Shown here: in pieces, positions 1 through 64,000 of the stretch
Layout of the letters: every line of letters begins with the position of its first letter
Numbering within the stretch: the stretch's first letter is position 1
Source: an uncultured delta proteobacterium
Lineage (GTDB): Bacteria; Desulfobacterota; Binatia; Binatales; Binataceae
NCBI GenBank assembly: GCA_963765675.1
Contig: CAVXXK010000001.1
Coordinates: 672,001 to 736,000 of the forward strand
Length of the DNA: 64,000 nt
Direction: 5' to 3'
Position numbers and translations under genes: made by a program
The notes under the pieces: model-generated
Told to the model about the DNA's origin: nothing
The model's input: the letters and a program-made list of their open reading frames with translations, nothing else
The model's database searches: none

Positions 1-241
1 AACCCGGATCGGGCGTTCCGGCCTCCGCTCCTGCAAGTAGGTCAGACAAGGTTGTGAACGCTCCGAGCGTGACGTTCTTGCAGAAGTCGGGGCCCGCGAA
101 CGCGTTGAAAGTAGTCGGATCGCATTCGTCCAATGCCACGACCTGAGCGAGGCCCGTTGGCGGGCCCCCCGCAATCGTCTCGGTTGCCCCAGCCATGGTC
201 ATGCAACCGGCCAGCAGAATCAGCGTCGCTAACTTTTTCAT
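1..241 (-). CDS. Secreted protein, probably cupredoxin/plastocyanin-like (3' part outside window)
   Basis: Not in the ORF track. ATG at 241 follows an AGAGGAGG RBS. It translates as MKKLATLILLAGCMTMAGATETIAGGPPTGLAQVVALDECDPTTFNAFAGPDFCKNVTLGAFTTLSDLLAGAEAGTPDPG, with a signal peptide, and is open to the window edge. The cupredoxin call rests on recalled resemblance of the ALDECDP..FN..GPDFCKNV motif. Confidence 0.65.
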   Translation of the reverse strand, partial: MKKLATLILLAGCMTMAGATETIAGGPPTGLAQVVALDECDPTTFNAFAGPDFCKNVTLGAFTTLSDLLAGAEAGTPDPG

Positions 242-312
242 TGCTGTTCCTCCTCTCGATGTTTCCTGGGCTCATCATCAGGCAGCCTTAGATGTCCGCC
301 AATGGACCACGG

Positions 313-351
313 CTGAACTTCTCCTGAACTCTGTCTGAACTGTTGTGAAGA
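313..351. promoter_or_regulatory. Three perfect CTGAACT heptamer direct repeats with 11-bp periodicity (plus one degenerate copy); putative winged-helix regulator site
   Basis: CTGAACT at 313, 324 and 335 with 4-nt spacers, and GTGAAGA at 345. The repeats lie between the divergent secreted-protein gene and the OmpR-type wHTH regulator. Confidence 0.6.
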
Positions 352-403
352 GACGGCGCTATGCGCTCGGTTGCGACGGAAGTAGAATCCGCGATCGGAA
401 CAA

Positions 404-3349
404 ATGTCCGAAGGTCTGATAAATTTTGGCGATTTTGTGCTGAACCGCGGCGCTTATGAACTGCGCCGAGGCGATGAGGTCGTTCCTCTCCAGCGTATTC
501 CGCTCGAATTGCTATGTCTGTTGGTAGAGCGCCGGGGACAGGTGGTTACGCGTGAGGAGATTCTCGAGCGCGTCTGGGGCAAGGGCGTGTTCGTCGATGG
601 CGAAAACAGCATAAACACTGCGGTGAGAAAACTTCGACAGGCCTTGTGTGACAATCCCGAAGCGCCGCGCTTCGTGGCTACCGTACCGGCCAGAGGTTAT
701 AGGTTCGTCGCAGAGATTCGTTCACCGAAGGTGCCTGGGGCGGTGAGATCTCGATACCGGCCGCCAGGTGTGATGGTGGGACGCGAGCGCGAGCTGGCCA
801 CGATACTGAGCGAACTCGACGACGCGGCCTCCGGGCGCGGGCGCTTGGTCCTGATTTCCGGCGAACCTGGCGTCGGCAAGACGCGGCTCACAGATGAGGT
901 TGCGCAGGCGGCTGGCGCAAGGCGAATGGCGATTATGGTCGGGCATTGCTCCGAGCACGACGAGGCCGTCGCCTATCTGCCGTTCGTGGAAATCCTCGAG
1001 AACTTCGTCAATCGGACGCCGGATCTGGAGCTTCTGCGCGCGACGCTCGGCGACGAGGGGCGGGAACTGGCGCGCTTGTTGCCCAAGCTCAAGAGCATCC
1101 TGCCCGACCTCCCTCCGCCGCTCGATTTGCCGCCCGCCCAGGCGCGGCGTCATCTGTTCAATTGCTTTTTCGATTTCGCCGCGCGGATCGCGGCGCGGCA
1201 GCCGACGCTGATGATCCTCGAGGACCTTCATTGGGCCGACGATTCGACCTTATCGCTGCTCGATCACCTGACAGAGCGGCTTTCCGATCTGCCCCTGATG
1301 GTCATCGGCACCTACCGCACCGCGGAGCTCAATATCACTCGGGCGTTGGCAAAAACGCTGGAAGATCTTGCCCGCAGCCGACTCGCAACTCTGGTCAGCC
1401 TCAAAGGCCTGCCACGCGCCGAAGTGGCCGCGATGCTTGCGAGCCTGAGCGGGAAATCGCCGCCGGCCGCCGTAGTGAGCGCGATTCATTCCGAGACTGG
1501 CGGCAATCCATTCTTCGTCGAGGAACTGTTCCGCCATCTCGAAGAAGAAGATCGCTTGTACGACTCGTCGGGACAGTTTCTCGCCGAGCTCGAGATTGGC
1601 GAGCTGGAGGCGCCTCCGAGCGTTCGGTTAGTGGTCGCGCGCCGGCTGGCGCGCCTTAGCGGCCCGACCCAGAAGATGCTCGCGGCCGCCGCGACGATCG
1701 GGCTTTTTTTCAGCTTCGAGCTGCTTCAGGCCTTGAGCGCGGCCGGTTGCGACTCGCTTCTGGATTGTATCGACGAAGCGGAACGTGCCGGGCTGGTCCT
1801 CTCGGTCGCGGACCGTCCCAAAGCCCGGTTCAAGTTCTCTCACGAACTTATTCGGCAAGCTGTGATCGGCGGTTTGTCGGCGGCGCGGCGCCAGAAGCTT
1901 CATCTCGAGCTGGCCGGCGCGATCGAGCAGACCTATTCGAATGAACCGATGGGCGCGGATAGGATCGACGACCACCTGGCTGAACTTGCTTACCATTACG
2001 CGCGCGGCGGCGATCCAGCCAAGGCGGCGAAGTACGCGTTGAAAGCGGTCAGGAGATTCGCTCACATAGGCTCCAATGCTGAAGCGCTGGCGCAATACGA
2101 AGCCGGGCTTGATCTGCTGCGACATCTCCCCGACGACGACCGTCGCGCAGAGGCCGAGTTGGATTTGAGGAACGCAGCCTTCACGCCGCTGGGCGACAGC
2201 AAGGGATACGCCTCGCCCGAAGCCGAGCGGTCGTACCTCCGGGCAGTCGAGCTTTGTCAGCGGCCAGGGATCAAATGGGAAAAGGCCTGGTGGGCGCTCT
2301 GGCCGATTTTTTTCGTTCAACAACTCCGCCCCGACGTGCGCAAAGCGGAAGCGATCGCCGCCGAGCTGGTCGCACGAGCCGAGGAACACGGAGACCCCGG
2401 ATATCTGGCGGAAGCCGAGAACTGGGTGGCGTATGCCAGGATGGTTTCAGGCGACTTCGAGCACGCAGCCCTTGGCTTCGATCGGGCGTGGGCGCGGATG
2501 GAGTCGATGGTCGGCCCGAGGCCTCTGACGCATCAACGTGCGCTGCAAACGCGCGGCCTCCTGATGACCTGGGACTCCGGCGCTCAACAAAACAACCGCA
2601 TTCTCTCAGGATGGAACGCGTGGTTCATGGGCTATCCCGATCGCGCGCTGGAACGAATAAAGACCGCGACCGCCATCGCGCAATTCGGGACAAAGACGAT
2701 CCTGACTGACATACACGGGTTCGCCTCGTACATTCATGAGCTTCGTCACGAGCCCGAACAAATGAGAGCAAACGCACAGGCAAGACTGGCGCTATCAACC
2801 GAATCGGGCTACTTCACCGGCCGCGCGCTCAGCGAAATTTACCTCGGGTGGGCCGATGCGATCGCGGGCGACCTCGACGGCGGCATCGCGCGAATGAAGC
2901 GTCACATGCTGGAGTTGAAGGCCGTCGGCTCGGAATACATCAGCGACCGTTATTTCTCGTTTATTTCGATCGCGCTGGGCCGGGAGAAGCGGTTCGATGA
3001 GGGTCTTCGCGCGATCGCCGAGTCATTTCAGTTCATCGAGAGAACCGGCCAACGGTACTACGAGGCGGAACTGAATCGGCTCCATGGCGAACTGCTGCTG
3101 GCGCAGGATCCGTCGAATGCCACGGATGCGGAGAGATCGATCCGGACGGCGATTGAGATTTCGCGCGCGCAGCACGCGAAATCCTGGGAGCTGCGCGCGA
3201 CAACCAGCCTTGCGCGCCTTCTGGCGAAGCAGCGCAAGCGCGACAAGGCGCGCAAGATGCTTGCCGAGATTTGCGCCTGGTTCACCGAAGGCTTTGACAC
3301 CGCCGACCTACGGGACGCGAAAGCGCTCCTCGATGAATTGAGGCAATAG
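404..3349 (+). CDS. Transcriptional regulator: OmpR/CadC-type winged HTH + AAA/STAND ATPase + TPR-like C-terminus
   Basis: N-terminus has LLCLLVERRGQVVTREEILERVW...INTAVRKLRQAL...TVPARGYRF; Walker A GEPGVGKT; Walker B LEDLHWAD; TGGNPFF; C-terminal AKSWELRATTSLARL...FTEGFDTADL. Confidence 0.9.
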   Translation: MSEGLINFGDFVLNRGAYELRRGDEVVPLQRIPLELLCLLVERRGQVVTREEILERVWGKGVFVDGENSINTAVRKLRQALCDNPEAPRFVATVPARGYRFVAEIRSPKVPGAVRSRYRPPGVMVGRERELATILSELDDAASGRGRLVLISGEPGVGKTRLTDEVAQAAGARRMAIMVGHCSEHDEAVAYLPFVEILENFVNRTPDLELLRATLGDEGRELARLLPKLKSILPDLPPPLDLPPAQARRHLFNCFFDFAARIAARQPTLMILEDLHWADDSTLSLLDHLTERLSDLPLMVIGTYRTAELNITRALAKTLEDLARSRLATLVSLKGLPRAEVAAMLASLSGKSPPAAVVSAIHSETGGNPFFVEELFRHLEEEDRLYDSSGQFLAELEIGELEAPPSVRLVVARRLARLSGPTQKMLAAAATIGLFFSFELLQALSAAGCDSLLDCIDEAERAGLVLSVADRPKARFKFSHELIRQAVIGGLSAARRQKLHLELAGAIEQTYSNEPMGADRIDDHLAELAYHYARGGDPAKAAKYALKAVRRFAHIGSNAEALAQYEAGLDLLRHLPDDDRRAEAELDLRNAAFTPLGDSKGYASPEAERSYLRAVELCQRPGIKWEKAWWALWPIFFVQQLRPDVRKAEAIAAELVARAEEHGDPGYLAEAENWVAYARMVSGDFEHAALGFDRAWARMESMVGPRPLTHQRALQTRGLLMTWDSGAQQNNRILSGWNAWFMGYPDRALERIKTATAIAQFGTKTILTDIHGFASYIHELRHEPEQMRANAQARLALSTESGYFTGRALSEIYLGWADAIAGDLDGGIARMKRHMLELKAVGSEYISDRYFSFISIALGREKRFDEGLRAIAESFQFIERTGQRYYEAELNRLHGELLLAQDPSNATDAERSIRTAIEISRAQHAKSWELRATTSLARLLAKQRKRDKARKMLAEICAWFTEGFDTADLRDAKALLDELRQ

Positions 3350-3557
3350 CCACAGTTGAACTGGTATCTAACAGTGGAGACCTCAGTTGAAAAGTGTTGC
3401 GGGGATTGTAGCGAGTTTATTTTTGTGCTGATCGCGGCGGGTTGCACCGGTTCGGCGTCGGGACAGCCGGACGCGTCGATAAACGACCGCTGCGTCCGTC
3501 ATTCTTCCAGGAAAATGCGCGGGGCGATGAATATCGTAGTCTCAGCCGGCAGTTGCG

Positions 3558-4295
3558 CTACCCCCATTGCTTGGGCACTGCTTGCGCGCGCTGATGAGTC
3601 AGCAGCTTGGAGCGGCGCTCCCGCTCCTCGGGCGTAATCGTCGCAGGATCTTCGCGATACTCGGGGCCTGCAGCCATCGCCTTTTTTACCGCCGGCCGCT
3701 CACCAATCTCGTCAAGCCAGCGCTTGACGTTGGGAAATTCGCCCAAATCGAGATTTCGGCCCTTCCAGGTTGCCGCCCACGGATAGCAAATAATGTCGGC
3801 GATCGTGTACTGGCCGGCCGCCAGGTAGCGTTTCTGATGCAGTCCCAGATTCATCACTCCGTAGATTCGATGGACCTCGTTGTCGAAGCGCAGGAGAGCG
3901 TAAGCCTGATCGCCGATTTTTGGATCCTGACTGGCGCGTCGAAAGTGCCCCTGCTCTCCCATTTTCGGCCCCTGGTTGGCCATCTGCCAATAGACCCATT
4001 GTATGACTTCGTATTTCTGATGCGGTTCCTGCGGCCAGAACTTTCCGCTTTTCTCGGCCAGGTATTCCATGATCGCGCCGGATTCGAAAATGGTGACCGG
4101 CGCGCCGCCGCTCTTCGGCTCGTGGTCGACAATTGCGGGCATCCGGCCGTTGGGCGAGATCTTCAGGAAGTCGGGCGTTAACTGGTCGCCGCGGCCGATA
4201 TTGATCGGCTTGATGTTGTAGGCGATGCCGGCTTCCTCTAGCAGGATTGTAATTTTCTTTCCGTTTGGTGTTGGCCAGAAGTATAGATCGATCAC
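3558..4295 (-). CDS. Glutathione S-transferase (YfcG/YghU Nu-class-like)
   Basis: IDLYFWPTPNGKK, SPNGRMPAIVD, IFESGAI and YTIADI motifs. The GTG start at 4295 follows an AAGGAG RBS. Confidence 0.92.
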   Translation of the reverse strand: MIDLYFWPTPNGKKITILLEEAGIAYNIKPINIGRGDQLTPDFLKISPNGRMPAIVDHEPKSGGAPVTIFESGAIMEYLAEKSGKFWPQEPHQKYEVIQWVYWQMANQGPKMGEQGHFRRASQDPKIGDQAYALLRFDNEVHRIYGVMNLGLHQKRYLAAGQYTIADIICYPWAATWKGRNLDLGEFPNVKRWLDEIGERPAVKKAMAAGPEYREDPATITPEERERRSKLLTHQRAQAVPKQWG

Positions 4296-4468
4296 GTTGT
4301 TGCTCCTTTGATGAAAGCTTTCGGCCGGATCGTGCGGCGCTCGGCTGCCCGCTCGAATCAAGCAGACGTCAGCATAGCTCCCGCCTCTGGCGAACGTATC
4401 GAATTTTTTTCGAATCTAAATAGGTCCTTGGAGATGCAGTCGAAATAGCGGCGAGTCAATAAGGAGGC

Positions 4469-4495
4469 CCGTGCCCGGGTTTGACCCGGGCACGG
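4469..4495. terminator. 12-bp perfect hairpin, probable terminator of the 4571-4828 gene
   Basis: CCGTGCCCGGGT-TTG-ACCCGGGCACGG; followed on the minus strand by GCCTCCTTATT, a weak U tract. Confidence 0.5.
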
Positions 4496-4570
4496 ACTAT
4501 CTGGTGAGTCTGAGAAGTCAAGATGCGCGCTGCCACAGCGAAGTCGCGATGCTGACGTGATCGTGCGCGC

Positions 4571-4828
4571 TCAGTAGCCCTTCTCAGGGATCAATGTACT
4601 CTTGTTGCCGGTGCTCTCCGGCCCGTGGCAGGCGGCGACCTTGTCCTCGGTGGTGCTCAGGTTAGCGGCAATCTGAGCGTCGGTCTGTCCGGCCTGTACC
4701 TGCTGTTTCACCACGTCGCAATCAACCGGAACATTCGATGCCGAAAACATCGAACACCCGGACAGACCTGCGGCCAAGACCAGCAGCCCCGATGCGGTTG
4801 AGACCAATAGAGCTCTGCGTATCTGCAT
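4571..4828 (-). CDS. Small lipoprotein, hypothetical
   Basis: GGAGGAG RBS, signal peptide with lipobox LSGC, and two further Cys residues. Confidence 0.75.
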   Translation of the reverse strand: MQIRRALLVSTASGLLVLAAGLSGCSMFSASNVPVDCDVVKQQVQAGQTDAQIAANLSTTEDKVAACHGPESTGNKSTLIPEKGY

Positions 4829-5117
4829 GATTCTCCTCCCGGCTCAGTCAGAAACAGTTTGCGTCTATCCCGGCACTCACAAAGCCAACGGCGCACTCCT
4901 ATCATTTGTCGCGAAACTTAGAAAGTAAGCCTGCCAACCCTTCGGCTTTCGTTGGCGAGTCTTCTCCGGCACCGACTTGCAGGAATGGCCACTGCTGGAC
5001 TAACGTGTGTTAGGGACAGGGCCATAAATCGCCTGGTTCGAGCAGCCACGTAATTCGTCATTCAGTTGAACAAAGACCGATGGGGCATGCGCCGTTGAAG
5101 GGAAGGAGAAGGACGCT

Positions 5118-6521
5118 ATGAGATTTGGCCTCTTCTATGAACATCAGCTTCCACGCCCGTGGGAGGAAAAGAGCGAGCTGCAACTTATCCAGGATGCACT
5201 CGATCAGATCGAACTGGCGGACAAGCTCGGCTTCACCAATGTGTGGGAAGTGGAGCATCACTTTCTGGAAGAGTACTCGCACTCGAGCGCGCCCGAGGTC
5301 TTTTTGGCCGCGGCAAGCCAGCGGACCAAAAATATGCGGCTCGGCCACGGAATCGTGCTGACCGCGCCCGGCTACAATCATCCCGCGCGCATCGCCGAGC
5401 GAATCGCGATGCTCGATCTGGTCTCGAAAGGGCGCGTCGAGTTCGGCTCGGGCGAGTCGGGATCGCTCGCCGAGCTCGGCGGCTTCAATCTCACGCCCGC
5501 TCTGAAACGCGAGATGTGGCGCGAGGGACTCGAGACCGCGCTGCGTTGCATGACCGAGGTCCCGTTCGGCGGGGTCGACGGCAAGTACGTCAAGATGCCG
5601 CCGCGCAACGTCGTGCCGAAGCCGGTGCAGAAACCGCATCCGCCGGTGTGGGTCGCATGCTCGCGCCGCGAGACGATCCTGCTGGCCGCGGAATGTGGCA
5701 TCGGCGCGCTGACGTTCTCATTCATCGATCCGGAAGAGGCAGTGCATTGGGTTGGCGACTACCGCAAGACGCTGGCGGAGAAGTGCGTTCCGATTGGCAG
5801 CGCGGTCAATCCTGAGATCTCGTGCGTCACCCCGATGATGTGCCATCAGAACGAGCGCGAGGCGATCCTGCGCGGGCTCGAGGGCGGCAACTTTTTTGGC
5901 TACTCACTCGGCCACTACTATGTCTTCGGCGATCACAAGCCTGGAGTATCAAACGTATGGGAGGAGTTCACGAATAAGCGGGCCGAGCGCGGATACTCGC
6001 CCGACGTCGCAATCGCGATGCGCCAGCGCCGTTTGAGCGCGCGTCTCGACAACGATCAGGGCGCGCAGCAGGGCTTGCGCGGCGCAGTCGGCACGCCGGA
6101 TCAATTGCGCGAGTACTTCAGGCGCTTCGAGAACGCGGGCGTCGATCAGATGATTTTCGTGATGCAGGCGGGGAAGAACCGCCACGAGCACATCATGGAA
6201 TCGATCGAGCTGTTCGGTACGCAAGTGCTGCCCGAGTTCGCGGAGCGCGACGGCGCTATCCGCGCCAAAAAGATGAAGGAGCTCGAGCCGGTGATCGAGA
6301 TGGCGATGAAGCGCAAGCGCGACGACGCGCCGAAGATGCCCGCGGATTACCTCATCGAGGCGCTCCCGAAGCGGCTCATCCAGCAGGTCGGTGGAAAAGA
6401 GATGCTCGACAAGCTTGAAGGCGACTCGGCAATCGGCATTCCACGGCCGCAGAATCTGCAAGAGCGGCTGCAGCAGGGAATCGTGCCACCGCAGGGGTCG
6501 AACGGAGGCGGAGCGAAGTAG
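5118..6521 (+). CDS. LLM-class (luciferase-like) flavin-dependent oxidoreductase
   Basis: MRFGLFYEHQ, WEVEHHFLEEYSHSSAPE, HPARIAERIAMLDLVSKGRVEFGSG, PKPVQKPHPP; strong RBS. Confidence 0.93.
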   Translation: MRFGLFYEHQLPRPWEEKSELQLIQDALDQIELADKLGFTNVWEVEHHFLEEYSHSSAPEVFLAAASQRTKNMRLGHGIVLTAPGYNHPARIAERIAMLDLVSKGRVEFGSGESGSLAELGGFNLTPALKREMWREGLETALRCMTEVPFGGVDGKYVKMPPRNVVPKPVQKPHPPVWVACSRRETILLAAECGIGALTFSFIDPEEAVHWVGDYRKTLAEKCVPIGSAVNPEISCVTPMMCHQNEREAILRGLEGGNFFGYSLGHYYVFGDHKPGVSNVWEEFTNKRAERGYSPDVAIAMRQRRLSARLDNDQGAQQGLRGAVGTPDQLREYFRRFENAGVDQMIFVMQAGKNRHEHIMESIELFGTQVLPEFAERDGAIRAKKMKELEPVIEMAMKRKRDDAPKMPADYLIEALPKRLIQQVGGKEMLDKLEGDSAIGIPRPQNLQERLQQGIVPPQGSNGGGAK

Positions 6522-6884
6522 AAGGTCGAAAGGAGATCCGCTTCCATCCATTCCGCGCCCGTGGGTGCTGGCGAGAATACTCTTCGAAGTGGTGAAAACT
6601 CTGAAAGAATTACAGCCTCAAAGACTTCGAGCATTTCAGAAGCCCCTCGACAAAGCATTCAAATACTTCATGGCGCAAATCCGTCGAAAAAACTTCGATC
6701 GGCTGGACATTTCGTACCACTTCTAATTCGGCAGCGTAGGAAATCGACCGGTATTAGAAACTATTCCCGGTTTCACAGGTTTCTGTGGCTATCAACAATT
6801 GGCCAGCAGAAAAACTCTTCGCTGCAGAGCATTTCACACCCGCACGACGCGCACGGATTTTACCGGAAAACGAGATCCTAGTTT

Positions 6885-6900
6885 TGGCACACCCTCTGCT
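6885..6900 (+). promoter_or_regulatory. Sigma54 (-24/-12) promoter
   Basis: TGGCAC-ACCCT-CTGCT has exact GG-N10-GC spacing and lies 25 nt upstream of the ATG at 6926. Confidence 0.6.
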
Positions 6901-6925
6901 TCTAAATGCCCAAGGAGTTTTTGAA

Positions 6926-7321
6926 ATGAAGACTTTACGAAGAGTCCTTGGTTATTCGTCATTGGCATTTTCACTGGCGGCCGGCGGCCTTCTCTATGGA
7001 TGCTCTACGTCGAAAGAAGTCGACGTCGTTCCTGCGCCGGCGCCGGCTCCAGTCGTGCAGATGGCTCCGCCCGTTGTCGAAGCTGCACCGCCAGTAGTAG
7101 TTGCAGCTCCAGCTCCGATGGTACAGGTCCCGCCGCCACCTACTGTTGTAGTCCCGTCATCCGATACGAGCCAGACAACCACAACGAGCTGGGGTAATGG
7201 TGTCGTGGAGCAGAACAAGACAAAAACCGTCGATGGTACGACGCAGCGGCAAACTACGACCACCTGGAACAGCGGATATCCTGGGTCTCAGACAACCACG
7301 ACTACTACCACCGGACAATAG
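6926..7321 (+). CDS. Pro/Val/Thr-rich small lipoprotein
   Basis: AAGGAG RBS then MKTLRRVLGYSSLAFSLAAGGLLYGC (lipobox), followed by PAPAPAPVV repeats and a Thr-rich tail. Confidence 0.75.
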   Translation: MKTLRRVLGYSSLAFSLAAGGLLYGCSTSKEVDVVPAPAPAPVVQMAPPVVEAAPPVVVAAPAPMVQVPPPPTVVVPSSDTSQTTTTSWGNGVVEQNKTKTVDGTTQRQTTTTWNSGYPGSQTTTTTTTGQ

Positions 7322-7353
7322 AGTAGTTGAGCGATCAGTTGAGTAGTTAGTCC

Positions 7354-7407
7354 ATTGAGCGGAGAAGTGTATACGGACCCGGCGTATACACTTTCTCTGT
7401 GCTCAAT
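7354..7407. terminator. Long imperfect hairpin between convergent genes, probable bidirectional terminator
   Basis: ATTGAGC-GGAG-AAGTGTATACG-gacccgg-CGTATACACTT-TCTCTGT-GCTCAAT. Confidence 0.55.
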
Positions 7408-7488
7408 CTGTTAACTGACTTTAGTCTCCACGATCGCGACAGAGTGATCAGGCCGGGAAATCTCCCACACTGTTGAGCGCGGTAGAAT

Positions 7489-8210
7489 CTATCGGAGGGC
7501 GCCGTCCGGGTGCGCTTCGCGGACGTTGGCGGGCTTGGTCCCCGATAATACCGCAAAGATCAGATTGCGATACGAGCAGGATACTTCGACAAATCCTGCT
7601 TCGCGCAACCACGCAAGCTGCTGACCCACGGTCGCGGGCATGTCGAGCTTCATTCGCACCAGCGCCGCGTTCAGTCGCGTTCGCCGACTTTGAGTTCGCG
7701 CGCGCGTTTGATCCACATCTGGCGCGCCCGCTCGTCTATTGCGGCGCCTTCGCCGGCCACCTGATCGGCGTTGATAAAAACTCCGCCAGGCATCAGATAC
7801 TTGAAAATATCGGCGAACAGATGCCGCTTGCCAGTATCCGGCAAATGATGAATCGCGAGCGCTGAGACCACGGCGTCATATGGTTTGGAGGGCGCCGCCT
7901 TCGCGAAATCGGCCGTCACAAACTTCACGCGTTTGCCGATCGGCTTCAGCCGCTGGCGCGCGATCGTCAACATTTCAGGCGTTAGATCGAACAGCGTAAG
8001 CCGCGCATTCGGGAAGGCTGCGGCGATCATCGCTGACAGGAGGCCGGTGCCGGCGCCGAGATCCAGCAATTCGAAACGATCGTCGGCGCCAAAGGGCAGG
8101 AGTTCGCACGCCGTGCGGTAGAAATCATCGAAGCACGGAACCAGTTTGCTGCGCGCACGATCGTAGTCGTCCGCGTCAGCCGCAAACGCTTTGCGAACCG
8201 CCTTGGCCAT
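7489..8210 (-). pseudogene. Class I SAM-dependent methyltransferase (CmoA-like), split by a 1-nt deletion at ~7674 (pseudogene or assembly error)
   Basis: LLDLGAGTG and YDAVVSALAIHHL lie in ORF 7671-8210. The typical C-terminus LNAALVRMKLDMPATVGQQLAWLREAGF continues in another frame (7489-7716); GAC CTG reads as GACTG. Confidence 0.8.
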
Positions 8211-8419
8211 CCCGCGAGTTTAGCCGATTCCGTCCGCTTCAGGCGAGTCGGGCACCGTCCGCAGACGATACGACCAGGAGCCGTCCTCGCCACCGAGGTC
8301 CCCGCGTACGAAATCAGTAATTGCAAGAATTACAACCGCGAAAGATAATTTTTGCGCTTCCAACCCCGGTTTTATCCGCGCCAAAACCCATAAGGTTCGA
8401 GTTTTGCAGCGCTCCACGA

Positions 8420-8435
8420 TGGCATCGTGATTGCT
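8420..8435 (+). promoter_or_regulatory. Sigma54 (-24/-12) promoter of the deacetylase-FkbH-ACP operon
   Basis: TGGCAT-CGTGA-TTGCT, near consensus, with a pseudo-palindrome TGCAAGAATTACA at 8322-8334 upstream. Confidence 0.7.
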
Positions 8436-8538
8436 CGGATCAACTGCGGTGATGTGCACAAATTGGGTCTAACAAATTGATCGGTCCGGCACCGTCGATA
8501 GACCCCCTGAGGTTGCCAAACTCATCGCTCGCAGCAGC

Positions 8539-9447
8539 ATGGATCAATTCAATCAAAGCCTGCCGACCAGGTTAGCGAAGCTGCTGGTAGCAATCGTGTT
8601 TTATGCCGTTACGAGACTATCGCGCGCGGCGAAGATGATACTCGGAGGCCAGCCTCGGCCCGTATGCGTCGGAGTCTTTTATCACCAAATACTTCCCCAG
8701 CACCGCGGGCGTTTTGCCCGCCAGATGGACCATCTACTCAGATGGTCCAAACCGGTCCGTGCCGATCAGGATCGTTTGCCCGATGGTGCTTCGCGTTATG
8801 CGTTTGTGGCCGTCGACGACGGATGGTTGAGTTTCGTCGAAAATGGACTCCCCGAGATGAAGCAACGAGGCATTCCCGTCGCAATTTTTGTTGTTGCGGG
8901 CCGTTTGGGCGAGTCGCTTGGCGAACCCAACGATCGTCTGATTACCGAAGCCGAATTGCGCGATCTGAATTGTGAATTGGTGACAATCGGTTCTCACACC
9001 ACAACCCATGCGCGATTAACGTCGCTTGACGATACCGATGTGATGAGCGAGCTGAATGAATCGCGGGCGACACTCGAGGGCATTCTTCGGCGCGACGTAA
9101 GACTGTTCTGTTTTCCATTCGGCGCGTACCGCGATGCGCATTTGCAACAGTGCTATGCCGCGGGTTACACGCGCGTCTTCGCCAGCACTCCGCTACTCGG
9201 GTCAAGTTGCTCCTCTGGGTTTGTCGTCGGCCGAATCCGTGCCGATCCGACTGACTGGCTGATCGAATTCCGTTTGAAACTGTGCGGTGCGTACCAATGG
9301 ATGGCGATCGTGATGGCTTTGAAGGCGAGATTTCAGCCGCGTTTCGCGCCCGGCGCGCGCGTCGTCCGCAACTCCACTCAGATTCCGCCTTCATCGGTAG
9401 ACTCGATGGTCGCACCGGTCGCTGATTTCGGCAGACATCTCAAGTGA
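8539..9447 (+). CDS. Polysaccharide deacetylase (CE4/NodB family)
   Basis: FYHQI, VAVDDGW, IGSHTTTHARL and FCFPFG motifs. Confidence 0.88.
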   Translation: MDQFNQSLPTRLAKLLVAIVFYAVTRLSRAAKMILGGQPRPVCVGVFYHQILPQHRGRFARQMDHLLRWSKPVRADQDRLPDGASRYAFVAVDDGWLSFVENGLPEMKQRGIPVAIFVVAGRLGESLGEPNDRLITEAELRDLNCELVTIGSHTTTHARLTSLDDTDVMSELNESRATLEGILRRDVRLFCFPFGAYRDAHLQQCYAAGYTRVFASTPLLGSSCSSGFVVGRIRADPTDWLIEFRLKLCGAYQWMAIVMALKARFQPRFAPGARVVRNSTQIPPSSVDSMVAPVADFGRHLK

Positions 9448-9453
9448 AGAACC

Positions 9454-11262
9454 ATGACGAACGATAGCGCCCGAGCGAATGAACCGGCCGCGAGCAAGGA
9501 GAGCCGCCGAGCGCATAATTTTCTTCTTGTCTCAGACTTCAATCTGCAGAACCTTGCCTCACTCTTGCGAAAACGCGAGACCGGATTCGCGCTCGACATC
9601 AGAACTGCGGCATTCGGGCAGGTGATGCAGCTTCTATTGTCCCGCGAGGCGAGCACGTGGACGGCGGATCTTGATGGAACCTTGCTTTGGACCTCTCCCG
9701 AAGCGATTTCTCCGACCTACGCCAAAGCACTGCGCTACGAGAATTTCAGCGTCGAGAACGTGCTCGGCGAAGTGGATGAATTCGCACACGCGCTGACCTC
9801 AATCCCTCCGCATGTGCGGCACATTTTCGTGCCTACCTGGTCGTCGTGTCATTCACGCGACACGCGGCGCGGATTACTCGACATGCATCCGCGTCTAGGG
9901 ATCGCGGCGCTTCTCATGAAGATGAACCTGCGCCTGGCTGAAGTCGCCTTGAGGGATTCCCGCGTGCATCTTTTTGATTCGATGCGTTGGATCGCTTCGC
10001 AAGGCGATCGCGCATATGACGACCGGCTCTGGTATTTGTCGAAGACTCCATTTGCAATCGGAGTATTCCGGGAAGCTGCACAGGACCTTGTCGCTGCACT
10101 TAGAGCTGTCGAGGGCAAGTCCCGCAAGCTGGTTATCCTTGATCTGGATGACACGGTGTGGGGCGGTATCGTCGGCGATGTGGGATGGCGCAACTTGCGA
10201 GTCGGTGGTCACGATCCGGTGGGAGAGGCGTACCTGGATTTCCAGCGTGGATTGCGCGGACTCGCTCGGCGAGGAATTTTGCTGGCGATCGCCAGTAAGA
10301 ACCAGGAGCATATCGCGCTCGAAGCCATACGGTCGCATCCTGACATGGTGCTGCGATTGGAGGACTTTTCGGCCTGGCGCATCAATTGGGAAGACAAAGC
10401 CGCAAATGTCGCCGAGCTAGCCGCCGAGCTCAACCTTGGTCTCGAGTCTGCGGTTTTTCTCGACGATAGCCCGACCGAACGCGCGCGAGTCCGCGAGGCG
10501 TTGCCATCAGTGCTGGTGCCAGAATGGCCGAGCAATCCGATCGATTTTCCGCGCGCGTTGCGCGCGCTCGATTGCTTCGACACCCACGTAGTCAGCGACG
10601 AAGATCGAAATCGCACCGCGATGTATGTGTCGGAACGCAAACGAAGGGAGCTGCGAACCGCTTTGGTTACGATCGACGAGTGGTTGATGACGCTGAATGT
10701 GGCGGTCAGCGTCGAAACCCTCGATGACGCCAACCTCGAACGAGCAGTTCAATTGCTCAACAAGACTAATCAAATGAATTTGCGTGTCCGCAGGCTTTCG
10801 AGTCGCGAATTTCGCGCATGGTCCATGGCGCCGGATAATCGGGTGCTGATCTTTCGCATCGCCGATAAGTTCGGCGATTACGGGTTGGCGGGAATCGGAA
10901 GTCTGCACTTCGACCGGTCACGCCACCGCGCATCTGTCGAGGACTTCGTGCTGAGTTGCAGGGTGATGGGTAGAAAGGTCGAAAATGCGATGCTGCATGT
11001 GCTCTGCAAATGCGCCCGCGAAGCCGGCATGAAGGATCTCTCAGCGGATCCTGCGCCGACGGAAAAAAATTACCCGTGCCGCCAATTCTTCGAAGCGGCC
11101 GCGATGCACGCGGCTCCATCCAAGGCAGGCTTTTCCTGGAATCTGAGTACGGAGTTCCTGCTGCCCTCGTCGCTCGAGCTCAATTGGGCAGGCATGAGCA
11201 ATTTAAAGAGCACCGGTGCGCCCGCATCCGATCGCACGCAGCAGGTTGAGGACGATGCCTGA
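9454..11262 (+). CDS. FkbH-like HAD-IIIC protein (glyceryl transferase/phosphatase)
   Basis: KLVILDLDDTVWGG, ASKN, INWEDKA, FLDDSPTER, QLLNKTNQMNL, DKFGDYG and LSCRVMGR motifs. Confidence 0.92.
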   Translation: MTNDSARANEPAASKESRRAHNFLLVSDFNLQNLASLLRKRETGFALDIRTAAFGQVMQLLLSREASTWTADLDGTLLWTSPEAISPTYAKALRYENFSVENVLGEVDEFAHALTSIPPHVRHIFVPTWSSCHSRDTRRGLLDMHPRLGIAALLMKMNLRLAEVALRDSRVHLFDSMRWIASQGDRAYDDRLWYLSKTPFAIGVFREAAQDLVAALRAVEGKSRKLVILDLDDTVWGGIVGDVGWRNLRVGGHDPVGEAYLDFQRGLRGLARRGILLAIASKNQEHIALEAIRSHPDMVLRLEDFSAWRINWEDKAANVAELAAELNLGLESAVFLDDSPTERARVREALPSVLVPEWPSNPIDFPRALRALDCFDTHVVSDEDRNRTAMYVSERKRRELRTALVTIDEWLMTLNVAVSVETLDDANLERAVQLLNKTNQMNLRVRRLSSREFRAWSMAPDNRVLIFRIADKFGDYGLAGIGSLHFDRSRHRASVEDFVLSCRVMGRKVENAMLHVLCKCAREAGMKDLSADPAPTEKNYPCRQFFEAAAMHAAPSKAGFSWNLSTEFLLPSSLELNWAGMSNLKSTGAPASDRTQQVEDDA

Positions 11263-11815
11263 GCAAGCGCCAAGCCGCGGAATCGCGCCAAAATCTTTCG
11301 CGACACGCGTGAAGAATCGCGTGCTGCATCAGCTGGCGCGGACTTTGCCCGGAAGCCGAAGCGTCCGCCCACGCCTGCATCGCCTGCGCGGTGTCGCGAT
11401 CGGTTGCAATGTATTTATCGGTGACGATGTATATATCGAGAATGAATATCCGGAATGCGTTGAAATTGGCGACAACGTGGAGATCGCTCTGCGTACTGTG
11501 ATAATCGCGCATCTCCGGGGACCCGGCGGAATAGTAATCGAGCGAGACGCCTGGATTGGAGCATGTTGTCTGATTAGTTGCGTCAGCGATCGAATACTGA
11601 CTATTGGCGAAGGTGCGGTAATTGGAGCCGGGTCAATAATAACAAGCAACGTTGCTGCTCACGCATTCATCAGACCAGCACCGTCGGAGCAGGTCGCGAC
11701 GGCGGCCGTGCCGCTGGCGATCGCGCCTTCGTATTTTGCGTTTTTCCGCGGATTGAGGCCCGTGCGCGCACGCGGAGCTGGCATCGATTCAGGATCCAGA
11801 AACGAGGTGCGCTGA
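11255..11815 (+). CDS. Hexapeptide-repeat (left-handed beta-helix) acyltransferase
   Basis: GVAIGCNVFIGDDVYI, VEIGDNVEI and TIGEGAVIGAGSII repeats; the ATG overlaps the FkbH stop. Confidence 0.8.
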   Translation: MPEQAPSRGIAPKSFATRVKNRVLHQLARTLPGSRSVRPRLHRLRGVAIGCNVFIGDDVYIENEYPECVEIGDNVEIALRTVIIAHLRGPGGIVIERDAWIGACCLISCVSDRILTIGEGAVIGAGSIITSNVAAHAFIRPAPSEQVATAAVPLAIAPSYFAFFRGLRPVRARGAGIDSGSRNEVR

Positions 11816-12153
11816 TGGCGGCGAAGCACAACAATAGCAACCCCGCCACGCGCAGAACCGCGACCGCCGAAGGCGTGGTTTCGCGAGCCATCGACCAAGT
11901 CAACGAGCTGCTGGCTGAATCGCAGCAATTGAAAAAGGATCGGTTGACGCCACTGATCGATCCCAATACGACTCTCGATTCGCTGTCGGTGATCAATCTC
12001 CTGGTGTTTATCGAAGATAATTTTCGTGAATCATTCGATCGCGAAATTGTGCTCGCCGGAGAAGCCGGCGACGCGATGATCACCCCGGGCGCGCTCAGGA
12101 CGGTCGGCAGCCTGACAGACGCGCTCAATACGATTCTTCGTGAGGAATCCTGA
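11815..12153 (+). CDS. Acyl carrier protein-like
   Basis: LDSLSVINLLVFIED contains the phosphopantetheinylated-Ser motif and LRTVGSL is ACP-like; TGATG coupling to the upstream gene. Confidence 0.75.
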   Translation: MAAKHNNSNPATRRTATAEGVVSRAIDQVNELLAESQQLKKDRLTPLIDPNTTLDSLSVINLLVFIEDNFRESFDREIVLAGEAGDAMITPGALRTVGSLTDALNTILREES

Positions 12154-13930
12154 CGCGACGATGGCATCGCGGCTGGCACTGTTATCCTCTCGACGCTCGC
12201 GAACGTCCGACGAAAAACTCATTCGTCTTGCGGCAGTGATGGGTATTGAGACGGCGGTCTATCAAGTAGAAGGCACGGCGTCGGCAATGCAAATGGCTTC
12301 GGTACTCCAGACTGCCGGCGAGCGAGTGCTGGCGGCGCGCGCGGACACCGTTTCGATGCTTGGCCGAGAGTCGGAAAGTGCGTGTGCAGGGCGGCTCCTC
12401 ACGGGCATCAAATCCGCCTTCATATACGGCGCCGGAGAACCAGGCGCAGGTTCGGCCGTCGGTGAACTCACCGGTGGGCGCCTGGAAGGGACAACCAAGA
12501 TCCTCGACTCCGCGATCGTATGTGGAATTAGCGGCGTATCCGACGGCTGTGCGCAACTCTCAGGAATGTCGTTTTCGGTTAACCATCAGTCGGGGCTGCA
12601 GGCCTTCACGGGAAACTGGTTCGACGCGACCGAGGAGCTGATCTCGCTCCAGACCCGACCGTTTCTAGTGACTCTGCAACGGTTCGGCTGCCAATGTTTT
12701 CTGCTCGCGGCAAGCGAAATTGCCGATGTGGACGCTCCAGTGCCGGACGCAAACCTTGGAGAAGAAATCGCGCCAGCATTGCTGCCCGCGATGATCTTCA
12801 TGCGCCAGAGTTTTGGTGATCGATGCTGGAGCAATCCGCGGCGCCATGGGACCGTGACGATTGACGATCCGTTGCTGCGGCCGCGATATGGGTGCCTTAC
12901 CTACGATCGGCTGGTCGCGGCGATGCGCACGCATCGGTTCGCGAGCACCATCGCCTTCATTCCGTGGAATTATCGCAGAAGCGACCCGGTGACCACGGAA
13001 CTATTCAAACGCAATCGGGACATATTGTCGATCTGCACGCACGGATGCGATCATTCAGCCGGAGAGTTCGGGATTCGCGATCGGCGGGTTCTTCGAGCAA
13101 AAGCACGACTCGCGCTGGAACGAGCGCAGCGGCACAAGCAAATCAGCGGGGTCGGATTCGAACCGATCATGATCTTTCCGCAAGGCGTATTCTCGAATTC
13201 CGCTCTACCCGCGCTCAGAGCGGAGGGATATCTGGCAGCCGTGAATACGTCGGTGCATCCCGCGGAACCGGATGACAGCGGTCCGACGCTTGGGGATTTG
13301 CTTGACGGCGCCGTCACGCGAGCAGGTTTTCCCCTTTTCTCGAGAAGGTATCCGCGCTCGATTGCTGAGTTCGCACTCGATCTCTTTCTCGGCAAACCAC
13401 TTCTTATCACCGCGCATCATCAGAATTTCAGAAATGATGCTCGCGAAATCTCAGAATGGGCGGATCGCATTAATTCTATCGATCCCCACCTTACCTGGGC
13501 TCCGCTCGAGACGACGCTGTGTTCCACCGCGCTGCACCGCCGGACTGGCCCGCATGGCAGCGAAGTTCGCTTCTTCACGGATGAACTGAATCTTGCCAAT
13601 CCGTATACCGAGCCCGCGGTCCTGTCTCTGTCAAAGCAGATCGATAGTTCCATTCCGCCAGCAGGAGTTATGGTTGACGGACGTGCGATCGACTTCGAGG
13701 CCGACAGGGGCTCGCTCACGACGCAATTGAAACTCGCCCCACGCGCGAGCGTTGAGCTGAAAATAATCAATGTCGCGCACGGCGGCTCTTTATCTTCCGG
13801 CACCCTTCACCACCACGAACCAGGAATCGCCGCGCGCCGCTTTTTGTCCGAATTCCGCGATAATTATCTGGCGCGAAGCGACGCGCTGACGGCTCTGTCG
13901 CGCAAAGCGGCCCGGCTGATCCAGCGATGA
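12140..13930 (+). CDS. Hypothetical protein with central CE4/deacetylase-like domain
   Basis: TIDDPLLRPRYG, THGCDH and IFPQG resemble NodB-like motifs; in operon context. Confidence 0.6.
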   Translation: MRNPDATMASRLALLSSRRSRTSDEKLIRLAAVMGIETAVYQVEGTASAMQMASVLQTAGERVLAARADTVSMLGRESESACAGRLLTGIKSAFIYGAGEPGAGSAVGELTGGRLEGTTKILDSAIVCGISGVSDGCAQLSGMSFSVNHQSGLQAFTGNWFDATEELISLQTRPFLVTLQRFGCQCFLLAASEIADVDAPVPDANLGEEIAPALLPAMIFMRQSFGDRCWSNPRRHGTVTIDDPLLRPRYGCLTYDRLVAAMRTHRFASTIAFIPWNYRRSDPVTTELFKRNRDILSICTHGCDHSAGEFGIRDRRVLRAKARLALERAQRHKQISGVGFEPIMIFPQGVFSNSALPALRAEGYLAAVNTSVHPAEPDDSGPTLGDLLDGAVTRAGFPLFSRRYPRSIAEFALDLFLGKPLLITAHHQNFRNDAREISEWADRINSIDPHLTWAPLETTLCSTALHRRTGPHGSEVRFFTDELNLANPYTEPAVLSLSKQIDSSIPPAGVMVDGRAIDFEADRGSLTTQLKLAPRASVELKIINVAHGGSLSSGTLHHHEPGIAARRFLSEFRDNYLARSDALTALSRKAARLIQR

Positions 13931-13963
13931 AGAGCGCCCAAGAGAAGGACGCGAGTTAAACCT

Positions 13964-14818
13964 ATGTTGCTTCAGAAAATTCGTCATCAGCGTAGTGCAC
14001 GTTACCGAATTCTTCGGGAACGCTTGACTGAACCGATCCATCTGAATGCCGCCGCGCTAGGGGTAGCACTGTTTGGCTCTTTTCGCGCCAAGGTGGCGTG
14101 CGATCTGATTGCTCGCCCGCATTACGCATATGGGCTGTTGGCCGCGGCCGACCAGGCAATTGAGGCGGGATTATCATCCTTTACCGCAGTGGAATTCGGA
14201 GTGGCGTCCGGCGAGGGTCTGCTCAACCTGTGCAAGATCGCCGAACAGCTGAGTGAAGCTACCGGTATCGCGGTGAATATCGCCGGCTTCGACAGCGGCA
14301 CGGGGATGCCGGAGCCGGTGGATTATCGCGATCATCCGGAGGAGTTTCAGGCCGGCGACTTTCCAATGGAATTCGACAAACTGCAGTCGCGGCTGCCGTC
14401 GAACTGTCGCCTGATTCTTGGGCCGGTCCGCGAGACGGTTCCACAATTCCTGGCTTCGCTCACGAGTACGTCACCGCTCGGGTTCGCCGCCTTCGATTTG
14501 GACTACTACACGTCGACCAGCGAAGCGTTCGCACTGTTGGCCGATCGGGATACGTCAAAGTACCTGTTCCTGCCGGTCCTTTATTTCGACGATATTGTGC
14601 TACCCAATTACAACGAGTGGGCAGGCGAGCTTCTGGCCGTTAAAGACTTCAATTCGCAGCATGAGTTGCGCAAGATCGAGCAATACCGCTTTTTGCGTTC
14701 GCGCCGCATCTTCAAGAATGCTCGATGGATCGATCAGATGTATTTGCTGCATCTGTTCGATCACGCGTGGCTCTATCGCAAACGCGAAGTGCGTGCGATG
14801 CCGAACGTGTACTTTTGA
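13964..14818 (+). CDS. TylF-like/class I methyltransferase-fold protein
   Basis: VEFGVASGEG, GFDSGTGMP, FDLDYYTST and LYFDD resemble TylF/NovP O-methyltransferase motifs. Confidence 0.6.
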   Translation: MLLQKIRHQRSARYRILRERLTEPIHLNAAALGVALFGSFRAKVACDLIARPHYAYGLLAAADQAIEAGLSSFTAVEFGVASGEGLLNLCKIAEQLSEATGIAVNIAGFDSGTGMPEPVDYRDHPEEFQAGDFPMEFDKLQSRLPSNCRLILGPVRETVPQFLASLTSTSPLGFAAFDLDYYTSTSEAFALLADRDTSKYLFLPVLYFDDIVLPNYNEWAGELLAVKDFNSQHELRKIEQYRFLRSRRIFKNARWIDQMYLLHLFDHAWLYRKREVRAMPNVYF

Positions 14819-15172
14819 CACAGGCAAAATAGTTGGTCCACGCGTTATATCCAAATGAGCGGAGCGGTGCTGCGATTTTCGCGGCAGCATGCTTGCGGAT
14901 CGTAATCCGCGTGATGCGCACCATATCGGACTGTGCGTGATTTGATCTCGCGGTTGCATCAAATAGCTCGCGATCAAACGACACGCCAATTCAAAACAAA
15001 TGATGATCGCGGTGCCGCTCAAATTTGCGAAATTATTTAGCGTAGTTTTCATATTGAGTTTGTAACGAATCACTTCTTCACGCGTCTAACAATTCAACTA
15101 GTGCCTTGAATGTAAATCTTTCTTGGTACCGACAGGACGGAAAAGATTTTCGGCTACTCAGGCACATCTGAG

Positions 15173-15188
15173 CGGTACCAGAATTGCT
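15173..15188 (+). promoter_or_regulatory. Possible sigma54 promoter for the two-component operon
   Basis: CGGTAC-CAGAA-TTGCT (GG-N10-GC), with TGTAAATCTTTCT at 15111-15123 upstream. Confidence 0.4.
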
Positions 15189-15266
15189 GCCAAATGGAGA
15201 ATGCGGGGCTTCTGTACAATCAAACCCGTTTGTTTCTGAAAACTCCTAACCTGGATTTAACTGACG

Positions 15267-16640
15267 ATGAGCGACGCGAAACGAATTCTGGTCGCGGAAG
15301 ACGATCCGTCAACCCGCAACGCTTGGTCCGAGCTTATAGATTCATGGGGATACCAGATCATCGCTGCCGAGGACGGCGTGCGTGCGCTTGAACTGGTTCA
15401 TCTGAGCGAGCCGGACATCTTGTTGCTCGACTTGAAGCTCCCGCGCAAGGATGGCCTGGAAGTTCTTGCCGAGCTCCGAGACCAGGGCGCGCAGCAACCC
15501 ACAATCATAGTGTCAGGCGAGGGCGAGATTCCCGACGCGGTAAAGTCGATGAAGCTGGGGGCTTACGATTATCTGCGCAAGCCCGTGGACCTGCCTCATC
15601 TTAAGGTTCTGCTCCATAACCTGAGCGATCACCTGAACATCAGCGCGGAAAACCGGCGATTGCGTCAGAGGCTGATCCAGGTTGGCGAGTTGGGTCCGCT
15701 GATCGGCGAGTCGCCAGCTATGCGCCGCGTCATGCTGGCGATCGAGCAGGTTGCGCCAAGCAATGCTCCCGTGATTATCACCGGCTCGAGCGGCTGCGGC
15801 AAAGAAATCGTTGCGCGAACGATCCACGATCTGTCGGCGCGTCGTGACGGTCCCTATGTCGCGGTGAATTGTGCCGCGCTGCCCGAATCGCTGATGGAGA
15901 GCGACTTGTTTGGCCACGAACGAGGAGCGTTTACCGGCGCGGACAGAAAGCGCGAAGGATGCTTCGAGTTGGCGCGGGGAGGAACCTTGCTCCTCGACGA
16001 AATAAGCGAAATGCGTGTCGATCTGCAGGCTAAACTGCTCCGCGTGCTCGAAGATCAGAAGATGCGCCGGCTGGGCGGTGTCACCGAAATTCCGCTCGAC
16101 GTGCGGGTGCTCGCGGCCTCAAACCGAGACCTTGGCGCGGCGATCCGCGAGGGAAAATTCCGGCAGGATCTTTTCTTCCGACTCAATGTATTTTCAATCG
16201 AAGTACCACCGTTACGAAAACGCCTCGAGGATCTCCCGGTGCTCATCAATCATTTTCTGCACCTGTTCGCGAATCCCGACGGCACAGGAATTAGCGGCGT
16301 CGATGCCGATTGCCTGGAGGCGATGAGAGCGTACTCGTGGCCCGGAAATGTCCGCGAGTTGCGAAATGCGATCCAGCGCGCGGCGGTGGTAGCGCGAGGA
16401 CCTCTGATGACAGTCGCGGATTTGCCCCCCGATGTCACTGGGCGCGGAATCGCCAAGGAGGCAGTCGAGACTCGGGTCGGATGTTCTCTGGAAGAGGCCG
16501 AGCAGGAATTGATCCTTCGGACGCTCGACGCGCAGCACGGAAATAAAGTGCGCACCGCCGAAATTCTCCACATCAGTTTAAAGACTCTTTACAATCGCTT
16601 GGGAAAGTACCGCGCCGCGAAGCAATCTCAAACGAACTGA
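15267..16640 (+). CDS. Sigma54-dependent response regulator (NtrC/AtoC family enhancer-binding protein)
   Basis: Receiver domain (ILVAEDD, LLDLKLP), Walker [15 protein letters not shown] loop, [13 protein letters not shown] and a C-terminal Fis-type HTH. Confidence 0.95.
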
Positions 16641-16667
16641 GCCCGCACGCCAGAGGGGACCTGGATT

Positions 16668-18497
16668 ATGGGCCTGCGCTCTAAACTTGCGATCGCGTTT
16701 CTAGGGTTGTTGATGGCCGTGGTCTTCACGATCGGTGCGATACAAATCAATCGCACGATGAAGCTGACGATCGGTGATCTTGCGGCCTCGGGCGACCTGC
16801 TGACAGGCCAAGCCTACGAACAAATGCGCGTTACGCTTGCCTCCGCGCATGGCGATCCACTTACTGCACTGGCCCACGATTCTTCATTGCGCGCGCTGCT
16901 CGATTCGTATCGCGCGTTCGGCAAGGGCGTGGCCTATGCACGAATAGAGAGTCCCGATGGCTCGGTGATCATCTCGACGCCCGAGTCTCCGGGCGCTCCC
17001 GCGGTCCCGCCGGTTCAATCGTTCGAGAACCTGCAGGCGGAAACTTCGTCATGGCTACGAATGACAAGAGTGTTTCTGCTGTGGGGCGATTCGACATACG
17101 AAATGCGCCGGGAGATTCGGATCAATGGAAAGCCGTTTGCGGTTCTCGACGTCGGCCTATCAACGGCACTGACCGCGAGCGAACTCAAACGCTCGATTCG
17201 CGAAGTGCTGATAGTCGCGGCGATTGCCGTTGCGGCCGCAATAGCCGTTGCAATGTTCCTCGCCGGCATGCTGCTGCGCCCAGTAGCCGCTATGGCTACT
17301 GGCGTGGATGAACTCGCGGCAGGACTGGAAACGCAGAAAGTCAGAATCGGCGGTCGTGACGAGCTTAGCTCGCTCGCGGAGAAGTTTAATCGGCTATCGC
17401 AGCGGCTCAACCGCGATCGGTCGCGATGGGAACAGGATCGCGGACAGTTTTTCAGCATCTTTCGCTCGATCACCGACGCGGTGTTGCTGCTCGATTCGGC
17501 AGGCGCGATCCTGTTCGCAAACTCGGAAGCGATCGGGCGCCTTGGACTGCCTGCTGGAGGTGTCACCGACGGCAAGGCAATAAGGTTGCTGCTCGGCAAA
17601 AACCATCCTCTGACCCGGATGATCGAGGCGGTGTATGCCACTGCAACCGAGGTTCATGACGTCGCCATTCAAATGGACGATGGCGCGACCAGTAGCCTCC
17701 TGGTTTCGATATTCTCTCTTGGAAACGGACACGCGCCTGCGGGCCTTTTGGTAATTGTCCGCGATCTGGAACCGGTACGGGAACTGGAAACTGTAGTCGA
17801 TCAATCGGCGCGTCTGGCCCGGCTCGGCGCTCTTGTCACTGGCATCGCGCATCAGGTTCGCACCCCACTTAACGCCATGAATCTGCAGCTCGAATTGGCA
17901 ACCCAGGACACCGACCGTGGATTGCCGATCACTTCGCGCCTGGAGGCCGTTAGGCGCGAGATGCACCGCGTGGACGATGCGGTCTGCGCGCTGACCCGAT
18001 TTATCCGTCCCGAGACGCTGCAACTCGAGGCGATCGAGCTCAATGAAATGATCCAGGAGGTCGCGGCGCGGGTGCTACGGCCGGGGATTAAGGTCGAGTA
18101 CGACTTTGATGAGCGCACACCATTGGTCACCGCGGATCGCGCACTGCTCAGCGAAGCGATCAGAAACGTAGCGATCAACGCGGTCGAGGCGATGCCCGAT
18201 GGCGGTTTGATCGCGTTTCAGACTCATTTGACCGTCGAAGGATTCGTTGAAATCAAGATTGCCGATCGCGGCAACGGGATTCCATCGGAGCAGCTCGAAC
18301 GAATTTTTCAGCTCTATTTTACGACCAAGAATAGCGGCACCGGCATCGGGCTGCCGCTTGCGACCCGCGCGATCGATCTTCATCGCGGAACTCTCGAGGT
18401 CTCTTCAGAGGTGGGCACCGGTACGACGATAACAATTCGTCTTCCTATCGAAGATCAAACCGACGCGATGCCGGCCACCGCGCTCGCAGCCGACTAA
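16668..18497 (+). CDS. Sensor histidine kinase (TM-HAMP-PAS-HisKA-HATPase)
   Basis: Two TM helices, HAMP (DELSSLAEKFN), H-box IAHQVRTPLN, N-box NAVEAM, DRGNGI, FTTK and GTGIGL. Confidence 0.93.
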   Translation: MGLRSKLAIAFLGLLMAVVFTIGAIQINRTMKLTIGDLAASGDLLTGQAYEQMRVTLASAHGDPLTALAHDSSLRALLDSYRAFGKGVAYARIESPDGSVIISTPESPGAPAVPPVQSFENLQAETSSWLRMTRVFLLWGDSTYEMRREIRINGKPFAVLDVGLSTALTASELKRSIREVLIVAAIAVAAAIAVAMFLAGMLLRPVAAMATGVDELAAGLETQKVRIGGRDELSSLAEKFNRLSQRLNRDRSRWEQDRGQFFSIFRSITDAVLLLDSAGAILFANSEAIGRLGLPAGGVTDGKAIRLLLGKNHPLTRMIEAVYATATEVHDVAIQMDDGATSSLLVSIFSLGNGHAPAGLLVIVRDLEPVRELETVVDQSARLARLGALVTGIAHQVRTPLNAMNLQLELATQDTDRGLPITSRLEAVRREMHRVDDAVCALTRFIRPETLQLEAIELNEMIQEVAARVLRPGIKVEYDFDERTPLVTADRALLSEAIRNVAINAVEAMPDGGLIAFQTHLTVEGFVEIKIADRGNGIPSEQLERIFQLYFTTKNSGTGIGLPLATRAIDLHRGTLEVSSEVGTGTTITIRLPIEDQTDAMPATALAAD

Positions 18498-18510
18498 TCA
18501 TTCAGCGCCG

Positions 18511-19026
18511 ATGACTGTACCCAAAACAAAATGCCTGCTGCTTTATTGCGCGATCGCAGCCACATTGTCCGGATGTGCGACCGGCAGGTGGCGGCCGCCA
18601 TTATCGAACAATACCTCAGCGTCGTCGAATTCGTACAACGCACGTCCCCGAGGTCCGGCGCCGAGTCCTCGATCGATAGCGACGCCCGAATCCGCGTCCC
18701 TCAGAACCTCGTCGGAGGAAAGATCCCCTGCGCATGTCCCCGCCAAACCATTGGCCAGATCGCCAGTGGCCGTCATCACTATGGGCGATTCCGAGGGTGC
18801 GAAAGCCAAAGCGTCTCAAGTGATAGCCGATACGGCTGCGCGGCTGGGCACTGTCGATCACGAAAAGCTTAGCGCCATCGATGCTACTCAATATGAACAG
18901 GCGACCAGCTTCATGGCCGCGGCGCGTGATGCGATGCAGCAGCAGGACTATCCTGCGGCGAATGGACTCGCGCAAAAGGCCGCAGCCCTGACCGAGCGCA
19001 TCGGAACGACAGCGCTCCCGCAATAA
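18511..19026 (+). CDS. Lipoprotein, hypothetical (accessory to the two-component system)
   Basis: Lipobox LSGC, a low-complexity linker and a helical C-terminus; starts 13 nt after the kinase stop. Confidence 0.7.
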   Translation: MTVPKTKCLLLYCAIAATLSGCATGRWRPPLSNNTSASSNSYNARPRGPAPSPRSIATPESASLRTSSEERSPAHVPAKPLARSPVAVITMGDSEGAKAKASQVIADTAARLGTVDHEKLSAIDATQYEQATSFMAAARDAMQQQDYPAANGLAQKAAALTERIGTTALPQ

Positions 19027-19039
19027 GCCATCTGCGCCG

Positions 19040-19840
19040 TTACCGGTCTGCCGCGGGCTTTGCCTCGTGACCCAAGCCAGACCTTCGATTGGCCGCGGGG
19101 GCCGCCTGAGCGGAACTGTCATCGAGTTCGACCGCACGCCTACGGTTGGAATCAAGCACGGCCTCAAGCAGCGGCGAATCCGCAATCTGAAGAAGCAGGT
19201 TGATATTGGGGATCACGCAATGTCCCCCGATGAAGCCCGGGAAGTAACGTCCCCGCGGAAGAAAATCTACCTCGTGAAAGAATTCGCTGGCTTCGTAAAA
19301 GTCGCTGTCTACCCGCTCGCAATAGCGGTTCAATTCCTGCGCGAAAGCGATCAGAACGCCGAAGTATGTGGTCTCGGCAAGCTTGGCCAACTCCAAGGTT
19401 TCGATGCGGTTGATGCGGCGCGTCTTCATGCCGGCGCGCTGGAAATGCTCTTCGGCAACCCGCGCCGCGTCGGCATCCACTCCGGCTACAAACTTCAGAT
19501 AATGCATCAGGTCTTCAGACATTCGGGCATGCTTGCCGCGAACCGGACTGTACGCCATCGGGATGCCGCTCGCCTCGCAGATCCGGCGCGTAGTGCCCGG
19601 CAATACGGTGCTATCGACAATCGCGAGCGCCGGGCGAAATCGTCTCAGGTAGGTGAGCGCGGTAGATTCGAATTGCGTGCGCGACTGGAACGGGAAACAC
19701 AAGTGCATCACCGCGATCGGTTCATCGATGCTCATCGGTTCAATATCGTGCTTCAGCACCGGCTGAGTTCGTTCTAAAACCCGCGCCAAGGCGCCGCCCA
19801 CTTCTCCGAGGCCCACTACCAATGTCTTCCCGTTAATCAC
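19040..19840 (-). CDS. Short nucleotide-sugar 6-dehydrogenase (UDP-glucose/GDP-mannose dehydrogenase family, lacking C-terminal domain)
   Basis: VVGLGEVG, IVDSTVLPGTT, ELAKLAETTY and catalytic GGHCVIPN motifs; only 266 aa. Confidence 0.8.
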   Translation of the reverse strand: MINGKTLVVGLGEVGGALARVLERTQPVLKHDIEPMSIDEPIAVMHLCFPFQSRTQFESTALTYLRRFRPALAIVDSTVLPGTTRRICEASGIPMAYSPVRGKHARMSEDLMHYLKFVAGVDADAARVAEEHFQRAGMKTRRINRIETLELAKLAETTYFGVLIAFAQELNRYCERVDSDFYEASEFFHEVDFLPRGRYFPGFIGGHCVIPNINLLLQIADSPLLEAVLDSNRRRAVELDDSSAQAAPAANRRSGLGHEAKPAADR

Positions 19841-19852
19841 AGGTATTCTCCT

Positions 19853-21064
19853 TCACCGAAATTGCGCATGGGTTTGCGTCCGGCGCGCATCCGGTCGGTC
19901 AGGTACGCTTTCAGGTTTCAGAACTGAATCGATAGCTCGATAAAAGTTCGCGCGCTGCTGCTGCCAGCCGATTCGGTCCAGAGCGGCCTCAGCGGCGCGG
20001 ACCAACTCTTCGCGCCGGCCGGAGCTTGAGTAAAGCTCTTCGATCGCTCGCGCCAGATCCGCGGGATTCCCAGGCTCGAACAATCGCACGGCATCGGCGC
20101 CAAAATAGTGCTCGATAGTCCTGAGGCGCGCGGCAACGATCGGGATGCCCAGTGCGGCATACTCGAGCAGCTTCACCGGCAGCATCAAATGGGTCGCGCT
20201 GCTCGCGTGATTCGGAACCAGGCCGATTGATGCTCCGCGCAGGGTCGAGGGTAGCTGCTCGAGCGGCACCGGTGGCAGAAATTGCACACGGCCATCAAGC
20301 CCGAGCCGAGTCGTAAGCGCTTTGGCATCCGGCAGATAGTCACCTGACCCGATGAGCAGCAATCGCGCACTCGGAATCCATTTGCGAAGTATCCCCATCG
20401 CTTCGATCGCTACGTCGAGTCCGAGTCGCCGCGCGACAGTGCCATGGCACACGATCCTGAAATCCGCTGCTGGTGGGATTCTTCTGCGCGAAAAGATGCG
20501 CGAGTCTGGCGTATTCACTACTACGCGAATCTTGGTGCGGCGTACTCCGGCCTGCTCGAGGCGCTGACAATGCAAATCGTGAACCGCCAGCACCCGATGC
20601 GCCATCGTGGTACTGGCGCGTTCTTCGATCTGCAGCATGCGCGCACCGATCCGCCCCCGAACGCCACGGAATTTGTCGCGGTAAAGTTCCGGCATCGTGT
20701 CGTGTATGTCGAGCACGACCTTTGTACCCATCAGCCGAGCCGGTATCGCGCATAACACCGCCGCATCGGGCATCGTGCATACGATTACCGCGTCATAGCG
20801 CCACTGCCAGCACAATCGGGAGGCGGTGAGAGTAGCGTCAGCGAAGAAGCGCAGATAGCTCAGGATGTAGCGGACGCGGCTCGACCCTCGATAGTGGTTC
20901 ATCCGAAGTCCGATGACATTCACACCGTCGCGCAATCCTTGTTGCGGATTCGCAAGGCAAATCACATCGATATGGTCGCCGCGATCTGCCAAAGCCTGCG
21001 CGTGACGTTTTACACGACCGTCGTTGACGTAGGTGGTATAGGCGATCATCAGGAGTCTAGCCAC
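19853..21064 (-). CDS. Glycosyltransferase family 4
   Basis: DGRVKRHA, LDIHDTMPE and PVKLLEYAALGIPIV motifs; GTG start after GGAGG. Confidence 0.9.
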   Translation of the reverse strand: MARLLMIAYTTYVNDGRVKRHAQALADRGDHIDVICLANPQQGLRDGVNVIGLRMNHYRGSSRVRYILSYLRFFADATLTASRLCWQWRYDAVIVCTMPDAAVLCAIPARLMGTKVVLDIHDTMPELYRDKFRGVRGRIGARMLQIEERASTTMAHRVLAVHDLHCQRLEQAGVRRTKIRVVVNTPDSRIFSRRRIPPAADFRIVCHGTVARRLGLDVAIEAMGILRKWIPSARLLLIGSGDYLPDAKALTTRLGLDGRVQFLPPVPLEQLPSTLRGASIGLVPNHASSATHLMLPVKLLEYAALGIPIVAARLRTIEHYFGADAVRLFEPGNPADLARAIEELYSSSGRREELVRAAEAALDRIGWQQQRANFYRAIDSVLKPESVPDRPDARRTQTHAQFR

Positions 21065-22205
21065 GCGATAGTCCTCCCTGAACCAAGGGCTCTTGGAGGA
21101 GACGTTGTGCCACTGCGCCGGCGGTATCGCTTCCCGCGATTGTCGGTTGCCTGGCGCTGACTTCAAGTGTTAGGGCATCGCGCCGGCGCCACCATGCGGC
21201 TGCCTCGGACGGCAAAGAGCGCCACGCGCGATCGATCCGGTTAAGATTGTCTAACAATCTCTCATAGACCGGCAGGTAGTTTTCCGTGCCGATGCAGCCC
21301 GGATCAGTCCGCACCAGGATCATCCCGCCCACAGCGGCAATCCATCGCGCCTTCAGCGTCCAGATCGGAAGTGGACTGCGGCGCAGAATCCGGACGAAGG
21401 TGCGATCCTGTTCCAGCGTATACGGCAGCTCGACAGAGCCCGGGAGGAAAAACGGAAACACGCTGCACGTACCGCCGGGATGAACTTGATGCGGACCAGT
21501 ATCGGCGAGGCTGGAATCGAAATCGAATTCGTGTGCGCCCGAGCCTCGATCTCCCAAAGCGGTTTGACCGGTCGGCTGGCGCGAAAAAGTGCCGCACTCA
21601 AAGCCGCGCGATCTCAGCGCGTTGACTTCCTGCCAGTCAACTTCATTTTGCGTTAAAGCCAGATTCCAGGCCGAGCGAAAACCGTATTTCTCCTCGAGCT
21701 TCGCGATACCCTCAATCCGCTTGAACCCCTCGCGACTCTCGATATCGTGCATCAGCACGATGGAACACCGGGCGCCCGCGGGCCAGAATCCAATATGCCA
21801 TCCATCCTCTACGTGCAGCGCCTTGAGCGCGCCGCGAAGCCACTGGCGCCAATAGTCAAGAAGCGAACTCTCGCAGGGCCAATTCGGAAAATCGCGCCGT
21901 AAGCTCGCGCCCGTTGCTCTGGTATGCGCACGGTGCTGCATCGATGCAGGAACCAGGTTGCGGAAGCGGTGACAGGTTTCGCGTTGCGCTCGGCTCGGCC
22001 CCGGTTCGTCCTCCAGATATTTTTGAAACAGAAATCTCTCCGCGATAGCGGCTGACTGGGGAATCGATCTTGCCAGAGCGCTACGCCAGTTCTCAGGCAA
22101 CTTCCAGAAGGAAAACGCGTCATTGCACCCGATCGCAGCGACGGATCGGTCGCGCCAATCGCCGTAAAGAGTGCTTGTCGCGGATGAGTTTCCGTTCAAC
22201 GCCAT
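21057..22205 (-). CDS. Polysaccharide deacetylase-like protein, probably degenerate
   Basis: FWPAG...SIVLMHDIES, GFRSAWN, GGTCSVFPFF and ELPYTLEQD are present; the metal-binding His motif appears absent. Confidence 0.65.
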   Translation of the reverse strand: MALNGNSSATSTLYGDWRDRSVAAIGCNDAFSFWKLPENWRSALARSIPQSAAIAERFLFQKYLEDEPGPSRAQRETCHRFRNLVPASMQHRAHTRATGASLRRDFPNWPCESSLLDYWRQWLRGALKALHVEDGWHIGFWPAGARCSIVLMHDIESREGFKRIEGIAKLEEKYGFRSAWNLALTQNEVDWQEVNALRSRGFECGTFSRQPTGQTALGDRGSGAHEFDFDSSLADTGPHQVHPGGTCSVFPFFLPGSVELPYTLEQDRTFVRILRRSPLPIWTLKARWIAAVGGMILVRTDPGCIGTENYLPVYERLLDNLNRIDRAWRSLPSEAAAWWRRRDALTLEVSARQPTIAGSDTAGAVAQRLLQEPLVQGGLSRG

Positions 22206-23056
22206 CGCGATTCCATTCCCAATAGCCGCCGGACTTGCTCCCGTCGCACGAATTTCTCGAGTTCGGGGCTCGCAGCTTTTGGCGATTGGCGCACATAACC
22301 TTCGAGATAGCCGGTCATAAGCGCGGCGCTCTCTACAAACATCGGACGATGCAGCGTTCGGCGTGCGGCGCGAGCGAGCATGAACCACGGTGAATATCCG
22401 ATCCGATAGGCGGCGCGTCCCGCGGCGAGCCGGCTTTTCCAGATTCCATCGACCGCACCTTGTGGACGATGATGCCTGGCCCGAATATGCCGGAAACTTC
22501 GGGTGCGGAATCCGGACATCATCGCGCGTGCTTCATCGAGCGTATCCCAACCCAGCCCGGCGTCGAGTCCGCCAATCGCGGCAAAGCATTCGCGCCGATA
22601 CATCTTCACCGCGCCGCGAGTGTGGAACGAAGGTTGTCGCGATTCGCGCCACCCCTGGCTCGTCGGTTCATGCAAGGTCGCGCCTGCGATTCCGAGTCGT
22701 CGGTCGGTATTCAGCTCGCGCAGCAGCATCGCGGCCAGCTCAGGGCCGAAAGTCAGATCGGCGTCGAGTCTCAGGACGAACTCGTAGCGTTCCCAGACGT
22801 CGTACGGCAGGAACTGCATGACTACCGATTCGCCGCCCGCCTGCCGCACTCGGTCCGCGGCGAGATGGTGAACCTCGATCCATTCGTGTTCGCCCGCGAC
22901 GTGATCCGCAATTTGACCGGTATTGTCAGACGACCCGTCGTCGATCAGGATCCAACGAGTCGGACGGCTCGATTGCGCGAGCACGGACTTGATCAGCCCG
23001 GGCAGCAGCACTTGTTCGTCGCGGGCAGGTGTGATGGCAACGTAAGTATTCATCAT
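22196..23056 (-). CDS. Glycosyltransferase family 2
   Basis: YVAITPARDE, IDDGSSDNT, LDAD and GWDTLDE motifs. Confidence 0.9.
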   Translation of the reverse strand: MMNTYVAITPARDEQVLLPGLIKSVLAQSSRPTRWILIDDGSSDNTGQIADHVAGEHEWIEVHHLAADRVRQAGGESVVMQFLPYDVWERYEFVLRLDADLTFGPELAAMLLRELNTDRRLGIAGATLHEPTSQGWRESRQPSFHTRGAVKMYRRECFAAIGGLDAGLGWDTLDEARAMMSGFRTRSFRHIRARHHRPQGAVDGIWKSRLAAGRAAYRIGYSPWFMLARAARRTLHRPMFVESAALMTGYLEGYVRQSPKAASPELEKFVRREQVRRLLGMESRWR

Positions 23057-24555
23057 CCCACCGCCTCGCGCGTGCGACTGCCGGATGCGACTGAAAGCAT
23101 TCGGGTCAGGGTGGGAGCCTCGATCCAGCAATAGGCAATCAGCGGCGGCAGTGCTGCGGCTATCAGGACCAACGAACCTTCGAGCCCGGCGTATCGCGCG
23201 GCAGCCTTTCCGATCGCGGCTCCAAATACGCAAACCAGGGCGAGACGCAATCCCGGCATCGCAGCAGTCACAAGATCGCGAAGCTTCATATCCACCAGCC
23301 CGCAGGCCATCTGCCCACCGACGACGCTGATAATTCCCTCGACCACGCTCATCGCGGCGCTTACTCCGATCAGACCCCAGTATGAGAAGACCGTACATGC
23401 GAACACCACCAAGGCGAGGCGCAAGGTGTGCAGGTAAATATCGAACGACGGATGCGACTTGCTATAAAATATCGAACCAATCCCGACCCGAAGCCCGGCC
23501 AGCGAAAGTCCCGCTGCGAGCAGACGTAGTGGCTCGGCAGCGGGCCGCCACTGTTTGCCATAGACGGTGGTCACGAGTTCGGGTGCGACGACGACTACGA
23601 CCGCGACGAGGGGCAGCACGATTCGCGCGATATAACCGAAAAAATCGCGATACGCTTCAGCCAGCTTTACATTGTCGTCCTGAAAGCGGCAGAACGTTGG
23701 ATAAGTCACGCGGCCCGCGACCTGATGCAGACGATCTGGTACAAAGCGAAGCAGATCCCAAGCGATCGTATAGAAGCCGAGCGCGCCGCTGCCCAGCAAT
23801 CTACCGACCAGGAGATAATCGGCATTGCTGGAGAGCAGATACATAAACTGGCTGCCCGTCACGCTGGTAGCGAACCGCCACAAATCCCTTGCCGCACCGG
23901 CGCTGGGCTTGCCCAATAGCGGCCGCGGTTCGGCGATCCAGATAGCCACGGCGTGCATCGCCAGCCGCGCCGCGAGCGCGAGCGGCAAGCTCCAGATCGG
24001 TAGCCCGAACCATAGCGCCGCGAGTGCGACTGACAGGAACATTATCTCGCCGGCGACATCCGCGGCCGCGAGCGCGCTGAATCTGAGCGCGCGCTGCAAT
24101 CGCGCGTTGGAGATGACCACGCTGCCTTCGAGCAGCAGCGGGATACAGAGCAAACGAATTCCCTTCGTGAGCACGGGCATTCTCATTGTCCGCGCGAAAA
24201 TCGGCGCTCCCGCCCACAATAGGGCCGCGCTGATCACTGCCAGTCCGATGCTGATCCACCAGGCGGTCGCTTCGTGTTGCCGGGTAATCTGTTTGCGCTG
24301 AATAAGTGCGTCGGGCACGCCGGCTTCGTAGATGAGGATGCCTAAGACACTGACGATCAGCAGCACCTTAAAGACGCCGAAATCGCGAGGCATCAGCTCG
24401 CGCGCCAAAATCACCATCGCGGTGATGCGAATGCATTGAATAGCCAGCTCGGCGAGCACATTGTCGCGCACACTGCGCGCGAATGCTGACCATAGGTTCG
24501 CTTCCGCCGTCGCGTCGCGAAGTTCGGCGTTGGGAATTTCCTCGAAGGTGCTCAT
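23053..24555 (-). CDS. wzx: Wzx-type oligosaccharide flippase
   Basis: ILARELMPRDFG, ALIQRK and ADYLLVGRLLGSGALGFY motifs with about 12 hydrophobic segments. Confidence 0.88.
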   Translation of the reverse strand: MSTFEEIPNAELRDATAEANLWSAFARSVRDNVLAELAIQCIRITAMVILARELMPRDFGVFKVLLIVSVLGILIYEAGVPDALIQRKQITRQHEATAWWISIGLAVISAALLWAGAPIFARTMRMPVLTKGIRLLCIPLLLEGSVVISNARLQRALRFSALAAADVAGEIMFLSVALAALWFGLPIWSLPLALAARLAMHAVAIWIAEPRPLLGKPSAGAARDLWRFATSVTGSQFMYLLSSNADYLLVGRLLGSGALGFYTIAWDLLRFVPDRLHQVAGRVTYPTFCRFQDDNVKLAEAYRDFFGYIARIVLPLVAVVVVVAPELVTTVYGKQWRPAAEPLRLLAAGLSLAGLRVGIGSIFYSKSHPSFDIYLHTLRLALVVFACTVFSYWGLIGVSAAMSVVEGIISVVGGQMACGLVDMKLRDLVTAAMPGLRLALVCVFGAAIGKAAARYAGLEGSLVLIAAALPPLIAYCWIEAPTLTRMLSVASGSRTREAVG

Positions 24556-25991
24556 ACCCCGCTGCCCCGCAACAAAGCCGGCAGAGTTCGCGCCAGAATC
24601 TTCAAATCCCCGACCAACGACCAGTCTTCGAGGTATTGAACGTCGAGCCGAACCATCTCTTCGAACGACAACTGATTGCGGCCGCTCACCTGCCACAGTC
24701 CCGTGATGCCGGGCAGCACATCGAGCCGGCGGCGATGCCAGTTCTTGTAGAGCTCAAGTTCGTAGGGCAAAGCTGGGCGTGGTCCGATCAAACTCATCTG
24801 ACCACGCGCCACGTTTATCAATTGAGGAAGCTCGTCGATGCTGAATCGGCGGAGCAGACGGCCGACGCGGGTGACGCGCCGATCGTTGGTGATTTTGAAA
24901 ATCTGGCCATCGGCAGGAATTGCCTTTGCGGTCGATCGAGACTGTTCCTCGATCCAGTTTCTGACAAAATCCCGGTGGACCGAATCATTCGCTCCGGACC
25001 GCATCGTACGCAGCTTCAGCATGTCGAAGCGCAGGCCGTGCACGCCCACACGCGCCTGCCTGAAAAGTATCGGCCGGCCGTCATCGAGGATCACCGCGGC
25101 GGCCGCGAGCGCGATTATCGGTGCGCTAAGGATCAGCAGGAACGTACTGACCAGGACGTCGAAGGCACGCTTGATTACAAAGTTGAGTCCTTCGATATTT
25201 GAGCCGCGCCGGCCTATAAGCGGGACCACGCCCAATTGCTCGATCCTGAGGCCACGCGCAAGCGATCGAATCATCCAGGGAACGATCCACCAATTCACCC
25301 GCAGGTCATCGCATAGATTAATGATTGATTCGACTTTCTCGCGCGGAGCTTCAGGCAGAGCAATGGCAACTTCCATTGCCGGGCATAGTGCGGCGAGTTC
25401 GCGCAACTCTCGCAACTCCGCCATCACGGGCAGACCCCGGTGGTGTCTGCCGGCGGGCCCCTCGTCGATGAACGCGACCGGCTCGTATGGACCGATCTCA
25501 TCGAGCACCTGGTCGCACAGATATTGTCCGACCGGGTTCATCCCGACGATTAAGAGTGGAATCGAAATTTTTGGATTTGCGTACATCTGCCGGATGAACA
25601 AACGCACGCCCGCACGCGCGAATATAGCGAATGGGATACTGATGAGCCACGCGGCACCGACGGTGATGCGCGAGATTTCGACATGCGCAAGGAATCCGAC
25701 GAGCAGCGTCAGCAGGGTGGCGATTGAGCAGGCTTTTATGATCGCAGTGAGCTCCTTGGAGCCGCCGGCGCGCAATCGATAGAGGTCATTGGACCGGAAG
25801 ACCAGGAGCCACAACAGCACGGTCACAGCGATCGCCGCGCCACCGGCCACGACCCCGGATTCGAAGAGACGATCTTCGATCGCATTCGAGGGGTCGTGGA
25901 TCCGGAGTGCGGAAGCAAACGCTCCGAGAATCGCCAACGCGTCGGCGATCGCGAAGAGCGTTTTTTGCTTGCGAAGTTCGCCGGCGAGCAT
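24552..25991 (-). CDS. Undecaprenyl-phosphate sugar phosphotransferase (WcaJ/WbaP family)
   Basis: KRAFDV, KLRTM, DELPQLINV, SLIGPRP, PGITGLWQVSGRN and LDVQY motifs. Confidence 0.93.
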   Translation of the reverse strand: MLAGELRKQKTLFAIADALAILGAFASALRIHDPSNAIEDRLFESGVVAGGAAIAVTVLLWLLVFRSNDLYRLRAGGSKELTAIIKACSIATLLTLLVGFLAHVEISRITVGAAWLISIPFAIFARAGVRLFIRQMYANPKISIPLLIVGMNPVGQYLCDQVLDEIGPYEPVAFIDEGPAGRHHRGLPVMAELRELRELAALCPAMEVAIALPEAPREKVESIINLCDDLRVNWWIVPWMIRSLARGLRIEQLGVVPLIGRRGSNIEGLNFVIKRAFDVLVSTFLLILSAPIIALAAAAVILDDGRPILFRQARVGVHGLRFDMLKLRTMRSGANDSVHRDFVRNWIEEQSRSTAKAIPADGQIFKITNDRRVTRVGRLLRRFSIDELPQLINVARGQMSLIGPRPALPYELELYKNWHRRRLDVLPGITGLWQVSGRNQLSFEEMVRLDVQYLEDWSLVGDLKILARTLPALLRGSGV

Positions 25992-25993
25992 GG

Positions 25994-27197
25994 TTACTCC
26001 GCTGCACGACGGGGGACATTTGCAGCTGACGAGACCATCGGCTCGCCGGCGAAAGCGTGATCTGCGTGACCGATTACCGCGGCGATCGTATTGACGATGT
26101 GAACGACCTCCGCGTTCGACATGTGCGAATGCATCGGCAGCGAGAGGACCGTGTCAGCCCACATCTCGCTCACAGGGAAATCGCCGGCGTGATAACCCAA
26201 AGAGAGCAGCGCGGGTTGTCGATGCAGCGGGATCGGATAGTGAATTCCACATTCGATTTCGTTCGTTAGCAGTCGCCTGACGAATAGCGTCGCGCCGCGC
26301 GCTACGAATCACAAAGAGGTGGTAGCAGGACTCGTATCCTACGGGCTCAAGCTGGGTATCTACCTCCAACGCGCGGAACAACGCGGTATAAGCTGCCGCG
26401 ATTTCGCGTCGCCGCTCGGTCCATTTCGCCAGGCGTTTTAGCTTGACTCCAAGCACCGCGGCCTGAATCGTATCGAGGCGCGCGTTGTAGCCGCAGTCGA
26501 CGTGCGCGTAATGGGAAATCCGGCCGTGATTTCTGAGGCGGAGTATTTTCTCAGCGAGTGCTTCATCATTAGTCGCAACGGCGCCCGCTTCACCCCACGC
26601 GCCAAGGTTCTTGCCCGGATAGAAGCTGAAACATCCCAGGCGTCCGAGCGCGCCGGCCATTCTCCAGCGACCCGGTTCGCGCACGCGCGCGCCGTGCGCC
26701 TGGCAGGCGTCCTCAACGACCGGGATACGATACGCGGCTGCGATTTCGCAAATCTCGTTCATCGGGGCCGGCAGTCCATAAAGATGCACCGGAAGGATCG
26801 CGCGCGGGCCATTGGGCGATTTCCAATTCCGCGCCCCCAGATACTTGCGCAGTTCCTGCGGGCTCATAGTTCCGGTTTCAGGATCGATCTCGATCAGCAC
26901 CGGGACAGCGCCGGTCTGGATGATTGCTTCGGCGGTAGCAATAAACGTCATCGGAACCGTCAGCACCTCGTCCCCTGGCCCGACGCCAAGCGCCAGCAGC
27001 GCGAGCCGCAACGCATCGGTGCCACTTCCGACTCCCACGACGCGCCGCACACCTAAATAATTCGCGAACTCCTGCTCGAACGCGGCGACCTGCGGACCGT
27101 CGATATATGAAGTGAGATCGTGGATTCTCGATAGTTCGCGATCCACGTCAGGCGCTATTTCACGGTTCTGTGCGGCCAAGTCCAGGAATTTAATCAT
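25994..27197 (-). pseudogene. DegT/DnrJ/EryC1/StrS aminotransferase (WbpE-like), split by a 1-nt insertion at ~26273 (pseudogene or assembly error)
   Basis: SGTDAL, PVHLYG, EDACQAHGA and FSFYPGKNLGAWGE lie upstream. After ...AIRQA the frame shifts to LLTNEIECGIHYPIPLHRQ...VLSLPMH. Confidence 0.85.
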
Positions 27198-27715
27198 TGT
27201 GAAACCCCTTCCTGATTCGAGATGGTTTGAAGAACGCGGCGGATGCGCGCGGGATGGCCGCTGACGACCGTGAACGGCGGCACATCGCGCGTGACCAACG
27301 CTCCTGCGCCGACCATCGCACATGCGCCGATTTCGATGCCGCACATGATGATCGCGCCGCTACCAATCGATGCGCCCTTGCGTATGACGGTTGGCTCGAG
27401 TTTCCAGTCGCTCTCTCGCTGCGAGGAACCGTCGGCGTTTACTGCACGCGGATGCCGGTCGTTGATGAACACCACGCCGTGGCCGATGAAGACCTCGTCT
27501 TCGATCGTCACACCCGAACAGATGAAGCTGTGGCTGGAAATCTTGCATCGCATTCCAATCGACGCGTCACGCTGAACCTCGACGAACGCGCCGAGGCGTG
27601 ATCCGTCTCCGATTTTGCAACCGTAGAGATTTACGAATGGTGCGAGCCGGACATCCTCACCGAGAATGACATCGGCGGTAACGCATACGTTTGCCGGTAA
27701 TTCGCGCCGCCGCAT
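27194..27715 (-). CDS. N-acetyltransferase, hexapeptide repeat (WbpD-like)
   Basis: FVNLYGCKIG, CKISSHSFICSGVTIEDEVFIGHGVVFIND and GASIGSGA motifs. Confidence 0.88.
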   Translation of the reverse strand: MRRRELPANVCVTADVILGEDVRLAPFVNLYGCKIGDGSRLGAFVEVQRDASIGMRCKISSHSFICSGVTIEDEVFIGHGVVFINDRHPRAVNADGSSQRESDWKLEPTVIRKGASIGSGAIIMCGIEIGACAMVGAGALVTRDVPPFTVVSGHPARIRRVLQTISNQEGVSQ

Positions 27716-27717
27716 GA

Positions 27718-28824
27718 TTAGTCAACCTCGGGCCGCGAAACCGGAATCAATCCGCCGCCGTTTCGTAGCGATTGATTGGCGGCTTCGAGGACGCTGACCA
27801 CGCGGATACCGCTAAGGCCATCGGTCCTCGGCGTGGCCGAGGTGCGAATGCAATCGACGAAGTGCTCGCATTCGCTGCGTAGCGGCTCGGTCTCTTCGAT
27901 CCGCGGAATGCGGATATCGCCGTAACGGTATGCGAACTGAAAGTCGGCATAACTGTCGTAGTAGCGCTGAACCGAGACGCCCTTGTCGTAGATGCGGATT
28001 TTTCCCTTCGAATCGGTGTCGTCGTACACGATCATTTTGCGCGAGCCTACGATCGTGGTGCGGCGGATCTTGTTCGGGTCGAGCCAGCTGACATGGATGA
28101 ACGCGATCACGTTGCCTGGAAAATGCAACTCGAGCATCGCGACATCCTCGACATTGCCGCGGTAATGGCTACGGCCCTGGCAGCTCACCGCCTCAGGAAT
28201 CCGCCCCATCAGCATCAGGATGATCGAGATATCGTGGGTCGCGAGATCCCACGCTACATTCACGTCATGCTGAAACAGCCCCAGATTCGCTCTTACTGAA
28301 CTGATGTAGAAAATTTCGCCGAGTTCGCCGCTCGAGATCAGTTCCGCCAGCTTCAAGACTGGCGCACTGTACTCGAAGGTGTGGCCGACCATCAGCACGC
28401 TGCCGTTCCTGCGCGCGACACGAACCAGGTCCTCACCCTCCGCGCGCGACATCGCAAGCGGCTTCTCGACCAGCACCGACTTACCCGCTTCAAGCAGCCG
28501 GCGCGCGAGCGAATAGTGCGTACTGACCGGGGTCGCTACCACGACACCGTCGATGTCGCGATCTTCGACAACCGAATCGAATGAATCCGAGGTCTCGACG
28601 CTCGGGAAAAGCGCGGCGACGCTGCCCCGCCGATCGACGTCCATATCGCACGCGACGAGTCGGCTCGCGCATCGCAGTTGCGACAAATTACGAATCCAGT
28701 TCGGTCCCCAGTAACCGAGGCCAACCACCGCCATCGCGCGAAGTTGATCGCGATCCCGGCTCTCCTCGGTCTTGTGTGGCGCGGTGGAGGTGGGATTCGA
28801 TTCAAAGATTGGATTTTGATTCAT
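27718..28824 (-). CDS. Gfo/Idh/MocA oxidoreductase (WbpB/GnnA-like sugar 3-dehydrogenase)
   Basis: GLGYWGPNW, ATPVSTH, LVEKPLA, MVGHTF and WDLATHD motifs. Confidence 0.9.
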   Translation of the reverse strand: MNQNPIFESNPTSTAPHKTEESRDRDQLRAMAVVGLGYWGPNWIRNLSQLRCASRLVACDMDVDRRGSVAALFPSVETSDSFDSVVEDRDIDGVVVATPVSTHYSLARRLLEAGKSVLVEKPLAMSRAEGEDLVRVARRNGSVLMVGHTFEYSAPVLKLAELISSGELGEIFYISSVRANLGLFQHDVNVAWDLATHDISIILMLMGRIPEAVSCQGRSHYRGNVEDVAMLELHFPGNVIAFIHVSWLDPNKIRRTTIVGSRKMIVYDDTDSKGKIRIYDKGVSVQRYYDSYADFQFAYRYGDIRIPRIEETEPLRSECEHFVDCIRTSATPRTDGLSGIRVVSVLEAANQSLRNGGGLIPVSRPEVD

Positions 28825-29564
28825 GAGATCAAGAAACTCCTGATGGGTTTGGCGACGGGATCAATCTTCGAGTTCAGGATCACGCCGGCAATAGAACGAT
28901 TCGCTGCCCGCAGGGCGGTAGAGGTGGTTAGCAGTTCTTTGCGTTCGGTTTCTCCATATTTGACAACCAGAAGTATCGGGTCGGCCGTGCGCGCGAGAGG
29001 AAGCATCCGCGCATCCAGCCGTGGAACACCGAGGTCCAGAACAGCGGCCTCATATCTGGGCAGGAGTTCTTCGAAATCCCGCAAGACTTCTTCCCGGTCC
29101 GCGTCGCCGTCGGAAAGACAGCAGCTTGCAAGATCGAGGCGGGCCCGCCCGCTCGCTCGAATTTGCAGCGCCCCCTCGAGCAGCAATTCTTGCGCGCGCG
29201 CCTGCGGCATCCGGAAAAACCTATGCAGCGAAGGATGACGTATATGCGCGTCGACCAGGATGGTCTTGAGCGACAGTCGCTGGCTCAGATCCATCGCGAG
29301 TGCGATAGCTACCGTCGATACTCCGTCACCGGGACGGCAGCCCGCGACCGCGAGCCGAATCGTACTATCGACGACCGCCATCGGCGCGAGACGCTCGCTA
29401 ATCGATCGCAGCGCATCGCACTGCGATACCGCAGCGGGCACATCGGGAAGTGAAGGCACCGGAACAAGCGCGTTCAATCCGGCGTGATCCCGCAACATCG
29501 CGGTGTCAGGTCGATCGTCGGCGGGGCGAGTGCTTATTTTGGGCTCGCGCGCCAGCCGCGTCAT
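28821..29564 (-). CDS. CpsD/CapB-like BY-kinase domain protein with degenerate Walker motifs
   Basis: GCRPGDGVSTVA (Walker A Lys replaced by Val), ILVDAHIRHPSLH, VLDLG and IAGVILN; no Tyr cluster. The start codon is uncertain. Confidence 0.75.
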   Translation of the reverse strand: MTRLAREPKISTRPADDRPDTAMLRDHAGLNALVPVPSLPDVPAAVSQCDALRSISERLAPMAVVDSTIRLAVAGCRPGDGVSTVAIALAMDLSQRLSLKTILVDAHIRHPSLHRFFRMPQARAQELLLEGALQIRASGRARLDLASCCLSDGDADREEVLRDFEELLPRYEAAVLDLGVPRLDARMLPLARTADPILLVVKYGETERKELLTTSTALRAANRSIAGVILNSKIDPVAKPIRSFLIS

Positions 29565-29589
29565 GGTGTCAGAGTATTTGCCCACAACC

Positions 29590-30660
29590 TTACTCTTTGC
29601 CTCCGACCCTGGCGGGTGGCGGAAATGTCGGCGCAGGCCCACCGAGCGGCGCTACACTTGCGATGCGCGCGCGCTGTGCTGCCGATGCGTTAGCGCGAAG
29701 ACTCTGGCGAGAACCCAACCACAGATTTCCGAGTAATATTCCAGTAGCCGCGAGACCGCCTAGCATGGCTGCGCATCGTCCGAATCTCCAGAATCGGTAC
29801 CATCGTGGTGCCGATGCTTGGTTGAGTTGAGCGCGCCGCTCCGTAGGGCCAATCCGCAGATGCTCGTATTCCTCGATTACTTCGTTGACCGTCTTCGCGC
29901 TTACCGAATGCTGTCCGCTCGAATAGGCTGCCAGCATCGCGTTGTGGCACATCACGTTGATGCACCGTGGGATCCCCCGCCCGTGCTCGACGATCTGTTT
30001 GAGCGCCGAGCGTGAGAAGATCTTTTTCGCGTTCCCATTTCGGGTGCGCAGACGATGCTCTATGTACGCGACAGATTCGTCTGGCTCCATCGGATTTAGT
30101 ATCGCGCGCGTGCCGATTCGCTGGTTCAACTGCCGCAGCATCGGTGCCTCAAGCCTGCTAAGGAGAACCGGCTGGCCAATGAGCACGATCTGCAGGCGCT
30201 GCCCGCCGGCCGCGACGTAGTTTGCGAGCAGCCGAAGTTCCTCGAATATCTCGACGCTCAGCCCCTGTGCCTCGTCTAGAATCAACGCGACTCGATCGCC
30301 GGAATCGGTACGCCGCAGCAAGCTCCGGAAGGCGTCGACGCAGTCCAGCTTCGAGGTTGGTGGCGGATCGATGCCCAATTGGCGCAGCGCCATCCGGAAC
30401 AGATCGATCGCGGGAAGCTTCGGATAATTCAGGTAAGCAGCGCGCAAATACTGGTGCCGCTGCGAGAGAACCGAGCAAATGAGCGTCGTCTTTCCAGTCC
30501 CCGGCTCGCCCACCAGCAGGGTATAGCCAGAGGGTTCGTGCAGCAGTCCCCAATCGAGCGCGGCGATGACCTCGCTATGCTCGCGACCGCGATAGAGTGC
30601 GGCGGACGAGACCGCAAAATCGAAGGGAGGGCCGCTCAGACCAAAGTGACGATAATTCAT
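29590..30660 (-). CDS. ExeA/GspA-family AAA ATPase
   Basis: MNYRHFGLSGPPF, GEPGTGKT, LILDEAQ, QIVLIGQP, QRI, YIEHRL and GIPRCIN motifs. Confidence 0.9.
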   Translation of the reverse strand: MNYRHFGLSGPPFDFAVSSAALYRGREHSEVIAALDWGLLHEPSGYTLLVGEPGTGKTTLICSVLSQRHQYLRAAYLNYPKLPAIDLFRMALRQLGIDPPPTSKLDCVDAFRSLLRRTDSGDRVALILDEAQGLSVEIFEELRLLANYVAAGGQRLQIVLIGQPVLLSRLEAPMLRQLNQRIGTRAILNPMEPDESVAYIEHRLRTRNGNAKKIFSRSALKQIVEHGRGIPRCINVMCHNAMLAAYSSGQHSVSAKTVNEVIEEYEHLRIGPTERRAQLNQASAPRWYRFWRFGRCAAMLGGLAATGILLGNLWLGSRQSLRANASAAQRARIASVAPLGGPAPTFPPPARVGGKE

Positions 30661-30678
30661 GGTCGCGTGGTTCTCTCC

Positions 30679-32196
30679 TCAGCCCTCATCCGCGAAGACC
30701 GCGACGGTCTGGAGTCCCGTCTCTCGCTCGATCGTTACCGTCGAATAAATCTTCGGGTCGCGTCGTTCATCGAACTCGGCGGCGGCAATTCCGAGTCCGG
30801 CTGCGAGCACGAAGCCCACCGCCAAGTTGAGCCACACAATCGGGAAAACCGGACGCAGCGGCAGCTCCGGGGGCCGTGACACGCTAATGTCTAGTATCTT
30901 GTTGGTATTCAGCCCTCCCGCGGCACGCGCTTCTTCGGCTTTACGCACATAGGAGAGATAGGCCTGGCGATCGGTATCAACTTGCTGCCCGAGACGATCT
31001 GATTCGGTTTCGTTTTTGACGAAAAAGCTTAGGCGATCCTGAACTTTGCGGATTTCGTCGGCAAGTTTGTCCTCTGTAGCCTTTCCGGCGGCGGCGCTGG
31101 TTTTGGCGCCAGAAAGATCCGAATCGATCGTGACCCAAGTGGGATTGAGATCGGTGCTTCGCTCACTCACTTCAAGATGGTTTTCGTGGTCGAGGATTTT
31201 CTGTGCTGCGGCGAGCTGCGCATCTATCTCACGAATTCTCTGGCTATTCGGCTGGTAGCGGCTCAGCAAATCGGCCCGCTGCGTTTTCAACTGCATCACC
31301 TGCGGCTTCAATTGGCTCAGAGCAAGGTCCTGAACCGATCGGACTTCCTTGGCTATCCGCTCCGGCGTGTTCTTACGAAGCCCCTCGAGCGCAGCGACTT
31401 GCTCCTCGTCGGAGGCGAGTTGCGCGGTATTCTTGCTCTCCTCGAGTTCCAGTTCCGATAATCGATTGATCAATACCTGGCGCTGCTGGACCAGATCGCT
31501 GATGCCTGTTTGCAACTGGAAGGCGCGCAACTGCTGCTCCGAGACCGCGAGTTTGCCTTGTAGCAACTTCGCCTGTTGTTGAAAGAACTGTTCGGCCTGC
31601 GGATCGTGCGATATCCGCGCATGAACCTCGAGATAATGATTGAGAAGCAGGCTCAGAAACTTCTGTGACCACGCCGGATCGTGCGAGCTGAAGGTCACCT
31701 CGATCACGTTGGACCTTTTGATCACGCTGGAATCGAGATGCTGCGCGAGAGCGTCCGCCCAGCGGTCGCCCGGAGTCATCGTCGGCGCTTCGTGCAGCGC
31801 GCGATATCCCTGGCCGGGCAGCGATAGGATAGCGTCAAAAGCTCCTATAATCTGAGATCCTGGCCCTTCGTACGCTGCCGGCGCACGCAGTCCCGTAATT
31901 GCCTGACGCACCAGGTAATTACTGGTCAGCAACTCGCGCTCCGAGTTGAGATCTTCCTCGGTGATCGGATTAGCGACTACTGCGGGCCGTTCCGGTGAAT
32001 CATTTTGCAAGTCGGGCGAGACCAGCAATTGCGCGCGGCTATCTTGAACCATAATCTCCGCGGCGGAACGATAGTCCGGCGGCCAGAAGATCGTCGCGAT
32101 AGCTACTAGGCCGAACACCAGTGCGCCGAGTGAGAACACTCGATTGCGCCGGCGACATACTAATTCGGTCCAATAGGTAAGGTTCCGCGTCTCCAC
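30679..32196 (-). CDS. GumC/Wzc-N polysaccharide chain-length determinant (co-polymerase)
   Basis: N- and C-terminal TM helices flank a long coiled-coil region; NSERELLTS, SNVIEVTF and PLRPVFP motifs. Confidence 0.88.
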   Translation of the reverse strand: METRNLTYWTELVCRRRNRVFSLGALVFGLVAIATIFWPPDYRSAAEIMVQDSRAQLLVSPDLQNDSPERPAVVANPITEEDLNSERELLTSNYLVRQAITGLRAPAAYEGPGSQIIGAFDAILSLPGQGYRALHEAPTMTPGDRWADALAQHLDSSVIKRSNVIEVTFSSHDPAWSQKFLSLLLNHYLEVHARISHDPQAEQFFQQQAKLLQGKLAVSEQQLRAFQLQTGISDLVQQRQVLINRLSELELEESKNTAQLASDEEQVAALEGLRKNTPERIAKEVRSVQDLALSQLKPQVMQLKTQRADLLSRYQPNSQRIREIDAQLAAAQKILDHENHLEVSERSTDLNPTWVTIDSDLSGAKTSAAAGKATEDKLADEIRKVQDRLSFFVKNETESDRLGQQVDTDRQAYLSYVRKAEEARAAGGLNTNKILDISVSRPPELPLRPVFPIVWLNLAVGFVLAAGLGIAAAEFDERRDPKIYSTVTIERETGLQTVAVFADEG

Positions 32197-32215
32197 GATT
32201 CGTTCCTCGGAGCCG

Positions 32216-33097
32216 CTAGAGTCCCGGCAACACTGAGGTTGCGGCAAAGTAGGGCTCTACCGGCAGAACGTTACGGATGTATTGCGACACCCAGAGATCG
32301 ACGTTGGCAATCTTGCTGCGGGGCACCACCACAATGTCGCGTGATTGCAGCACGGCATCTTGCTCGCCCTCGGGATTCTTGACCGCCGCGGTGATATCAA
32401 TTGATGAGCCTGCTGGAATACCACACGCGTCGCGGCGGATTAGGATTGCTTGAGGCGCGGCATTGTCTGTCAACCCTCCTGCCGCAGCAATTGCCTGCAG
32501 CGCCGTCATGCCGGAATCGAGCGGAAAGCCGCCGGGCTTTTGAACCTGACCCTCCACGAATATCTGCCGGCTCGGCATGTTTTTGACCATTACCGACATG
32601 TCGGGATTGCGAAGCTCCGTCGAATAGGCCTTATCAAGATCGGTGGCGAATTGCTGAGGCGAACGTTGACTCGCCTGGATTGCTCCGATGAGCCGGAGCG
32701 ATACTCGGCCGTCCGGGCGCACTATTACATCCTGACTGAATTCCGGATTCAGATACGAATCGATACTTAAGTCATCGCCCGGCTCGATAAGGTAGCTATT
32801 GTCTGCGGCGGACGCGCGCATAATTTCGGCGTTCTCTTCGCATTGCTCCGACGACAACGTCGTCGCGTGACCCCCAGATACCTCTTCATTTTTGGAGCCG
32901 GCGGAACATCCAGAGGTAATCAGAACTATACTGATTACGAATCCGCAAAGGACTGCTACGCGGCGGTTACCCATCAACGGTTCGCGCGCGGGGACCGGTC
33001 CTGAGCGCGCAGCACCATTTATCTCCACACAAGACGGGTCATCACTCCGAGTTCGGTGGCGGAGAGATTTGTGACGCCTCTGGCTTTGATTCTTCAT
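32216..33097 (-). CDS. wza: Wza-like polysaccharide export lipoprotein
   Basis: YLIEPGDDL, VRPDGRVSL, VEGQVQKPG and LQAIAAAGG motifs with lipobox TSGC. The true start may be the ATG at 32974. Confidence 0.88.
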   Translation of the reverse strand: MKNQSQRRHKSLRHRTRSDDPSCVEINGAARSGPVPAREPLMGNRRVAVLCGFVISIVLITSGCSAGSKNEEVSGGHATTLSSEQCEENAEIMRASAADNSYLIEPGDDLSIDSYLNPEFSQDVIVRPDGRVSLRLIGAIQASQRSPQQFATDLDKAYSTELRNPDMSVMVKNMPSRQIFVEGQVQKPGGFPLDSGMTALQAIAAAGGLTDNAAPQAILIRRDACGIPAGSSIDITAAVKNPEGEQDAVLQSRDIVVVPRSKIANVDLWVSQYIRNVLPVEPYFAATSVLPGL

Positions 33098-33151
33098 CGA
33101 ACGACGACGCAGGCCGATATAGGTCGGCCTTACCGACTGACGGCCTTGAAG

Positions 33152-33167
33152 CGCAACGAGTGTGCCA
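33152..33167 (-). promoter_or_regulatory. Sigma54 promoter of the wza...dehydrogenase operon
   Basis: Minus strand reads TGGCAC-ACTCG-TTGCG, essentially consensus. Confidence 0.75.
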
Positions 33168-33429
33168 GCTGCCTATTATCGGAATCGCTTGAATTTCCCG
33201 CTCGCGCACTGGATTGAATCGGCGGCGATTGCAACTTCGTCGTCCGAAACTTACAAGACCGGGTCGATGCTCAGGTCTCGTCCTCAATCGAGGGCCAAAG
33301 GACAAAATTGCTCGGAATCTCGAGCGCGATGTAATCGTTGCATGTCGAATCTTCAAATCACCTTTCGTCGGCGCCGCTTCCCGCACTAAAACAACCGAAA
33401 ATTCGGCTTCGAGCCCCCAATCCTGCTGA

Positions 33430-33445
33430 TGGCATTAGCGTTGCT
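33430..33445 (+). promoter_or_regulatory. Sigma54 promoter of the wzy-like operon
   Basis: TGGCAT-TAGCG-TTGCT, with pseudo-palindrome TGTAATCGTTGCA at 33330-33342 upstream. Confidence 0.72.
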
Positions 33446-33541
33446 CAGCACTGTGCGAGATCGCAGAGGCGCGGGTCTGTTTGACAGTTGAGCTCGTCAC
33501 CCGCACCTCGTGACAACCACAACAGCAACAGAGAGTTCCGT

Positions 33542-35077
33542 GTGTCTGACAGTATTAACCGCTTGAAGAATACTGATGGCCGATCTGCGTCGAGCGGCGT
33601 AGAAAACGCGCTGCCTTCGGCTCGGGTTGTCATTCTTCTTGCGGTCGCCTCAGTCCTGCTCGCCATGAGCGTCCTGCTCCAACGGCTTTATGTGCCCCCG
33701 GCAGCGCTCGCGGGGCTGGCCATGCTGATCGGTCTTTACAAAGCGGCGGCGTATACGCGGCAGCATCCTGAATGGATCGTTCTCCCGATCTTTCTCACGT
33801 TCGCGCTCATCTCAGCCTCGTCTTTCAGCGAAGAGGCTCGCGCGACGATCCATTACGGTTTGCTGGTGTTGTTCTGCCTGCCAGTGGCGTCGGTGGCTTT
33901 GCGTAGCGGACTTATTGGGCAAGGAGGGTTTCGATTCTACAGCATATATCTCGCGTGGGCGGCGTTTACGATAGTATACTCGATCGCACCTGCATACTCC
34001 GCAGCTCGTCTGATCGAGGCGACGCTCGTGATCGTGGCACTGGTCGCCGCCGTTTCGCGAATACACAATGCTGAGGATGCCGAGCGGCTGCTCTCTCATT
34101 TCTTTTTGGGATGCGAATTAGTTACGTTGGCGATCGCGGTATCATTCGTCGCGCTTCCGCACTCCATTGCGTGGGTAAGCCCTATAGATAGTCTGACGCC
34201 CGATATACTCGCGGAAATGCACCGGATGGGACAGCAGGTCGGAGGACTCGATCGCTTTCGAGCTATCTTCAACGGACCCAATGACGTCGGCGCATTCATG
34301 CTAATAACGGTTGGAGTTGGGCTGGTAAGATGGCCCCGAATTCACGGACGCGACCGGATCATCACCACCTGCACGATCCTGGCCGCACTCACTTTCGGCG
34401 CCATCGCCGACTCGCGCTCGCCATTTGCGGCGCTGCTGGTCGGCGTCGCGCTTTACTTGATATGGAAGAAAGGATTTCGCGGCGTTCTCTATCTCGTGGG
34501 AGCCTTTGCGATTTGCGTGCTCGTTTGGGTCGGAGCCGGACACGACTTCGGCCGCTATGTAGATCGCGGCGACGTCACGACACTCACCGGACGGACCGAG
34601 ATGTGGGGATTCGTCGTCCATTCAATCGAGGAGCGGCCGCTATTCGGTTATGGCTATGAAGTCGGTGGAGCAATCTTTGATAGTCCCTATTTTCCTCTTT
34701 GGTGGGGACCATGGGATCAGGGGCCGCACGTCTCGGTTCATAATGGATATTTGGCGCATGCAGTGGGCGTTGGCATTCCGGTAACTATATTCTGGCTGTA
34801 TATCATGCTTCGGCCCTGGATCTTCATTCTCAAGCAGCGTGATGACGTATGGCTTCTCAAACCAGTACTATTCTTGATCTTGATACCTATTCTGGTCCAT
34901 AACATGACCGAAGTTATGGCGGATGATGCGACAGGGACAGTAGGATTTCTGTTCGGACTCGTGTGGGTAATAGCCGAGCGTTACCGATTGCTCGCGATTG
35001 CGGTTGCGCGTGAGTCGCGGGCAGAAGAAGTAGCCGCGATGCCTCGCGCCGTCGCTGCACTGGCGGTGTCGCGTTGA
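33542..35077 (+). CDS. O-antigen ligase/Wzy polymerase family membrane protein
   Basis: About 11 TM segments with RFRAIFNGPN, DSRS, TLTGRTEMW, PLFGYG and HNGY motifs. Confidence 0.88.
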   Translation: MSDSINRLKNTDGRSASSGVENALPSARVVILLAVASVLLAMSVLLQRLYVPPAALAGLAMLIGLYKAAAYTRQHPEWIVLPIFLTFALISASSFSEEARATIHYGLLVLFCLPVASVALRSGLIGQGGFRFYSIYLAWAAFTIVYSIAPAYSAARLIEATLVIVALVAAVSRIHNAEDAERLLSHFFLGCELVTLAIAVSFVALPHSIAWVSPIDSLTPDILAEMHRMGQQVGGLDRFRAIFNGPNDVGAFMLITVGVGLVRWPRIHGRDRIITTCTILAALTFGAIADSRSPFAALLVGVALYLIWKKGFRGVLYLVGAFAICVLVWVGAGHDFGRYVDRGDVTTLTGRTEMWGFVVHSIEERPLFGYGYEVGGAIFDSPYFPLWWGPWDQGPHVSVHNGYLAHAVGVGIPVTIFWLYIMLRPWIFILKQRDDVWLLKPVLFLILIPILVHNMTEVMADDATGTVGFLFGLVWVIAERYRLLAIAVARESRAEEVAAMPRAVAALAVSR

Positions 35078-35949
35078 AATCAGTCGTCGAACCAAGTGAT
35101 CGCGTCTCGATCGCAAAGAACCGCTCGGTTTTGTTTGGTTGGATTCTGATCGCAACTACCTGCCTGCTCGGCGTTTCGCCGGCGCCGGCGCGAACCCAAG
35201 AGGGCGTCATTTCAAACAAGCACTTTCCGACGCTGCCCCCGCATAGTGCGCTGCCCACCGGCCAGGAGTGCGCGCAGTGGATTCTTTCTGCGCCGCCTTC
35301 CGCACAGAGCGTCGAAGCGAGACCAGCCAACGCGCTCGCCAATCAGACCGAACCCACTCGTGCCGCACTCGCCGAGTTTTATGCGCGCCCGGTCAAGGGA
35401 ACCTTTGTTCCCGCCGCCGATTTTTCACGCGTAGACGGTCAGTTCTCGGGGACGACCGATCAGATACTTCGCTGGGGCGCGTGCAAGTGGGGCGTCGATG
35501 AAGATGTTGTCCGCGCCGAGGCAGTCGCAGAGTCCCATTGGCACCAGGATGGTACTGGCGACCGTACCACTGATCTGTCGCTGTGCCCTCCTGGCATCGG
35601 ATTCGCGGGCGCGTGGAATGGACAAACATGTATGCAGAGTTATGGAATATTACAGATGAAGTATAAGAGTTTCGGCGGATGGCCACTGAGCAAAGATAGC
35701 ACCGCATTCAATGTGGATTTCCGGCTTGCCTATCAACGCGCATGTATGAATGGAGACATCAACTATCTCCCTACCCGAATCCCCCCGGCAGATTATCCGA
35801 TCTATCCGCATGGCAGCATCGACCAGATGTTGTGGGGATGTATGGGCGATTGGTTCTCCGGTAGTTGGTTCGATTCCGGCGCGCTTCGCTACATCGCGGA
35901 AGTAAAGAAAGATCAGGCAGCCAGAGTCTGGGAAAAGCCCGGATTCTGA
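35074..35949 (+). CDS. Secreted lysozyme/lytic transglycosylase-fold protein
   Basis: Signal peptide; KWGVDEDVVRAEAVAESHW carries a candidate catalytic Glu; SYGILQM and FNVDF motifs. Confidence 0.6.
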   Translation: MKSVVEPSDRVSIAKNRSVLFGWILIATTCLLGVSPAPARTQEGVISNKHFPTLPPHSALPTGQECAQWILSAPPSAQSVEARPANALANQTEPTRAALAEFYARPVKGTFVPAADFSRVDGQFSGTTDQILRWGACKWGVDEDVVRAEAVAESHWHQDGTGDRTTDLSLCPPGIGFAGAWNGQTCMQSYGILQMKYKSFGGWPLSKDSTAFNVDFRLAYQRACMNGDINYLPTRIPPADYPIYPHGSIDQMLWGCMGDWFSGSWFDSGALRYIAEVKKDQAARVWEKPGF

Positions 35950-35952
35950 GAT

Positions 35953-35982
35953 TTCTACTAGATTCACTTCCACTAGATTCAC
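35953..35982. repeat. 15-bp tandem duplication
   Basis: TTCTACTAGATTCAC followed directly by TTCCACTAGATTCAC. Confidence 0.7.
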
Positions 35983-36018
35983 ATAGAAGTTCGCGTAGAC
36001 CAAATCGGGATACCTGCG

Positions 36019-36828
36019 ATGGTAACAATAGACCGCAGGCTGGGAGGTGTATTCCCCTATCGAGCGATCTTCTTCCCGTCGGAACGATGCCTCCGAGACA
36101 TTACCGCCGGTTTAGGCCGCCTTCAGTTAACCCGAGTTTTCTGGTCCGAACAATATATCGCGGATAGTTTGTACATCATTCGTCATCAGCCCAGCGAAGC
36201 CGCTTGCCTCGATCTCCGGCTGCCGACGAAAGCACTATGGAATGGCATCTCCAAGGGCGGCCGCTACGACATCCGGCAAGCCGAAAAACTGAACCATAGG
36301 ATTGCACTCGTGCGCAACGGCGCTCGGGTCGTCGAGGATTTTTTGGCGATGTACAATGATTTCGCGAAAGCAAAAGCCGATATTCCACCGATCACACGCC
36401 GGATACTTGCGCGCTACGAGAAACACGCCGATTTTTTTATGACCTACCTCGACGGCGAGGCAATATGCGGACACGTGCTGCTCCGCGATATGGATTCGGT
36501 TCGAGTACGCCTGTTGTACTCGGCGAACAGACGCCTGGCCGACCGTCAGACGGCGAAGACTTGCGGGTTACTAAATCGCTATCTGCACTGGCACGAAATC
36601 GGCCTCTATCGGGAGGAGGGCGTTGAAGTTTATGATCTGGGTGGAATTCGCGCGAAAACCCCGGATGGCATCACACGCTTCAAGATGTCGTTCGGTGCTT
36701 CAGTTGTTCCGGAACATACCTATCTGTGCGCCGGCACGCCTTGGCTCGGGCGCACTGCGCAATTAATGTCGGACATACTATTCACGCCTCAAAGATTTTC
36801 GGGCAACAACCTCGACCAAGATCCGTAA
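36019..36828 (+). CDS. FemAB-like GNAT protein
   Basis: LDLRLPTKALWNGISKGGRYDIRQAEK, YDLGG and GITRFKMSFG motifs. Confidence 0.8.
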   Translation: MVTIDRRLGGVFPYRAIFFPSERCLRDITAGLGRLQLTRVFWSEQYIADSLYIIRHQPSEAACLDLRLPTKALWNGISKGGRYDIRQAEKLNHRIALVRNGARVVEDFLAMYNDFAKAKADIPPITRRILARYEKHADFFMTYLDGEAICGHVLLRDMDSVRVRLLYSANRRLADRQTAKTCGLLNRYLHWHEIGLYREEGVEVYDLGGIRAKTPDGITRFKMSFGASVVPEHTYLCAGTPWLGRTAQLMSDILFTPQRFSGNNLDQDP

Positions 36829-36984
36829 GTCTCGTTTACTGGAGCGGTGATCCGATGGTATTCGAGCCAAGATTAAAGCAGCAGAGTAGGAGAGAATCTC
36901 ATCACCATGCTGGCGAATGAAAGCGATCGCGCTTGCGCGCGAGAATCTAACTGCTTTGCGGAATCGGTTGAGTTGTAGTTGCCG

Positions 36985-37489
36985 TTACTTCTTGGCGATC
37001 TGGCCTAGATCTATCGGCAGGCCGGAGACTGGTATTGGGTTGCCATCCTCGGTCACGTTGAGAGCGATGAGTTTATGGATCGATGATTCTGAAGGCGGTG
37101 GCGCGCTGTCTGATGATCCGTCGCTGCATCCCACTAGGCCGACCGCCAGGATGAGCATTGCAGCCGCCAGGATGGAGGTTCGTCGCCGCGTCCTGATGCT
37201 CAGCGGGAACATCGCGAAGCCCAGCAGGCTCAGCATCAGGTTGCCGGTCGCACCGAGTGCTCCGTTGCCGACGCCGATCATGCCGGCGAGCTTGATTTCA
37301 GGGAAAAACGAGGCTGTCCGTCTGCTTGCCCCCGATAACGCCGTTCAAAGTGAGGACGAGAGATTCGCTTCCGCCGACGGGAATCGTCAGTGGCGGCGCG
37401 AACGTGAAGACTGTGCTCGTGGTGATTTCGGGCGCCTCGATCGTCGAGCTTCCGATTGTCTTTATGAATTCACACACGGACTTAGGCAA
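36985..37489 (-). pseudogene. 5'-truncated, frameshifted remnant of a surface protein C-terminus (two TM helices + internal lipobox-like GC)
   Basis: ORF 37298-37489 (TVFTFAPPLTIPVGGSESLVLTLNG) joins ORF 36985-37281 (IKLAGMIG...LLGFAMFPLSIRTRRRTSILAAAMLILAVGLVGC) through a frameshift near 37300-37325. No credible start or signal peptide was found. Confidence 0.5.
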
Positions 37490-37656
37490 AGGGGACCGGA
37501 ACGGATATTTGACGTTAGCGGGCGAACGGCGCAGATTCAGGTAACCTCACGCGATGTTTTCGGCGCAAGATCTATGATCGAGAAGCGTAGCCCAATTTCC
37601 GAAACCGAGCGGCAAAAGCTGTCTGCTGACAATCCTGCCGCGCAACCGAACCGGTT

Positions 37657-38220
37657 ATGATCGTCGAACACTGGATCGACCTCAGGTGCCATCCATGTAC
37701 GCGCCCTGAAACGGTACGCGCCATTCAGGTGCTCGTGCGCCGCTCGGCAAGCGCCGAACTCGGGATGACCTTCCGCCTCGACGGCGATATTTCCCGAATC
37801 TTGTTGTCTTCACCGAGCGCGCCGCGCATCGCTACACAGCTCTGGCGCCATACCTGTTTCGAAGCGTTTATCGCAGTGGAAGGGCGACCAGCATACCACG
37901 AGTTCAACTTCGCCCCGTCGGGCGAGTGGGCAGCCTACGCTTTCTGTGACTATCGTAACGGCGGTCTTCTGTCGGACGATACGATGCGTCCGCACATTGC
38001 AGTGCACTACACTGATAGTCGGTTCGAGATGGACGCCATCGTCCAGCTCGATCTACTATCCGCTATCCACAGGAGTGCTTCCCTTCGACTCGGGCTCTCG
38101 GCGGTCATCGAGGCGAGCGATGGGCTCTCGTACTGGGCGCTTCGCCATCCGGTCGACAAACCGGATTTTCATGACGCCAATGGATTCGCCATGTTGCTTG
38201 AGCCACTGGGGACCAAGTAG
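37657..38220 (+). CDS. DOMON-like domain protein
   Basis: LWRHTCFEAFI, YHEFNFAPSGEWAAYAFCDYR, GLSAVIE and SYWALRHPVDKPDFH motifs. Confidence 0.85.
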   Translation: MIVEHWIDLRCHPCTRPETVRAIQVLVRRSASAELGMTFRLDGDISRILLSSPSAPRIATQLWRHTCFEAFIAVEGRPAYHEFNFAPSGEWAAYAFCDYRNGGLLSDDTMRPHIAVHYTDSRFEMDAIVQLDLLSAIHRSASLRLGLSAVIEASDGLSYWALRHPVDKPDFHDANGFAMLLEPLGTK

Positions 38221-38239
38221 TAGGTCTCGACCGCTTCCG

Positions 38240-38968
38240 ATGAAGCACTTGCAACCACGAGGTCTCAGCCAGCGGCGTGTGGAGCAGCTTCTTTCGAAGA
38301 CGAGGTACGAGCGTTCCGCCGGTAGCCGAATTAACGTTCTCTCCCGGCACTTCCTTGGACATTCCTACCAACCAAATCCCCTGATTGGATCTCCCGATAC
38401 AGCCGAAGTATTCACGGCGTCGCTCGATGGATTCGATTGCGTCACGTACATCGAAACAATCCTGGCTCTCGCGCGCGCTTCCACCGGTGAAGACTTTATC
38501 GAGTGGCTGCGAAAGATTCGTTATGAACGAGGCCGCATTCAATGGGAACGGCGAAATCACTACATGACGCTCTGGATTCGCAACAATGTGCGCCAGGGAA
38601 TAATCAAGCGAGTTTCAACGCCGGCCGTCCCGATACTCAATAGAGAACGCGTTCTGAATGTCGTCCCCGGGCTCGCTGCACAGCGGACTCGTGTGAAATG
38701 TGTGCCAAAGCGGGCAGTGCTTCGGCGGTCAGCATATTTGCAGAGCGGTGATTTGATTTTTTTCGTGTCCACACGCAAAAATCTTGATGTCTTTCATGCC
38801 GGAATCATCGTACGCGACGGCAAAAGAGTCCTCCTGCGTCACGCATCGCGCAGCCAAGGCACTGTCGTGGAACAGGACTTGACTGAGTTTCTCAAGGCAA
38901 ATCGGATGGCCGGCGTGATTGTGGTACGGCCATCAGAGACGGCGCGACGAATCGCAGGCAGCAACTAA
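38240..38968 (+). CDS. DUF1460 / AmiA-like NlpC/P60 N-acetylmuramoyl-L-alanine amidase
   Basis: FLGHSY, FDCVTYIETILAL (catalytic Cys), RNHY, GDLIFF, LDVFHAGI and HAS motifs; no signal peptide. Confidence 0.85.
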   Translation: MKHLQPRGLSQRRVEQLLSKTRYERSAGSRINVLSRHFLGHSYQPNPLIGSPDTAEVFTASLDGFDCVTYIETILALARASTGEDFIEWLRKIRYERGRIQWERRNHYMTLWIRNNVRQGIIKRVSTPAVPILNRERVLNVVPGLAAQRTRVKCVPKRAVLRRSAYLQSGDLIFFVSTRKNLDVFHAGIIVRDGKRVLLRHASRSQGTVVEQDLTEFLKANRMAGVIVVRPSETARRIAGSN

Positions 38969-39040
38969 GATGGCCCGTTTATCGATGAGGCCAATCCTCC
39001 CCTCGGATACAGGAGATGGCGCGAAGCGGGAGAGTGAACC

Positions 39041-40316
39041 GTGAATATCATTTATCCAAATGATTCTTCGTCCGCGAGTATTCGGGAACTCTTGGACGCC
39101 GCTGATTCCGGCGTCCTCTTTCTCGGTGATCCACGTGTCAATATCGATCCCGGACCGCGCATGTTCGATCGAATGGCGCAGGTCATTATCGAGACTGGCG
39201 CCGGCTGGGTTTATGCCGACGCAGTGGACCATCAGTCGTATCGACTATCAAAGGGGGAGCATCCGCGACGGTTTCGATTTCGGTCCGGTGGTTGGCGTGT
39301 CGGTTCGGGCTGCGCATCAGTCAGGAATGGAGAACGCCTGGAAATGGGGAGGACTATACGACCTACGGTTGCGGATTTCTGAAAAGCACGCCCTCGTGCG
39401 GATTCCCGAACCGTTGTACAGCACTTCGACGGTTGATGCGCGGCCGACAGGTCAAAAGCAATTCGATTATGTAGATCCACGCAATCGCGATTATCAAGTC
39501 GAAATGGAGCGCATCGCGACGGCGCATCTGAAGCAAATCGGCGCCTGGTTGCAGCCTCACTTCAAGAAAGTTGCAGCCACAGCAGAAATATTTCCAGTAA
39601 AAGCCAGCGTCGTCATACCCGTTCGAAATCGCGAGCGGACAATTCGAGACGCCGTTCAAAGCGTCCTCGCCCAAAGCGTTGATTTTGAATTTAATCTGAT
39701 CGTGGTCGATAACCATTCGACGGATCGAACGACGGAAATCTTGCGCGGTATCGGCGATTCGCGTGTTAAACACATCGTTCCCGAGCGCCGGGACTTGGGA
39801 ATCGGCGGATGCTGGAACGAGGCAATCTATTCCAGAGACTGCGGACAATACGCCATCCAACTTGATTCTGACGACCTGTACGTCAATGATGGCGTCCTTC
39901 GCCGAATCGTTGCGGAACTTGAAGCGGGACCTTATGCGATGCTCATAGGCTCGTATACCATGGTCGATTTTTCGCTGAAGGAGATTTCACCGGGTCTTAT
40001 AGACCATCGCGAGTGGAGCCGCGAGAACGGAAGAAATAATGCGCTCCGCGTCAACGGTCTTGGCGCGCCGCGCGCATTCGATACGTCGGTTTTGCGCCGT
40101 ATCGGATTTCCGAATGTCAGCTATGGCGAGGACTACGCCGTAGCGCTTCGCATCAGCCGTGATTACGAGATCGGCCGGATTTACGACTCGCTTTATCTTT
40201 GCCGTCGTTGGGAAGGCAATAGCGACAGCGCGCTACCTCTCGAGGTGGCGAATCGATACGATTTGTATAAGGACTGGCTCCGAACTATCGAGATTCAGGC
40301 TCGAATCCAGGGATGA
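39041..40316 (+). pseudogene. Glycosyltransferase family 2, split by a 1-nt insertion at ~39233-39236 (pseudogene or assembly error)
   Basis: The N-part ...GAGWVYADAVDH (ORF from 39041) continues as RIDYQRGSIRDGFDFG...QFDYVDPRNR...SVVIPVRNRE...QLDSDD...NGLGAPRAF in the 39060 frame. Confidence 0.82.
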
Positions 40317-41206
40317 TCCTCGAACTGGAAGATCTATTTCAGCGGCAGGAGCGGGCGTGGCCGCAGCTCGCGAAAGGCATTGAAGGCCTGGCGCGGGCGA
40401 AGACACGGCCAATACGGATCGACTGGTTCGACATCTTCGTCCGTCACATTCCCCATCGCTTGGGCAGTACCACAGCCTCGATCGACCACGAGTCGATTGC
40501 GAACCGACCCTGTTTCTTATGTGCAGGAAATCTTCCTCCGGAGGAGGAAGGTGTGAAGTTTGACGAGGATTTCACGATCTACTGCAATCCGTTTCCAATC
40601 GTGGATCGCCACCTGACGATCGCTCACAGGAAACACGGTTCGCAGCGCATCGCGAATCAGTTTGGAAAAATGTTGGACCTTGCTGCAGCGTTGCCAGGAT
40701 ATTTCGTCATCTATAACGGGCCCGAATGCGGAGCGTCCGCGCCGGACCACATGCACTTTCAGGCTGGCTCGCGAAGATTGTTTCCGATCGAGAAAGACAC
40801 CGCGGGACTGACTGGCGTCGCCGTGCCGAACTACGGAAGAAATGTCCTTTTGTTTCGTGAAAGAGATCGGTCGGCTTTGATCCATCGAATGGATCGCGTC
40901 CTCGATCTGCTCGCGGAAATGACCGGCAAACGCTCGGAACCGATGGTCAACATAGCGGTCTTTCATGAGCAACGAGAGTGGGTCACGTACCTGTTCCCGC
41001 GAGGAAAACATCGGCCAGAGGTCTTTCACACGGGCGAACTGACGGTGAGTCCGGCATCGATTGATTTGTGTGGAATATTTGTTACGCCCCTGGCACAAGA
41101 TTTTGAAAGAATCGCGGCGGACGCGATTGGCGCAATTTTCCGAGAGGTCACGCTACCTGACGGTCAATTTCAGGAAGTCGTCAAGAAGCTGGAGACTGAG
41201 CGGTGA
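40313..41206 (+). CDS. DUF4922 protein (HIT/GalT-like HxHxQ nucleotidyl phosphorylase fold)
   Basis: RPCFLC, NPFPI, HLTI, YNGPECGASAPDHMHFQ, FPRGKHRP and VSPASIDLCG motifs. Confidence 0.85.
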   Translation: MILELEDLFQRQERAWPQLAKGIEGLARAKTRPIRIDWFDIFVRHIPHRLGSTTASIDHESIANRPCFLCAGNLPPEEEGVKFDEDFTIYCNPFPIVDRHLTIAHRKHGSQRIANQFGKMLDLAAALPGYFVIYNGPECGASAPDHMHFQAGSRRLFPIEKDTAGLTGVAVPNYGRNVLLFRERDRSALIHRMDRVLDLLAEMTGKRSEPMVNIAVFHEQREWVTYLFPRGKHRPEVFHTGELTVSPASIDLCGIFVTPLAQDFERIAADAIGAIFREVTLPDGQFQEVVKKLETER

Positions 41207-42423
41207 ACGTATCTGTAGGCCTGATTGAAAGACAATCCGCGGTTGAAGTGGAATTGACCGGCAGGTTTACGGACACTTCTGGCAAGCCGTACATTTCTGG
41301 GCGCTACAGATTTACTTCGGAAGTAACGCTTACTCCGTCGGACCTGGCATCCTGCGCATTTGCGCTGGAAGAGGTCACGATCGGAATCGGATTTCATTGG
41401 GAACGCAAGGAGCGCCAGGTATTCCGTGGAGCTCTTCGTCTCGTGAAACGAGAAGCCGGTCTGACGGTGATCAATGATATTTCACTCGAAGAGTATGTCA
41501 CGAGCGTGATTTCGTCCGAGATGAGCGCGTCGTGTCCTTTCGAACTGCTGAAAGCTCACGCGGTGATTTCGCGCAGCTGGATGTGGTTTCCGAAAGCAAA
41601 TCCTTCTCCGCCTGAGGGAGCGGAGAGTCAGGGTCTCAATTCCCATGAAATTCGTCGCTGGTATGGGCGCGAAGCACATCCGGATTTCGATGTGTGCGCC
41701 GACGACCACTGCCAGCGGTATCAGGGCATCACGAAAATGTTCTCTGTGGCTGCAGCCGACGCGGTTCGTGCAACGGCCGGCCAGTTTCTCCGTTACCGCG
41801 GCGCTATTTGCGACGCACGGTTTTCCAAGTCCTGCGGTGGAATAACCGAGCGCTACGCGACCGCTTGGGAAGATCAAGATATTCCCTACCTCAGATCTGT
41901 CTACGACGGTCCGGCGCAACCTCGCTCTTATAGTCCTGAGACATGGATTCGCTCCAGTCCGCCGGCCTACTGCAATACGGAGGATTCGGAGCTCCTGTCA
42001 CGCGTTCTCCCGGGGTTCGACCAGGAAACACGCGATTTCTTTCGATGGAAGGTCGCGTATACGCCCGAAGAACTCGCCGATCTGATCAGATCGAGGATCG
42101 CCGTGGACCTTGGTCCGATTCGCGACCTACGGGCACTCGCCCGAGGACCTTCAGGCCGAATATATCGGCTGAGGATCACCGGCAAACGCGATCACGTGAC
42201 CGTCGGTAAAGAACTGGAAATTCGCCGCGCTTTATCGCACACGCATCTCTACAGCTCTGCATTTGTCGTAGACAACGAGTCTGGCCTTTTCGTCTTGAGA
42301 GGAGCCGGCTGGGGACATGGTGTCGGTCTATGCCAGATCGGCGCGGCAGTCATGGCAAATGAGGGCAAGATCTACTCAGAAATCCTGCAGCATTACTATC
42401 GTGGGACCACCGTCAGCGTCTGA
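41203..42423 (+). CDS. SpoIID/LytB-domain lytic transglycosylase
   Basis: LEEYVTSVISSEM, LKAHAVISRS, DVCADDHCQRYQG and GAGWGHGVGLCQIGA...ILQHYY motifs. Confidence 0.92.
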   Translation: MNVSVGLIERQSAVEVELTGRFTDTSGKPYISGRYRFTSEVTLTPSDLASCAFALEEVTIGIGFHWERKERQVFRGALRLVKREAGLTVINDISLEEYVTSVISSEMSASCPFELLKAHAVISRSWMWFPKANPSPPEGAESQGLNSHEIRRWYGREAHPDFDVCADDHCQRYQGITKMFSVAAADAVRATAGQFLRYRGAICDARFSKSCGGITERYATAWEDQDIPYLRSVYDGPAQPRSYSPETWIRSSPPAYCNTEDSELLSRVLPGFDQETRDFFRWKVAYTPEELADLIRSRIAVDLGPIRDLRALARGPSGRIYRLRITGKRDHVTVGKELEIRRALSHTHLYSSAFVVDNESGLFVLRGAGWGHGVGLCQIGAAVMANEGKIYSEILQHYYRGTTVSV

Positions 42424-42568
42424 TTTCCGCGCCGCGCGCTGGCGCCGATCCTGGATCCGGCAGAAGCGAATGGATGAGCCCCATCGCGACGCGGACCGCG
42501 GCGCTATCCTTGCGCTTCTTTCACAAGCATCGTGACGCGCGTGGCTAACCGCGCGAGACGCGAGCCTC

Positions 42569-43120
42569 CTACTTCTTCGCGCCCGGCAGGAAATCGTCGA
42601 GCGGGACGCCGAAGCTGTTCAGCGCCCACGACACCAGGTTGTACTGGCCAATCGCAAAAACCACATCCATCATCTGCTCGGTGTTATATTTCTCCGCAAG
42701 CGTGGCCCATGTCTGGTCGGATACGACTGAGTTCTCGAACAGGTCGTCGGCGGCCTGGAGAATCGCGGCGTCGTGCCGGTTCCATCCGGCCTTCGGCCCC
42801 TTTTGGATCTGCTCGATCTCGGCGTCGGAGATCCCCGAGCGCTTGCCGATAATCACGTGCTGCTCCCATTCGTACGGCGCCTGGTTGAGCCATCCGATGC
42901 GCAGGATCGCGAGTTCGCGGTCGCGCGGCGGCAGCGTGGATTTGCCCAGCACGTGCGCCGCAAACACCATCCAGCGCCGCGCGAGCGCCGGATGGTTCAT
43001 CAGGACGCGAAAGATGTTGATGACCTGCCCGTTGATCTGGTTCTTGTCGGCGGTCTCGCGATCTTCGCCGGTCAGGGTGGATAGATCGCGAAACGGAAGA
43101 CGCTGCTTGCGTGGATTCAT
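42569..43120 (-). CDS. Carboxymuconolactone decarboxylase (AhpD-like) family protein
   Basis: NIFRVLMNHP, LPPRDRELAILRIG and YEWEQH motifs. Confidence 0.85.
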   Translation of the reverse strand: MNPRKQRLPFRDLSTLTGEDRETADKNQINGQVINIFRVLMNHPALARRWMVFAAHVLGKSTLPPRDRELAILRIGWLNQAPYEWEQHVIIGKRSGISDAEIEQIQKGPKAGWNRHDAAILQAADDLFENSVVSDQTWATLAEKYNTEQMMDVVFAIGQYNLVSWALNSFGVPLDDFLPGAKK

Positions 43121-43343
43121 CGCTGACGCTCCATCAGTAGGGTTGAGGATGCGGCCGCACTCCGGCCCGCTTCGCTTATAGATCGACACGGCCGGATTCA
43201 CCAGAGCGCGGATCCTCTGAGGACAGCCCGAACGATCGTTAGGCTTGATCCTCGGCGCGCGCCTGCGCGATACTGCCTGTTGAACGGTCGGTATGTTAAT
43301 CGCGCTCTGCGCGTCCAACCGAACCCTGCGAGGAGACAGTGAG

Positions 43344-45065
43344 ATGCATGACCTGGTAATCCGAAACGGCAGAATTGTCGATGGCACGGGCGCGATTGCC
43401 TTTAATGGCGACATCGCGATCGATGGCGGCCGAATCTCGAGCATCGGCAAGAGGGCCGGCGCCGCACGGCGCGAAATCGACGCCGACGGGATGCTCGTCA
43501 CGCCCGGCTTCGTCGATATCCACACGCATTACGACGGCCAGGTCACCTGGGATCCATATCTGACCCCCTCTTCATGGCACGGCGTCACGACTCTTGTGAT
43601 GGGCAACTGCGGCGTCGGCTTCGCTCCGGTCCAACCCGACAAGCACGAATTTCTGATCGGCCTGATGGAAGGCGTCGAGGATATTCCTGGAACCGCGCTG
43701 GCCGAAGGAATCAAGTGGGGATGGGAAAGCTTTCCCGAATACATGGACGCCGTCGCCGCGATGCCGCGCGTGCTCGACGTTGGCGCGCAGGTGCCGCACG
43801 GCGCGGTGCGCGCCTACGTGATGGGCGAGCGCGGCGCGCATAACGAGGAAGCGACCGACGACGATATCCGCCGGATGGCGGACGTCGTACGCGAAGGGCT
43901 GCGCGCCGGCGCGTTAGGCTTCACTACCTCGCGCACGATGCTGCATCGCGCGAAGAACAAGGAAGTCGTTCCTGGCACCTACGCCAGCGAGGCCGAGCTG
44001 ATCGGAATCGGTCGCGTGCTCGGCGAAGTCGGCCACGGCGTGTTCGAGATGGCATCCGATATGGCGGGGCCCGACGCCACCATGGAGTGGATGATCAAGC
44101 TGTCCTCGGCGACGCGGCTGCCGATCACGTTTGCGATGGCACAGGTCGATTTCAATCCCGAGGGATGGCGCGTGATGCTCGATCGCGTGCGCGGCTACAA
44201 CTCCGATGGCGCTCATCTCGCTCCACAAATCTCGCCCCGCCCCACCGGAATGCTGATGGGGCTCGAGAGCTCGCTGCATCCGTTCATCACCCATCCGACC
44301 TATCATCGCGAGCTCGCGCATCTGCCGCTCGCCGAGCGCGTCGCACGGATGCGCAATCCTGAACTTCGAGCACGCCTGATCGCCGAAGAGCCGGGCACGC
44401 ATGAGCGGGTGACGCGCTACCTGGTGACCAACTTCTCGCGCTATTTTCCGCTCGGCGATCCTCCTGACTACGAACCCGCAAAGGATGCCAGCGTCGCGGC
44501 GCGCGCCGCGCGCGAGGGCCGCAGCCCGGTCGAGGTCACTTACGATCTCATGCTCGAACGCGAGGGCCGCGAGCTGCTCTACATGCCGTTTTCCAACTAC
44601 GCCGCCTACAATCTCGATGCCGTGCGCGAGATGATGCTCGATCCGGTCACGATGCTCGGCCTGAGCGACGGCGGCGCGCATTGCGGCCTCATCTGCGACG
44701 CGAGCATGCCGACCTATCTGCTGACGCACTGGGTGCGCGACCGCAGCCGCGGCGAGCGCCTGCCGGTCGAGTTCGTGGTCAAGCGCCAGACGCACGATAC
44801 CGCGCGGATGTATGGGCTCAACGATCGCGGAACGCTCGAAGCCGGAATGAAGGCAGACGTGAACGTGATCGATCTCGACGGGATGCGCCTGCATGCGCCG
44901 CACATGGTCTTCGATCTGCCCGCCGGCGGCCGCCGGTTGATCCAGCGCGCCGAGGGCTATCGCCATACGGTCGTCAGCGGCGAGGTCACGTTCGAAAATG
45001 GCGAGCCCACCGGAGCGATGCCGGGGAAATTGATTCGCGGCCCGCAGGCCGTCGCAACCGCCTGA
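43344..45065 (+). CDS. N-acyl-D-amino-acid deacylase family amidohydrolase
   Basis: [26 protein letters not shown] and ADVNVID motifs; AGGAG RBS. Confidence 0.92.
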
Positions 45066-45088
45066 ACGTCAACTCAAATCGAACCCCT

Positions 45089-45127
45089 CGGGGCGCGAGC
45101 GATCAACGTTCGCGCCTCGTCTTTTTT
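45089..45127 (+). terminator. Rho-independent terminator
   Basis: CGGGGCGCGAGCG-atcaa-CGTTCGCGCCTCG followed by TCTTTTTT. Confidence 0.75.
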
Positions 45128-45219
45128 CCATTACCTCACATTTCGGTGCGCGCGGGGTCATAGCGTGATATCGAGTCATTATTGAGGGCCCCAATATCGC
45201 GCGCGATCGAGGACAACAC

Positions 45220-45627
45220 ATGGACTATCGCAATATGCTCGAAGATCAGCAGATTCCGCTCGCGAATCTGCTCGGAATCCGCTTTCTGACCGCCGAGCCT
45301 GAACGGGTGACCGCGGAGCTGGCCGTCCGCGCGGAAATCTGCACCGTCCCCGCGATTCTGCATGGCGGCGCGATCATGGCTTTCGCCGACACGCTCGGTG
45401 CGTGCGCGACGATGCTCAATCTGCCCAAGGGAGCGGGCACGACGACGCTCGAATCGAAGACTAATTTCCTTTCCGGCGCGCCGGTCGGCAGCAAGGTGAT
45501 CGGCGAATGCACTCCGATTCATCGCGGACGGAGCACGATGGTCTGGCAGACGCGGATCACGCTCGAAAGCGGCAAGCTGTGCGCGATCGTCACGCAGACC
45601 CAGATGGTGCTCCAGCCGCGCGTCTGA
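45220..45627 (+). CDS. PaaI-family hotdog thioesterase
   Basis: ILHGGAIMAFADTLG, TTTLESKTNF and HRGRSTMVWQ motifs. Confidence 0.92.
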   Translation: MDYRNMLEDQQIPLANLLGIRFLTAEPERVTAELAVRAEICTVPAILHGGAIMAFADTLGACATMLNLPKGAGTTTLESKTNFLSGAPVGSKVIGECTPIHRGRSTMVWQTRITLESGKLCAIVTQTQMVLQPRV

Positions 45628-46165
45628 TTTTGGCCGCGGCTGGTTGCGCCTCCAGCTTGTCCGAGAATTCGCGCAACGCTTCGTACCAGATAAGCTTGTC
45701 CTTGAAACCGGGAAAGCTCGCGTTGAGACCGCTAGGGTTCGGCAGAGCGAACACCCGCGCGCCCGCGATAGTTTCGGGTTTGACGCCAGCTCCTGGAGCC
45801 GCCGACGGGCCGAAGTAACGCCGATAGATGCTGACCCCAACGAACGCGACCACCTGCGGCTCGAGTTTGCGGATCTTCCGCGTGAGCACGCGCTCGCCAC
45901 GATCCAGCTCCTCGCGCCCAAGCTCCGACGCCGCACGAGTCGCGCGCGCACACACGTTGGTAATCGCAAACCCGAACTCCACGAGCCTGTGGTCATCTTC
46001 ATGCGTCAGCTCGATCGGCACCAGCCCCGATGCATGCATCAAGCGCCAGAACGGATTCGCGGGACCAGCAAAGTGATGGCCGGTGGACGCCGACCGCGGG
46101 CTGGGATTAATTCCCACCAATAAAATGCGCGGCCGATTGATCAGGATGTCGTGGAGACGGTGCAT
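45590..46165 (-). CDS. mug: G/U mismatch-specific DNA glycosylase
   Basis: VGINPS, HHFAGPANPFW and LPNPSGLNA motifs. Confidence 0.9.
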   Translation of the reverse strand: MHRLHDILINRPRILLVGINPSPRSASTGHHFAGPANPFWRLMHASGLVPIELTHEDDHRLVEFGFAITNVCARATRAASELGREELDRGERVLTRKIRKLEPQVVAFVGVSIYRRYFGPSAAPGAGVKPETIAGARVFALPNPSGLNASFPGFKDKLIWYEALREFSDKLEAQPAAAKIRRAAGAPSGSA

Positions 46166-46215
46166 AAATCCCTTCTTTGCGATGCGGCGCAATTCGCGAT
46201 ATCCATAGGCGCATT

Positions 46216-47100
46216 GTGCGTGAAGAATTCTCGCTGATTAGCGCCGCCGATGGAATCACGATCGCGTGCTACCGATGGTTCGCACCGGAACCGGCGGTCG
46301 GCATCGTCCAGATTGCCCACGGGATGGGCGAGCATGCGTTGCGTTATACCGCCTTCGCCGACTATCTGAATCGCGCGGGCTTTCACGTCTATGCCAACGA
46401 TCATCGCGGCCACGGCCGCACCGCCGCAAAGCCTGACCAGCTCGGCGACTTCGGCGCGGCCGGATGGAACGGGCTGGTCGCAGATATGGCGCAACTCACG
46501 CGCCACGCGCAGGTCGAGCATCGCAGCCTGCCAATCGTCCTGCTCGGCCACAGCATGGGTTCGTTTGCCGCACAGCAGTACATCCTCGATCACAGCGAGC
46601 TTATCGCGGGTGTGATTCTTTCCGGGTCGGCTTCCCTGGATCGGCTTTTCGTCAGCTCTGCCGTGCCTGCGGATTCTTCAAAGCCGGCGGATTTGACCGC
46701 GCTCAATCGCGACTTCGAGCCGGCTCGCACGCCGTTCGACTGGCTGAGCCGCGATCCCGCCGAGGTCGATAAATATGTCGCCGATCCACTGTGCGGCTTC
46801 GGCATAGACGCGAAGGCGACCATCTCGATGGCGGCCGGCGGCGCTCGCACGGTCGATACCGCCGAGATTGCGCGAATCCGCAAGACCCTGCCGATCTACA
46901 TTTTCGCCGGAGACAAGGATCCGGTGAATCATCATCTGGAATGGCTGCGGCCGCTCGGCGAGCGCTATCGTGCCACCGGAGTCAAGAACCTCACCGAAAA
47001 ATTCTACCCGGACGGCCGCCACGAGATGCTCAACGAGATCAATCGCGCCGAAGTGATGCATGATACGGTCGAGTGGCTGCGCGCCGTAATCGCGAAGTAA
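46216..47100 (+). CDS. Alpha/beta hydrolase (lysophospholipase/serine aminopeptidase S33-like)
   Basis: IAHGMGEH, DHRGHG, GHSMG nucleophile elbow and RHEMLNE. Confidence 0.9.
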   Translation: MREEFSLISAADGITIACYRWFAPEPAVGIVQIAHGMGEHALRYTAFADYLNRAGFHVYANDHRGHGRTAAKPDQLGDFGAAGWNGLVADMAQLTRHAQVEHRSLPIVLLGHSMGSFAAQQYILDHSELIAGVILSGSASLDRLFVSSAVPADSSKPADLTALNRDFEPARTPFDWLSRDPAEVDKYVADPLCGFGIDAKATISMAAGGARTVDTAEIARIRKTLPIYIFAGDKDPVNHHLEWLRPLGERYRATGVKNLTEKFYPDGRHEMLNEINRAEVMHDTVEWLRAVIAK

Positions 47101-47157
47101 GTATTACTACTGCTCAGTCGGCAGTAGAATGCTATATCACTTTCGAGGGAGGGAACC

Positions 47158-47538
47158 GTGAAGATAGCAACACTGATAGTCAGGATCCTGCTCGGCTTGA
47201 TATTCATTATCTTTGGACTGAACGGCTTTCTGCATTTTCTGCCGACTCCCGCGATGCCCGCGGCGGCTGGACAATTCTTCGGAGCGCTCTTCGCTACTGG
47301 CTATATGATTCCGCTGCTGTTCGCGACTCAGTTGGTCGGCGGAATTCTTCTTATCATCGGAGTTATCGTTCCCTTCGCGTTAGTCATTCTCGCGCCAATC
47401 GTAGTAAATATATTTTTCTTTCACCTTGTCCTGGATCCGGGAGGATTCTCGCCCGCGATCGTAGTTATAATCTTCGAGTTATTTCTCGCGTGGCAGTACC
47501 GAGCTGCCTTTACCTCGCTGTTCGTTCCGGCGACGTAA
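47158..47538 (+). CDS. DoxX-family membrane protein
   Basis: RILLGLIFIIFGLNGF and PIVVNIFFFH motifs; four TM segments. Confidence 0.85.
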   Translation: MKIATLIVRILLGLIFIIFGLNGFLHFLPTPAMPAAAGQFFGALFATGYMIPLLFATQLVGGILLIIGVIVPFALVILAPIVVNIFFFHLVLDPGGFSPAIVVIIFELFLAWQYRAAFTSLFVPAT

Positions 47539-47575
47539 CGTCTCGAATCGGGCTCGGGCGCGCCTGCCTCACCCG

Positions 47576-48073
47576 CTATGCTCCAGCCGACGGAGCGGCG
47601 GCGATACTCTGTACGAGCAGGTCGAGCGCCTTGGCTGAGAACTCGTACATGTTCGCGACCCGGTCGGGGCTGCCGGTTTCGATTGTGAGCGAGCGCTCGA
47701 CAGGTCCCGCGACCGCGACGCAGCTGTGTCCCGGAGCGTCGCCGTAGCGATTGCCGGTGGGACCGCTCGCGCCAATCTCGCCGATAGCCCAGGTGGCGCC
47801 GAACCGCTCGCGCGCGCGCCGCGCCAGCGCCATCGAATATTGTTCCGTCACCGAGCGAAATCCCTTGAAGTCTTCATCCGGAATACCCAGCGCGCGACGC
47901 CCCTTGAGCGTATAGACCACGCCACCGCCGATAAAATATGCGGATGCGCCCGCGATGCTGAGAATTGCCGCCGAGATCAGTCCTCCAGTGGTCGATTCCG
48001 CCACGGCAACGCTTTCGCCGCGGCTGTTGAGCAGCGCCCCGATTCTTTCCGCGAACGGTATCAGCTCGCGCAT
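47576..48073 (-). CDS. CinA C-terminal / PncC-like NMN deamidase
   Basis: VAVAESTTGGLIS, GASAYFIGGGVVY and GASGP motifs; ATG after GGAGGA. Confidence 0.88.
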   Translation of the reverse strand: MRELIPFAERIGALLNSRGESVAVAESTTGGLISAAILSIAGASAYFIGGGVVYTLKGRRALGIPDEDFKGFRSVTEQYSMALARRARERFGATWAIGEIGASGPTGNRYGDAPGHSCVAVAGPVERSLTIETGSPDRVANMYEFSAKALDLLVQSIAAAPSAGA

Positions 48074-48120
48074 CTGCTTGTCCTCCCGATTCAGTGATCC
48101 GGATTCGATCACCCATCCGA

Positions 48121-48216
48121 TGGCGGAGGGGGGAGGGAGTCGAACCCTCCGGCAACAATATTAGCCGCCAAGCCGGTTTTGAAGACCGGTGGGGCCACCG
48201 GGCCCCTTCCTCCTCC
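48121..48216 (-). tRNA. selC: tRNA-Sec (anticodon UCA)
   Basis: GGAGGAGG-AA-GGGGCC CGGT GGCCCC-A-CCGGT CT TCA AA ACCGG-long variable arm (GGCGGC/GTTGCC)-GAGGG TTCGACT CCCTC-CCCCCTCC-G-CCA. It is 96 nt with an 8/5 acceptor/T fold and a 6-bp D stem with 4-nt loop. Confidence 0.95.
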
Positions 48217-48319
48217 GATATAGCGACTCATGCCAGAAAGCCGTGCGGCGTCGCCACCGCGCGCGCGAACCTCAAATCGCGGCCACGATGGCGGGCCTCT
48301 CGTTCTCCGATACGGAGTC

Positions 48320-49099
48320 TCATTTGATGCTCTCCTGAAGGGCGATCATACTTCGCTGGCTGACTCTGATGAATCCTCTCCGGGGCCGATCCAGATCCAT
48401 GATCACGAGAATAACTAAAGTAATGATCAGAGACATTGTCACCGTAACCGAGAGGTTGCGCCAATCTCCTATCCCGCAGCCGAATCCTACAATTCCCATT
48501 GATAGAACTGCTACCAGAAAGAGAAGAAGTAGAACGGCCTCGGGCACGTGATTCTGTCTTGCGATGTCTCGCTTCGTATGGAGATCGATGACCTCGTTCA
48601 GCGAACTAATGAACAACCCCCCCGGGATGGAATGAGAATCCTGGTTGATTGCATCCATGGCTTGCGACCAGAGTTCTGTCTGCAACCGGTCGGTCGCCCT
48701 GTTAACTTCATCCAACCTCTCCGGATCGATTCCAGCCGCGTAGTATCTCAAGCGATCGGCGACGTACTCGCGCAGCAATGCGGCCACCTTGGTCCGATAT
48801 GGCTCCGCGAGCGCCTGCGAACGAAGGTAGGTGGTGCCAATTGCGTTCGCCTCTTCGAGGACCAATTGTCTTCGAGTCTCGAAACGTGACTCCGCCATCG
48901 CAAAAGAGAAAGCGAGCAGCAGAGCGAGCAGACCCACCATCGCAGCCTGCAGGGTCGTGAGTTCAGATTTTGCTGGGTCCTCGAGGCTGGTGCGAATCAC
49001 GCGCCCGCAACGAAAGCCAATTTCCGTCGCAATCAGCAGCAGTCCGAACAGCACCGTGACGACAAGGATTTCACTCCTTTGATACAGAAATTCAGCCAT
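48320..49099 (-). CDS. DUF4239/bestrophin-like membrane protein
   Basis: GLLALLLAFSF, RFETRRQLVLEEANAIGTTYLR and DLDRPRRG motifs. Confidence 0.8.
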   Translation of the reverse strand: MAEFLYQRSEILVVTVLFGLLLIATEIGFRCGRVIRTSLEDPAKSELTTLQAAMVGLLALLLAFSFAMAESRFETRRQLVLEEANAIGTTYLRSQALAEPYRTKVAALLREYVADRLRYYAAGIDPERLDEVNRATDRLQTELWSQAMDAINQDSHSIPGGLFISSLNEVIDLHTKRDIARQNHVPEAVLLLLFLVAVLSMGIVGFGCGIGDWRNLSVTVTMSLIITLVILVIMDLDRPRRGFIRVSQRSMIALQESIK

Positions 49100-49228
49100 G
49101 CGATCCGCTTCCTATGCGAGCAGATAGCCAGTGAGAGCCAAGGGCACGCGGACGGGCAAGGTCCCGGCCCATCATCTTCGCCACAAGATCTGGGTGTTCG
49201 AGACCTGTTTCAGGTCGCTCATCCAAGG

Positions 49229-49939
49229 TCAGCCGATCCAGCCACGATTCCGGAATCTGATCTTGAGCTCCTCTGCAATTGCATCGGCGGTCGCCTTGGC
49301 TCTACCTTCAAGTCCGCTCCTTCCGCTCGCCTCGCTATAGATTTTCGCCCCACCGACAACGATCAGGCCGATCGGGTTGGCGGTGGCAATCGCCACTGCG
49401 GCGGGCACGATCATCCCTGGGGTTTTGTTTCCGGAAGAGGTAAGCGTTCCTGACCCGAGTTTACGCCAGCCTTGAGGCGTGACCGCGTAGCCCTCCACCA
49501 CCGTATCCATCTCCGAAGTTCCGGCGCCGAATCCGATCACAAAACGCTGGACGGCGCTGCCGCCCTCGACCGAGACCAGATAACCGCGGATCACGCCGTC
49601 ACCGACTTGCGGCGACGATCCCGGCCCGGCCTGCACGGCGGAAAGTCCCATCGCGTTGATATCGGCAATCAGGTCCGCGGCGATAAGCTCGCCGAGCTGA
49701 CGGCCCTCTGCCAATTGCTCGGCGGTCGGTGGCGTGCTCGGCGCACTGATCGAACCTCTGATCGAGGAATCAGCGGGCATGTCGGCCGGGTTGGCGATGA
49801 AGTTGTACACCCAGATCCGATTGGGCCGCGCTAGCCCAGGGTTGCTCATCGGTGTCTGCTGAGTAACGTTCGTCGAAGCGCACCCGGCTACCAAGAACAG
49901 GGCGAGCACAGACAGTACAATACGGCTACTAGACCTCAT
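49229..49939 (-). CDS. DUF4410-like lipoprotein
   Basis: Lipobox VAGC; EGGSAVQRFVIGFGAG motif; ends in GWIG. Confidence 0.75.
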   Translation of the reverse strand: MRSSSRIVLSVLALFLVAGCASTNVTQQTPMSNPGLARPNRIWVYNFIANPADMPADSSIRGSISAPSTPPTAEQLAEGRQLGELIAADLIADINAMGLSAVQAGPGSSPQVGDGVIRGYLVSVEGGSAVQRFVIGFGAGTSEMDTVVEGYAVTPQGWRKLGSGTLTSSGNKTPGMIVPAAVAIATANPIGLIVVGGAKIYSEASGRSGLEGRAKATADAIAEELKIRFRNRGWIG

Positions 49940-50009
49940 CGGCGAACCTCCTTAAGGCAGTTGGCAGAGCTGATTACGATGCGGCATAGCTTAATCGACC
50001 GAGTCGAAT

Positions 50010-52430
50010 TCAGTTAATGCCCTCGTCGATTACGGCGTCCTGTCGCTCCTCTTCTTTTTGCACCGCCGCGGAGGGCGGTGTTACCGCGATCGTCACCTTA
50101 TCGATCGTGCCGGTAAATTTGTTGTCGCCCTCTTTGTAGTCTTCGCTCACCGGCGTGCCCAGGTCCTCGCCGACATCCTCGGTTTCATCGCCTGAGAAGA
50201 TGAACGGCACGGTGCGATCGATTCGGCCTTCGGCGACCTTTTGGCCGTTCACAAAAAGTTGCCCGCTGCCGCCCTTGCCAACCCCGCCGCCATCATAGTT
50301 GAACTCGAATTTAACCGTGACTTTGCCGGTCGGAAGCGCTTCTTTTGACTCGACTATATAGCGCTCCCGATCAAGCCAGTTATAGCAATACTTCAGCTTC
50401 CCGTCCTTCACATAGAGACTCCATCCGGCGAAGCGTCCGCCCTGCGCGATGATCACGCCTTGCGCACCCTCTTGCGGTATCTCGATTTCCGCGGTGACAG
50501 TGTGCGAGCGATTTTTGATGTCGAGAGTGGCGTTCTCCAGCATCGCGGTCATACCAGGATAAAGTGTCACGGAAGTCCGCCCCCACATCAGCGACGGCCT
50601 ACCCGCCAGTGTCGGCACAAAACGCTCGACACGCCTGTCGTCCAGCGGCAGGACGTTGTACTTTTCTGCCTCTGCGAGAAAGAGGCGTTGAAGTTCCTGA
50701 AGCTTGTCTGGATATTTCGCGGCGAGGTCCTGCGACTGACTAAAATCGTCATTGGTGTTGTAGAGCTCCCACTTATCCTCACTGAACTTGGGCGGCGTGC
50801 CCGCGACGTCCCACGGAATGCTATGCCGGGTCACCGCGGTCCAGCCGTCGTGGTAGATTCCGCGATTGCCGAACATCTCGAAGTATTGAGTTGTATGGGT
50901 TGTCGGCGCTTTAGCATCGGCAAAGGAGTAGACCATGCTCGTCCCTTCCATCGGGCTCTGCTTAATGCCATCGACGGTTTTCGGCTGCGGCAGTTTTGCG
51001 GCGGCCAGGATGGTCGGCGTGATATCGACGACATGATGCCACTGCGTGCGGATACCGCCGGCGTCCTTGATGCTTGCGGGCCACGAAATCACCATGCCGT
51101 TGCGCGTGCCACCGTAATGCGAGGCCACCTGCTTGGTCCACTGGAAGGGCGTATCGCCCGCGAGCGCCCATCCTACCGGAATGTGCGGAAAACTGTTCGG
51201 GCCGCCGATATCGTCGAGATGGGCTAGAATATTTTCGGTGGTGTCGGGAGCCCCGTTAAACGCCGCAATCTCATTGAGAGTCCCTGCCAGGCCGCCCTCC
51301 GCGCTCATGCCGTTGTCGCCAGCGATATAAATGACAAGTGTATTGTCGCGGACTCCCAAGTCTTTGAGACTATCAATCAATCGTCCAACCTCGTGGTCCG
51401 CGTACTCGCCAAAGCCAGCGTAGTTTTCCATTAGCCGCGCCGCGACCTTCTTGTCGTCGGCGCCCAGCTGGTCCCAGTGCTGGACGCTGGCGGGCCAAGG
51501 CGCGAGTCGGGTCGTCGCGGGCACCACGCCGAGCTGCTTCTGGCGCGCCAGCGTCTCCTCGCGATACTTGTCCCATCCCTCATCGAACTTGCCCGCATAC
51601 TTGTCCCGCCACTCTTTGGGCGTGTGGTGCGGTGCATGCAGAGCGCCGGGCGCGAAGTACACAAAGAACGGCTTATCAGGCGTCATCGTATGCTGGAATC
51701 GCATCCAGGCGATCGCCTGGTCGGTCATATCGGTCATGAAGTTGTAGCCTGGGGTGTGCGGGGGCTCGACGTGCGTCACTCCGTCGAAAATTAGCGGCGC
51801 CCACTGATTCGTCTCGCCGCCCAGAAAACCATAGAACTTTTCGAAACCGTCGCCGATCGGCCAGCGCGTGAAGGGTCCCGACACGCTGGTCTCCCAAACC
51901 GGCGTCTGGTGCATCTTGCCGAAGGCTGCGGTGTTGTATCCGTTCAACTTGAGGATTTCGGCGACCGTGGCAGCCTGGTTCGGCCGCATGCCGGTGTTCC
52001 CGGGTGCGCTCGTTGCCAGCTCGGTAATCGATCCCATCCCCACCGAATGATGATTGTGCCCGGTCAGCAGAGCCTCGCGGGTCGGCGAGCAGAGCGCGGT
52101 GGTGTGGAATTGTGTATAGCGCAGGCCCTCCTTCGCGAGCGCGTCCAACGTGGGCATGTTGACGCCGCCGCCGAAAGTGCTCGGCGCACCGAAGCCGATA
52201 TCGTCGAGCAGAATTACGACCACGTTGGGCGCACCCTCGGGCGGCCGGAGTAGCTTGATCGGCGGAAACTTGGCGTCGCGCGCGTCCAGCGGGACTTTGC
52301 CCGGATACTTGTATTGCGTGTCTGGAATCGGCAATTGAGTGCGATCGATTTGTTGCGCCGAAGCGGGGACTGTGCCCGTGCCTATCATCAGGCACAGTGC
52401 GGCTCCGAGGAACAGAAATAATTTTCTCAT
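50010..52430 (-). CDS. Secreted arylsulfatase (Cys-type FGly) with C-terminal LamG-like domain
   Basis: Signal peptide, PNVVVILLDDIG, LCSPTREALLTG (CxPxR), GYNTAAFGKMH, HAPH and DNG motifs. Confidence 0.95.
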   Translation of the reverse strand: MRKLFLFLGAALCLMIGTGTVPASAQQIDRTQLPIPDTQYKYPGKVPLDARDAKFPPIKLLRPPEGAPNVVVILLDDIGFGAPSTFGGGVNMPTLDALAKEGLRYTQFHTTALCSPTREALLTGHNHHSVGMGSITELATSAPGNTGMRPNQAATVAEILKLNGYNTAAFGKMHQTPVWETSVSGPFTRWPIGDGFEKFYGFLGGETNQWAPLIFDGVTHVEPPHTPGYNFMTDMTDQAIAWMRFQHTMTPDKPFFVYFAPGALHAPHHTPKEWRDKYAGKFDEGWDKYREETLARQKQLGVVPATTRLAPWPASVQHWDQLGADDKKVAARLMENYAGFGEYADHEVGRLIDSLKDLGVRDNTLVIYIAGDNGMSAEGGLAGTLNEIAAFNGAPDTTENILAHLDDIGGPNSFPHIPVGWALAGDTPFQWTKQVASHYGGTRNGMVISWPASIKDAGGIRTQWHHVVDITPTILAAAKLPQPKTVDGIKQSPMEGTSMVYSFADAKAPTTHTTQYFEMFGNRGIYHDGWTAVTRHSIPWDVAGTPPKFSEDKWELYNTNDDFSQSQDLAAKYPDKLQELQRLFLAEAEKYNVLPLDDRRVERFVPTLAGRPSLMWGRTSVTLYPGMTAMLENATLDIKNRSHTVTAEIEIPQEGAQGVIIAQGGRFAGWSLYVKDGKLKYCYNWLDRERYIVESKEALPTGKVTVKFEFNYDGGGVGKGGSGQLFVNGQKVAEGRIDRTVPFIFSGDETEDVGEDLGTPVSEDYKEGDNKFTGTIDKVTIAVTPPSAAVQKEEERQDAVIDEGIN

Positions 52431-53090
52431 CTTCGTCGCTCCTCTCAGGCATTTCGCATAGTGGCCTTATCCGCGCCGACCGAACGCGAAAACTTTCAGA
52501 TGTACATACAGCGATATATCAAGCATCCGCCAGCGCCGGCGAGGTCGAGATTTGCGATCGGAAACGGGCACAACCGAGCCCTTGTGGAACGAGTGATGGA
52601 TTTTGGCGCTGAAAAACAGGCGCAGTATGTTTTATATGGCTCTGTGCGCTCTTTGCGGAAATTGAAGGAGCGTCGTTCACTCGGGAATCATTCTCATTAA
52701 GTATTTCTTACAAGGACGTATCGTCCCGGCGACGGTCAAACTACCTAAGCGTCAGAAGCCAAATGGCTAGATTACGCCCGAGCCGCAAGCGTGGAGACAT
52801 TTCCTGGCGAAATAGTGACCCGTTGACCCGGCCAAACGCCTCGTCACCCTCGAGGGTCGCGGACGGGAAGGTCTTAACGCTCGAAGTTGAGAGAGAGGAG
52901 GATCTCACCGCGGCGAACCAGGAGATTACGCTCAAAGCGCCGGATGGCAGCCTCGAGACGATAATGGTTTCAACCCTAAATCGTCAGGCGCTGGCCTTAT
53001 CTCTCGAAAAGGAGGGTTGTTTAAAGGTACAAATGAAGCCAATCAAACGTCGACTAGAGAAGACCTTGGTGTGGACTTACGAGTTTCAGC

Positions 53091-53951
53091 ATGAACCGAT
53101 CACTCGTGATGATAACTCTGGCCCTGCTGGTTTGGAGCTTTGGTCCCGAGTGTATGGCTCAGCAGACTGCGACGCCGAGCAACATCCTGGCCGAGAGTGT
53201 GAGCGAGGAGGTTAACGACCCCACTGCCAGTCTCACCCAGGCGCAGCTCCAGGAGTTTTTTACTCCATCTCAATTCGGCACCAACGCTCAGTCCAACGCG
53301 CTGCAGGGCAGGTTCATCCTCGCGGTTCTCCCACACGGACCTCTGCCTCTCGCGCAGATTGTGAGACCCACGTTTTCCCTGCTCACCATCCCTCAAAACA
53401 AGGGCACGTCGACCCGCACCGAATTCGGCGACTCGCAACTCTTAGATCTATTTGTGATGCCGCGTTCGATCACGGAAGGGATCGATTTCAGATGGGCAAT
53501 AGGACCCTACTTTGTCTTTCCCACTGCGACTTCAAAATTGGCGGGACCAGGCGCATGGCAGGTCGGCCCGGCCGCGGCATTCCGGTACCGTCCCATTTCC
53601 AGGTTGCTGATTTCAGGGCTGATGCAGCAGGCAACTTCGTTTGCGTATACGTCCTCACAGCGAACTCCCATCTCCAGATTAACCTTCCAGCCAATGATCA
53701 GTTATCAGTTGGGACGTGGCTGGTACGCGAGATCGAGCGACGCGATTTGGAGCTTTAACCTGCGCCACGCCACTTCAACCATCATTCCGATTAGCGCTGG
53801 AGTTGGAAAGGTTTGGAACCTTTCCAACGGTGAGGCAATCAATGGCTCAATCGCACCTGAGTGGATGGCGTACCGACAATTTGCTCCCCGGGCCGAGCAA
53901 TTCACTCTGAAGTTCCAAGTGACTTTGCTGTTTCCCGCGGCGGAGCTGTGA
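53091..53951 (+). CDS. Secreted putative outer-membrane beta-barrel protein of a type often found near sulfatase genes
   Basis: Signal peptide, NDPTASL, GPYFVFPTAT, WQVGPA and IPISAGVGK motifs; ends with the beta strand FQVTLLFP. Confidence 0.7.
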   Translation: MNRSLVMITLALLVWSFGPECMAQQTATPSNILAESVSEEVNDPTASLTQAQLQEFFTPSQFGTNAQSNALQGRFILAVLPHGPLPLAQIVRPTFSLLTIPQNKGTSTRTEFGDSQLLDLFVMPRSITEGIDFRWAIGPYFVFPTATSKLAGPGAWQVGPAAAFRYRPISRLLISGLMQQATSFAYTSSQRTPISRLTFQPMISYQLGRGWYARSSDAIWSFNLRHATSTIIPISAGVGKVWNLSNGEAINGSIAPEWMAYRQFAPRAEQFTLKFQVTLLFPAAEL

Positions 53952-53976
53952 GTTGGGGCCAGGAAGGGAGGACGAC

Positions 53977-54483
53977 CTAGCGCAGAAACCTTTTGTACGA
54001 TTCCGGCAGTGGAATATCGAATCGCTCGCACAAGGCCTGAACATCGCGGAAATCTTTTTCGTCCGGTTCGTATTGGGTATGGAACTTTACTGCCCATGGC
54101 GCGGATATGCACTTGACGGAATAGCCATTGATCACACCCGTGCCGGTCAGCGAGTCGAGCGGATATGGAATTCCGTTAACGAAGTTCCCCTGAGCGTCGA
54201 ACGTATAGGCATGTACATCGAGCTTGCGCCCGTTCGAATCTGAAAGAACGAAATTGAATTCCGTCGCATCCGCGCGCGGAAGCTCTCGGTAGCCATGCGC
54301 TCCCAATAGTTTGCGCAGGGCCGGCACGTCCTTGTGCTGCACTGCCACGTCCAGATCTTCGTGGGACCGCGTTTGCCGGCCAAGCAACGCGTCGACGCCC
54401 CAACCTCCGTCAACATGTACGGCAATGCCTTCTTCCTGAAGCAGGAGAATTAATTCGACGGCCTCTTCATCGCGCAAGTTCAA
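53977..54483 (-). CDS. Nucleotidyltransferase, LnuA/ANT(2'')-like family
   Basis: VDGGWGVDALLGRQTRSHEDLD, LDVH, GTGVING and FHTQYE...KDFRDV motifs; TTG start after GAGGTG. Confidence 0.85.
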   Translation of the reverse strand: MNLRDEEAVELILLLQEEGIAVHVDGGWGVDALLGRQTRSHEDLDVAVQHKDVPALRKLLGAHGYRELPRADATEFNFVLSDSNGRKLDVHAYTFDAQGNFVNGIPYPLDSLTGTGVINGYSVKCISAPWAVKFHTQYEPDEKDFRDVQALCERFDIPLPESYKRFLR

Positions 54484-54502
54484 TTCACCTCACTTTCCCC
54501 GA

Positions 54503-54943
54503 TCAGTCTTCAGCGCCAGCGGTGGCCTTCGGATCGGCGGTTTTTGGCGGTGTGAGCAGGTACTTCATCGCGTAATCCGGATCGCCGCCCGCCTCTACCC
54601 AGATTGCCAGATTGGCGAGCGTCGGATCGTTGCGCGCGTTCGCCGTATCGCGCAGGATTCCAACCGTCGCCGCGCGTTCGCTGTCGAGCTGATCCTGCTT
54701 GGCGCGCAGAGTCTCAGCCTGCGCCTGTGTCAACTGTGCTTGCGCCTTAATTTGCTCGATATTCGCGTTGTTGAGATCAATCTGGGATTGGCTTGCGAAA
54801 TATCCCGTGGTGGTGCTGCCTGCCGTTCCGGTGAGCGAGCTGAGACCCTCGACCGCGGGAGAGGCTAGCGGAGCCGCCGCCGCGAAACATCCTTGCATCA
54901 GTGGAAGAGCCAGGCAGATAAATATTGGAACGATCCTGCGCAT
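54503..54943 (-). CDS. Lipoprotein, hypothetical
   Basis: GAGGAG RBS, lipobox MQGC and a coiled-coil segment. Confidence 0.7.
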   Translation of the reverse strand: MRRIVPIFICLALPLMQGCFAAAAPLASPAVEGLSSLTGTAGSTTTGYFASQSQIDLNNANIEQIKAQAQLTQAQAETLRAKQDQLDSERAATVGILRDTANARNDPTLANLAIWVEAGGDPDYAMKYLLTPPKTADPKATAGAED

Positions 54944-55132
54944 GAATAACTCCTCACAAAAGATTTATTCATCAATATAATTCTAGCCCATATGATTGCG
55001 GGCGAAGCCAGAACTTTTCGCACGGCAATCCGCGCGATCCATTACGCGGTTCGCGATAGAGCGGTCGCGTCCGCCTATGCTATACGGAAAAAGTTCGAAC
55101 ATCCCGGTTCTCATAACGACTGGAGGTAGATC

Positions 55133-55873
55133 GTGATCGAACAAGCTATCGAGATTAAGACGGCCGATGGCACCGCTGACGGATTCATCTTCAGGCCCGA
55201 CGGCACGGCCAAACTTCCCGGTGTTATCCATCTAACCGATATCGGCGGAATCCGGCCTTCGCATCGCACGCTGGCTGAGCGCGTCGCCGCCAAGGGCTAC
55301 GTGGTGTTGATGCCAAACGTGTTCTACCGGACCGGGCGTCCTCCCATGTTCGACTTCACGCCGAAGATGGGCGAAGAACGCACCATGAAACGCTTCGGAC
55401 AGCTCGCCGCCCCGATGACGCCCGAGGCCCAGGAACGCGACGCCGCCGCGTATGTCGATTTTCTGGCTGCGCACGCCGGCGTAAGCGGCGGCAAAATGGG
55501 AGTCGTGGGATACTGCTTCACGGGAGGGATGGCGATGCGCACCGGCGCCGTGCGGCCGGAAAAGATCGGCGCGGTGGCTTCGTTTCACGGCGGCGGCCTG
55601 TATACCGAAACGCCCGCCAGTCCGCATCACGTGCTGCCGCGCGTGAAGGCGCGGCTCTACTTCGGCCACGCGATTAAGGATCCGAGCATGCCCGAGGATG
55701 CGATCAAGAAACTCGACGCCGCGCTCGCGGCGTGGGGCGGCAAATCCCAGAGCGAGGTTTACGACGACGCCTATCATGGTTGGACGACTCCAGACGCGCC
55801 GGTCTATAACCAACACCAAGCCGAACGCGCGTTCGAAAAGCTGATCGCGCTATTCGCCGAAACTCTGAAATAG
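55133..55873 (+). CDS. Dienelactone hydrolase family protein
   Basis: DIGGIR, PNVFYR, GYCFTGG (nucleophile Cys), SFHGG and HGW motifs. Confidence 0.92.
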   Translation: MIEQAIEIKTADGTADGFIFRPDGTAKLPGVIHLTDIGGIRPSHRTLAERVAAKGYVVLMPNVFYRTGRPPMFDFTPKMGEERTMKRFGQLAAPMTPEAQERDAAAYVDFLAAHAGVSGGKMGVVGYCFTGGMAMRTGAVRPEKIGAVASFHGGGLYTETPASPHHVLPRVKARLYFGHAIKDPSMPEDAIKKLDAALAAWGGKSQSEVYDDAYHGWTTPDAPVYNQHQAERAFEKLIALFAETLK

Positions 55874-55894
55874 TTTGCCTGGAGAAAACCCACG

Positions 55895-56674
55895 ATGGGG
55901 CGGCTTGACGGAAAAATTGTTCTGATAATCGGCGGCGGAGCCGACGGCCCGCCCCGCGAAGGCGAGACCGTCGCAATCGGCAACGGACGCGCCACCGCGA
56001 TCCAGTGCGCCCGCGAAGGCGCTGCGGTGATGGCCGCTGATTTGAAGCTTGAGCTAGCCCAGGAGACCGTCGCAGCGATTCGCGCCGAGGGCGGACGCGC
56101 GGCTGCGGTCGCATGCGATGCGAGCCGCGAAGAGGATTGCCGGGCGGCGGTCGAGGCGGCAGTGCGTGAATTTGGCGCACTGCATCTGCTGGTCAACAAT
56201 GTCGGAATCGGAATCGGTGGAAATTTGCTCAAAACCTCGACCGAGGCTTTCGACAAAATGTACGCGGTCAACCTGCGCAGCCATTTCCTGACAATGCGCT
56301 ACGCGGCGCCAGAAATCGCTAAAGCTGGCGGCGGCGCGATCGTGAACGTCTCCTCGATGGCGGCGCTGCGCAGCAACTCTCTCATCCCATACGAAGCCAC
56401 AAAGGCCGCGCTTCTTGGGCTCTCGCGATCGGCCGCAATGACGCTGGCGCGCGACAAGATCCGCGTCAACACGATCCTGCCGGGGCTCATCAACTCGACC
56501 ATGGTCCGGCGCGCGATCGGCGATCGCGAGGCGGCGGTAGCACCGCGAATCCCGATGCGTCGGCAAGGCACGCCCTGGGAAATTGCGAAGGCTATTGTGT
56601 TCCTGCTCTCCGACGACGCGTCGTACATCACAGCTACCGAGTTGATCGTGGACGGCGGCCTGTCCGCACGCTGA
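55895..56674 (+). CDS. Short-chain dehydrogenase/reductase
   Basis: LVNNVG, IVNVSS, YEATK (YxxxK), IRVNTILPG and VDGG motifs. Confidence 0.92.
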   Translation: MGRLDGKIVLIIGGGADGPPREGETVAIGNGRATAIQCAREGAAVMAADLKLELAQETVAAIRAEGGRAAAVACDASREEDCRAAVEAAVREFGALHLLVNNVGIGIGGNLLKTSTEAFDKMYAVNLRSHFLTMRYAAPEIAKAGGGAIVNVSSMAALRSNSLIPYEATKAALLGLSRSAAMTLARDKIRVNTILPGLINSTMVRRAIGDREAAVAPRIPMRRQGTPWEIAKAIVFLLSDDASYITATELIVDGGLSAR

Positions 56675-56785
56675 GGCCCGCATCTCGCGCCGCTCGGCGG
56701 TACCTGTTCGCCCCGATGCCCGCGGTATATGGTGAGGTATATTGATAAGCGGTTAAGAGCCCAACAGCCTCGATAGGTGACGCGG

Positions 56786-57658
56786 ATGCCGGTTGAATAT
56801 ATTCCCCGCACACGCAAACTTTATGACGAGTTCGCGCCCTACCGGTGGGTGGAAAACGACGCCGCTTCGATCCCGTGGACACCTCTCGCCAAGCCGCTTC
56901 GTGAGTCGCGCGTCGCACTGATCAGTTCAGGCGGAATCATGTACCGTGATCAGCCTCGCTTTCATCGCGAGGACGCGTCGTACCGACGAATCCCGAAGAA
57001 CGCGCGCCGCGAAGATCTGAGCATATGGCATTTCGGCTACAAAACCGCCGACGCCGAGAAAGATCCCAATTGTGTCTTCCCGCTAGAGCCGATGCGCACG
57101 CTCGAACGCGAGGGAGTTATCGGCGAGTTGTGCGATCCTGCGCTGAGTTTCATGGGCGGTATCTATTCGGCGCGCAAGGTGCGCGACGAACTCGCGCCCC
57201 AAATCGTTGATGAACTCCATCGCGCGCACGCCGACGCCTTCTTTTTGGTGCCCGCATGACCCGTATGCCATCAGTCCGTTGGACTGATTGCCCGCGCGGT
57301 CGAGGAGAGCGGAATTCCGACTCTATCGATGACCTCGGCGCTCGATATCACGCAGGCGGTCAAACCGCCGCGCGCAGTGTTCCTGAACTTTCCGCTGGGG
57401 CATCAGACCGGCAAGCCAAGCGACCCCGAATTGCAGCACCGGATCGTCAGCGACGCGATGCGCGCGTTCGAGGCGATCAACCGGCCCGGTGCGATCATCG
57501 AACTGCCCTACGTCTGGGATCCGAACGATCGCACGTGGGAAGAAATCGATTACACCAAGGGATGGATGCCTGAGCGGCCGCCACGCGAGGATGCCGACCT
57601 CATTGAGGCCGAGCGCGTCGCCAAATGGACGCAAGGCGGACCGAAAGATCGCGGGTGA
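56786..57658 (+). CDS. PrdB/GrdB-family selenoprotein B; Sec encoded by in-frame TGA at 57257-57259
   Basis: ORFs 56777-57259 and 57329-57658 share one frame. Read-through gives FLVPA-U-PVCHQSVGLIARAVEESGIPT (UxxC). The N-part has PWTPLAKPLRESRVALISSGG and DPNCVFP. A hairpin follows the TGA, and selC is in the same window. Confidence 0.9.
57270..57288 (+). promoter_or_regulatory. Putative bacterial SECIS stem-loop
   Basis: ATCAGTCC-GTT-GGACTGAT is a perfect 8-bp stem starting 11 nt after the UGA, with the apical-loop G 19 nt after it. Confidence 0.75.
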
Positions 57659-57691
57659 ACGTTTTCGAACGATCGAGCGGAGGAGGACAGG

Positions 57692-58081
57692 ATGATGAGT
57701 GGTAGTATTGCGACAATAATGGGGCTCGCGTTGCTCGAATATTTAATACTCGGAGGCATGGTCGGACGAGCGCGCGGTACGTATAACGTCCCGGCGCCAG
57801 CCACTACGGGCGATCCGATTTTCGAGCGCTACTTCCGGGTGCATCAGAACACGCTTGAGTCGCTGATCGTATTTATTCCGGCGTTGTGGCTGTTCGCCAT
57901 TTACCTGAACAAGCCAATCGCGATCGCGCTCGGGCTGATTTTCATTGCCGCGCGAATCATCTATGCGGCTGGATATATCAAGGCGCCCGAGAAACGCGCG
58001 GCTGGCGCGGGCCTCACGTTCCTGGTAAACGCGGCCCTCGTGATCGGCGGCCTGGTCGGAATCGCCATCCACAAGCTGTAG
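57692..58081 (+). CDS. MAPEG family membrane protein
   Basis: VGRARGTYNVPAPATTGDPIFERYFRVHQNTLE and RIIYAAGY...KR motifs. Confidence 0.9.
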   Translation: MMSGSIATIMGLALLEYLILGGMVGRARGTYNVPAPATTGDPIFERYFRVHQNTLESLIVFIPALWLFAIYLNKPIAIALGLIFIAARIIYAAGYIKAPEKRAAGAGLTFLVNAALVIGGLVGIAIHKL

Positions 58082-58289
58082 CGCGACCGGGTAGCGGAAC
58101 GCGTCCACGATCATAATCCCCGCGCGCGGGAGCCACGCTCGCGGGGAATTACTTTCCAAAGATGGCGGACAGGTTTACGGCCCGCGCCCGAGCGGCTAGA
58201 GTCGGGGATCTGCGCCGGCATTTTTCGGCGCGAGAATTCCTGCGCGTAGATTCCCGTCAAGATATCTTAAACAAGGAGACTCATCTTCA

Positions 58290-58814
58290 ATGGCTCAAGA
58301 ACGCAAAGGCGCCGTCACGATGCGCGGCAATCCCATGACCCTGGTCGGCCCCGAAATCAAAGTTGGACAAAAGGCTCCCGCCTTCGCCTCAGTCGGCAAG
58401 GGTCTCGCGCCCGCGTCGCTGGATCAGTTCAAGGGCAAGGTCAAGATCATCAGCGCCGTGCCCTCGATCGATACCCCCGTGTGCGACGCAGAAACCCGGC
58501 GCTTCAACGAGGAAGCCTCGAAGCTTCCCGGCGATGTGCAGATCCTGACCATCTCGATGGATCTGCCGTTCGCGCAGGCGCGATGGTGCGGCGCGGCGGG
58601 CGTCGACAAGATCACAATGCTCAGCGACTACCGGGCGGCCGAGTTCGGGGAAAAATACGGCGCGCTCATAAAGGAGCTGCATCTGCTCGCGCGGGCGGTG
58701 TTCGTGGTCGACAAGAACGACAACGTTACCCACGTCGAGTATGTGAAGGAAGTCGCGAACCATCCGGACTACGACGCCGCGCTCAACGCCGCGAAAAAAG
58801 CGGCGGCCGCCTGA
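58290..58814 (+). CDS. tpx: Thiol peroxidase (atypical 2-Cys peroxiredoxin)
   Basis: VPSIDTPVC, TRRFNE, SMDLPFAQARWCG and LLARAVFV motifs. Confidence 0.95.
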   Translation: MAQERKGAVTMRGNPMTLVGPEIKVGQKAPAFASVGKGLAPASLDQFKGKVKIISAVPSIDTPVCDAETRRFNEEASKLPGDVQILTISMDLPFAQARWCGAAGVDKITMLSDYRAAEFGEKYGALIKELHLLARAVFVVDKNDNVTHVEYVKEVANHPDYDAALNAAKKAAAA

Positions 58815-59671
58815 TGCCGGACGCGACTCGTAAGCGTCCGGCGAGATCGTCTACGGCATCCGTTTCGGCGCCTAAACTCTCGCCAGTCACGCCCAGGCGT
58901 GGCTTGACCGGCGATGCGGGCGCGCGAGGCACGCGCACGCACGAGTTCCCGATAAATCTGAAGCGGGGATTGTACGAGGCGATTTTCCATCGCCGCGACA
59001 TCCGCGAGTTTCTGCCAGGCCCGATTCCTGACGCGACCCTGGCGCGAGTGTTGATCGCGGCGCATCATGCGGCCAGCGTCGGCTTCACGCAGCCGTGGGA
59101 TTTTATCGTGATCCGCGACCGCCCGCGCCGGGAGAAGGTGAAGCAGGTCTTCGAGACCGAACGCGCCAAGAACGCCGCCAAGTTCTCGGGCGCGCGCCGC
59201 GAGAAATTCCTCTCGCTCAAGCTCGAGGGCATTCTCGACGCTCCGATCAACTTGCTCGTCACCTGCACTCCCGGCCGTTTCGGCAAGAGCGTGCTCGGCA
59301 AGGTCAGTATCCGCGAGGTTGAGATCTATTCCGCATGCCTCGCGGTCGAGAATATCTGGCTCGCTGCGCGCGCCGAGGGCCTTGGAGTCGGATGGGTCAG
59401 TATCCTGCGAAACGACGCGTTGGCGGAAATTTTCGCGATCCCGCAGGACGTGATTCCTCTGGCCTACCTGTGCGTCGGCTACGTGAAGGATTTTCCGCTG
59501 CGTCCTCTGCTCGCGACTGCAGGATGGGCCGAGCGGCTGCCGCCGCGCGAATTGATTCACCTTGATTCATGGACGGGAACCGCTGACCGATCAGACGCGC
59601 TGGTGCGCGAGATCGAAAACCCCAAGATCTGGAGCGGGATCCTGCCTGACGAAGTGCCCGCAGAGCAGTAG
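58814..59671 (+). CDS. bluB: 5,6-dimethylbenzimidazole synthase
   Basis: RRDIREF, AASVGFTQPWDF, LKLEGI and WLAARAEGLGVGWVSI motifs; cobalamin gene context. Confidence 0.88.
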   Translation: MPDATRKRPARSSTASVSAPKLSPVTPRRGLTGDAGARGTRTHEFPINLKRGLYEAIFHRRDIREFLPGPIPDATLARVLIAAHHAASVGFTQPWDFIVIRDRPRREKVKQVFETERAKNAAKFSGARREKFLSLKLEGILDAPINLLVTCTPGRFGKSVLGKVSIREVEIYSACLAVENIWLAARAEGLGVGWVSILRNDALAEIFAIPQDVIPLAYLCVGYVKDFPLRPLLATAGWAERLPPRELIHLDSWTGTADRSDALVREIENPKIWSGILPDEVPAEQ

Positions 59672-59677
59672 GCGCGC

Positions 59678-60343
59678 TTGAACCGGTCCGTTCCGTGGCG
59701 ATGGCGAATCACGGCGCGCACTTTGATCGTGCGGTTTCCTGTTCCTTATCGCACGCTCGGCTGGGCTCCGCTCGGCGGCGGCTATGCGCGCACCCGGCTC
59801 ATCAGCAATCACCAGGTTGACAAATCTGATCGCCGCGCGACCGAGGCTCCGCAAATTGTTTTGCGCCGATGGATCCGCGCACTCGAGCCGGGAGCGGGTG
59901 CCGCCGTATCAATGATGACCGGGGCGCAGGTCGGCAACGCCGTCTACGTATGCGTGCGGCGAGGCGCGCTGGCAGTTGCCGCGTGGTGCACCGCGGGATG
60001 CTCCAATGCGCTGCGCGCGGGCGATCGCGCGACGGTTGCCGACACGCGGCCCGGCACGATCAACCTGATCGTCGCGATAAACGAGCCTCTGGGCGACGCC
60101 GCACTGGCCGAAGCGATCCAGATCGCGACCGAGGCGCGCGTGCTCGCGGTCCAGCAGACGGCACTCATGAGCACACGTTCGGGACTGCCCGCGACCGGAA
60201 CCGGCACGGACTGTATCGTGATCGCGGCGCCCGCCGGCCCGCGTGCGCATCCGTGGTGCGGCAAGCATACGCTTTTGGGCGAGCTGATCGCACGCGCTGC
60301 CCTCAAGAGCTGCGCCCGCGCGCTCGCGCGCAGCCGGTCGTGA
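59678..60343 (+). CDS. cbiZ: Adenosylcobinamide amidohydrolase
   Basis: MMTGA, TAGCSNA, GTINLIV, ATGTGTDC and GKHTLLGELI motifs. Confidence 0.88.
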   Translation: MNRSVPWRWRITARTLIVRFPVPYRTLGWAPLGGGYARTRLISNHQVDKSDRRATEAPQIVLRRWIRALEPGAGAAVSMMTGAQVGNAVYVCVRRGALAVAAWCTAGCSNALRAGDRATVADTRPGTINLIVAINEPLGDAALAEAIQIATEARVLAVQQTALMSTRSGLPATGTGTDCIVIAAPAGPRAHPWCGKHTLLGELIARAALKSCARALARSRS

Positions 60344-61308
60344 GCTACGCATTCCATCTTTCTATTCCGATGCTGGCTGCGGCGCTCGCGCTTGACCTTA
60401 TGCTCGGCGATCCGCGATGGCTGCCGCATCCGGTGCGCGCGCTCGGGATGCTTATTGAAAGAGGCGAACATCTCCTGCGCACCGGCGACGCGAGGCGCGA
60501 TCTCGTGCGCGGCGCGATCCTGACGGCGTGCGTCGTCGGAATCTCGGTAGGCGCGGCGTGGGCGATTGTCGCGCTCGCGAACTGGATTCATCCGCTAGTG
60601 GGTGCCCTCGCGGCAATTGGGGTCGCGTGGACGACGCTTGCGCTATGCGGCCTCGATCAGGCTGCGGGCGCGGTGGAAGGCGCGCTGGCGGCCGGCGACG
60701 ATGGAGCTGCCCGGCGCGCAATTCCCGCATTGGTGGGGCGCGACCCGGACGCTCTGGATCGTGCAGGGATGGCGCAGGCATGCGTCGAATCGGTGGCCGA
60801 AAACGCGAGCGACGGTGTGATCGCGCCGCTTCTATATCTGTTCGCGGGCGGACCCGTCGCCGCGATCGCCTACAAGGCGATCAATACGCTCGATTCGATG
60901 ATCGGATACCGCGACGAGCGCTACCTGTATTTCGGCCGCGCCGCCGCGCGCCTCGACGACGTCGCCAACTGGATCCCTGCGCGCCTGAGCGCGATCTGTA
61001 TTGCGATCGCGGCACAGTTAACCGCAGGCCGTGCGCGCGAAGCCGCCGCCGTGGTCATTTCCGACGCGCGGTCGCACGCGAGCCCCAATGCGGGTTACCC
61101 CGAAGCCGCGATGGCCGGAGCGCTGGGCGTGAGGCTCGGCGGCGCCGCGATCTACGGCGGTGAGCTCGAGCAGCGCGCGGTCCTGGGTAAATCCGGACGC
61201 GAAGCGGGCGTCGCGGATATCGGCGCCGCACGAAACCTGTTGCGCATCGCGACGCTCGTCGCATTCGTCGTGCTTGCAGCGGCGCGCTCGATCCTCCAAA
61301 TGTTGTGA
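60340..61308 (+). CDS. cbiB: Adenosylcobinamide-phosphate synthase
   Basis: GDPRWLPHPV, LVGRD, ESVAENASDGVIAP, YKAINTLDSMIGY and SPNAGYPEAA motifs. Confidence 0.93.
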   Translation: MSYAFHLSIPMLAAALALDLMLGDPRWLPHPVRALGMLIERGEHLLRTGDARRDLVRGAILTACVVGISVGAAWAIVALANWIHPLVGALAAIGVAWTTLALCGLDQAAGAVEGALAAGDDGAARRAIPALVGRDPDALDRAGMAQACVESVAENASDGVIAPLLYLFAGGPVAAIAYKAINTLDSMIGYRDERYLYFGRAAARLDDVANWIPARLSAICIAIAAQLTAGRAREAAAVVISDARSHASPNAGYPEAAMAGALGVRLGGAAIYGGELEQRAVLGKSGREAGVADIGAARNLLRIATLVAFVVLAAARSILQML

Positions 61309-61345
61309 AGAGCCTTGCGTGACTCATTCCAGTGAACTGATTCGT

Positions 61346-62419
61346 ATGAGCTCAATTCCTATCGACCGGCGGCACGGCGGTAATCCTCCCGTTGGCACGC
61401 TCGATTTCAGCGCGAGCATCAACCCTCTGGGACCGCCGGCGGCGGCGATCGCCGCGTATCACGACGCCGCCGCGCGGATCAGCGCGTATCCTCCTGCGCG
61501 CAGCGAGCGGCTCGAGCGCGCGCTCGCGAAGTGGTTCGCTGTCGAGCCCGCCAATGTTCTGGCTGGAAGCGGCACCACCCAGTTGATTCATCTGCTGGCG
61601 CGTACTCTCGGCGTGGCGCGCGCCGCGATCGCGATCCCGACCTTCAGCGAATTCGCCAACGCCCTCGCGATAGCCGGCGTTTCCACCGCGCCGATCTATC
61701 TCGATCCAGATCGCGGCTACGCGCTCGATCTCGCCGGGATCGACGGCGCACTCTCTGCCGGTGCCCGCGCGATTTTTATCGGGCGACCGAATAGCCCGAC
61801 CGGCTCGATGCTCGCCGCTGACACCATTCGCGAGATAGCCGATCGCTGCACGAACCGCGGCGCAGTCTGCGTCCTCGACGAGGCGTTCATCGATTTCGCG
61901 GAGGCGGAATCGTCAGCGCAGCTCGCAGCATCGCGCACCGGCCTTTTCGTCCTGCGCTCGCTCACCAAGTGTTTCGCGATTCCCGGTCTGCGACTCGGAT
62001 GCATCATCTCGGCGCCTGCCGCAATCGCTAACCTCGCCACGTCGATCGAGCCGTGGTCGGTGAACGTCGCCGCCGAGGCGGTCGGGCTTGCGTGTCTCGC
62101 CGAGGCGCATGGATTCCTCGCGCATACGCGCCAGGTGGTCGCGGCCGAGCGGAAATTCCTTGTGCGCGCTCTCGGTGCGATCGACGGGATTCACGTTTTT
62201 CCTTCGGCTGCCAATTTCCTGATGCTGCGAATCTCGGACGAGCCGGCGCCGGGCGCTTTCGCCGCGCATCTGCTGAACGACGGGATCGTGATACGCGATC
62301 TGGCGACGATGCCGGCTGCGGGCGCGGGACTCTACCGGATCGGAATCCGGTTGCGCGCCGACAATGAGCGCCTGATCGGCGCCGCGACGCGGTGGCCAGC
62401 CGCAAGGGCGGCAGGTTGA
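61346..62419 (+). CDS. cobD: L-threonine-O-3-phosphate decarboxylase
   Basis: HGG, DFSASINPLG, PNSPTG, DEAFIDF and RSLTKCFAIPGLRLG motifs; cobalamin gene context. Confidence 0.88.
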   Translation: MSSIPIDRRHGGNPPVGTLDFSASINPLGPPAAAIAAYHDAAARISAYPPARSERLERALAKWFAVEPANVLAGSGTTQLIHLLARTLGVARAAIAIPTFSEFANALAIAGVSTAPIYLDPDRGYALDLAGIDGALSAGARAIFIGRPNSPTGSMLAADTIREIADRCTNRGAVCVLDEAFIDFAEAESSAQLAASRTGLFVLRSLTKCFAIPGLRLGCIISAPAAIANLATSIEPWSVNVAAEAVGLACLAEAHGFLAHTRQVVAAERKFLVRALGAIDGIHVFPSAANFLMLRISDEPAPGAFAAHLLNDGIVIRDLATMPAAGAGLYRIGIRLRADNERLIGAATRWPAARAAG

Positions 62420-62459
62420 TACGCACGCGCCTGCGTGATGCGATAGCCGCGAACTTCCG

Positions 62460-63524
62460 ATGACCCTGCTTGAAGAAACAATCGCCGCGATCGCCCCGCT
62501 CGACGAAGCCGCCGCGCGCGCCGCCAGGACACGGCTCGATTCGCTCACCAAACCTCCCGGCAGCCTCGGAAGCCTTGAGGATATCGTGCAGCGCTACGCG
62601 GCTATTCGCGGCGATGGCTTGGCGCGGATGGGCAGCGGTACGCTTGCGGTGTTCGTGGCGGATCATGGTATCGCCGACGAAGGCGTCAGCGCATTTCCCC
62701 AAGCCGTCACGCTCGAGATGCTGCGCAATATCGCCGGCGGCGGCGCGGCGATAAGCGTTCTCGCGCGGCGCCTCGGCTACCAACTTGTCGTCGTCGACGT
62801 CGGCGTGAAGAGTGACACTAGTGCGTCGCCGCTTGCGGGCGTCACTTATCGACGAATCGGCTCGGGCACCAAGAATTTCGCGCACGGACCCTCAATGAAC
62901 GCGCGCGAGGTGCTCCGCGCGCTCGCGGCGGGCATCGAAATTGCCCGGCAGATTGCCGCGTCGGGCGCGACGCTGATCGGGATCGGTGAGATGGGTATCG
63001 CCAACAGCACCTCGGCCGCGGCAATCCTGTGCGCGACGACCGGACTTGCGCCCGCGGAGCTTGCGGGACGCGGAACCGGACTCGACGACGCAGGCGTGCG
63101 CCACAAGATCGGCGTGCTCGAACGCGCACTCGCGCGTCATCGCGATGCGCTCGTCAGCGGCGAAGCGATTCTGGCGTCAGTCGGCGGATTCGAGATCGCC
63201 GCGATGGCGGGAGTATGCATCGCAGGCGCAGCGCTGCGCATTCCGGTCGTGGTCGACGGATTTATCGCGACCGCGGCGGCGGCGGCAGCCGAGCGAATCC
63301 GTCCGGGCCTGTTCGATTACCTGTTTTTCGCGCATCGCTCGGCCGAGGGCGGCCATTCGCGCGCACTCGAACGGATGCGCGTGCGGCCGCTTCTCGACCT
63401 CGGGATGCGCCTGGGCGAGGGGACGGGCGCCGCGCTTGCGATGAACCTGATCGAGGCTGCGGTCGCGATGTTTCACTCGATGGCGACGTTCGAGTCGGCC
63501 GGCGTTTCGGGCAAGCTGCCGTAG
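62460..63524 (+). CDS. cobT: Nicotinate-nucleotide-dimethylbenzimidazole phosphoribosyltransferase
   Basis: LTKPPGSLGSLE, ADHG, GEMGIANST, GRGTG, DGFI and MRLGEGTGA motifs. Confidence 0.96.
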   Translation: MTLLEETIAAIAPLDEAAARAARTRLDSLTKPPGSLGSLEDIVQRYAAIRGDGLARMGSGTLAVFVADHGIADEGVSAFPQAVTLEMLRNIAGGGAAISVLARRLGYQLVVVDVGVKSDTSASPLAGVTYRRIGSGTKNFAHGPSMNAREVLRALAAGIEIARQIAASGATLIGIGEMGIANSTSAAAILCATTGLAPAELAGRGTGLDDAGVRHKIGVLERALARHRDALVSGEAILASVGGFEIAAMAGVCIAGAALRIPVVVDGFIATAAAAAAERIRPGLFDYLFFAHRSAEGGHSRALERMRVRPLLDLGMRLGEGTGAALAMNLIEAAVAMFHSMATFESAGVSGKLP

Positions 63525-63529
63525 TCGCG

Positions 63530-64000
63530 ATGAGCACCGCGCCAGACACCGGGCCTCTCGACTCGCCTGTGCGGGGCGTGGTCGCAGAGTTGCGCATAGC
63601 GGCGAGCTTTCTGACGATCGTTCCGATTCTTCCACGCAACCGGATCGACGATGAATCGGTCGCGGCGTCCTTTGGATGGTTCCCGCTTGTCGGGTTCGCG
63701 ATCGCGGTCGTTCTTTCGCTCGAGGATTTTATTCTCGCGCGATTTTTCGACCTGACGATTCGCTCGATCCTGATCGTGCTCTCGCTGACGATCGTCACCG
63801 GCGCGCTGCATCTGGACGGACTCGCCGACACGGCGGATGCTCTCGGCGCGGGCCGCGATCGCGATCGTGCGCTGGAGATTCTGCGCGATAGCCGGATCGG
63901 CAGCTTCGGCACCGCGGCGATTTTTTTCGCGCTCACGCTTAAGGTTGTCGCGCTCGCGACGCTCTACGGAGCGCGTCGTTACACCGCGATCTTTGCGGCG
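63530..64000 (+). CDS. cobS: Adenosylcobinamide-GDP ribazoletransferase (partial, runs off window)
   Basis: Not in the ORF track. It translates with FLTIVP, WFPLVG, TGALHLDGLADTAD and ILRDSRIGSFG. Confidence 0.93.
   Translation, partial: MSTAPDTGPLDSPVRGVVAELRIAASFLTIVPILPRNRIDDESVAASFGWFPLVGFAIAVVLSLEDFILARFFDLTIRSILIVLSLTIVTGALHLDGLADTADALGAGRDRDRALEILRDSRIGSFGTAAIFFALTLKVVALATLYGARRYTAIFAA

Follow-up and report, generated by a model that had tools for sequence, protein, structure and literature searches.

The window, the 64,000-nucleotide stretch of DNA that was analysed, carries a gene for a PrdB-like selenoprotein at positions 56786..57658 of the forward strand, recognized by its matches to the Pfam GRDB and TIGR04483 profiles and made up of 290 codons and a stop, with one UGA read through. 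The frame opens with an ATG at 56786 and closes with a TGA at 57656-57658. When the internal TGA at 57257..57259 (forward strand) is translated as selenocysteine (U158), the product has 290 residues with the context ...FFLVPA-U158-PVC161-HQSVGLI... around this position; the residues that flank the Sec site read ...LVPA-U-PVCHQSVGLIAR. Cys161, the second member of the U-x-x-C motif, is encoded by the TGC at 57266..57268 of the same strand and is nearly invariant in the homologue alignment. Gene calling with translation table 11 cuts the locus into ORFs at 56777-57259 and 57329-57658. A sequence-only reading of the window had proposed two same-frame ORFs joined by a TGA in VPA-TGA-PVCHQS, a product of about 290 residues and a split into two fragments by standard gene callers, and these coordinates bear out each of the three points.

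The gene is part of a co-directional cluster on the forward strand, the first member of which is a dienelactone-hydrolase-family (DLH) gene (55133..55873; Pfam DLH, 137.1 bits). This is followed by a short-chain dehydrogenase/reductase (SDR; 55895..56674; Pfam adh_short_C2, 206.5 bits), which ends 111 nt upstream of the selenoprotein gene. A MAPEG-family membrane protein of the glutathione-transferase family (57692..58081; PF01124, 77.1 bits) begins 33 nt downstream, and is followed by a thiol peroxidase (Tpx; 58290..58814; Pfam Redoxin/AhpC-TSA; NF001808, 217.8 bits against a cut-off of 123) and by BluB, the 5,6-dimethylbenzimidazole synthase (58811..59671). BluB, which had been recognized from the letters alone and matches the TIGR02476 equivalog at 233.6 bits (cut-off 150), starts a run of downstream cob genes that continues with CobD, an aminotransferase and CobT; it is probably context only and not part of the system. 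A single promoter-like site was found between 54900 and 60000, at 54953-54981, a count not above that in shuffled sequences, and the terminator scan likewise returned no more sites than shuffles.

The assignment of U158 is based on the conservation of the TGA and on the Cys found at this column in full-length relatives. The homologue search in 41 relatives gave 59 rows, of which three are C-terminal fragments that fall short of the Sec column and were left out; all 56 column-spanning matches, at 27-93% identity, have an in-frame TGA at this position, and the same frame is open and conserved on either side of the single TGA down to 27% identity. Every orthologue from the same taxonomic family (71-93% identity) has one TGA, and across 401 genomes of the phylum the TGA is kept in 150 of 150 among the matches listed. 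Of the best 150 library representatives, 88 have Cys at this column (some of these may be annotated Sec, as the tools print U as C), 4 have W, some have Ser, Gly or Thr, and the sequences of 23 end immediately before it. Where a residue occupies the column, in 121 of these representatives, the motif is C-x-x-C in 76, and some subfamilies keep Sec with Asp replacing the +3 Cys (U-P-L-D). A check of this column in homologues, which the sequence-only reading had suggested, thus found TGA or Cys and no non-TGA stop. No RNA run is among the sequencing runs listed as holding the sequence. Judged by its sequence, the window gene is a genuine selenoprotein gene split by gene callers, and it is the single Pfam GRDB (PF07355) gene of its genome.

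A SECIS-type hairpin, identified from the fold of the window sequence, homologue folds and pair counts, occupies 57267..57291 of the forward strand. Its 8-bp stem and GUU loop (57270-57288; ATCAGTCC-GTT-GGACTGAT) start 10 nt past the TGA, and it is lengthened by two extra outer G-C pairs (57267-57268 with 57290-57291); the apical loop starts with G. A 71-nt stretch containing the hairpin has a folding energy of -29.1 kcal/mol (z = -3.05), a stability matched by 1 of 200 shuffles. The hairpin that had been noticed just 3' of the TGA is conserved in homologues: across 25 distinct sequences 98.4% of cells are paired, a share that drops to 13-33% once the 3' arm is shifted by 1-3 columns. In two stem pairs both sides have changed, in five sequences each, and this covariation falls at synonymous third positions (GGA to GGT with TCC to ACC; CAT to CAC with ATT to GTT). 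The full stem with a GUN triloop is confined to TGA forms. Cys-form genes, taken as a negative control, differ from this only in part: owing to the complementarity of H-Q and L-V codons, most of 14 such loci still have a lower stem of approximately 5-8 bp, and only the upper stem and triloop are lost.

The genome has the machinery for selenocysteine insertion. A tRNA-Sec with anticodon TCA (UCA) is located on the reverse strand at 48121..48216, 8.6 kb upstream of the selenoprotein gene, as the sequence-only reading had it; it was called by ARAGORN and scores 72.4 bits on Rfam RF01852 (gathering score 47). An Rfam scan of 47000-64000 returned nothing besides this tRNA. The genome search proposed for selA, selB and selD found all three genes in the window genome, selD itself being TGA-containing and selA carrying a 1-nt frameshift in this assembly (G000 C1:1402591-1402601). 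The extra selA base is missing from all four related metagenome contigs that bridge the site. Eight of 10 same-genus genomes have selA in a single frame, and in the remaining two (G001, G008) contig ends interrupt it. None of the sequencing runs searched contains at least half of the selA stretch.

By profile comparison the protein is a member of the GRDB superfamily, in its short, PrdB-like branch. It matches Pfam GRDB (PF07355) at 48.3 bits (cut-off 22) over residues 28-155, and the PrdB equivalog TIGR04483, from profile position 20 to 234 of 238, at 162.5 bits, under the 300-bit cut-off; the reading of a PrdB-like protein with U-x-x-C (U158-P-V-C161) holds in this sense, with a score below that of an equivalog. 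All 22 short homologues sampled are likewise below the TIGR04483 cut-off (94-211 bits). The protein reaches 63.5 bits on TIGR01918 (cut-off 65.45) and 58.5 bits on TIGR01917 (cut-off 602.2); overall, it scores 58-63 bits on the GrdB-type equivalogs, with cut-offs of 602-800. Many homologues carry the JGI label 'D-proline reductase (dithiol) PrdB', and a 57%-identical natural relative falls only in clusters auto-named as glycine-reductase or selenoprotein-B family (Pseudomonadota, Myxococcota, Actinomycetota).

The partner subunits of the classical reductases were searched for in the window genome, which is 95.6% complete and not closed. PF09338 (PrdA/GrdE) was not found in it, nor in any of 10 same-genus genomes; the search itself works, as PF09338 was found in 3 of the 41 relatives (G012, G015 and G034; E from 1e-80 to 1e-97), where it lies beside long GrdB-type genes. 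PF04723 (GrdA) gave no match in this 95.6%-complete genome either, in a weaker search for which no positive control matched anywhere, and the best match to PrdC (TIGR04481) reaches 41.6 bits against a cut-off of 490. The absence of a prdA, grdE or grdA neighbour, noted at first for the window, therefore extends to this genome as searched, in which no PrdC above cut-off was found either. Across the phylum, PF09338 is missing in 103 of the 123 genomes with a GRDB-type Sec gene and present in 20, and a gene without partners is the usual situation in this phylum (about five of six gene-carrying genomes), not a peculiarity of the window genome. The host genome also encodes a glutathione synthetase (228.7 bits) and heme-copper oxidases (four COX1 matches, 175-538 bits); the four oxidase genes add to BluB as indications of an aerobic host, which, going by its gene content, is an oxygen-respiring, glutathione-making bacterium. 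Missing partners and aerobic host together support the earlier suggestion that the protein probably has a job other than Stickland reduction.

Thiol-related genes recur around the orthologues of the window gene. As raw counts, uncorrected for background, MAPEG lies directly downstream in 6 of 11 orthologous loci, a glutathione S-transferase (GST) directly upstream in 3 of 11, and Tpx at most two genes downstream in 7 of 11; an SDR is found upstream in 5 of 11. As all 11 loci come from one taxonomic family, this synteny is partly inheritance. A GST is also found next to L038, a homologue at 50% identity, and next to the paralogue L046, and MsrA/B adjoins one distant homologue (L109). By contrast, the 101 neighbour proteins at 18 loci of the phylum outside this family include no GST, MAPEG, glutaredoxin or peroxiredoxin (the scan left out 22 loci, L085-L100 and L102-L107, of the U-G-x-C-N subfamily), which makes the thiol-gene context clade-specific. 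These 18 loci have varied CoA-metabolism genes, DUF1847 and Usp as neighbours.

The AlphaFold model of the window protein is confident (pLDDT 94.1, pTM 0.92) and has a Rossmann-like alpha/beta architecture in which both halves around the TGA fold into one domain. In this model U158 is positioned between a strand (residues 151-155) and a helix (residues 159-174), at the helix start, and the homologue alignment identifies invariant polar residues distant from the motif (D93, E173 and R196). A sequence search of the PDB gave no match at E up to 1, and Foldseek against the PDB gave none at E up to 0.001. A wide VIA-align search returned LacI/periplasmic-binding and SDR folds with Z of 7-8.6, inside the stated noise range of the tool, and no thioredoxin-fold entry is among the top 50 structural matches. 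The fold gave no functional lead, the best match (Z 8.6) being to generic Rossmann-like folds within that noise range.

A candidate reductant is suggested by the Cys-encoding relatives of the Burkholderiales. In 19 of 19 loci a glutaredoxin-fold redoxin with a CAPC motif begins 2-18 nt after the stop codon of the PrdB-like gene, and a family III CoA-transferase is present in 18 of 19, giving a three-gene operon of CPVC PrdB-like protein, CAPC redoxin and CoA-transferase (Lacisediminimonas profundi, Bordetella bronchiseptica; L054, L066). Complex prediction for the Burkholderiales pair gave a score of 0.75 (median of 0.80, 0.75 and 0.53), with 0.02 for the best control, and so passed a mark that 116 of 157 solved complexes attain, as do 2 of 215 mismatched pairs. 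At least 35% of contacts are common to the runs, the partner pLDDT is at least 82, and the pass could not have been remembered by the predictor because no solved relative exists. The confident interface brings residues 166-168 of the enzyme (C-P-V of CPVC) against residues 10-15 of the redoxin (T-P-F-C-A-P), within a wider predicted interface of enzyme residues 132-139 and 166-168 with redoxin residues 10-15 and 34-46. This model, predicted on Cys-form relatives 32% identical to the window protein, suggests that the CxxC of the redoxin contacts the C/U-x-x-C centre. The redoxin is closest to YruB/NrdH-like models, at scores under their cut-offs, and elsewhere in the window genome there are three weak glutaredoxin-like matches (31-36 bits). 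The reductant of NrdH-type redoxins is usually thioredoxin reductase, not glutathione, so that the glutathione part of the proposal made below is drawn from the adjacency of GST and MAPEG.

From sequence comparison we take as shown the recoding of the UGA, the family placement, the failure to detect partner subunits in this genome and the gene neighbourhoods. On this basis, the reading that we favour, and consider reasonably probable, is that the protein is a stand-alone U-x-x-C selenoenzyme of the GRDB superfamily, produced by hairpin-aided recoding of UGA158, which carries out a reductive cleavage with thiol re-reduction and is not a pyruvoyl-dependent Stickland subunit. UGA158 would be read as selenocysteine with the help of the hairpin 10 nt downstream, placing the active centre U158-P-V-C161 at a helix start of the Rossmann-like alpha/beta fold. 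The selenolate may then attack the substrate, Cys161 may resolve the adduct to leave a selenenylsulfide, and a glutaredoxin-fold redoxin and/or glutathione may reduce this selenenylsulfide, in place of the clostridial PrdC or thioredoxin. The substrates of GrdB-type proteins are glycine, sarcosine, betaine and proline. By analogy with this family chemistry, and because the neighbours are recurrent, the reaction is most likely a reductive cleavage at a carbon alpha to a carbonyl group, with a small acid, CoA ester or glutathione conjugate as substrate, and would serve detoxification or catabolism in an aerobe. In the accessible text of PMC10838667, a GrdB-like pair is a candidate for the reductive defluorination of fluoroacetate. 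As there are U-x-x-D forms and forms with Ser, Gly or Thr, a dithiol-type cycle of the U-x-x-C kind cannot hold family-wide.

Two alternatives concern the identity of the gene. Were the TGA a true stop, the locus would be either a pair of separate small genes or a pseudogene in decay, with the hairpin a by-product of the H-Q...L-I codons. Gene callers do give two ORFs here, and 110 of the 120 public-database matches listed cover only 35-54% of the query, mostly as N-terminal pieces of 159-211 residues; CAT-CAG and CTG-AT are naturally complementary, with a weaker 5-8 bp lower stem kept in Cys-form genes, and selA is frameshifted in this assembly. Yet the frame is open and conserved around the single TGA even in distant homologues, full-length relatives have Cys at that column, and both halves form one confident domain. 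Moreover, the stem covaries at synonymous third positions and is complete, with its GUN triloop, only in TGA forms, and the frameshift in selA is shared by none of the four bridging contigs of related organisms, while 8 of 10 same-genus genomes have the gene in a single frame; the chance that the TGA is a true stop is negligible. An ordinary B subunit of a D-proline or glycine-type reductase, with PrdA/GrdE, PrdC or GrdA lying in the 4-5% of the genome that is unassembled or being too diverged for detection, is also very improbable. It would explain why PrdB is the best NCBIfam match and a near full-length one, and why JGI names so many homologues accordingly; the genome is not closed, and control genomes gave no PF09338 or PF04723 match either. 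This explanation is largely refuted by a TIGR04483 score far under the cut-off, by the failure to find PF09338 in the window genome and its 10 same-genus relatives with a search that detects it in three others, by its absence from most gene-carrying genomes of the phylum, by the low PrdC score, and by an oxygen-respiring host in which the gene is surrounded by detoxification and thiol genes, with no prd or grd gene among them.

The other two alternatives accept a stand-alone selenoprotein and differ in its chemistry. The protein may be a selenium redox carrier or antioxidant, such as an electron donor to Tpx or a reductase of protein disulfides or glutathione mixed disulfides, a possibility to which we give a minor share of belief. 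The position of U-x-x-C at a helix start, as in thiol-disulfide oxidoreductases, is in keeping with such a role, as are the frequent proximity of Tpx in orthologous loci and the MsrA/B beside the distant homologue L109; most bacterial selenoproteins in the survey of PMC1088965, as listed in its Table 3, are thiol-redox proteins. However, a 290-residue Rossmann-like domain with invariant D93, E173 and R196 better resembles an enzyme that binds a small molecule in a pocket, known members of the family are substrate reductases, the U-x-x-D subfamilies have no second thiol, and the CoA-transferase III of the Burkholderiales loci points to a small-molecule pathway. It is less probable still that Sec acts as a nucleophile or acid-base group in a non-redox isomerase, racemase or lyase working on a CoA ester or an amino-acid derivative, with the thiol neighbours being coincidental. 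The Ser, Gly, Thr and Asp variants at the Sec or +3 column would fit such an enzyme, and CoA-transferase III, ADP-forming acyl-CoA synthetase and acyl-CoA dehydrogenases recur nearby in several lineages, as do 2-hydroxyacyl-CoA dehydratase and enoyl-CoA hydratase; but CoA genes are common in these genomes and their recurrence is uncorrected for background, C-x-x-C and U-x-x-C dominate the family, and the predicted docking of the redoxin onto the motif, together with translational coupling, argues for redox turnover.

The favoured reading of a stand-alone selenoenzyme may be extended, as a tentative generalization that we think rather unlikely to hold, to the short partner-less PrdB-like proteins at large. 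These would be a widespread stand-alone Sec/Cys class that, in bacteria respiring oxygen, performs Stickland-type C-X cleavage (of C-N, C-S or C-halogen bonds adjacent to a carbonyl), needs no pyruvoyl subunit and depends for re-reduction on glutathione or on a dedicated redoxin of glutaredoxin fold. Their substrates would be GST/MAPEG-made glutathione conjugates or electrophile adducts in the window clade, and a CoA-activated acid in the Burkholderiales. Most PrdB-type database entries survive as 160-residue stumps named "D-proline reductase"; the missing partners, the aerobic glutathione-making host and the coupled redoxin turn this mislabelled, truncated annotation into a testable hypothesis. 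The selenium enzyme concerned, so far uncharacterised, is common among soil and ocean bacteria, and in the culturable Cys-encoding relatives identified here its function can be tested without the problems of selenocysteine expression.

The analysis reveals no new kind of system, and the protein is best described by its relation to known ones. Like PrdB of the Clostridium sticklandii/Clostridioides difficile type (TIGR04483), it is a single-domain, Sec-encoded protein with U-x-x-C, the motif given for PrdB in review tables (PMC9312934, PMC13188914); it differs in being approximately 30 residues longer N-terminally and 45 C-terminally, in the lack of a detected PrdA proprotein or PrdC in the genome of its aerobic host, and in having MAPEG, Tpx and SDR as neighbours, with GST at orthologous loci, and no prd genes. 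With GrdB, GrdF and GrdH (TIGR01917, TIGR01918, NF040794, NF040795) it shares the Pfam GRDB domain and Sec at an equivalent place, matching their C-terminal half (profile positions ~219-421 of 431). Unlike GrdB (~430 residues), it does not have the N-terminal half of some 210 residues, and no GrdA or GrdE was detected in its genome; the long GrdB-type genes with an adjacent GrdE in 3 of the 41 relatives are 27-31% identical to the window protein. The Burkholderiales Cys forms belong to the same fold family (TIGR04483, 96 bits for L066), are also about 290 residues long, have the same motif with Cys for Sec (VCPVCHQ) and have no PrdA-type neighbours; they are 31-34% identical to the window protein, and have both the redoxin beside the gene and the operon CoA-transferase that the window clade lacks.

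The family itself has been known as "PrdB" in selenoproteome surveys since 2005 and is not newly discovered. As reported in the accessible text of these surveys, PrdB homologues with UxxC counted as selenoproteins number 42 in the Sargasso Sea, where PrdB ranks third in abundance among the known selenoprotein families (Zhang, Fomenko and Gladyshev 2005; PMC1088965), and 235 in GOS, where it is among the most abundant selenoprotein families (Zhang and Gladyshev 2008; PMC2398784). Literature searches, the coverage of which stops short of subscription journals, returned no paper on PrdB-type proteins without partners. By the computational definition in the accessible text of the surveys, namely homology to pfam07355 together with an in-frame TGA, U-x-x-C and a SECIS element, and abundance in oxic environmental samples, the window gene belongs to their 'PrdB' family. 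That text files the family under D-proline reduction, without partner subunits or gene context, whereas here the partners were searched for without being found, and a different reductant is proposed.

The PrdB-like selenoprotein gene runs on the forward strand from an ATG at 56786 to a terminal TGA at 57656-57658, in a frame broken solely by the TGA at 57257-57259. Translation under table 11 splits it into ORFs of 56777-57259 and 57329-57658, as the sequence-only reading had foreseen for standard gene callers; with the internal TGA read as selenocysteine, the product has 290 residues and the motif FFLVPA-U158-PVC161-HQSVGLI. A SECIS-type hairpin, ATCAGTCC-GTT-GGACTGAT, begins 10 nt after this TGA (57270-57288, forward strand), its stem extended by two further G-C pairs, and the 71-nt stretch containing it folds at -29.1 kcal/mol (z = -3.05). 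The tRNA-Sec gene at 48121-48216 on the reverse strand was called by ARAGORN and scored 72.4 bits with Rfam. All the elements from which that reading had built its selenoprotein (joined ORFs, TGA, hairpin and tRNA-Sec) are in place at the coordinates it gave.

Homologues were found in 33 of 41 related genomes, and the in-frame TGA is present in 56/56 matches spanning residue 158, over an identity range of 27-93%; three match rows lack a stop, all of them C-terminal fragments. A search of 401 genomes of the phylum with the family alignment A3 as profile (E up to 1e-20) gave matches in 123, with the TGA in 150/150 of those listed. In the alignment used for hairpin pair counts (A2; 25 distinct sequences), 98.4% of cells pair, falling to 13-33% when the 3' arm is slid, and two pairs show compensatory changes, in five sequences each, via synonymous or conservative codon changes. 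Cys-form genes retain just a weaker lower stem. One relative, G010, whose genome is flagged as unpublished, contributes a row (L022) to both alignments and is counted among the relatives and same-genus genomes; no claim hinges on it. The comparison of homologues proposed earlier as a check on recoding, namely TGA or Cys at this column with a conserved hairpin downstream, thus came out in its favour, and support for recoding of UGA158 is as strong as sequence alone allows.

Full-length database relatives have Cys at the Sec column. Of the near-length matches listed, 110/120 cover just 35-54% of the query, mostly as N-terminal pieces of 159-211 residues, which is what gene callers produce from a Sec gene. 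A library search at E up to 0.001 gave 4828 representatives; in the best 150 of these, C stands at the column in 88, although some of these may be annotated Sec, as the tools print U as C; 23 stop just short of it, and the others have G, S, T, D and further residues. The W found in four suggests that the depositor's gene caller applied another code to the TGA. Thr, Ser, Gly or Asp also occupies the column in some full-length relatives (database proteins P0011, P0014, P0018 and P0020, and representatives), for example in VPV-T-PVCHQ.

The host genome (G000) encodes selB, selA and, directly adjoining selB, a selD with an in-frame TGA (C1:995003-997912, reverse strand), so that selD is itself a selenoprotein or a Sec/Cys-site form. 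All three genes sought as a check on recoding were thus found, selA being frameshifted in this assembly: one extra base in a CCGCCGCGAG stretch (C1:1402591-1402601; about 2288-2298 of locus L002) gives two overlapping frames, the second carrying the PLP-lysine motif FSGDKLLGGPQ. The site is one letter shorter in 4/4 bridging contigs from three related soil-metagenome runs, and selA is single-frame in 8/10 same-genus genomes, the other two copies being cut by contig ends. The frameshift is therefore taken to be an artefact of assembly or else a lesion of very recent date.

Residues 28-155 of the protein match GRDB (PF07355; 48.3 bits). The best NCBIfam model is PrdB (TIGR04483), matched over nearly its full length (profile positions 20-234 of 238), yet with a score of 162.5 bits against an equivalog cut-off of 300; GrdB-type models are matched by their C-terminal halves alone, under their cut-offs. 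Within the GRDB superfamily, these profile scores mark the protein as a short, PrdB-like form rather than a PrdB equivalog. The PrdB cut-off is likewise missed by every short homologue sampled (22/22; 94-211 bits), drawn from two Cys-form lineages and five motif subfamilies. A sequence search of the PDB returned no related chain. The AlphaFold model is a Rossmann-like alpha/beta domain (pLDDT 94.1, pTM 0.92) for which Foldseek gave no neighbour at E up to 0.001 and VIA-align none that was specific (maximum Z 8.6). The model places U158 after strand 151-155 and ahead of helix 159-174, as is usual for a redox-active CxxC.

Some subfamilies have Asp at the +3 position (U-x-x-D). In the U-P-L-D-H-Q subfamily, comprising paralogues and phylum homologues (L044, L045, L078-L084), the TGA is kept with Asp for Cys three residues on; its neighbours include DUF1847 (L078, L080) and 2-hydroxyacyl-CoA dehydratase genes (L078, L080, L082). 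A Syntrophaceae MAG contig (L052, 3253-5100) has two tandem members, the first a Sec form (VPV-U-PKCHQ) and the second a Cys form whose frame is broken several times and which looks like a decaying duplicate. Relative G018 (locus L043, 6895-7156) carries, about 2 kb away from its intact orthologue, a pair of short fragments with 60-68% identity to residues 197-283, probably left over from a second copy.

The 4.5 Mb host genome (16 contigs, 95.6% complete) has a single GRDB gene and no match to PF09338 (Gly_reductase; the PrdA and GrdE family) or PF04723 (GRDA), and the best PrdC candidate scores 41.6 bits against a cut-off of 490. The lack of reductase partners noticed in the window therefore extends to the genome as assembled. 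That the PF09338 search works is evident from its detection in three of the 41 relatives (G012, G015 and G034), each time beside a long GrdB-type gene 27-31% identical to ours. PF09338 is missing from 30/33 relatives with a homologue; in the phylum sample it occurs in 21/401 genomes. A GRDB-type Sec gene is carried by 123 of the 401, of which 20 have PF09338 and 103 do not. For the short form, standing without the partner is thus the norm. The genome also encodes four heme-copper oxidase subunit I genes, a BluB equivalog (from 58811 in the window; NCBIfam 233.6 bits) and a glutathione synthetase (228.7 bits). The host is an aerobe and not a Stickland fermenter, in agreement with the sequence-only reading, which had argued from the O2-requiring BluB.

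In the window, the selenoprotein gene belongs to a co-directional series on the forward strand: dienelactone hydrolase (55133-55873), SDR (55895-56674, directly before it), MAPEG (57692-58081, 33 nt downstream) and thiol peroxidase Tpx (58290-58814), ending with BluB and cob genes. The last stretch (58811-63524) encodes BluB, CobD, a CobC-like aminotransferase and CobT; no cobalamin riboswitch reached the Rfam gathering score in 47000-64000. Between the tRNA-Sec gene and this cluster, the reverse strand encodes a sulfatase of 806 residues (50010-52430) whose C-terminal domain is concanavalin/laminin-G-like. The locus in the window was compared with ten orthologous loci from its taxonomic family; among these 11, MAPEG is directly downstream in six, Tpx within two genes downstream in seven, a cytosolic GST directly upstream in three, an SDR upstream in five and a luciferase-like monooxygenase within two genes upstream in four; these are raw counts for loci related by descent, taken without a background rate. 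GSTs also adjoin the paralogue L046 and, in another family, the homologue L038 (50% identical), both likewise related by descent to these loci. Elsewhere in the phylum, 18 loci of other families showed no GST-, MAPEG- or Tpx-type neighbours; they are surrounded by DUF1847, Usp and CoA-metabolism genes of various kinds. In the same-genus genome G005 (L029, 7400-11126), the SDR and selenoprotein genes, 111 nt apart in the window, are separated by about 3.7 kb in which a crude caller placed no gene; this may be an insertion.

The clearest lead comes from an independent lineage, in Burkholderiales. A pattern scan of species genomes, able to detect Cys or Thr forms only, yielded three loci from Desulfobacterales and Syntrophaceae and 19 from Burkholderiales, the latter 31-34% identical and with the motif VCPVCHQ. 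In 19/19 Burkholderiales loci a glutaredoxin-fold protein of 74-95 residues with a CAPC motif, nearest to YruB/NrdH-like models but under their cut-offs, begins 2-18 nt past the stop codon, followed in 18/19 by a family III CoA-transferase. By tblastn, nine of the 19 (L053-L071) have, upstream and on the opposite strand, a divergently oriented gene whose product of about 550-600 residues contains three or four rhodanese domains, and in two further loci the match lies more than 2.5 kb downstream; this neighbour is another sulfur-transfer link. As a landmark only, the Bordetella bronchiseptica record (L066, 2926-3603) has a pertussis-toxin S2/S3-type subunit gene about 2.4 kb from the operon.

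Complex prediction for a Burkholderiales enzyme with its own redoxin, from an 18-row alignment for each, gave a score of 0.75 (the median of 0.80, 0.75 and 0.53), the best control reaching 0.02. This mark is met by 116/157 solved complexes and 2/215 mismatched pairs, rough counts here since we supplied our own alignments. Contact agreement between runs was at least 35% and partner pLDDT at least 82. The confident interface joins enzyme residues 166-168 (C-P-V of CPVC, C166 being the Sec equivalent) to redoxin residues 10-15 (T-P-F-C-A-P), so the two redox motifs are predicted to face each other in this relative, which is 32% identical to the protein of the window. As no structure of this family has been solved, the complex cannot have been remembered by the model.

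In glycine, sarcosine, betaine and proline, the substrates of the characterised family members, the bond that is broken links the alpha-carbon to a leaving group. We propose that the window protein would act as a stand-alone reductase, with Sec158 as nucleophile and Cys161 as resolving thiol; a small thiol system would then reduce the resulting selenenylsulfide. In Burkholderiales this would be the dedicated redoxin, and in the clade of the window either a general redoxin or glutathione-linked proteins. Judging by the GST and MAPEG genes that recur beside it in this clade and by the CoA enzymes found elsewhere, its substrate may be a CoA ester, a small adduct of an electrophile or a conjugate of glutathione. 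A single mechanism may not fit the whole family, given the U-x-x-D subfamilies and the Ser, Gly or Thr at the Sec column of some representatives. A GrdB-like pair is described as a candidate fluoroacetate reductase in the available part of one report (PMC10838667).

The sequence-only reading had presented the gene as a hidden orphan selenoprotein. Recoding and the lack of partner genes in this 95.6%-complete genome are both supported; the family has already been counted in surveys, and the orphan state is the rule in the phylum. As far as their accessible text goes, the Sargasso Sea and GOS selenoproteome papers place a "proline reductase PrdB" family among the most abundant (42 and 235 sequences), defined as pfam07355 homologues with TGA, UxxC and SECIS, and two recent reviews enter D-proline reductase under TIGR04483, with UxxC, the partner-less form not being set apart in the sections available. 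Our full-text literature search on PrdB-like and GrdB-like proteins and family accessions returned no paper on partner-less PrdB-type proteins. Since the window gene qualifies for the survey family by its computational definition, as far as the available text gives it, the sequence family of this selenoprotein was already known; the novelty lies in the evidence against a role as proline reductase subunit and in the candidate redox partner.
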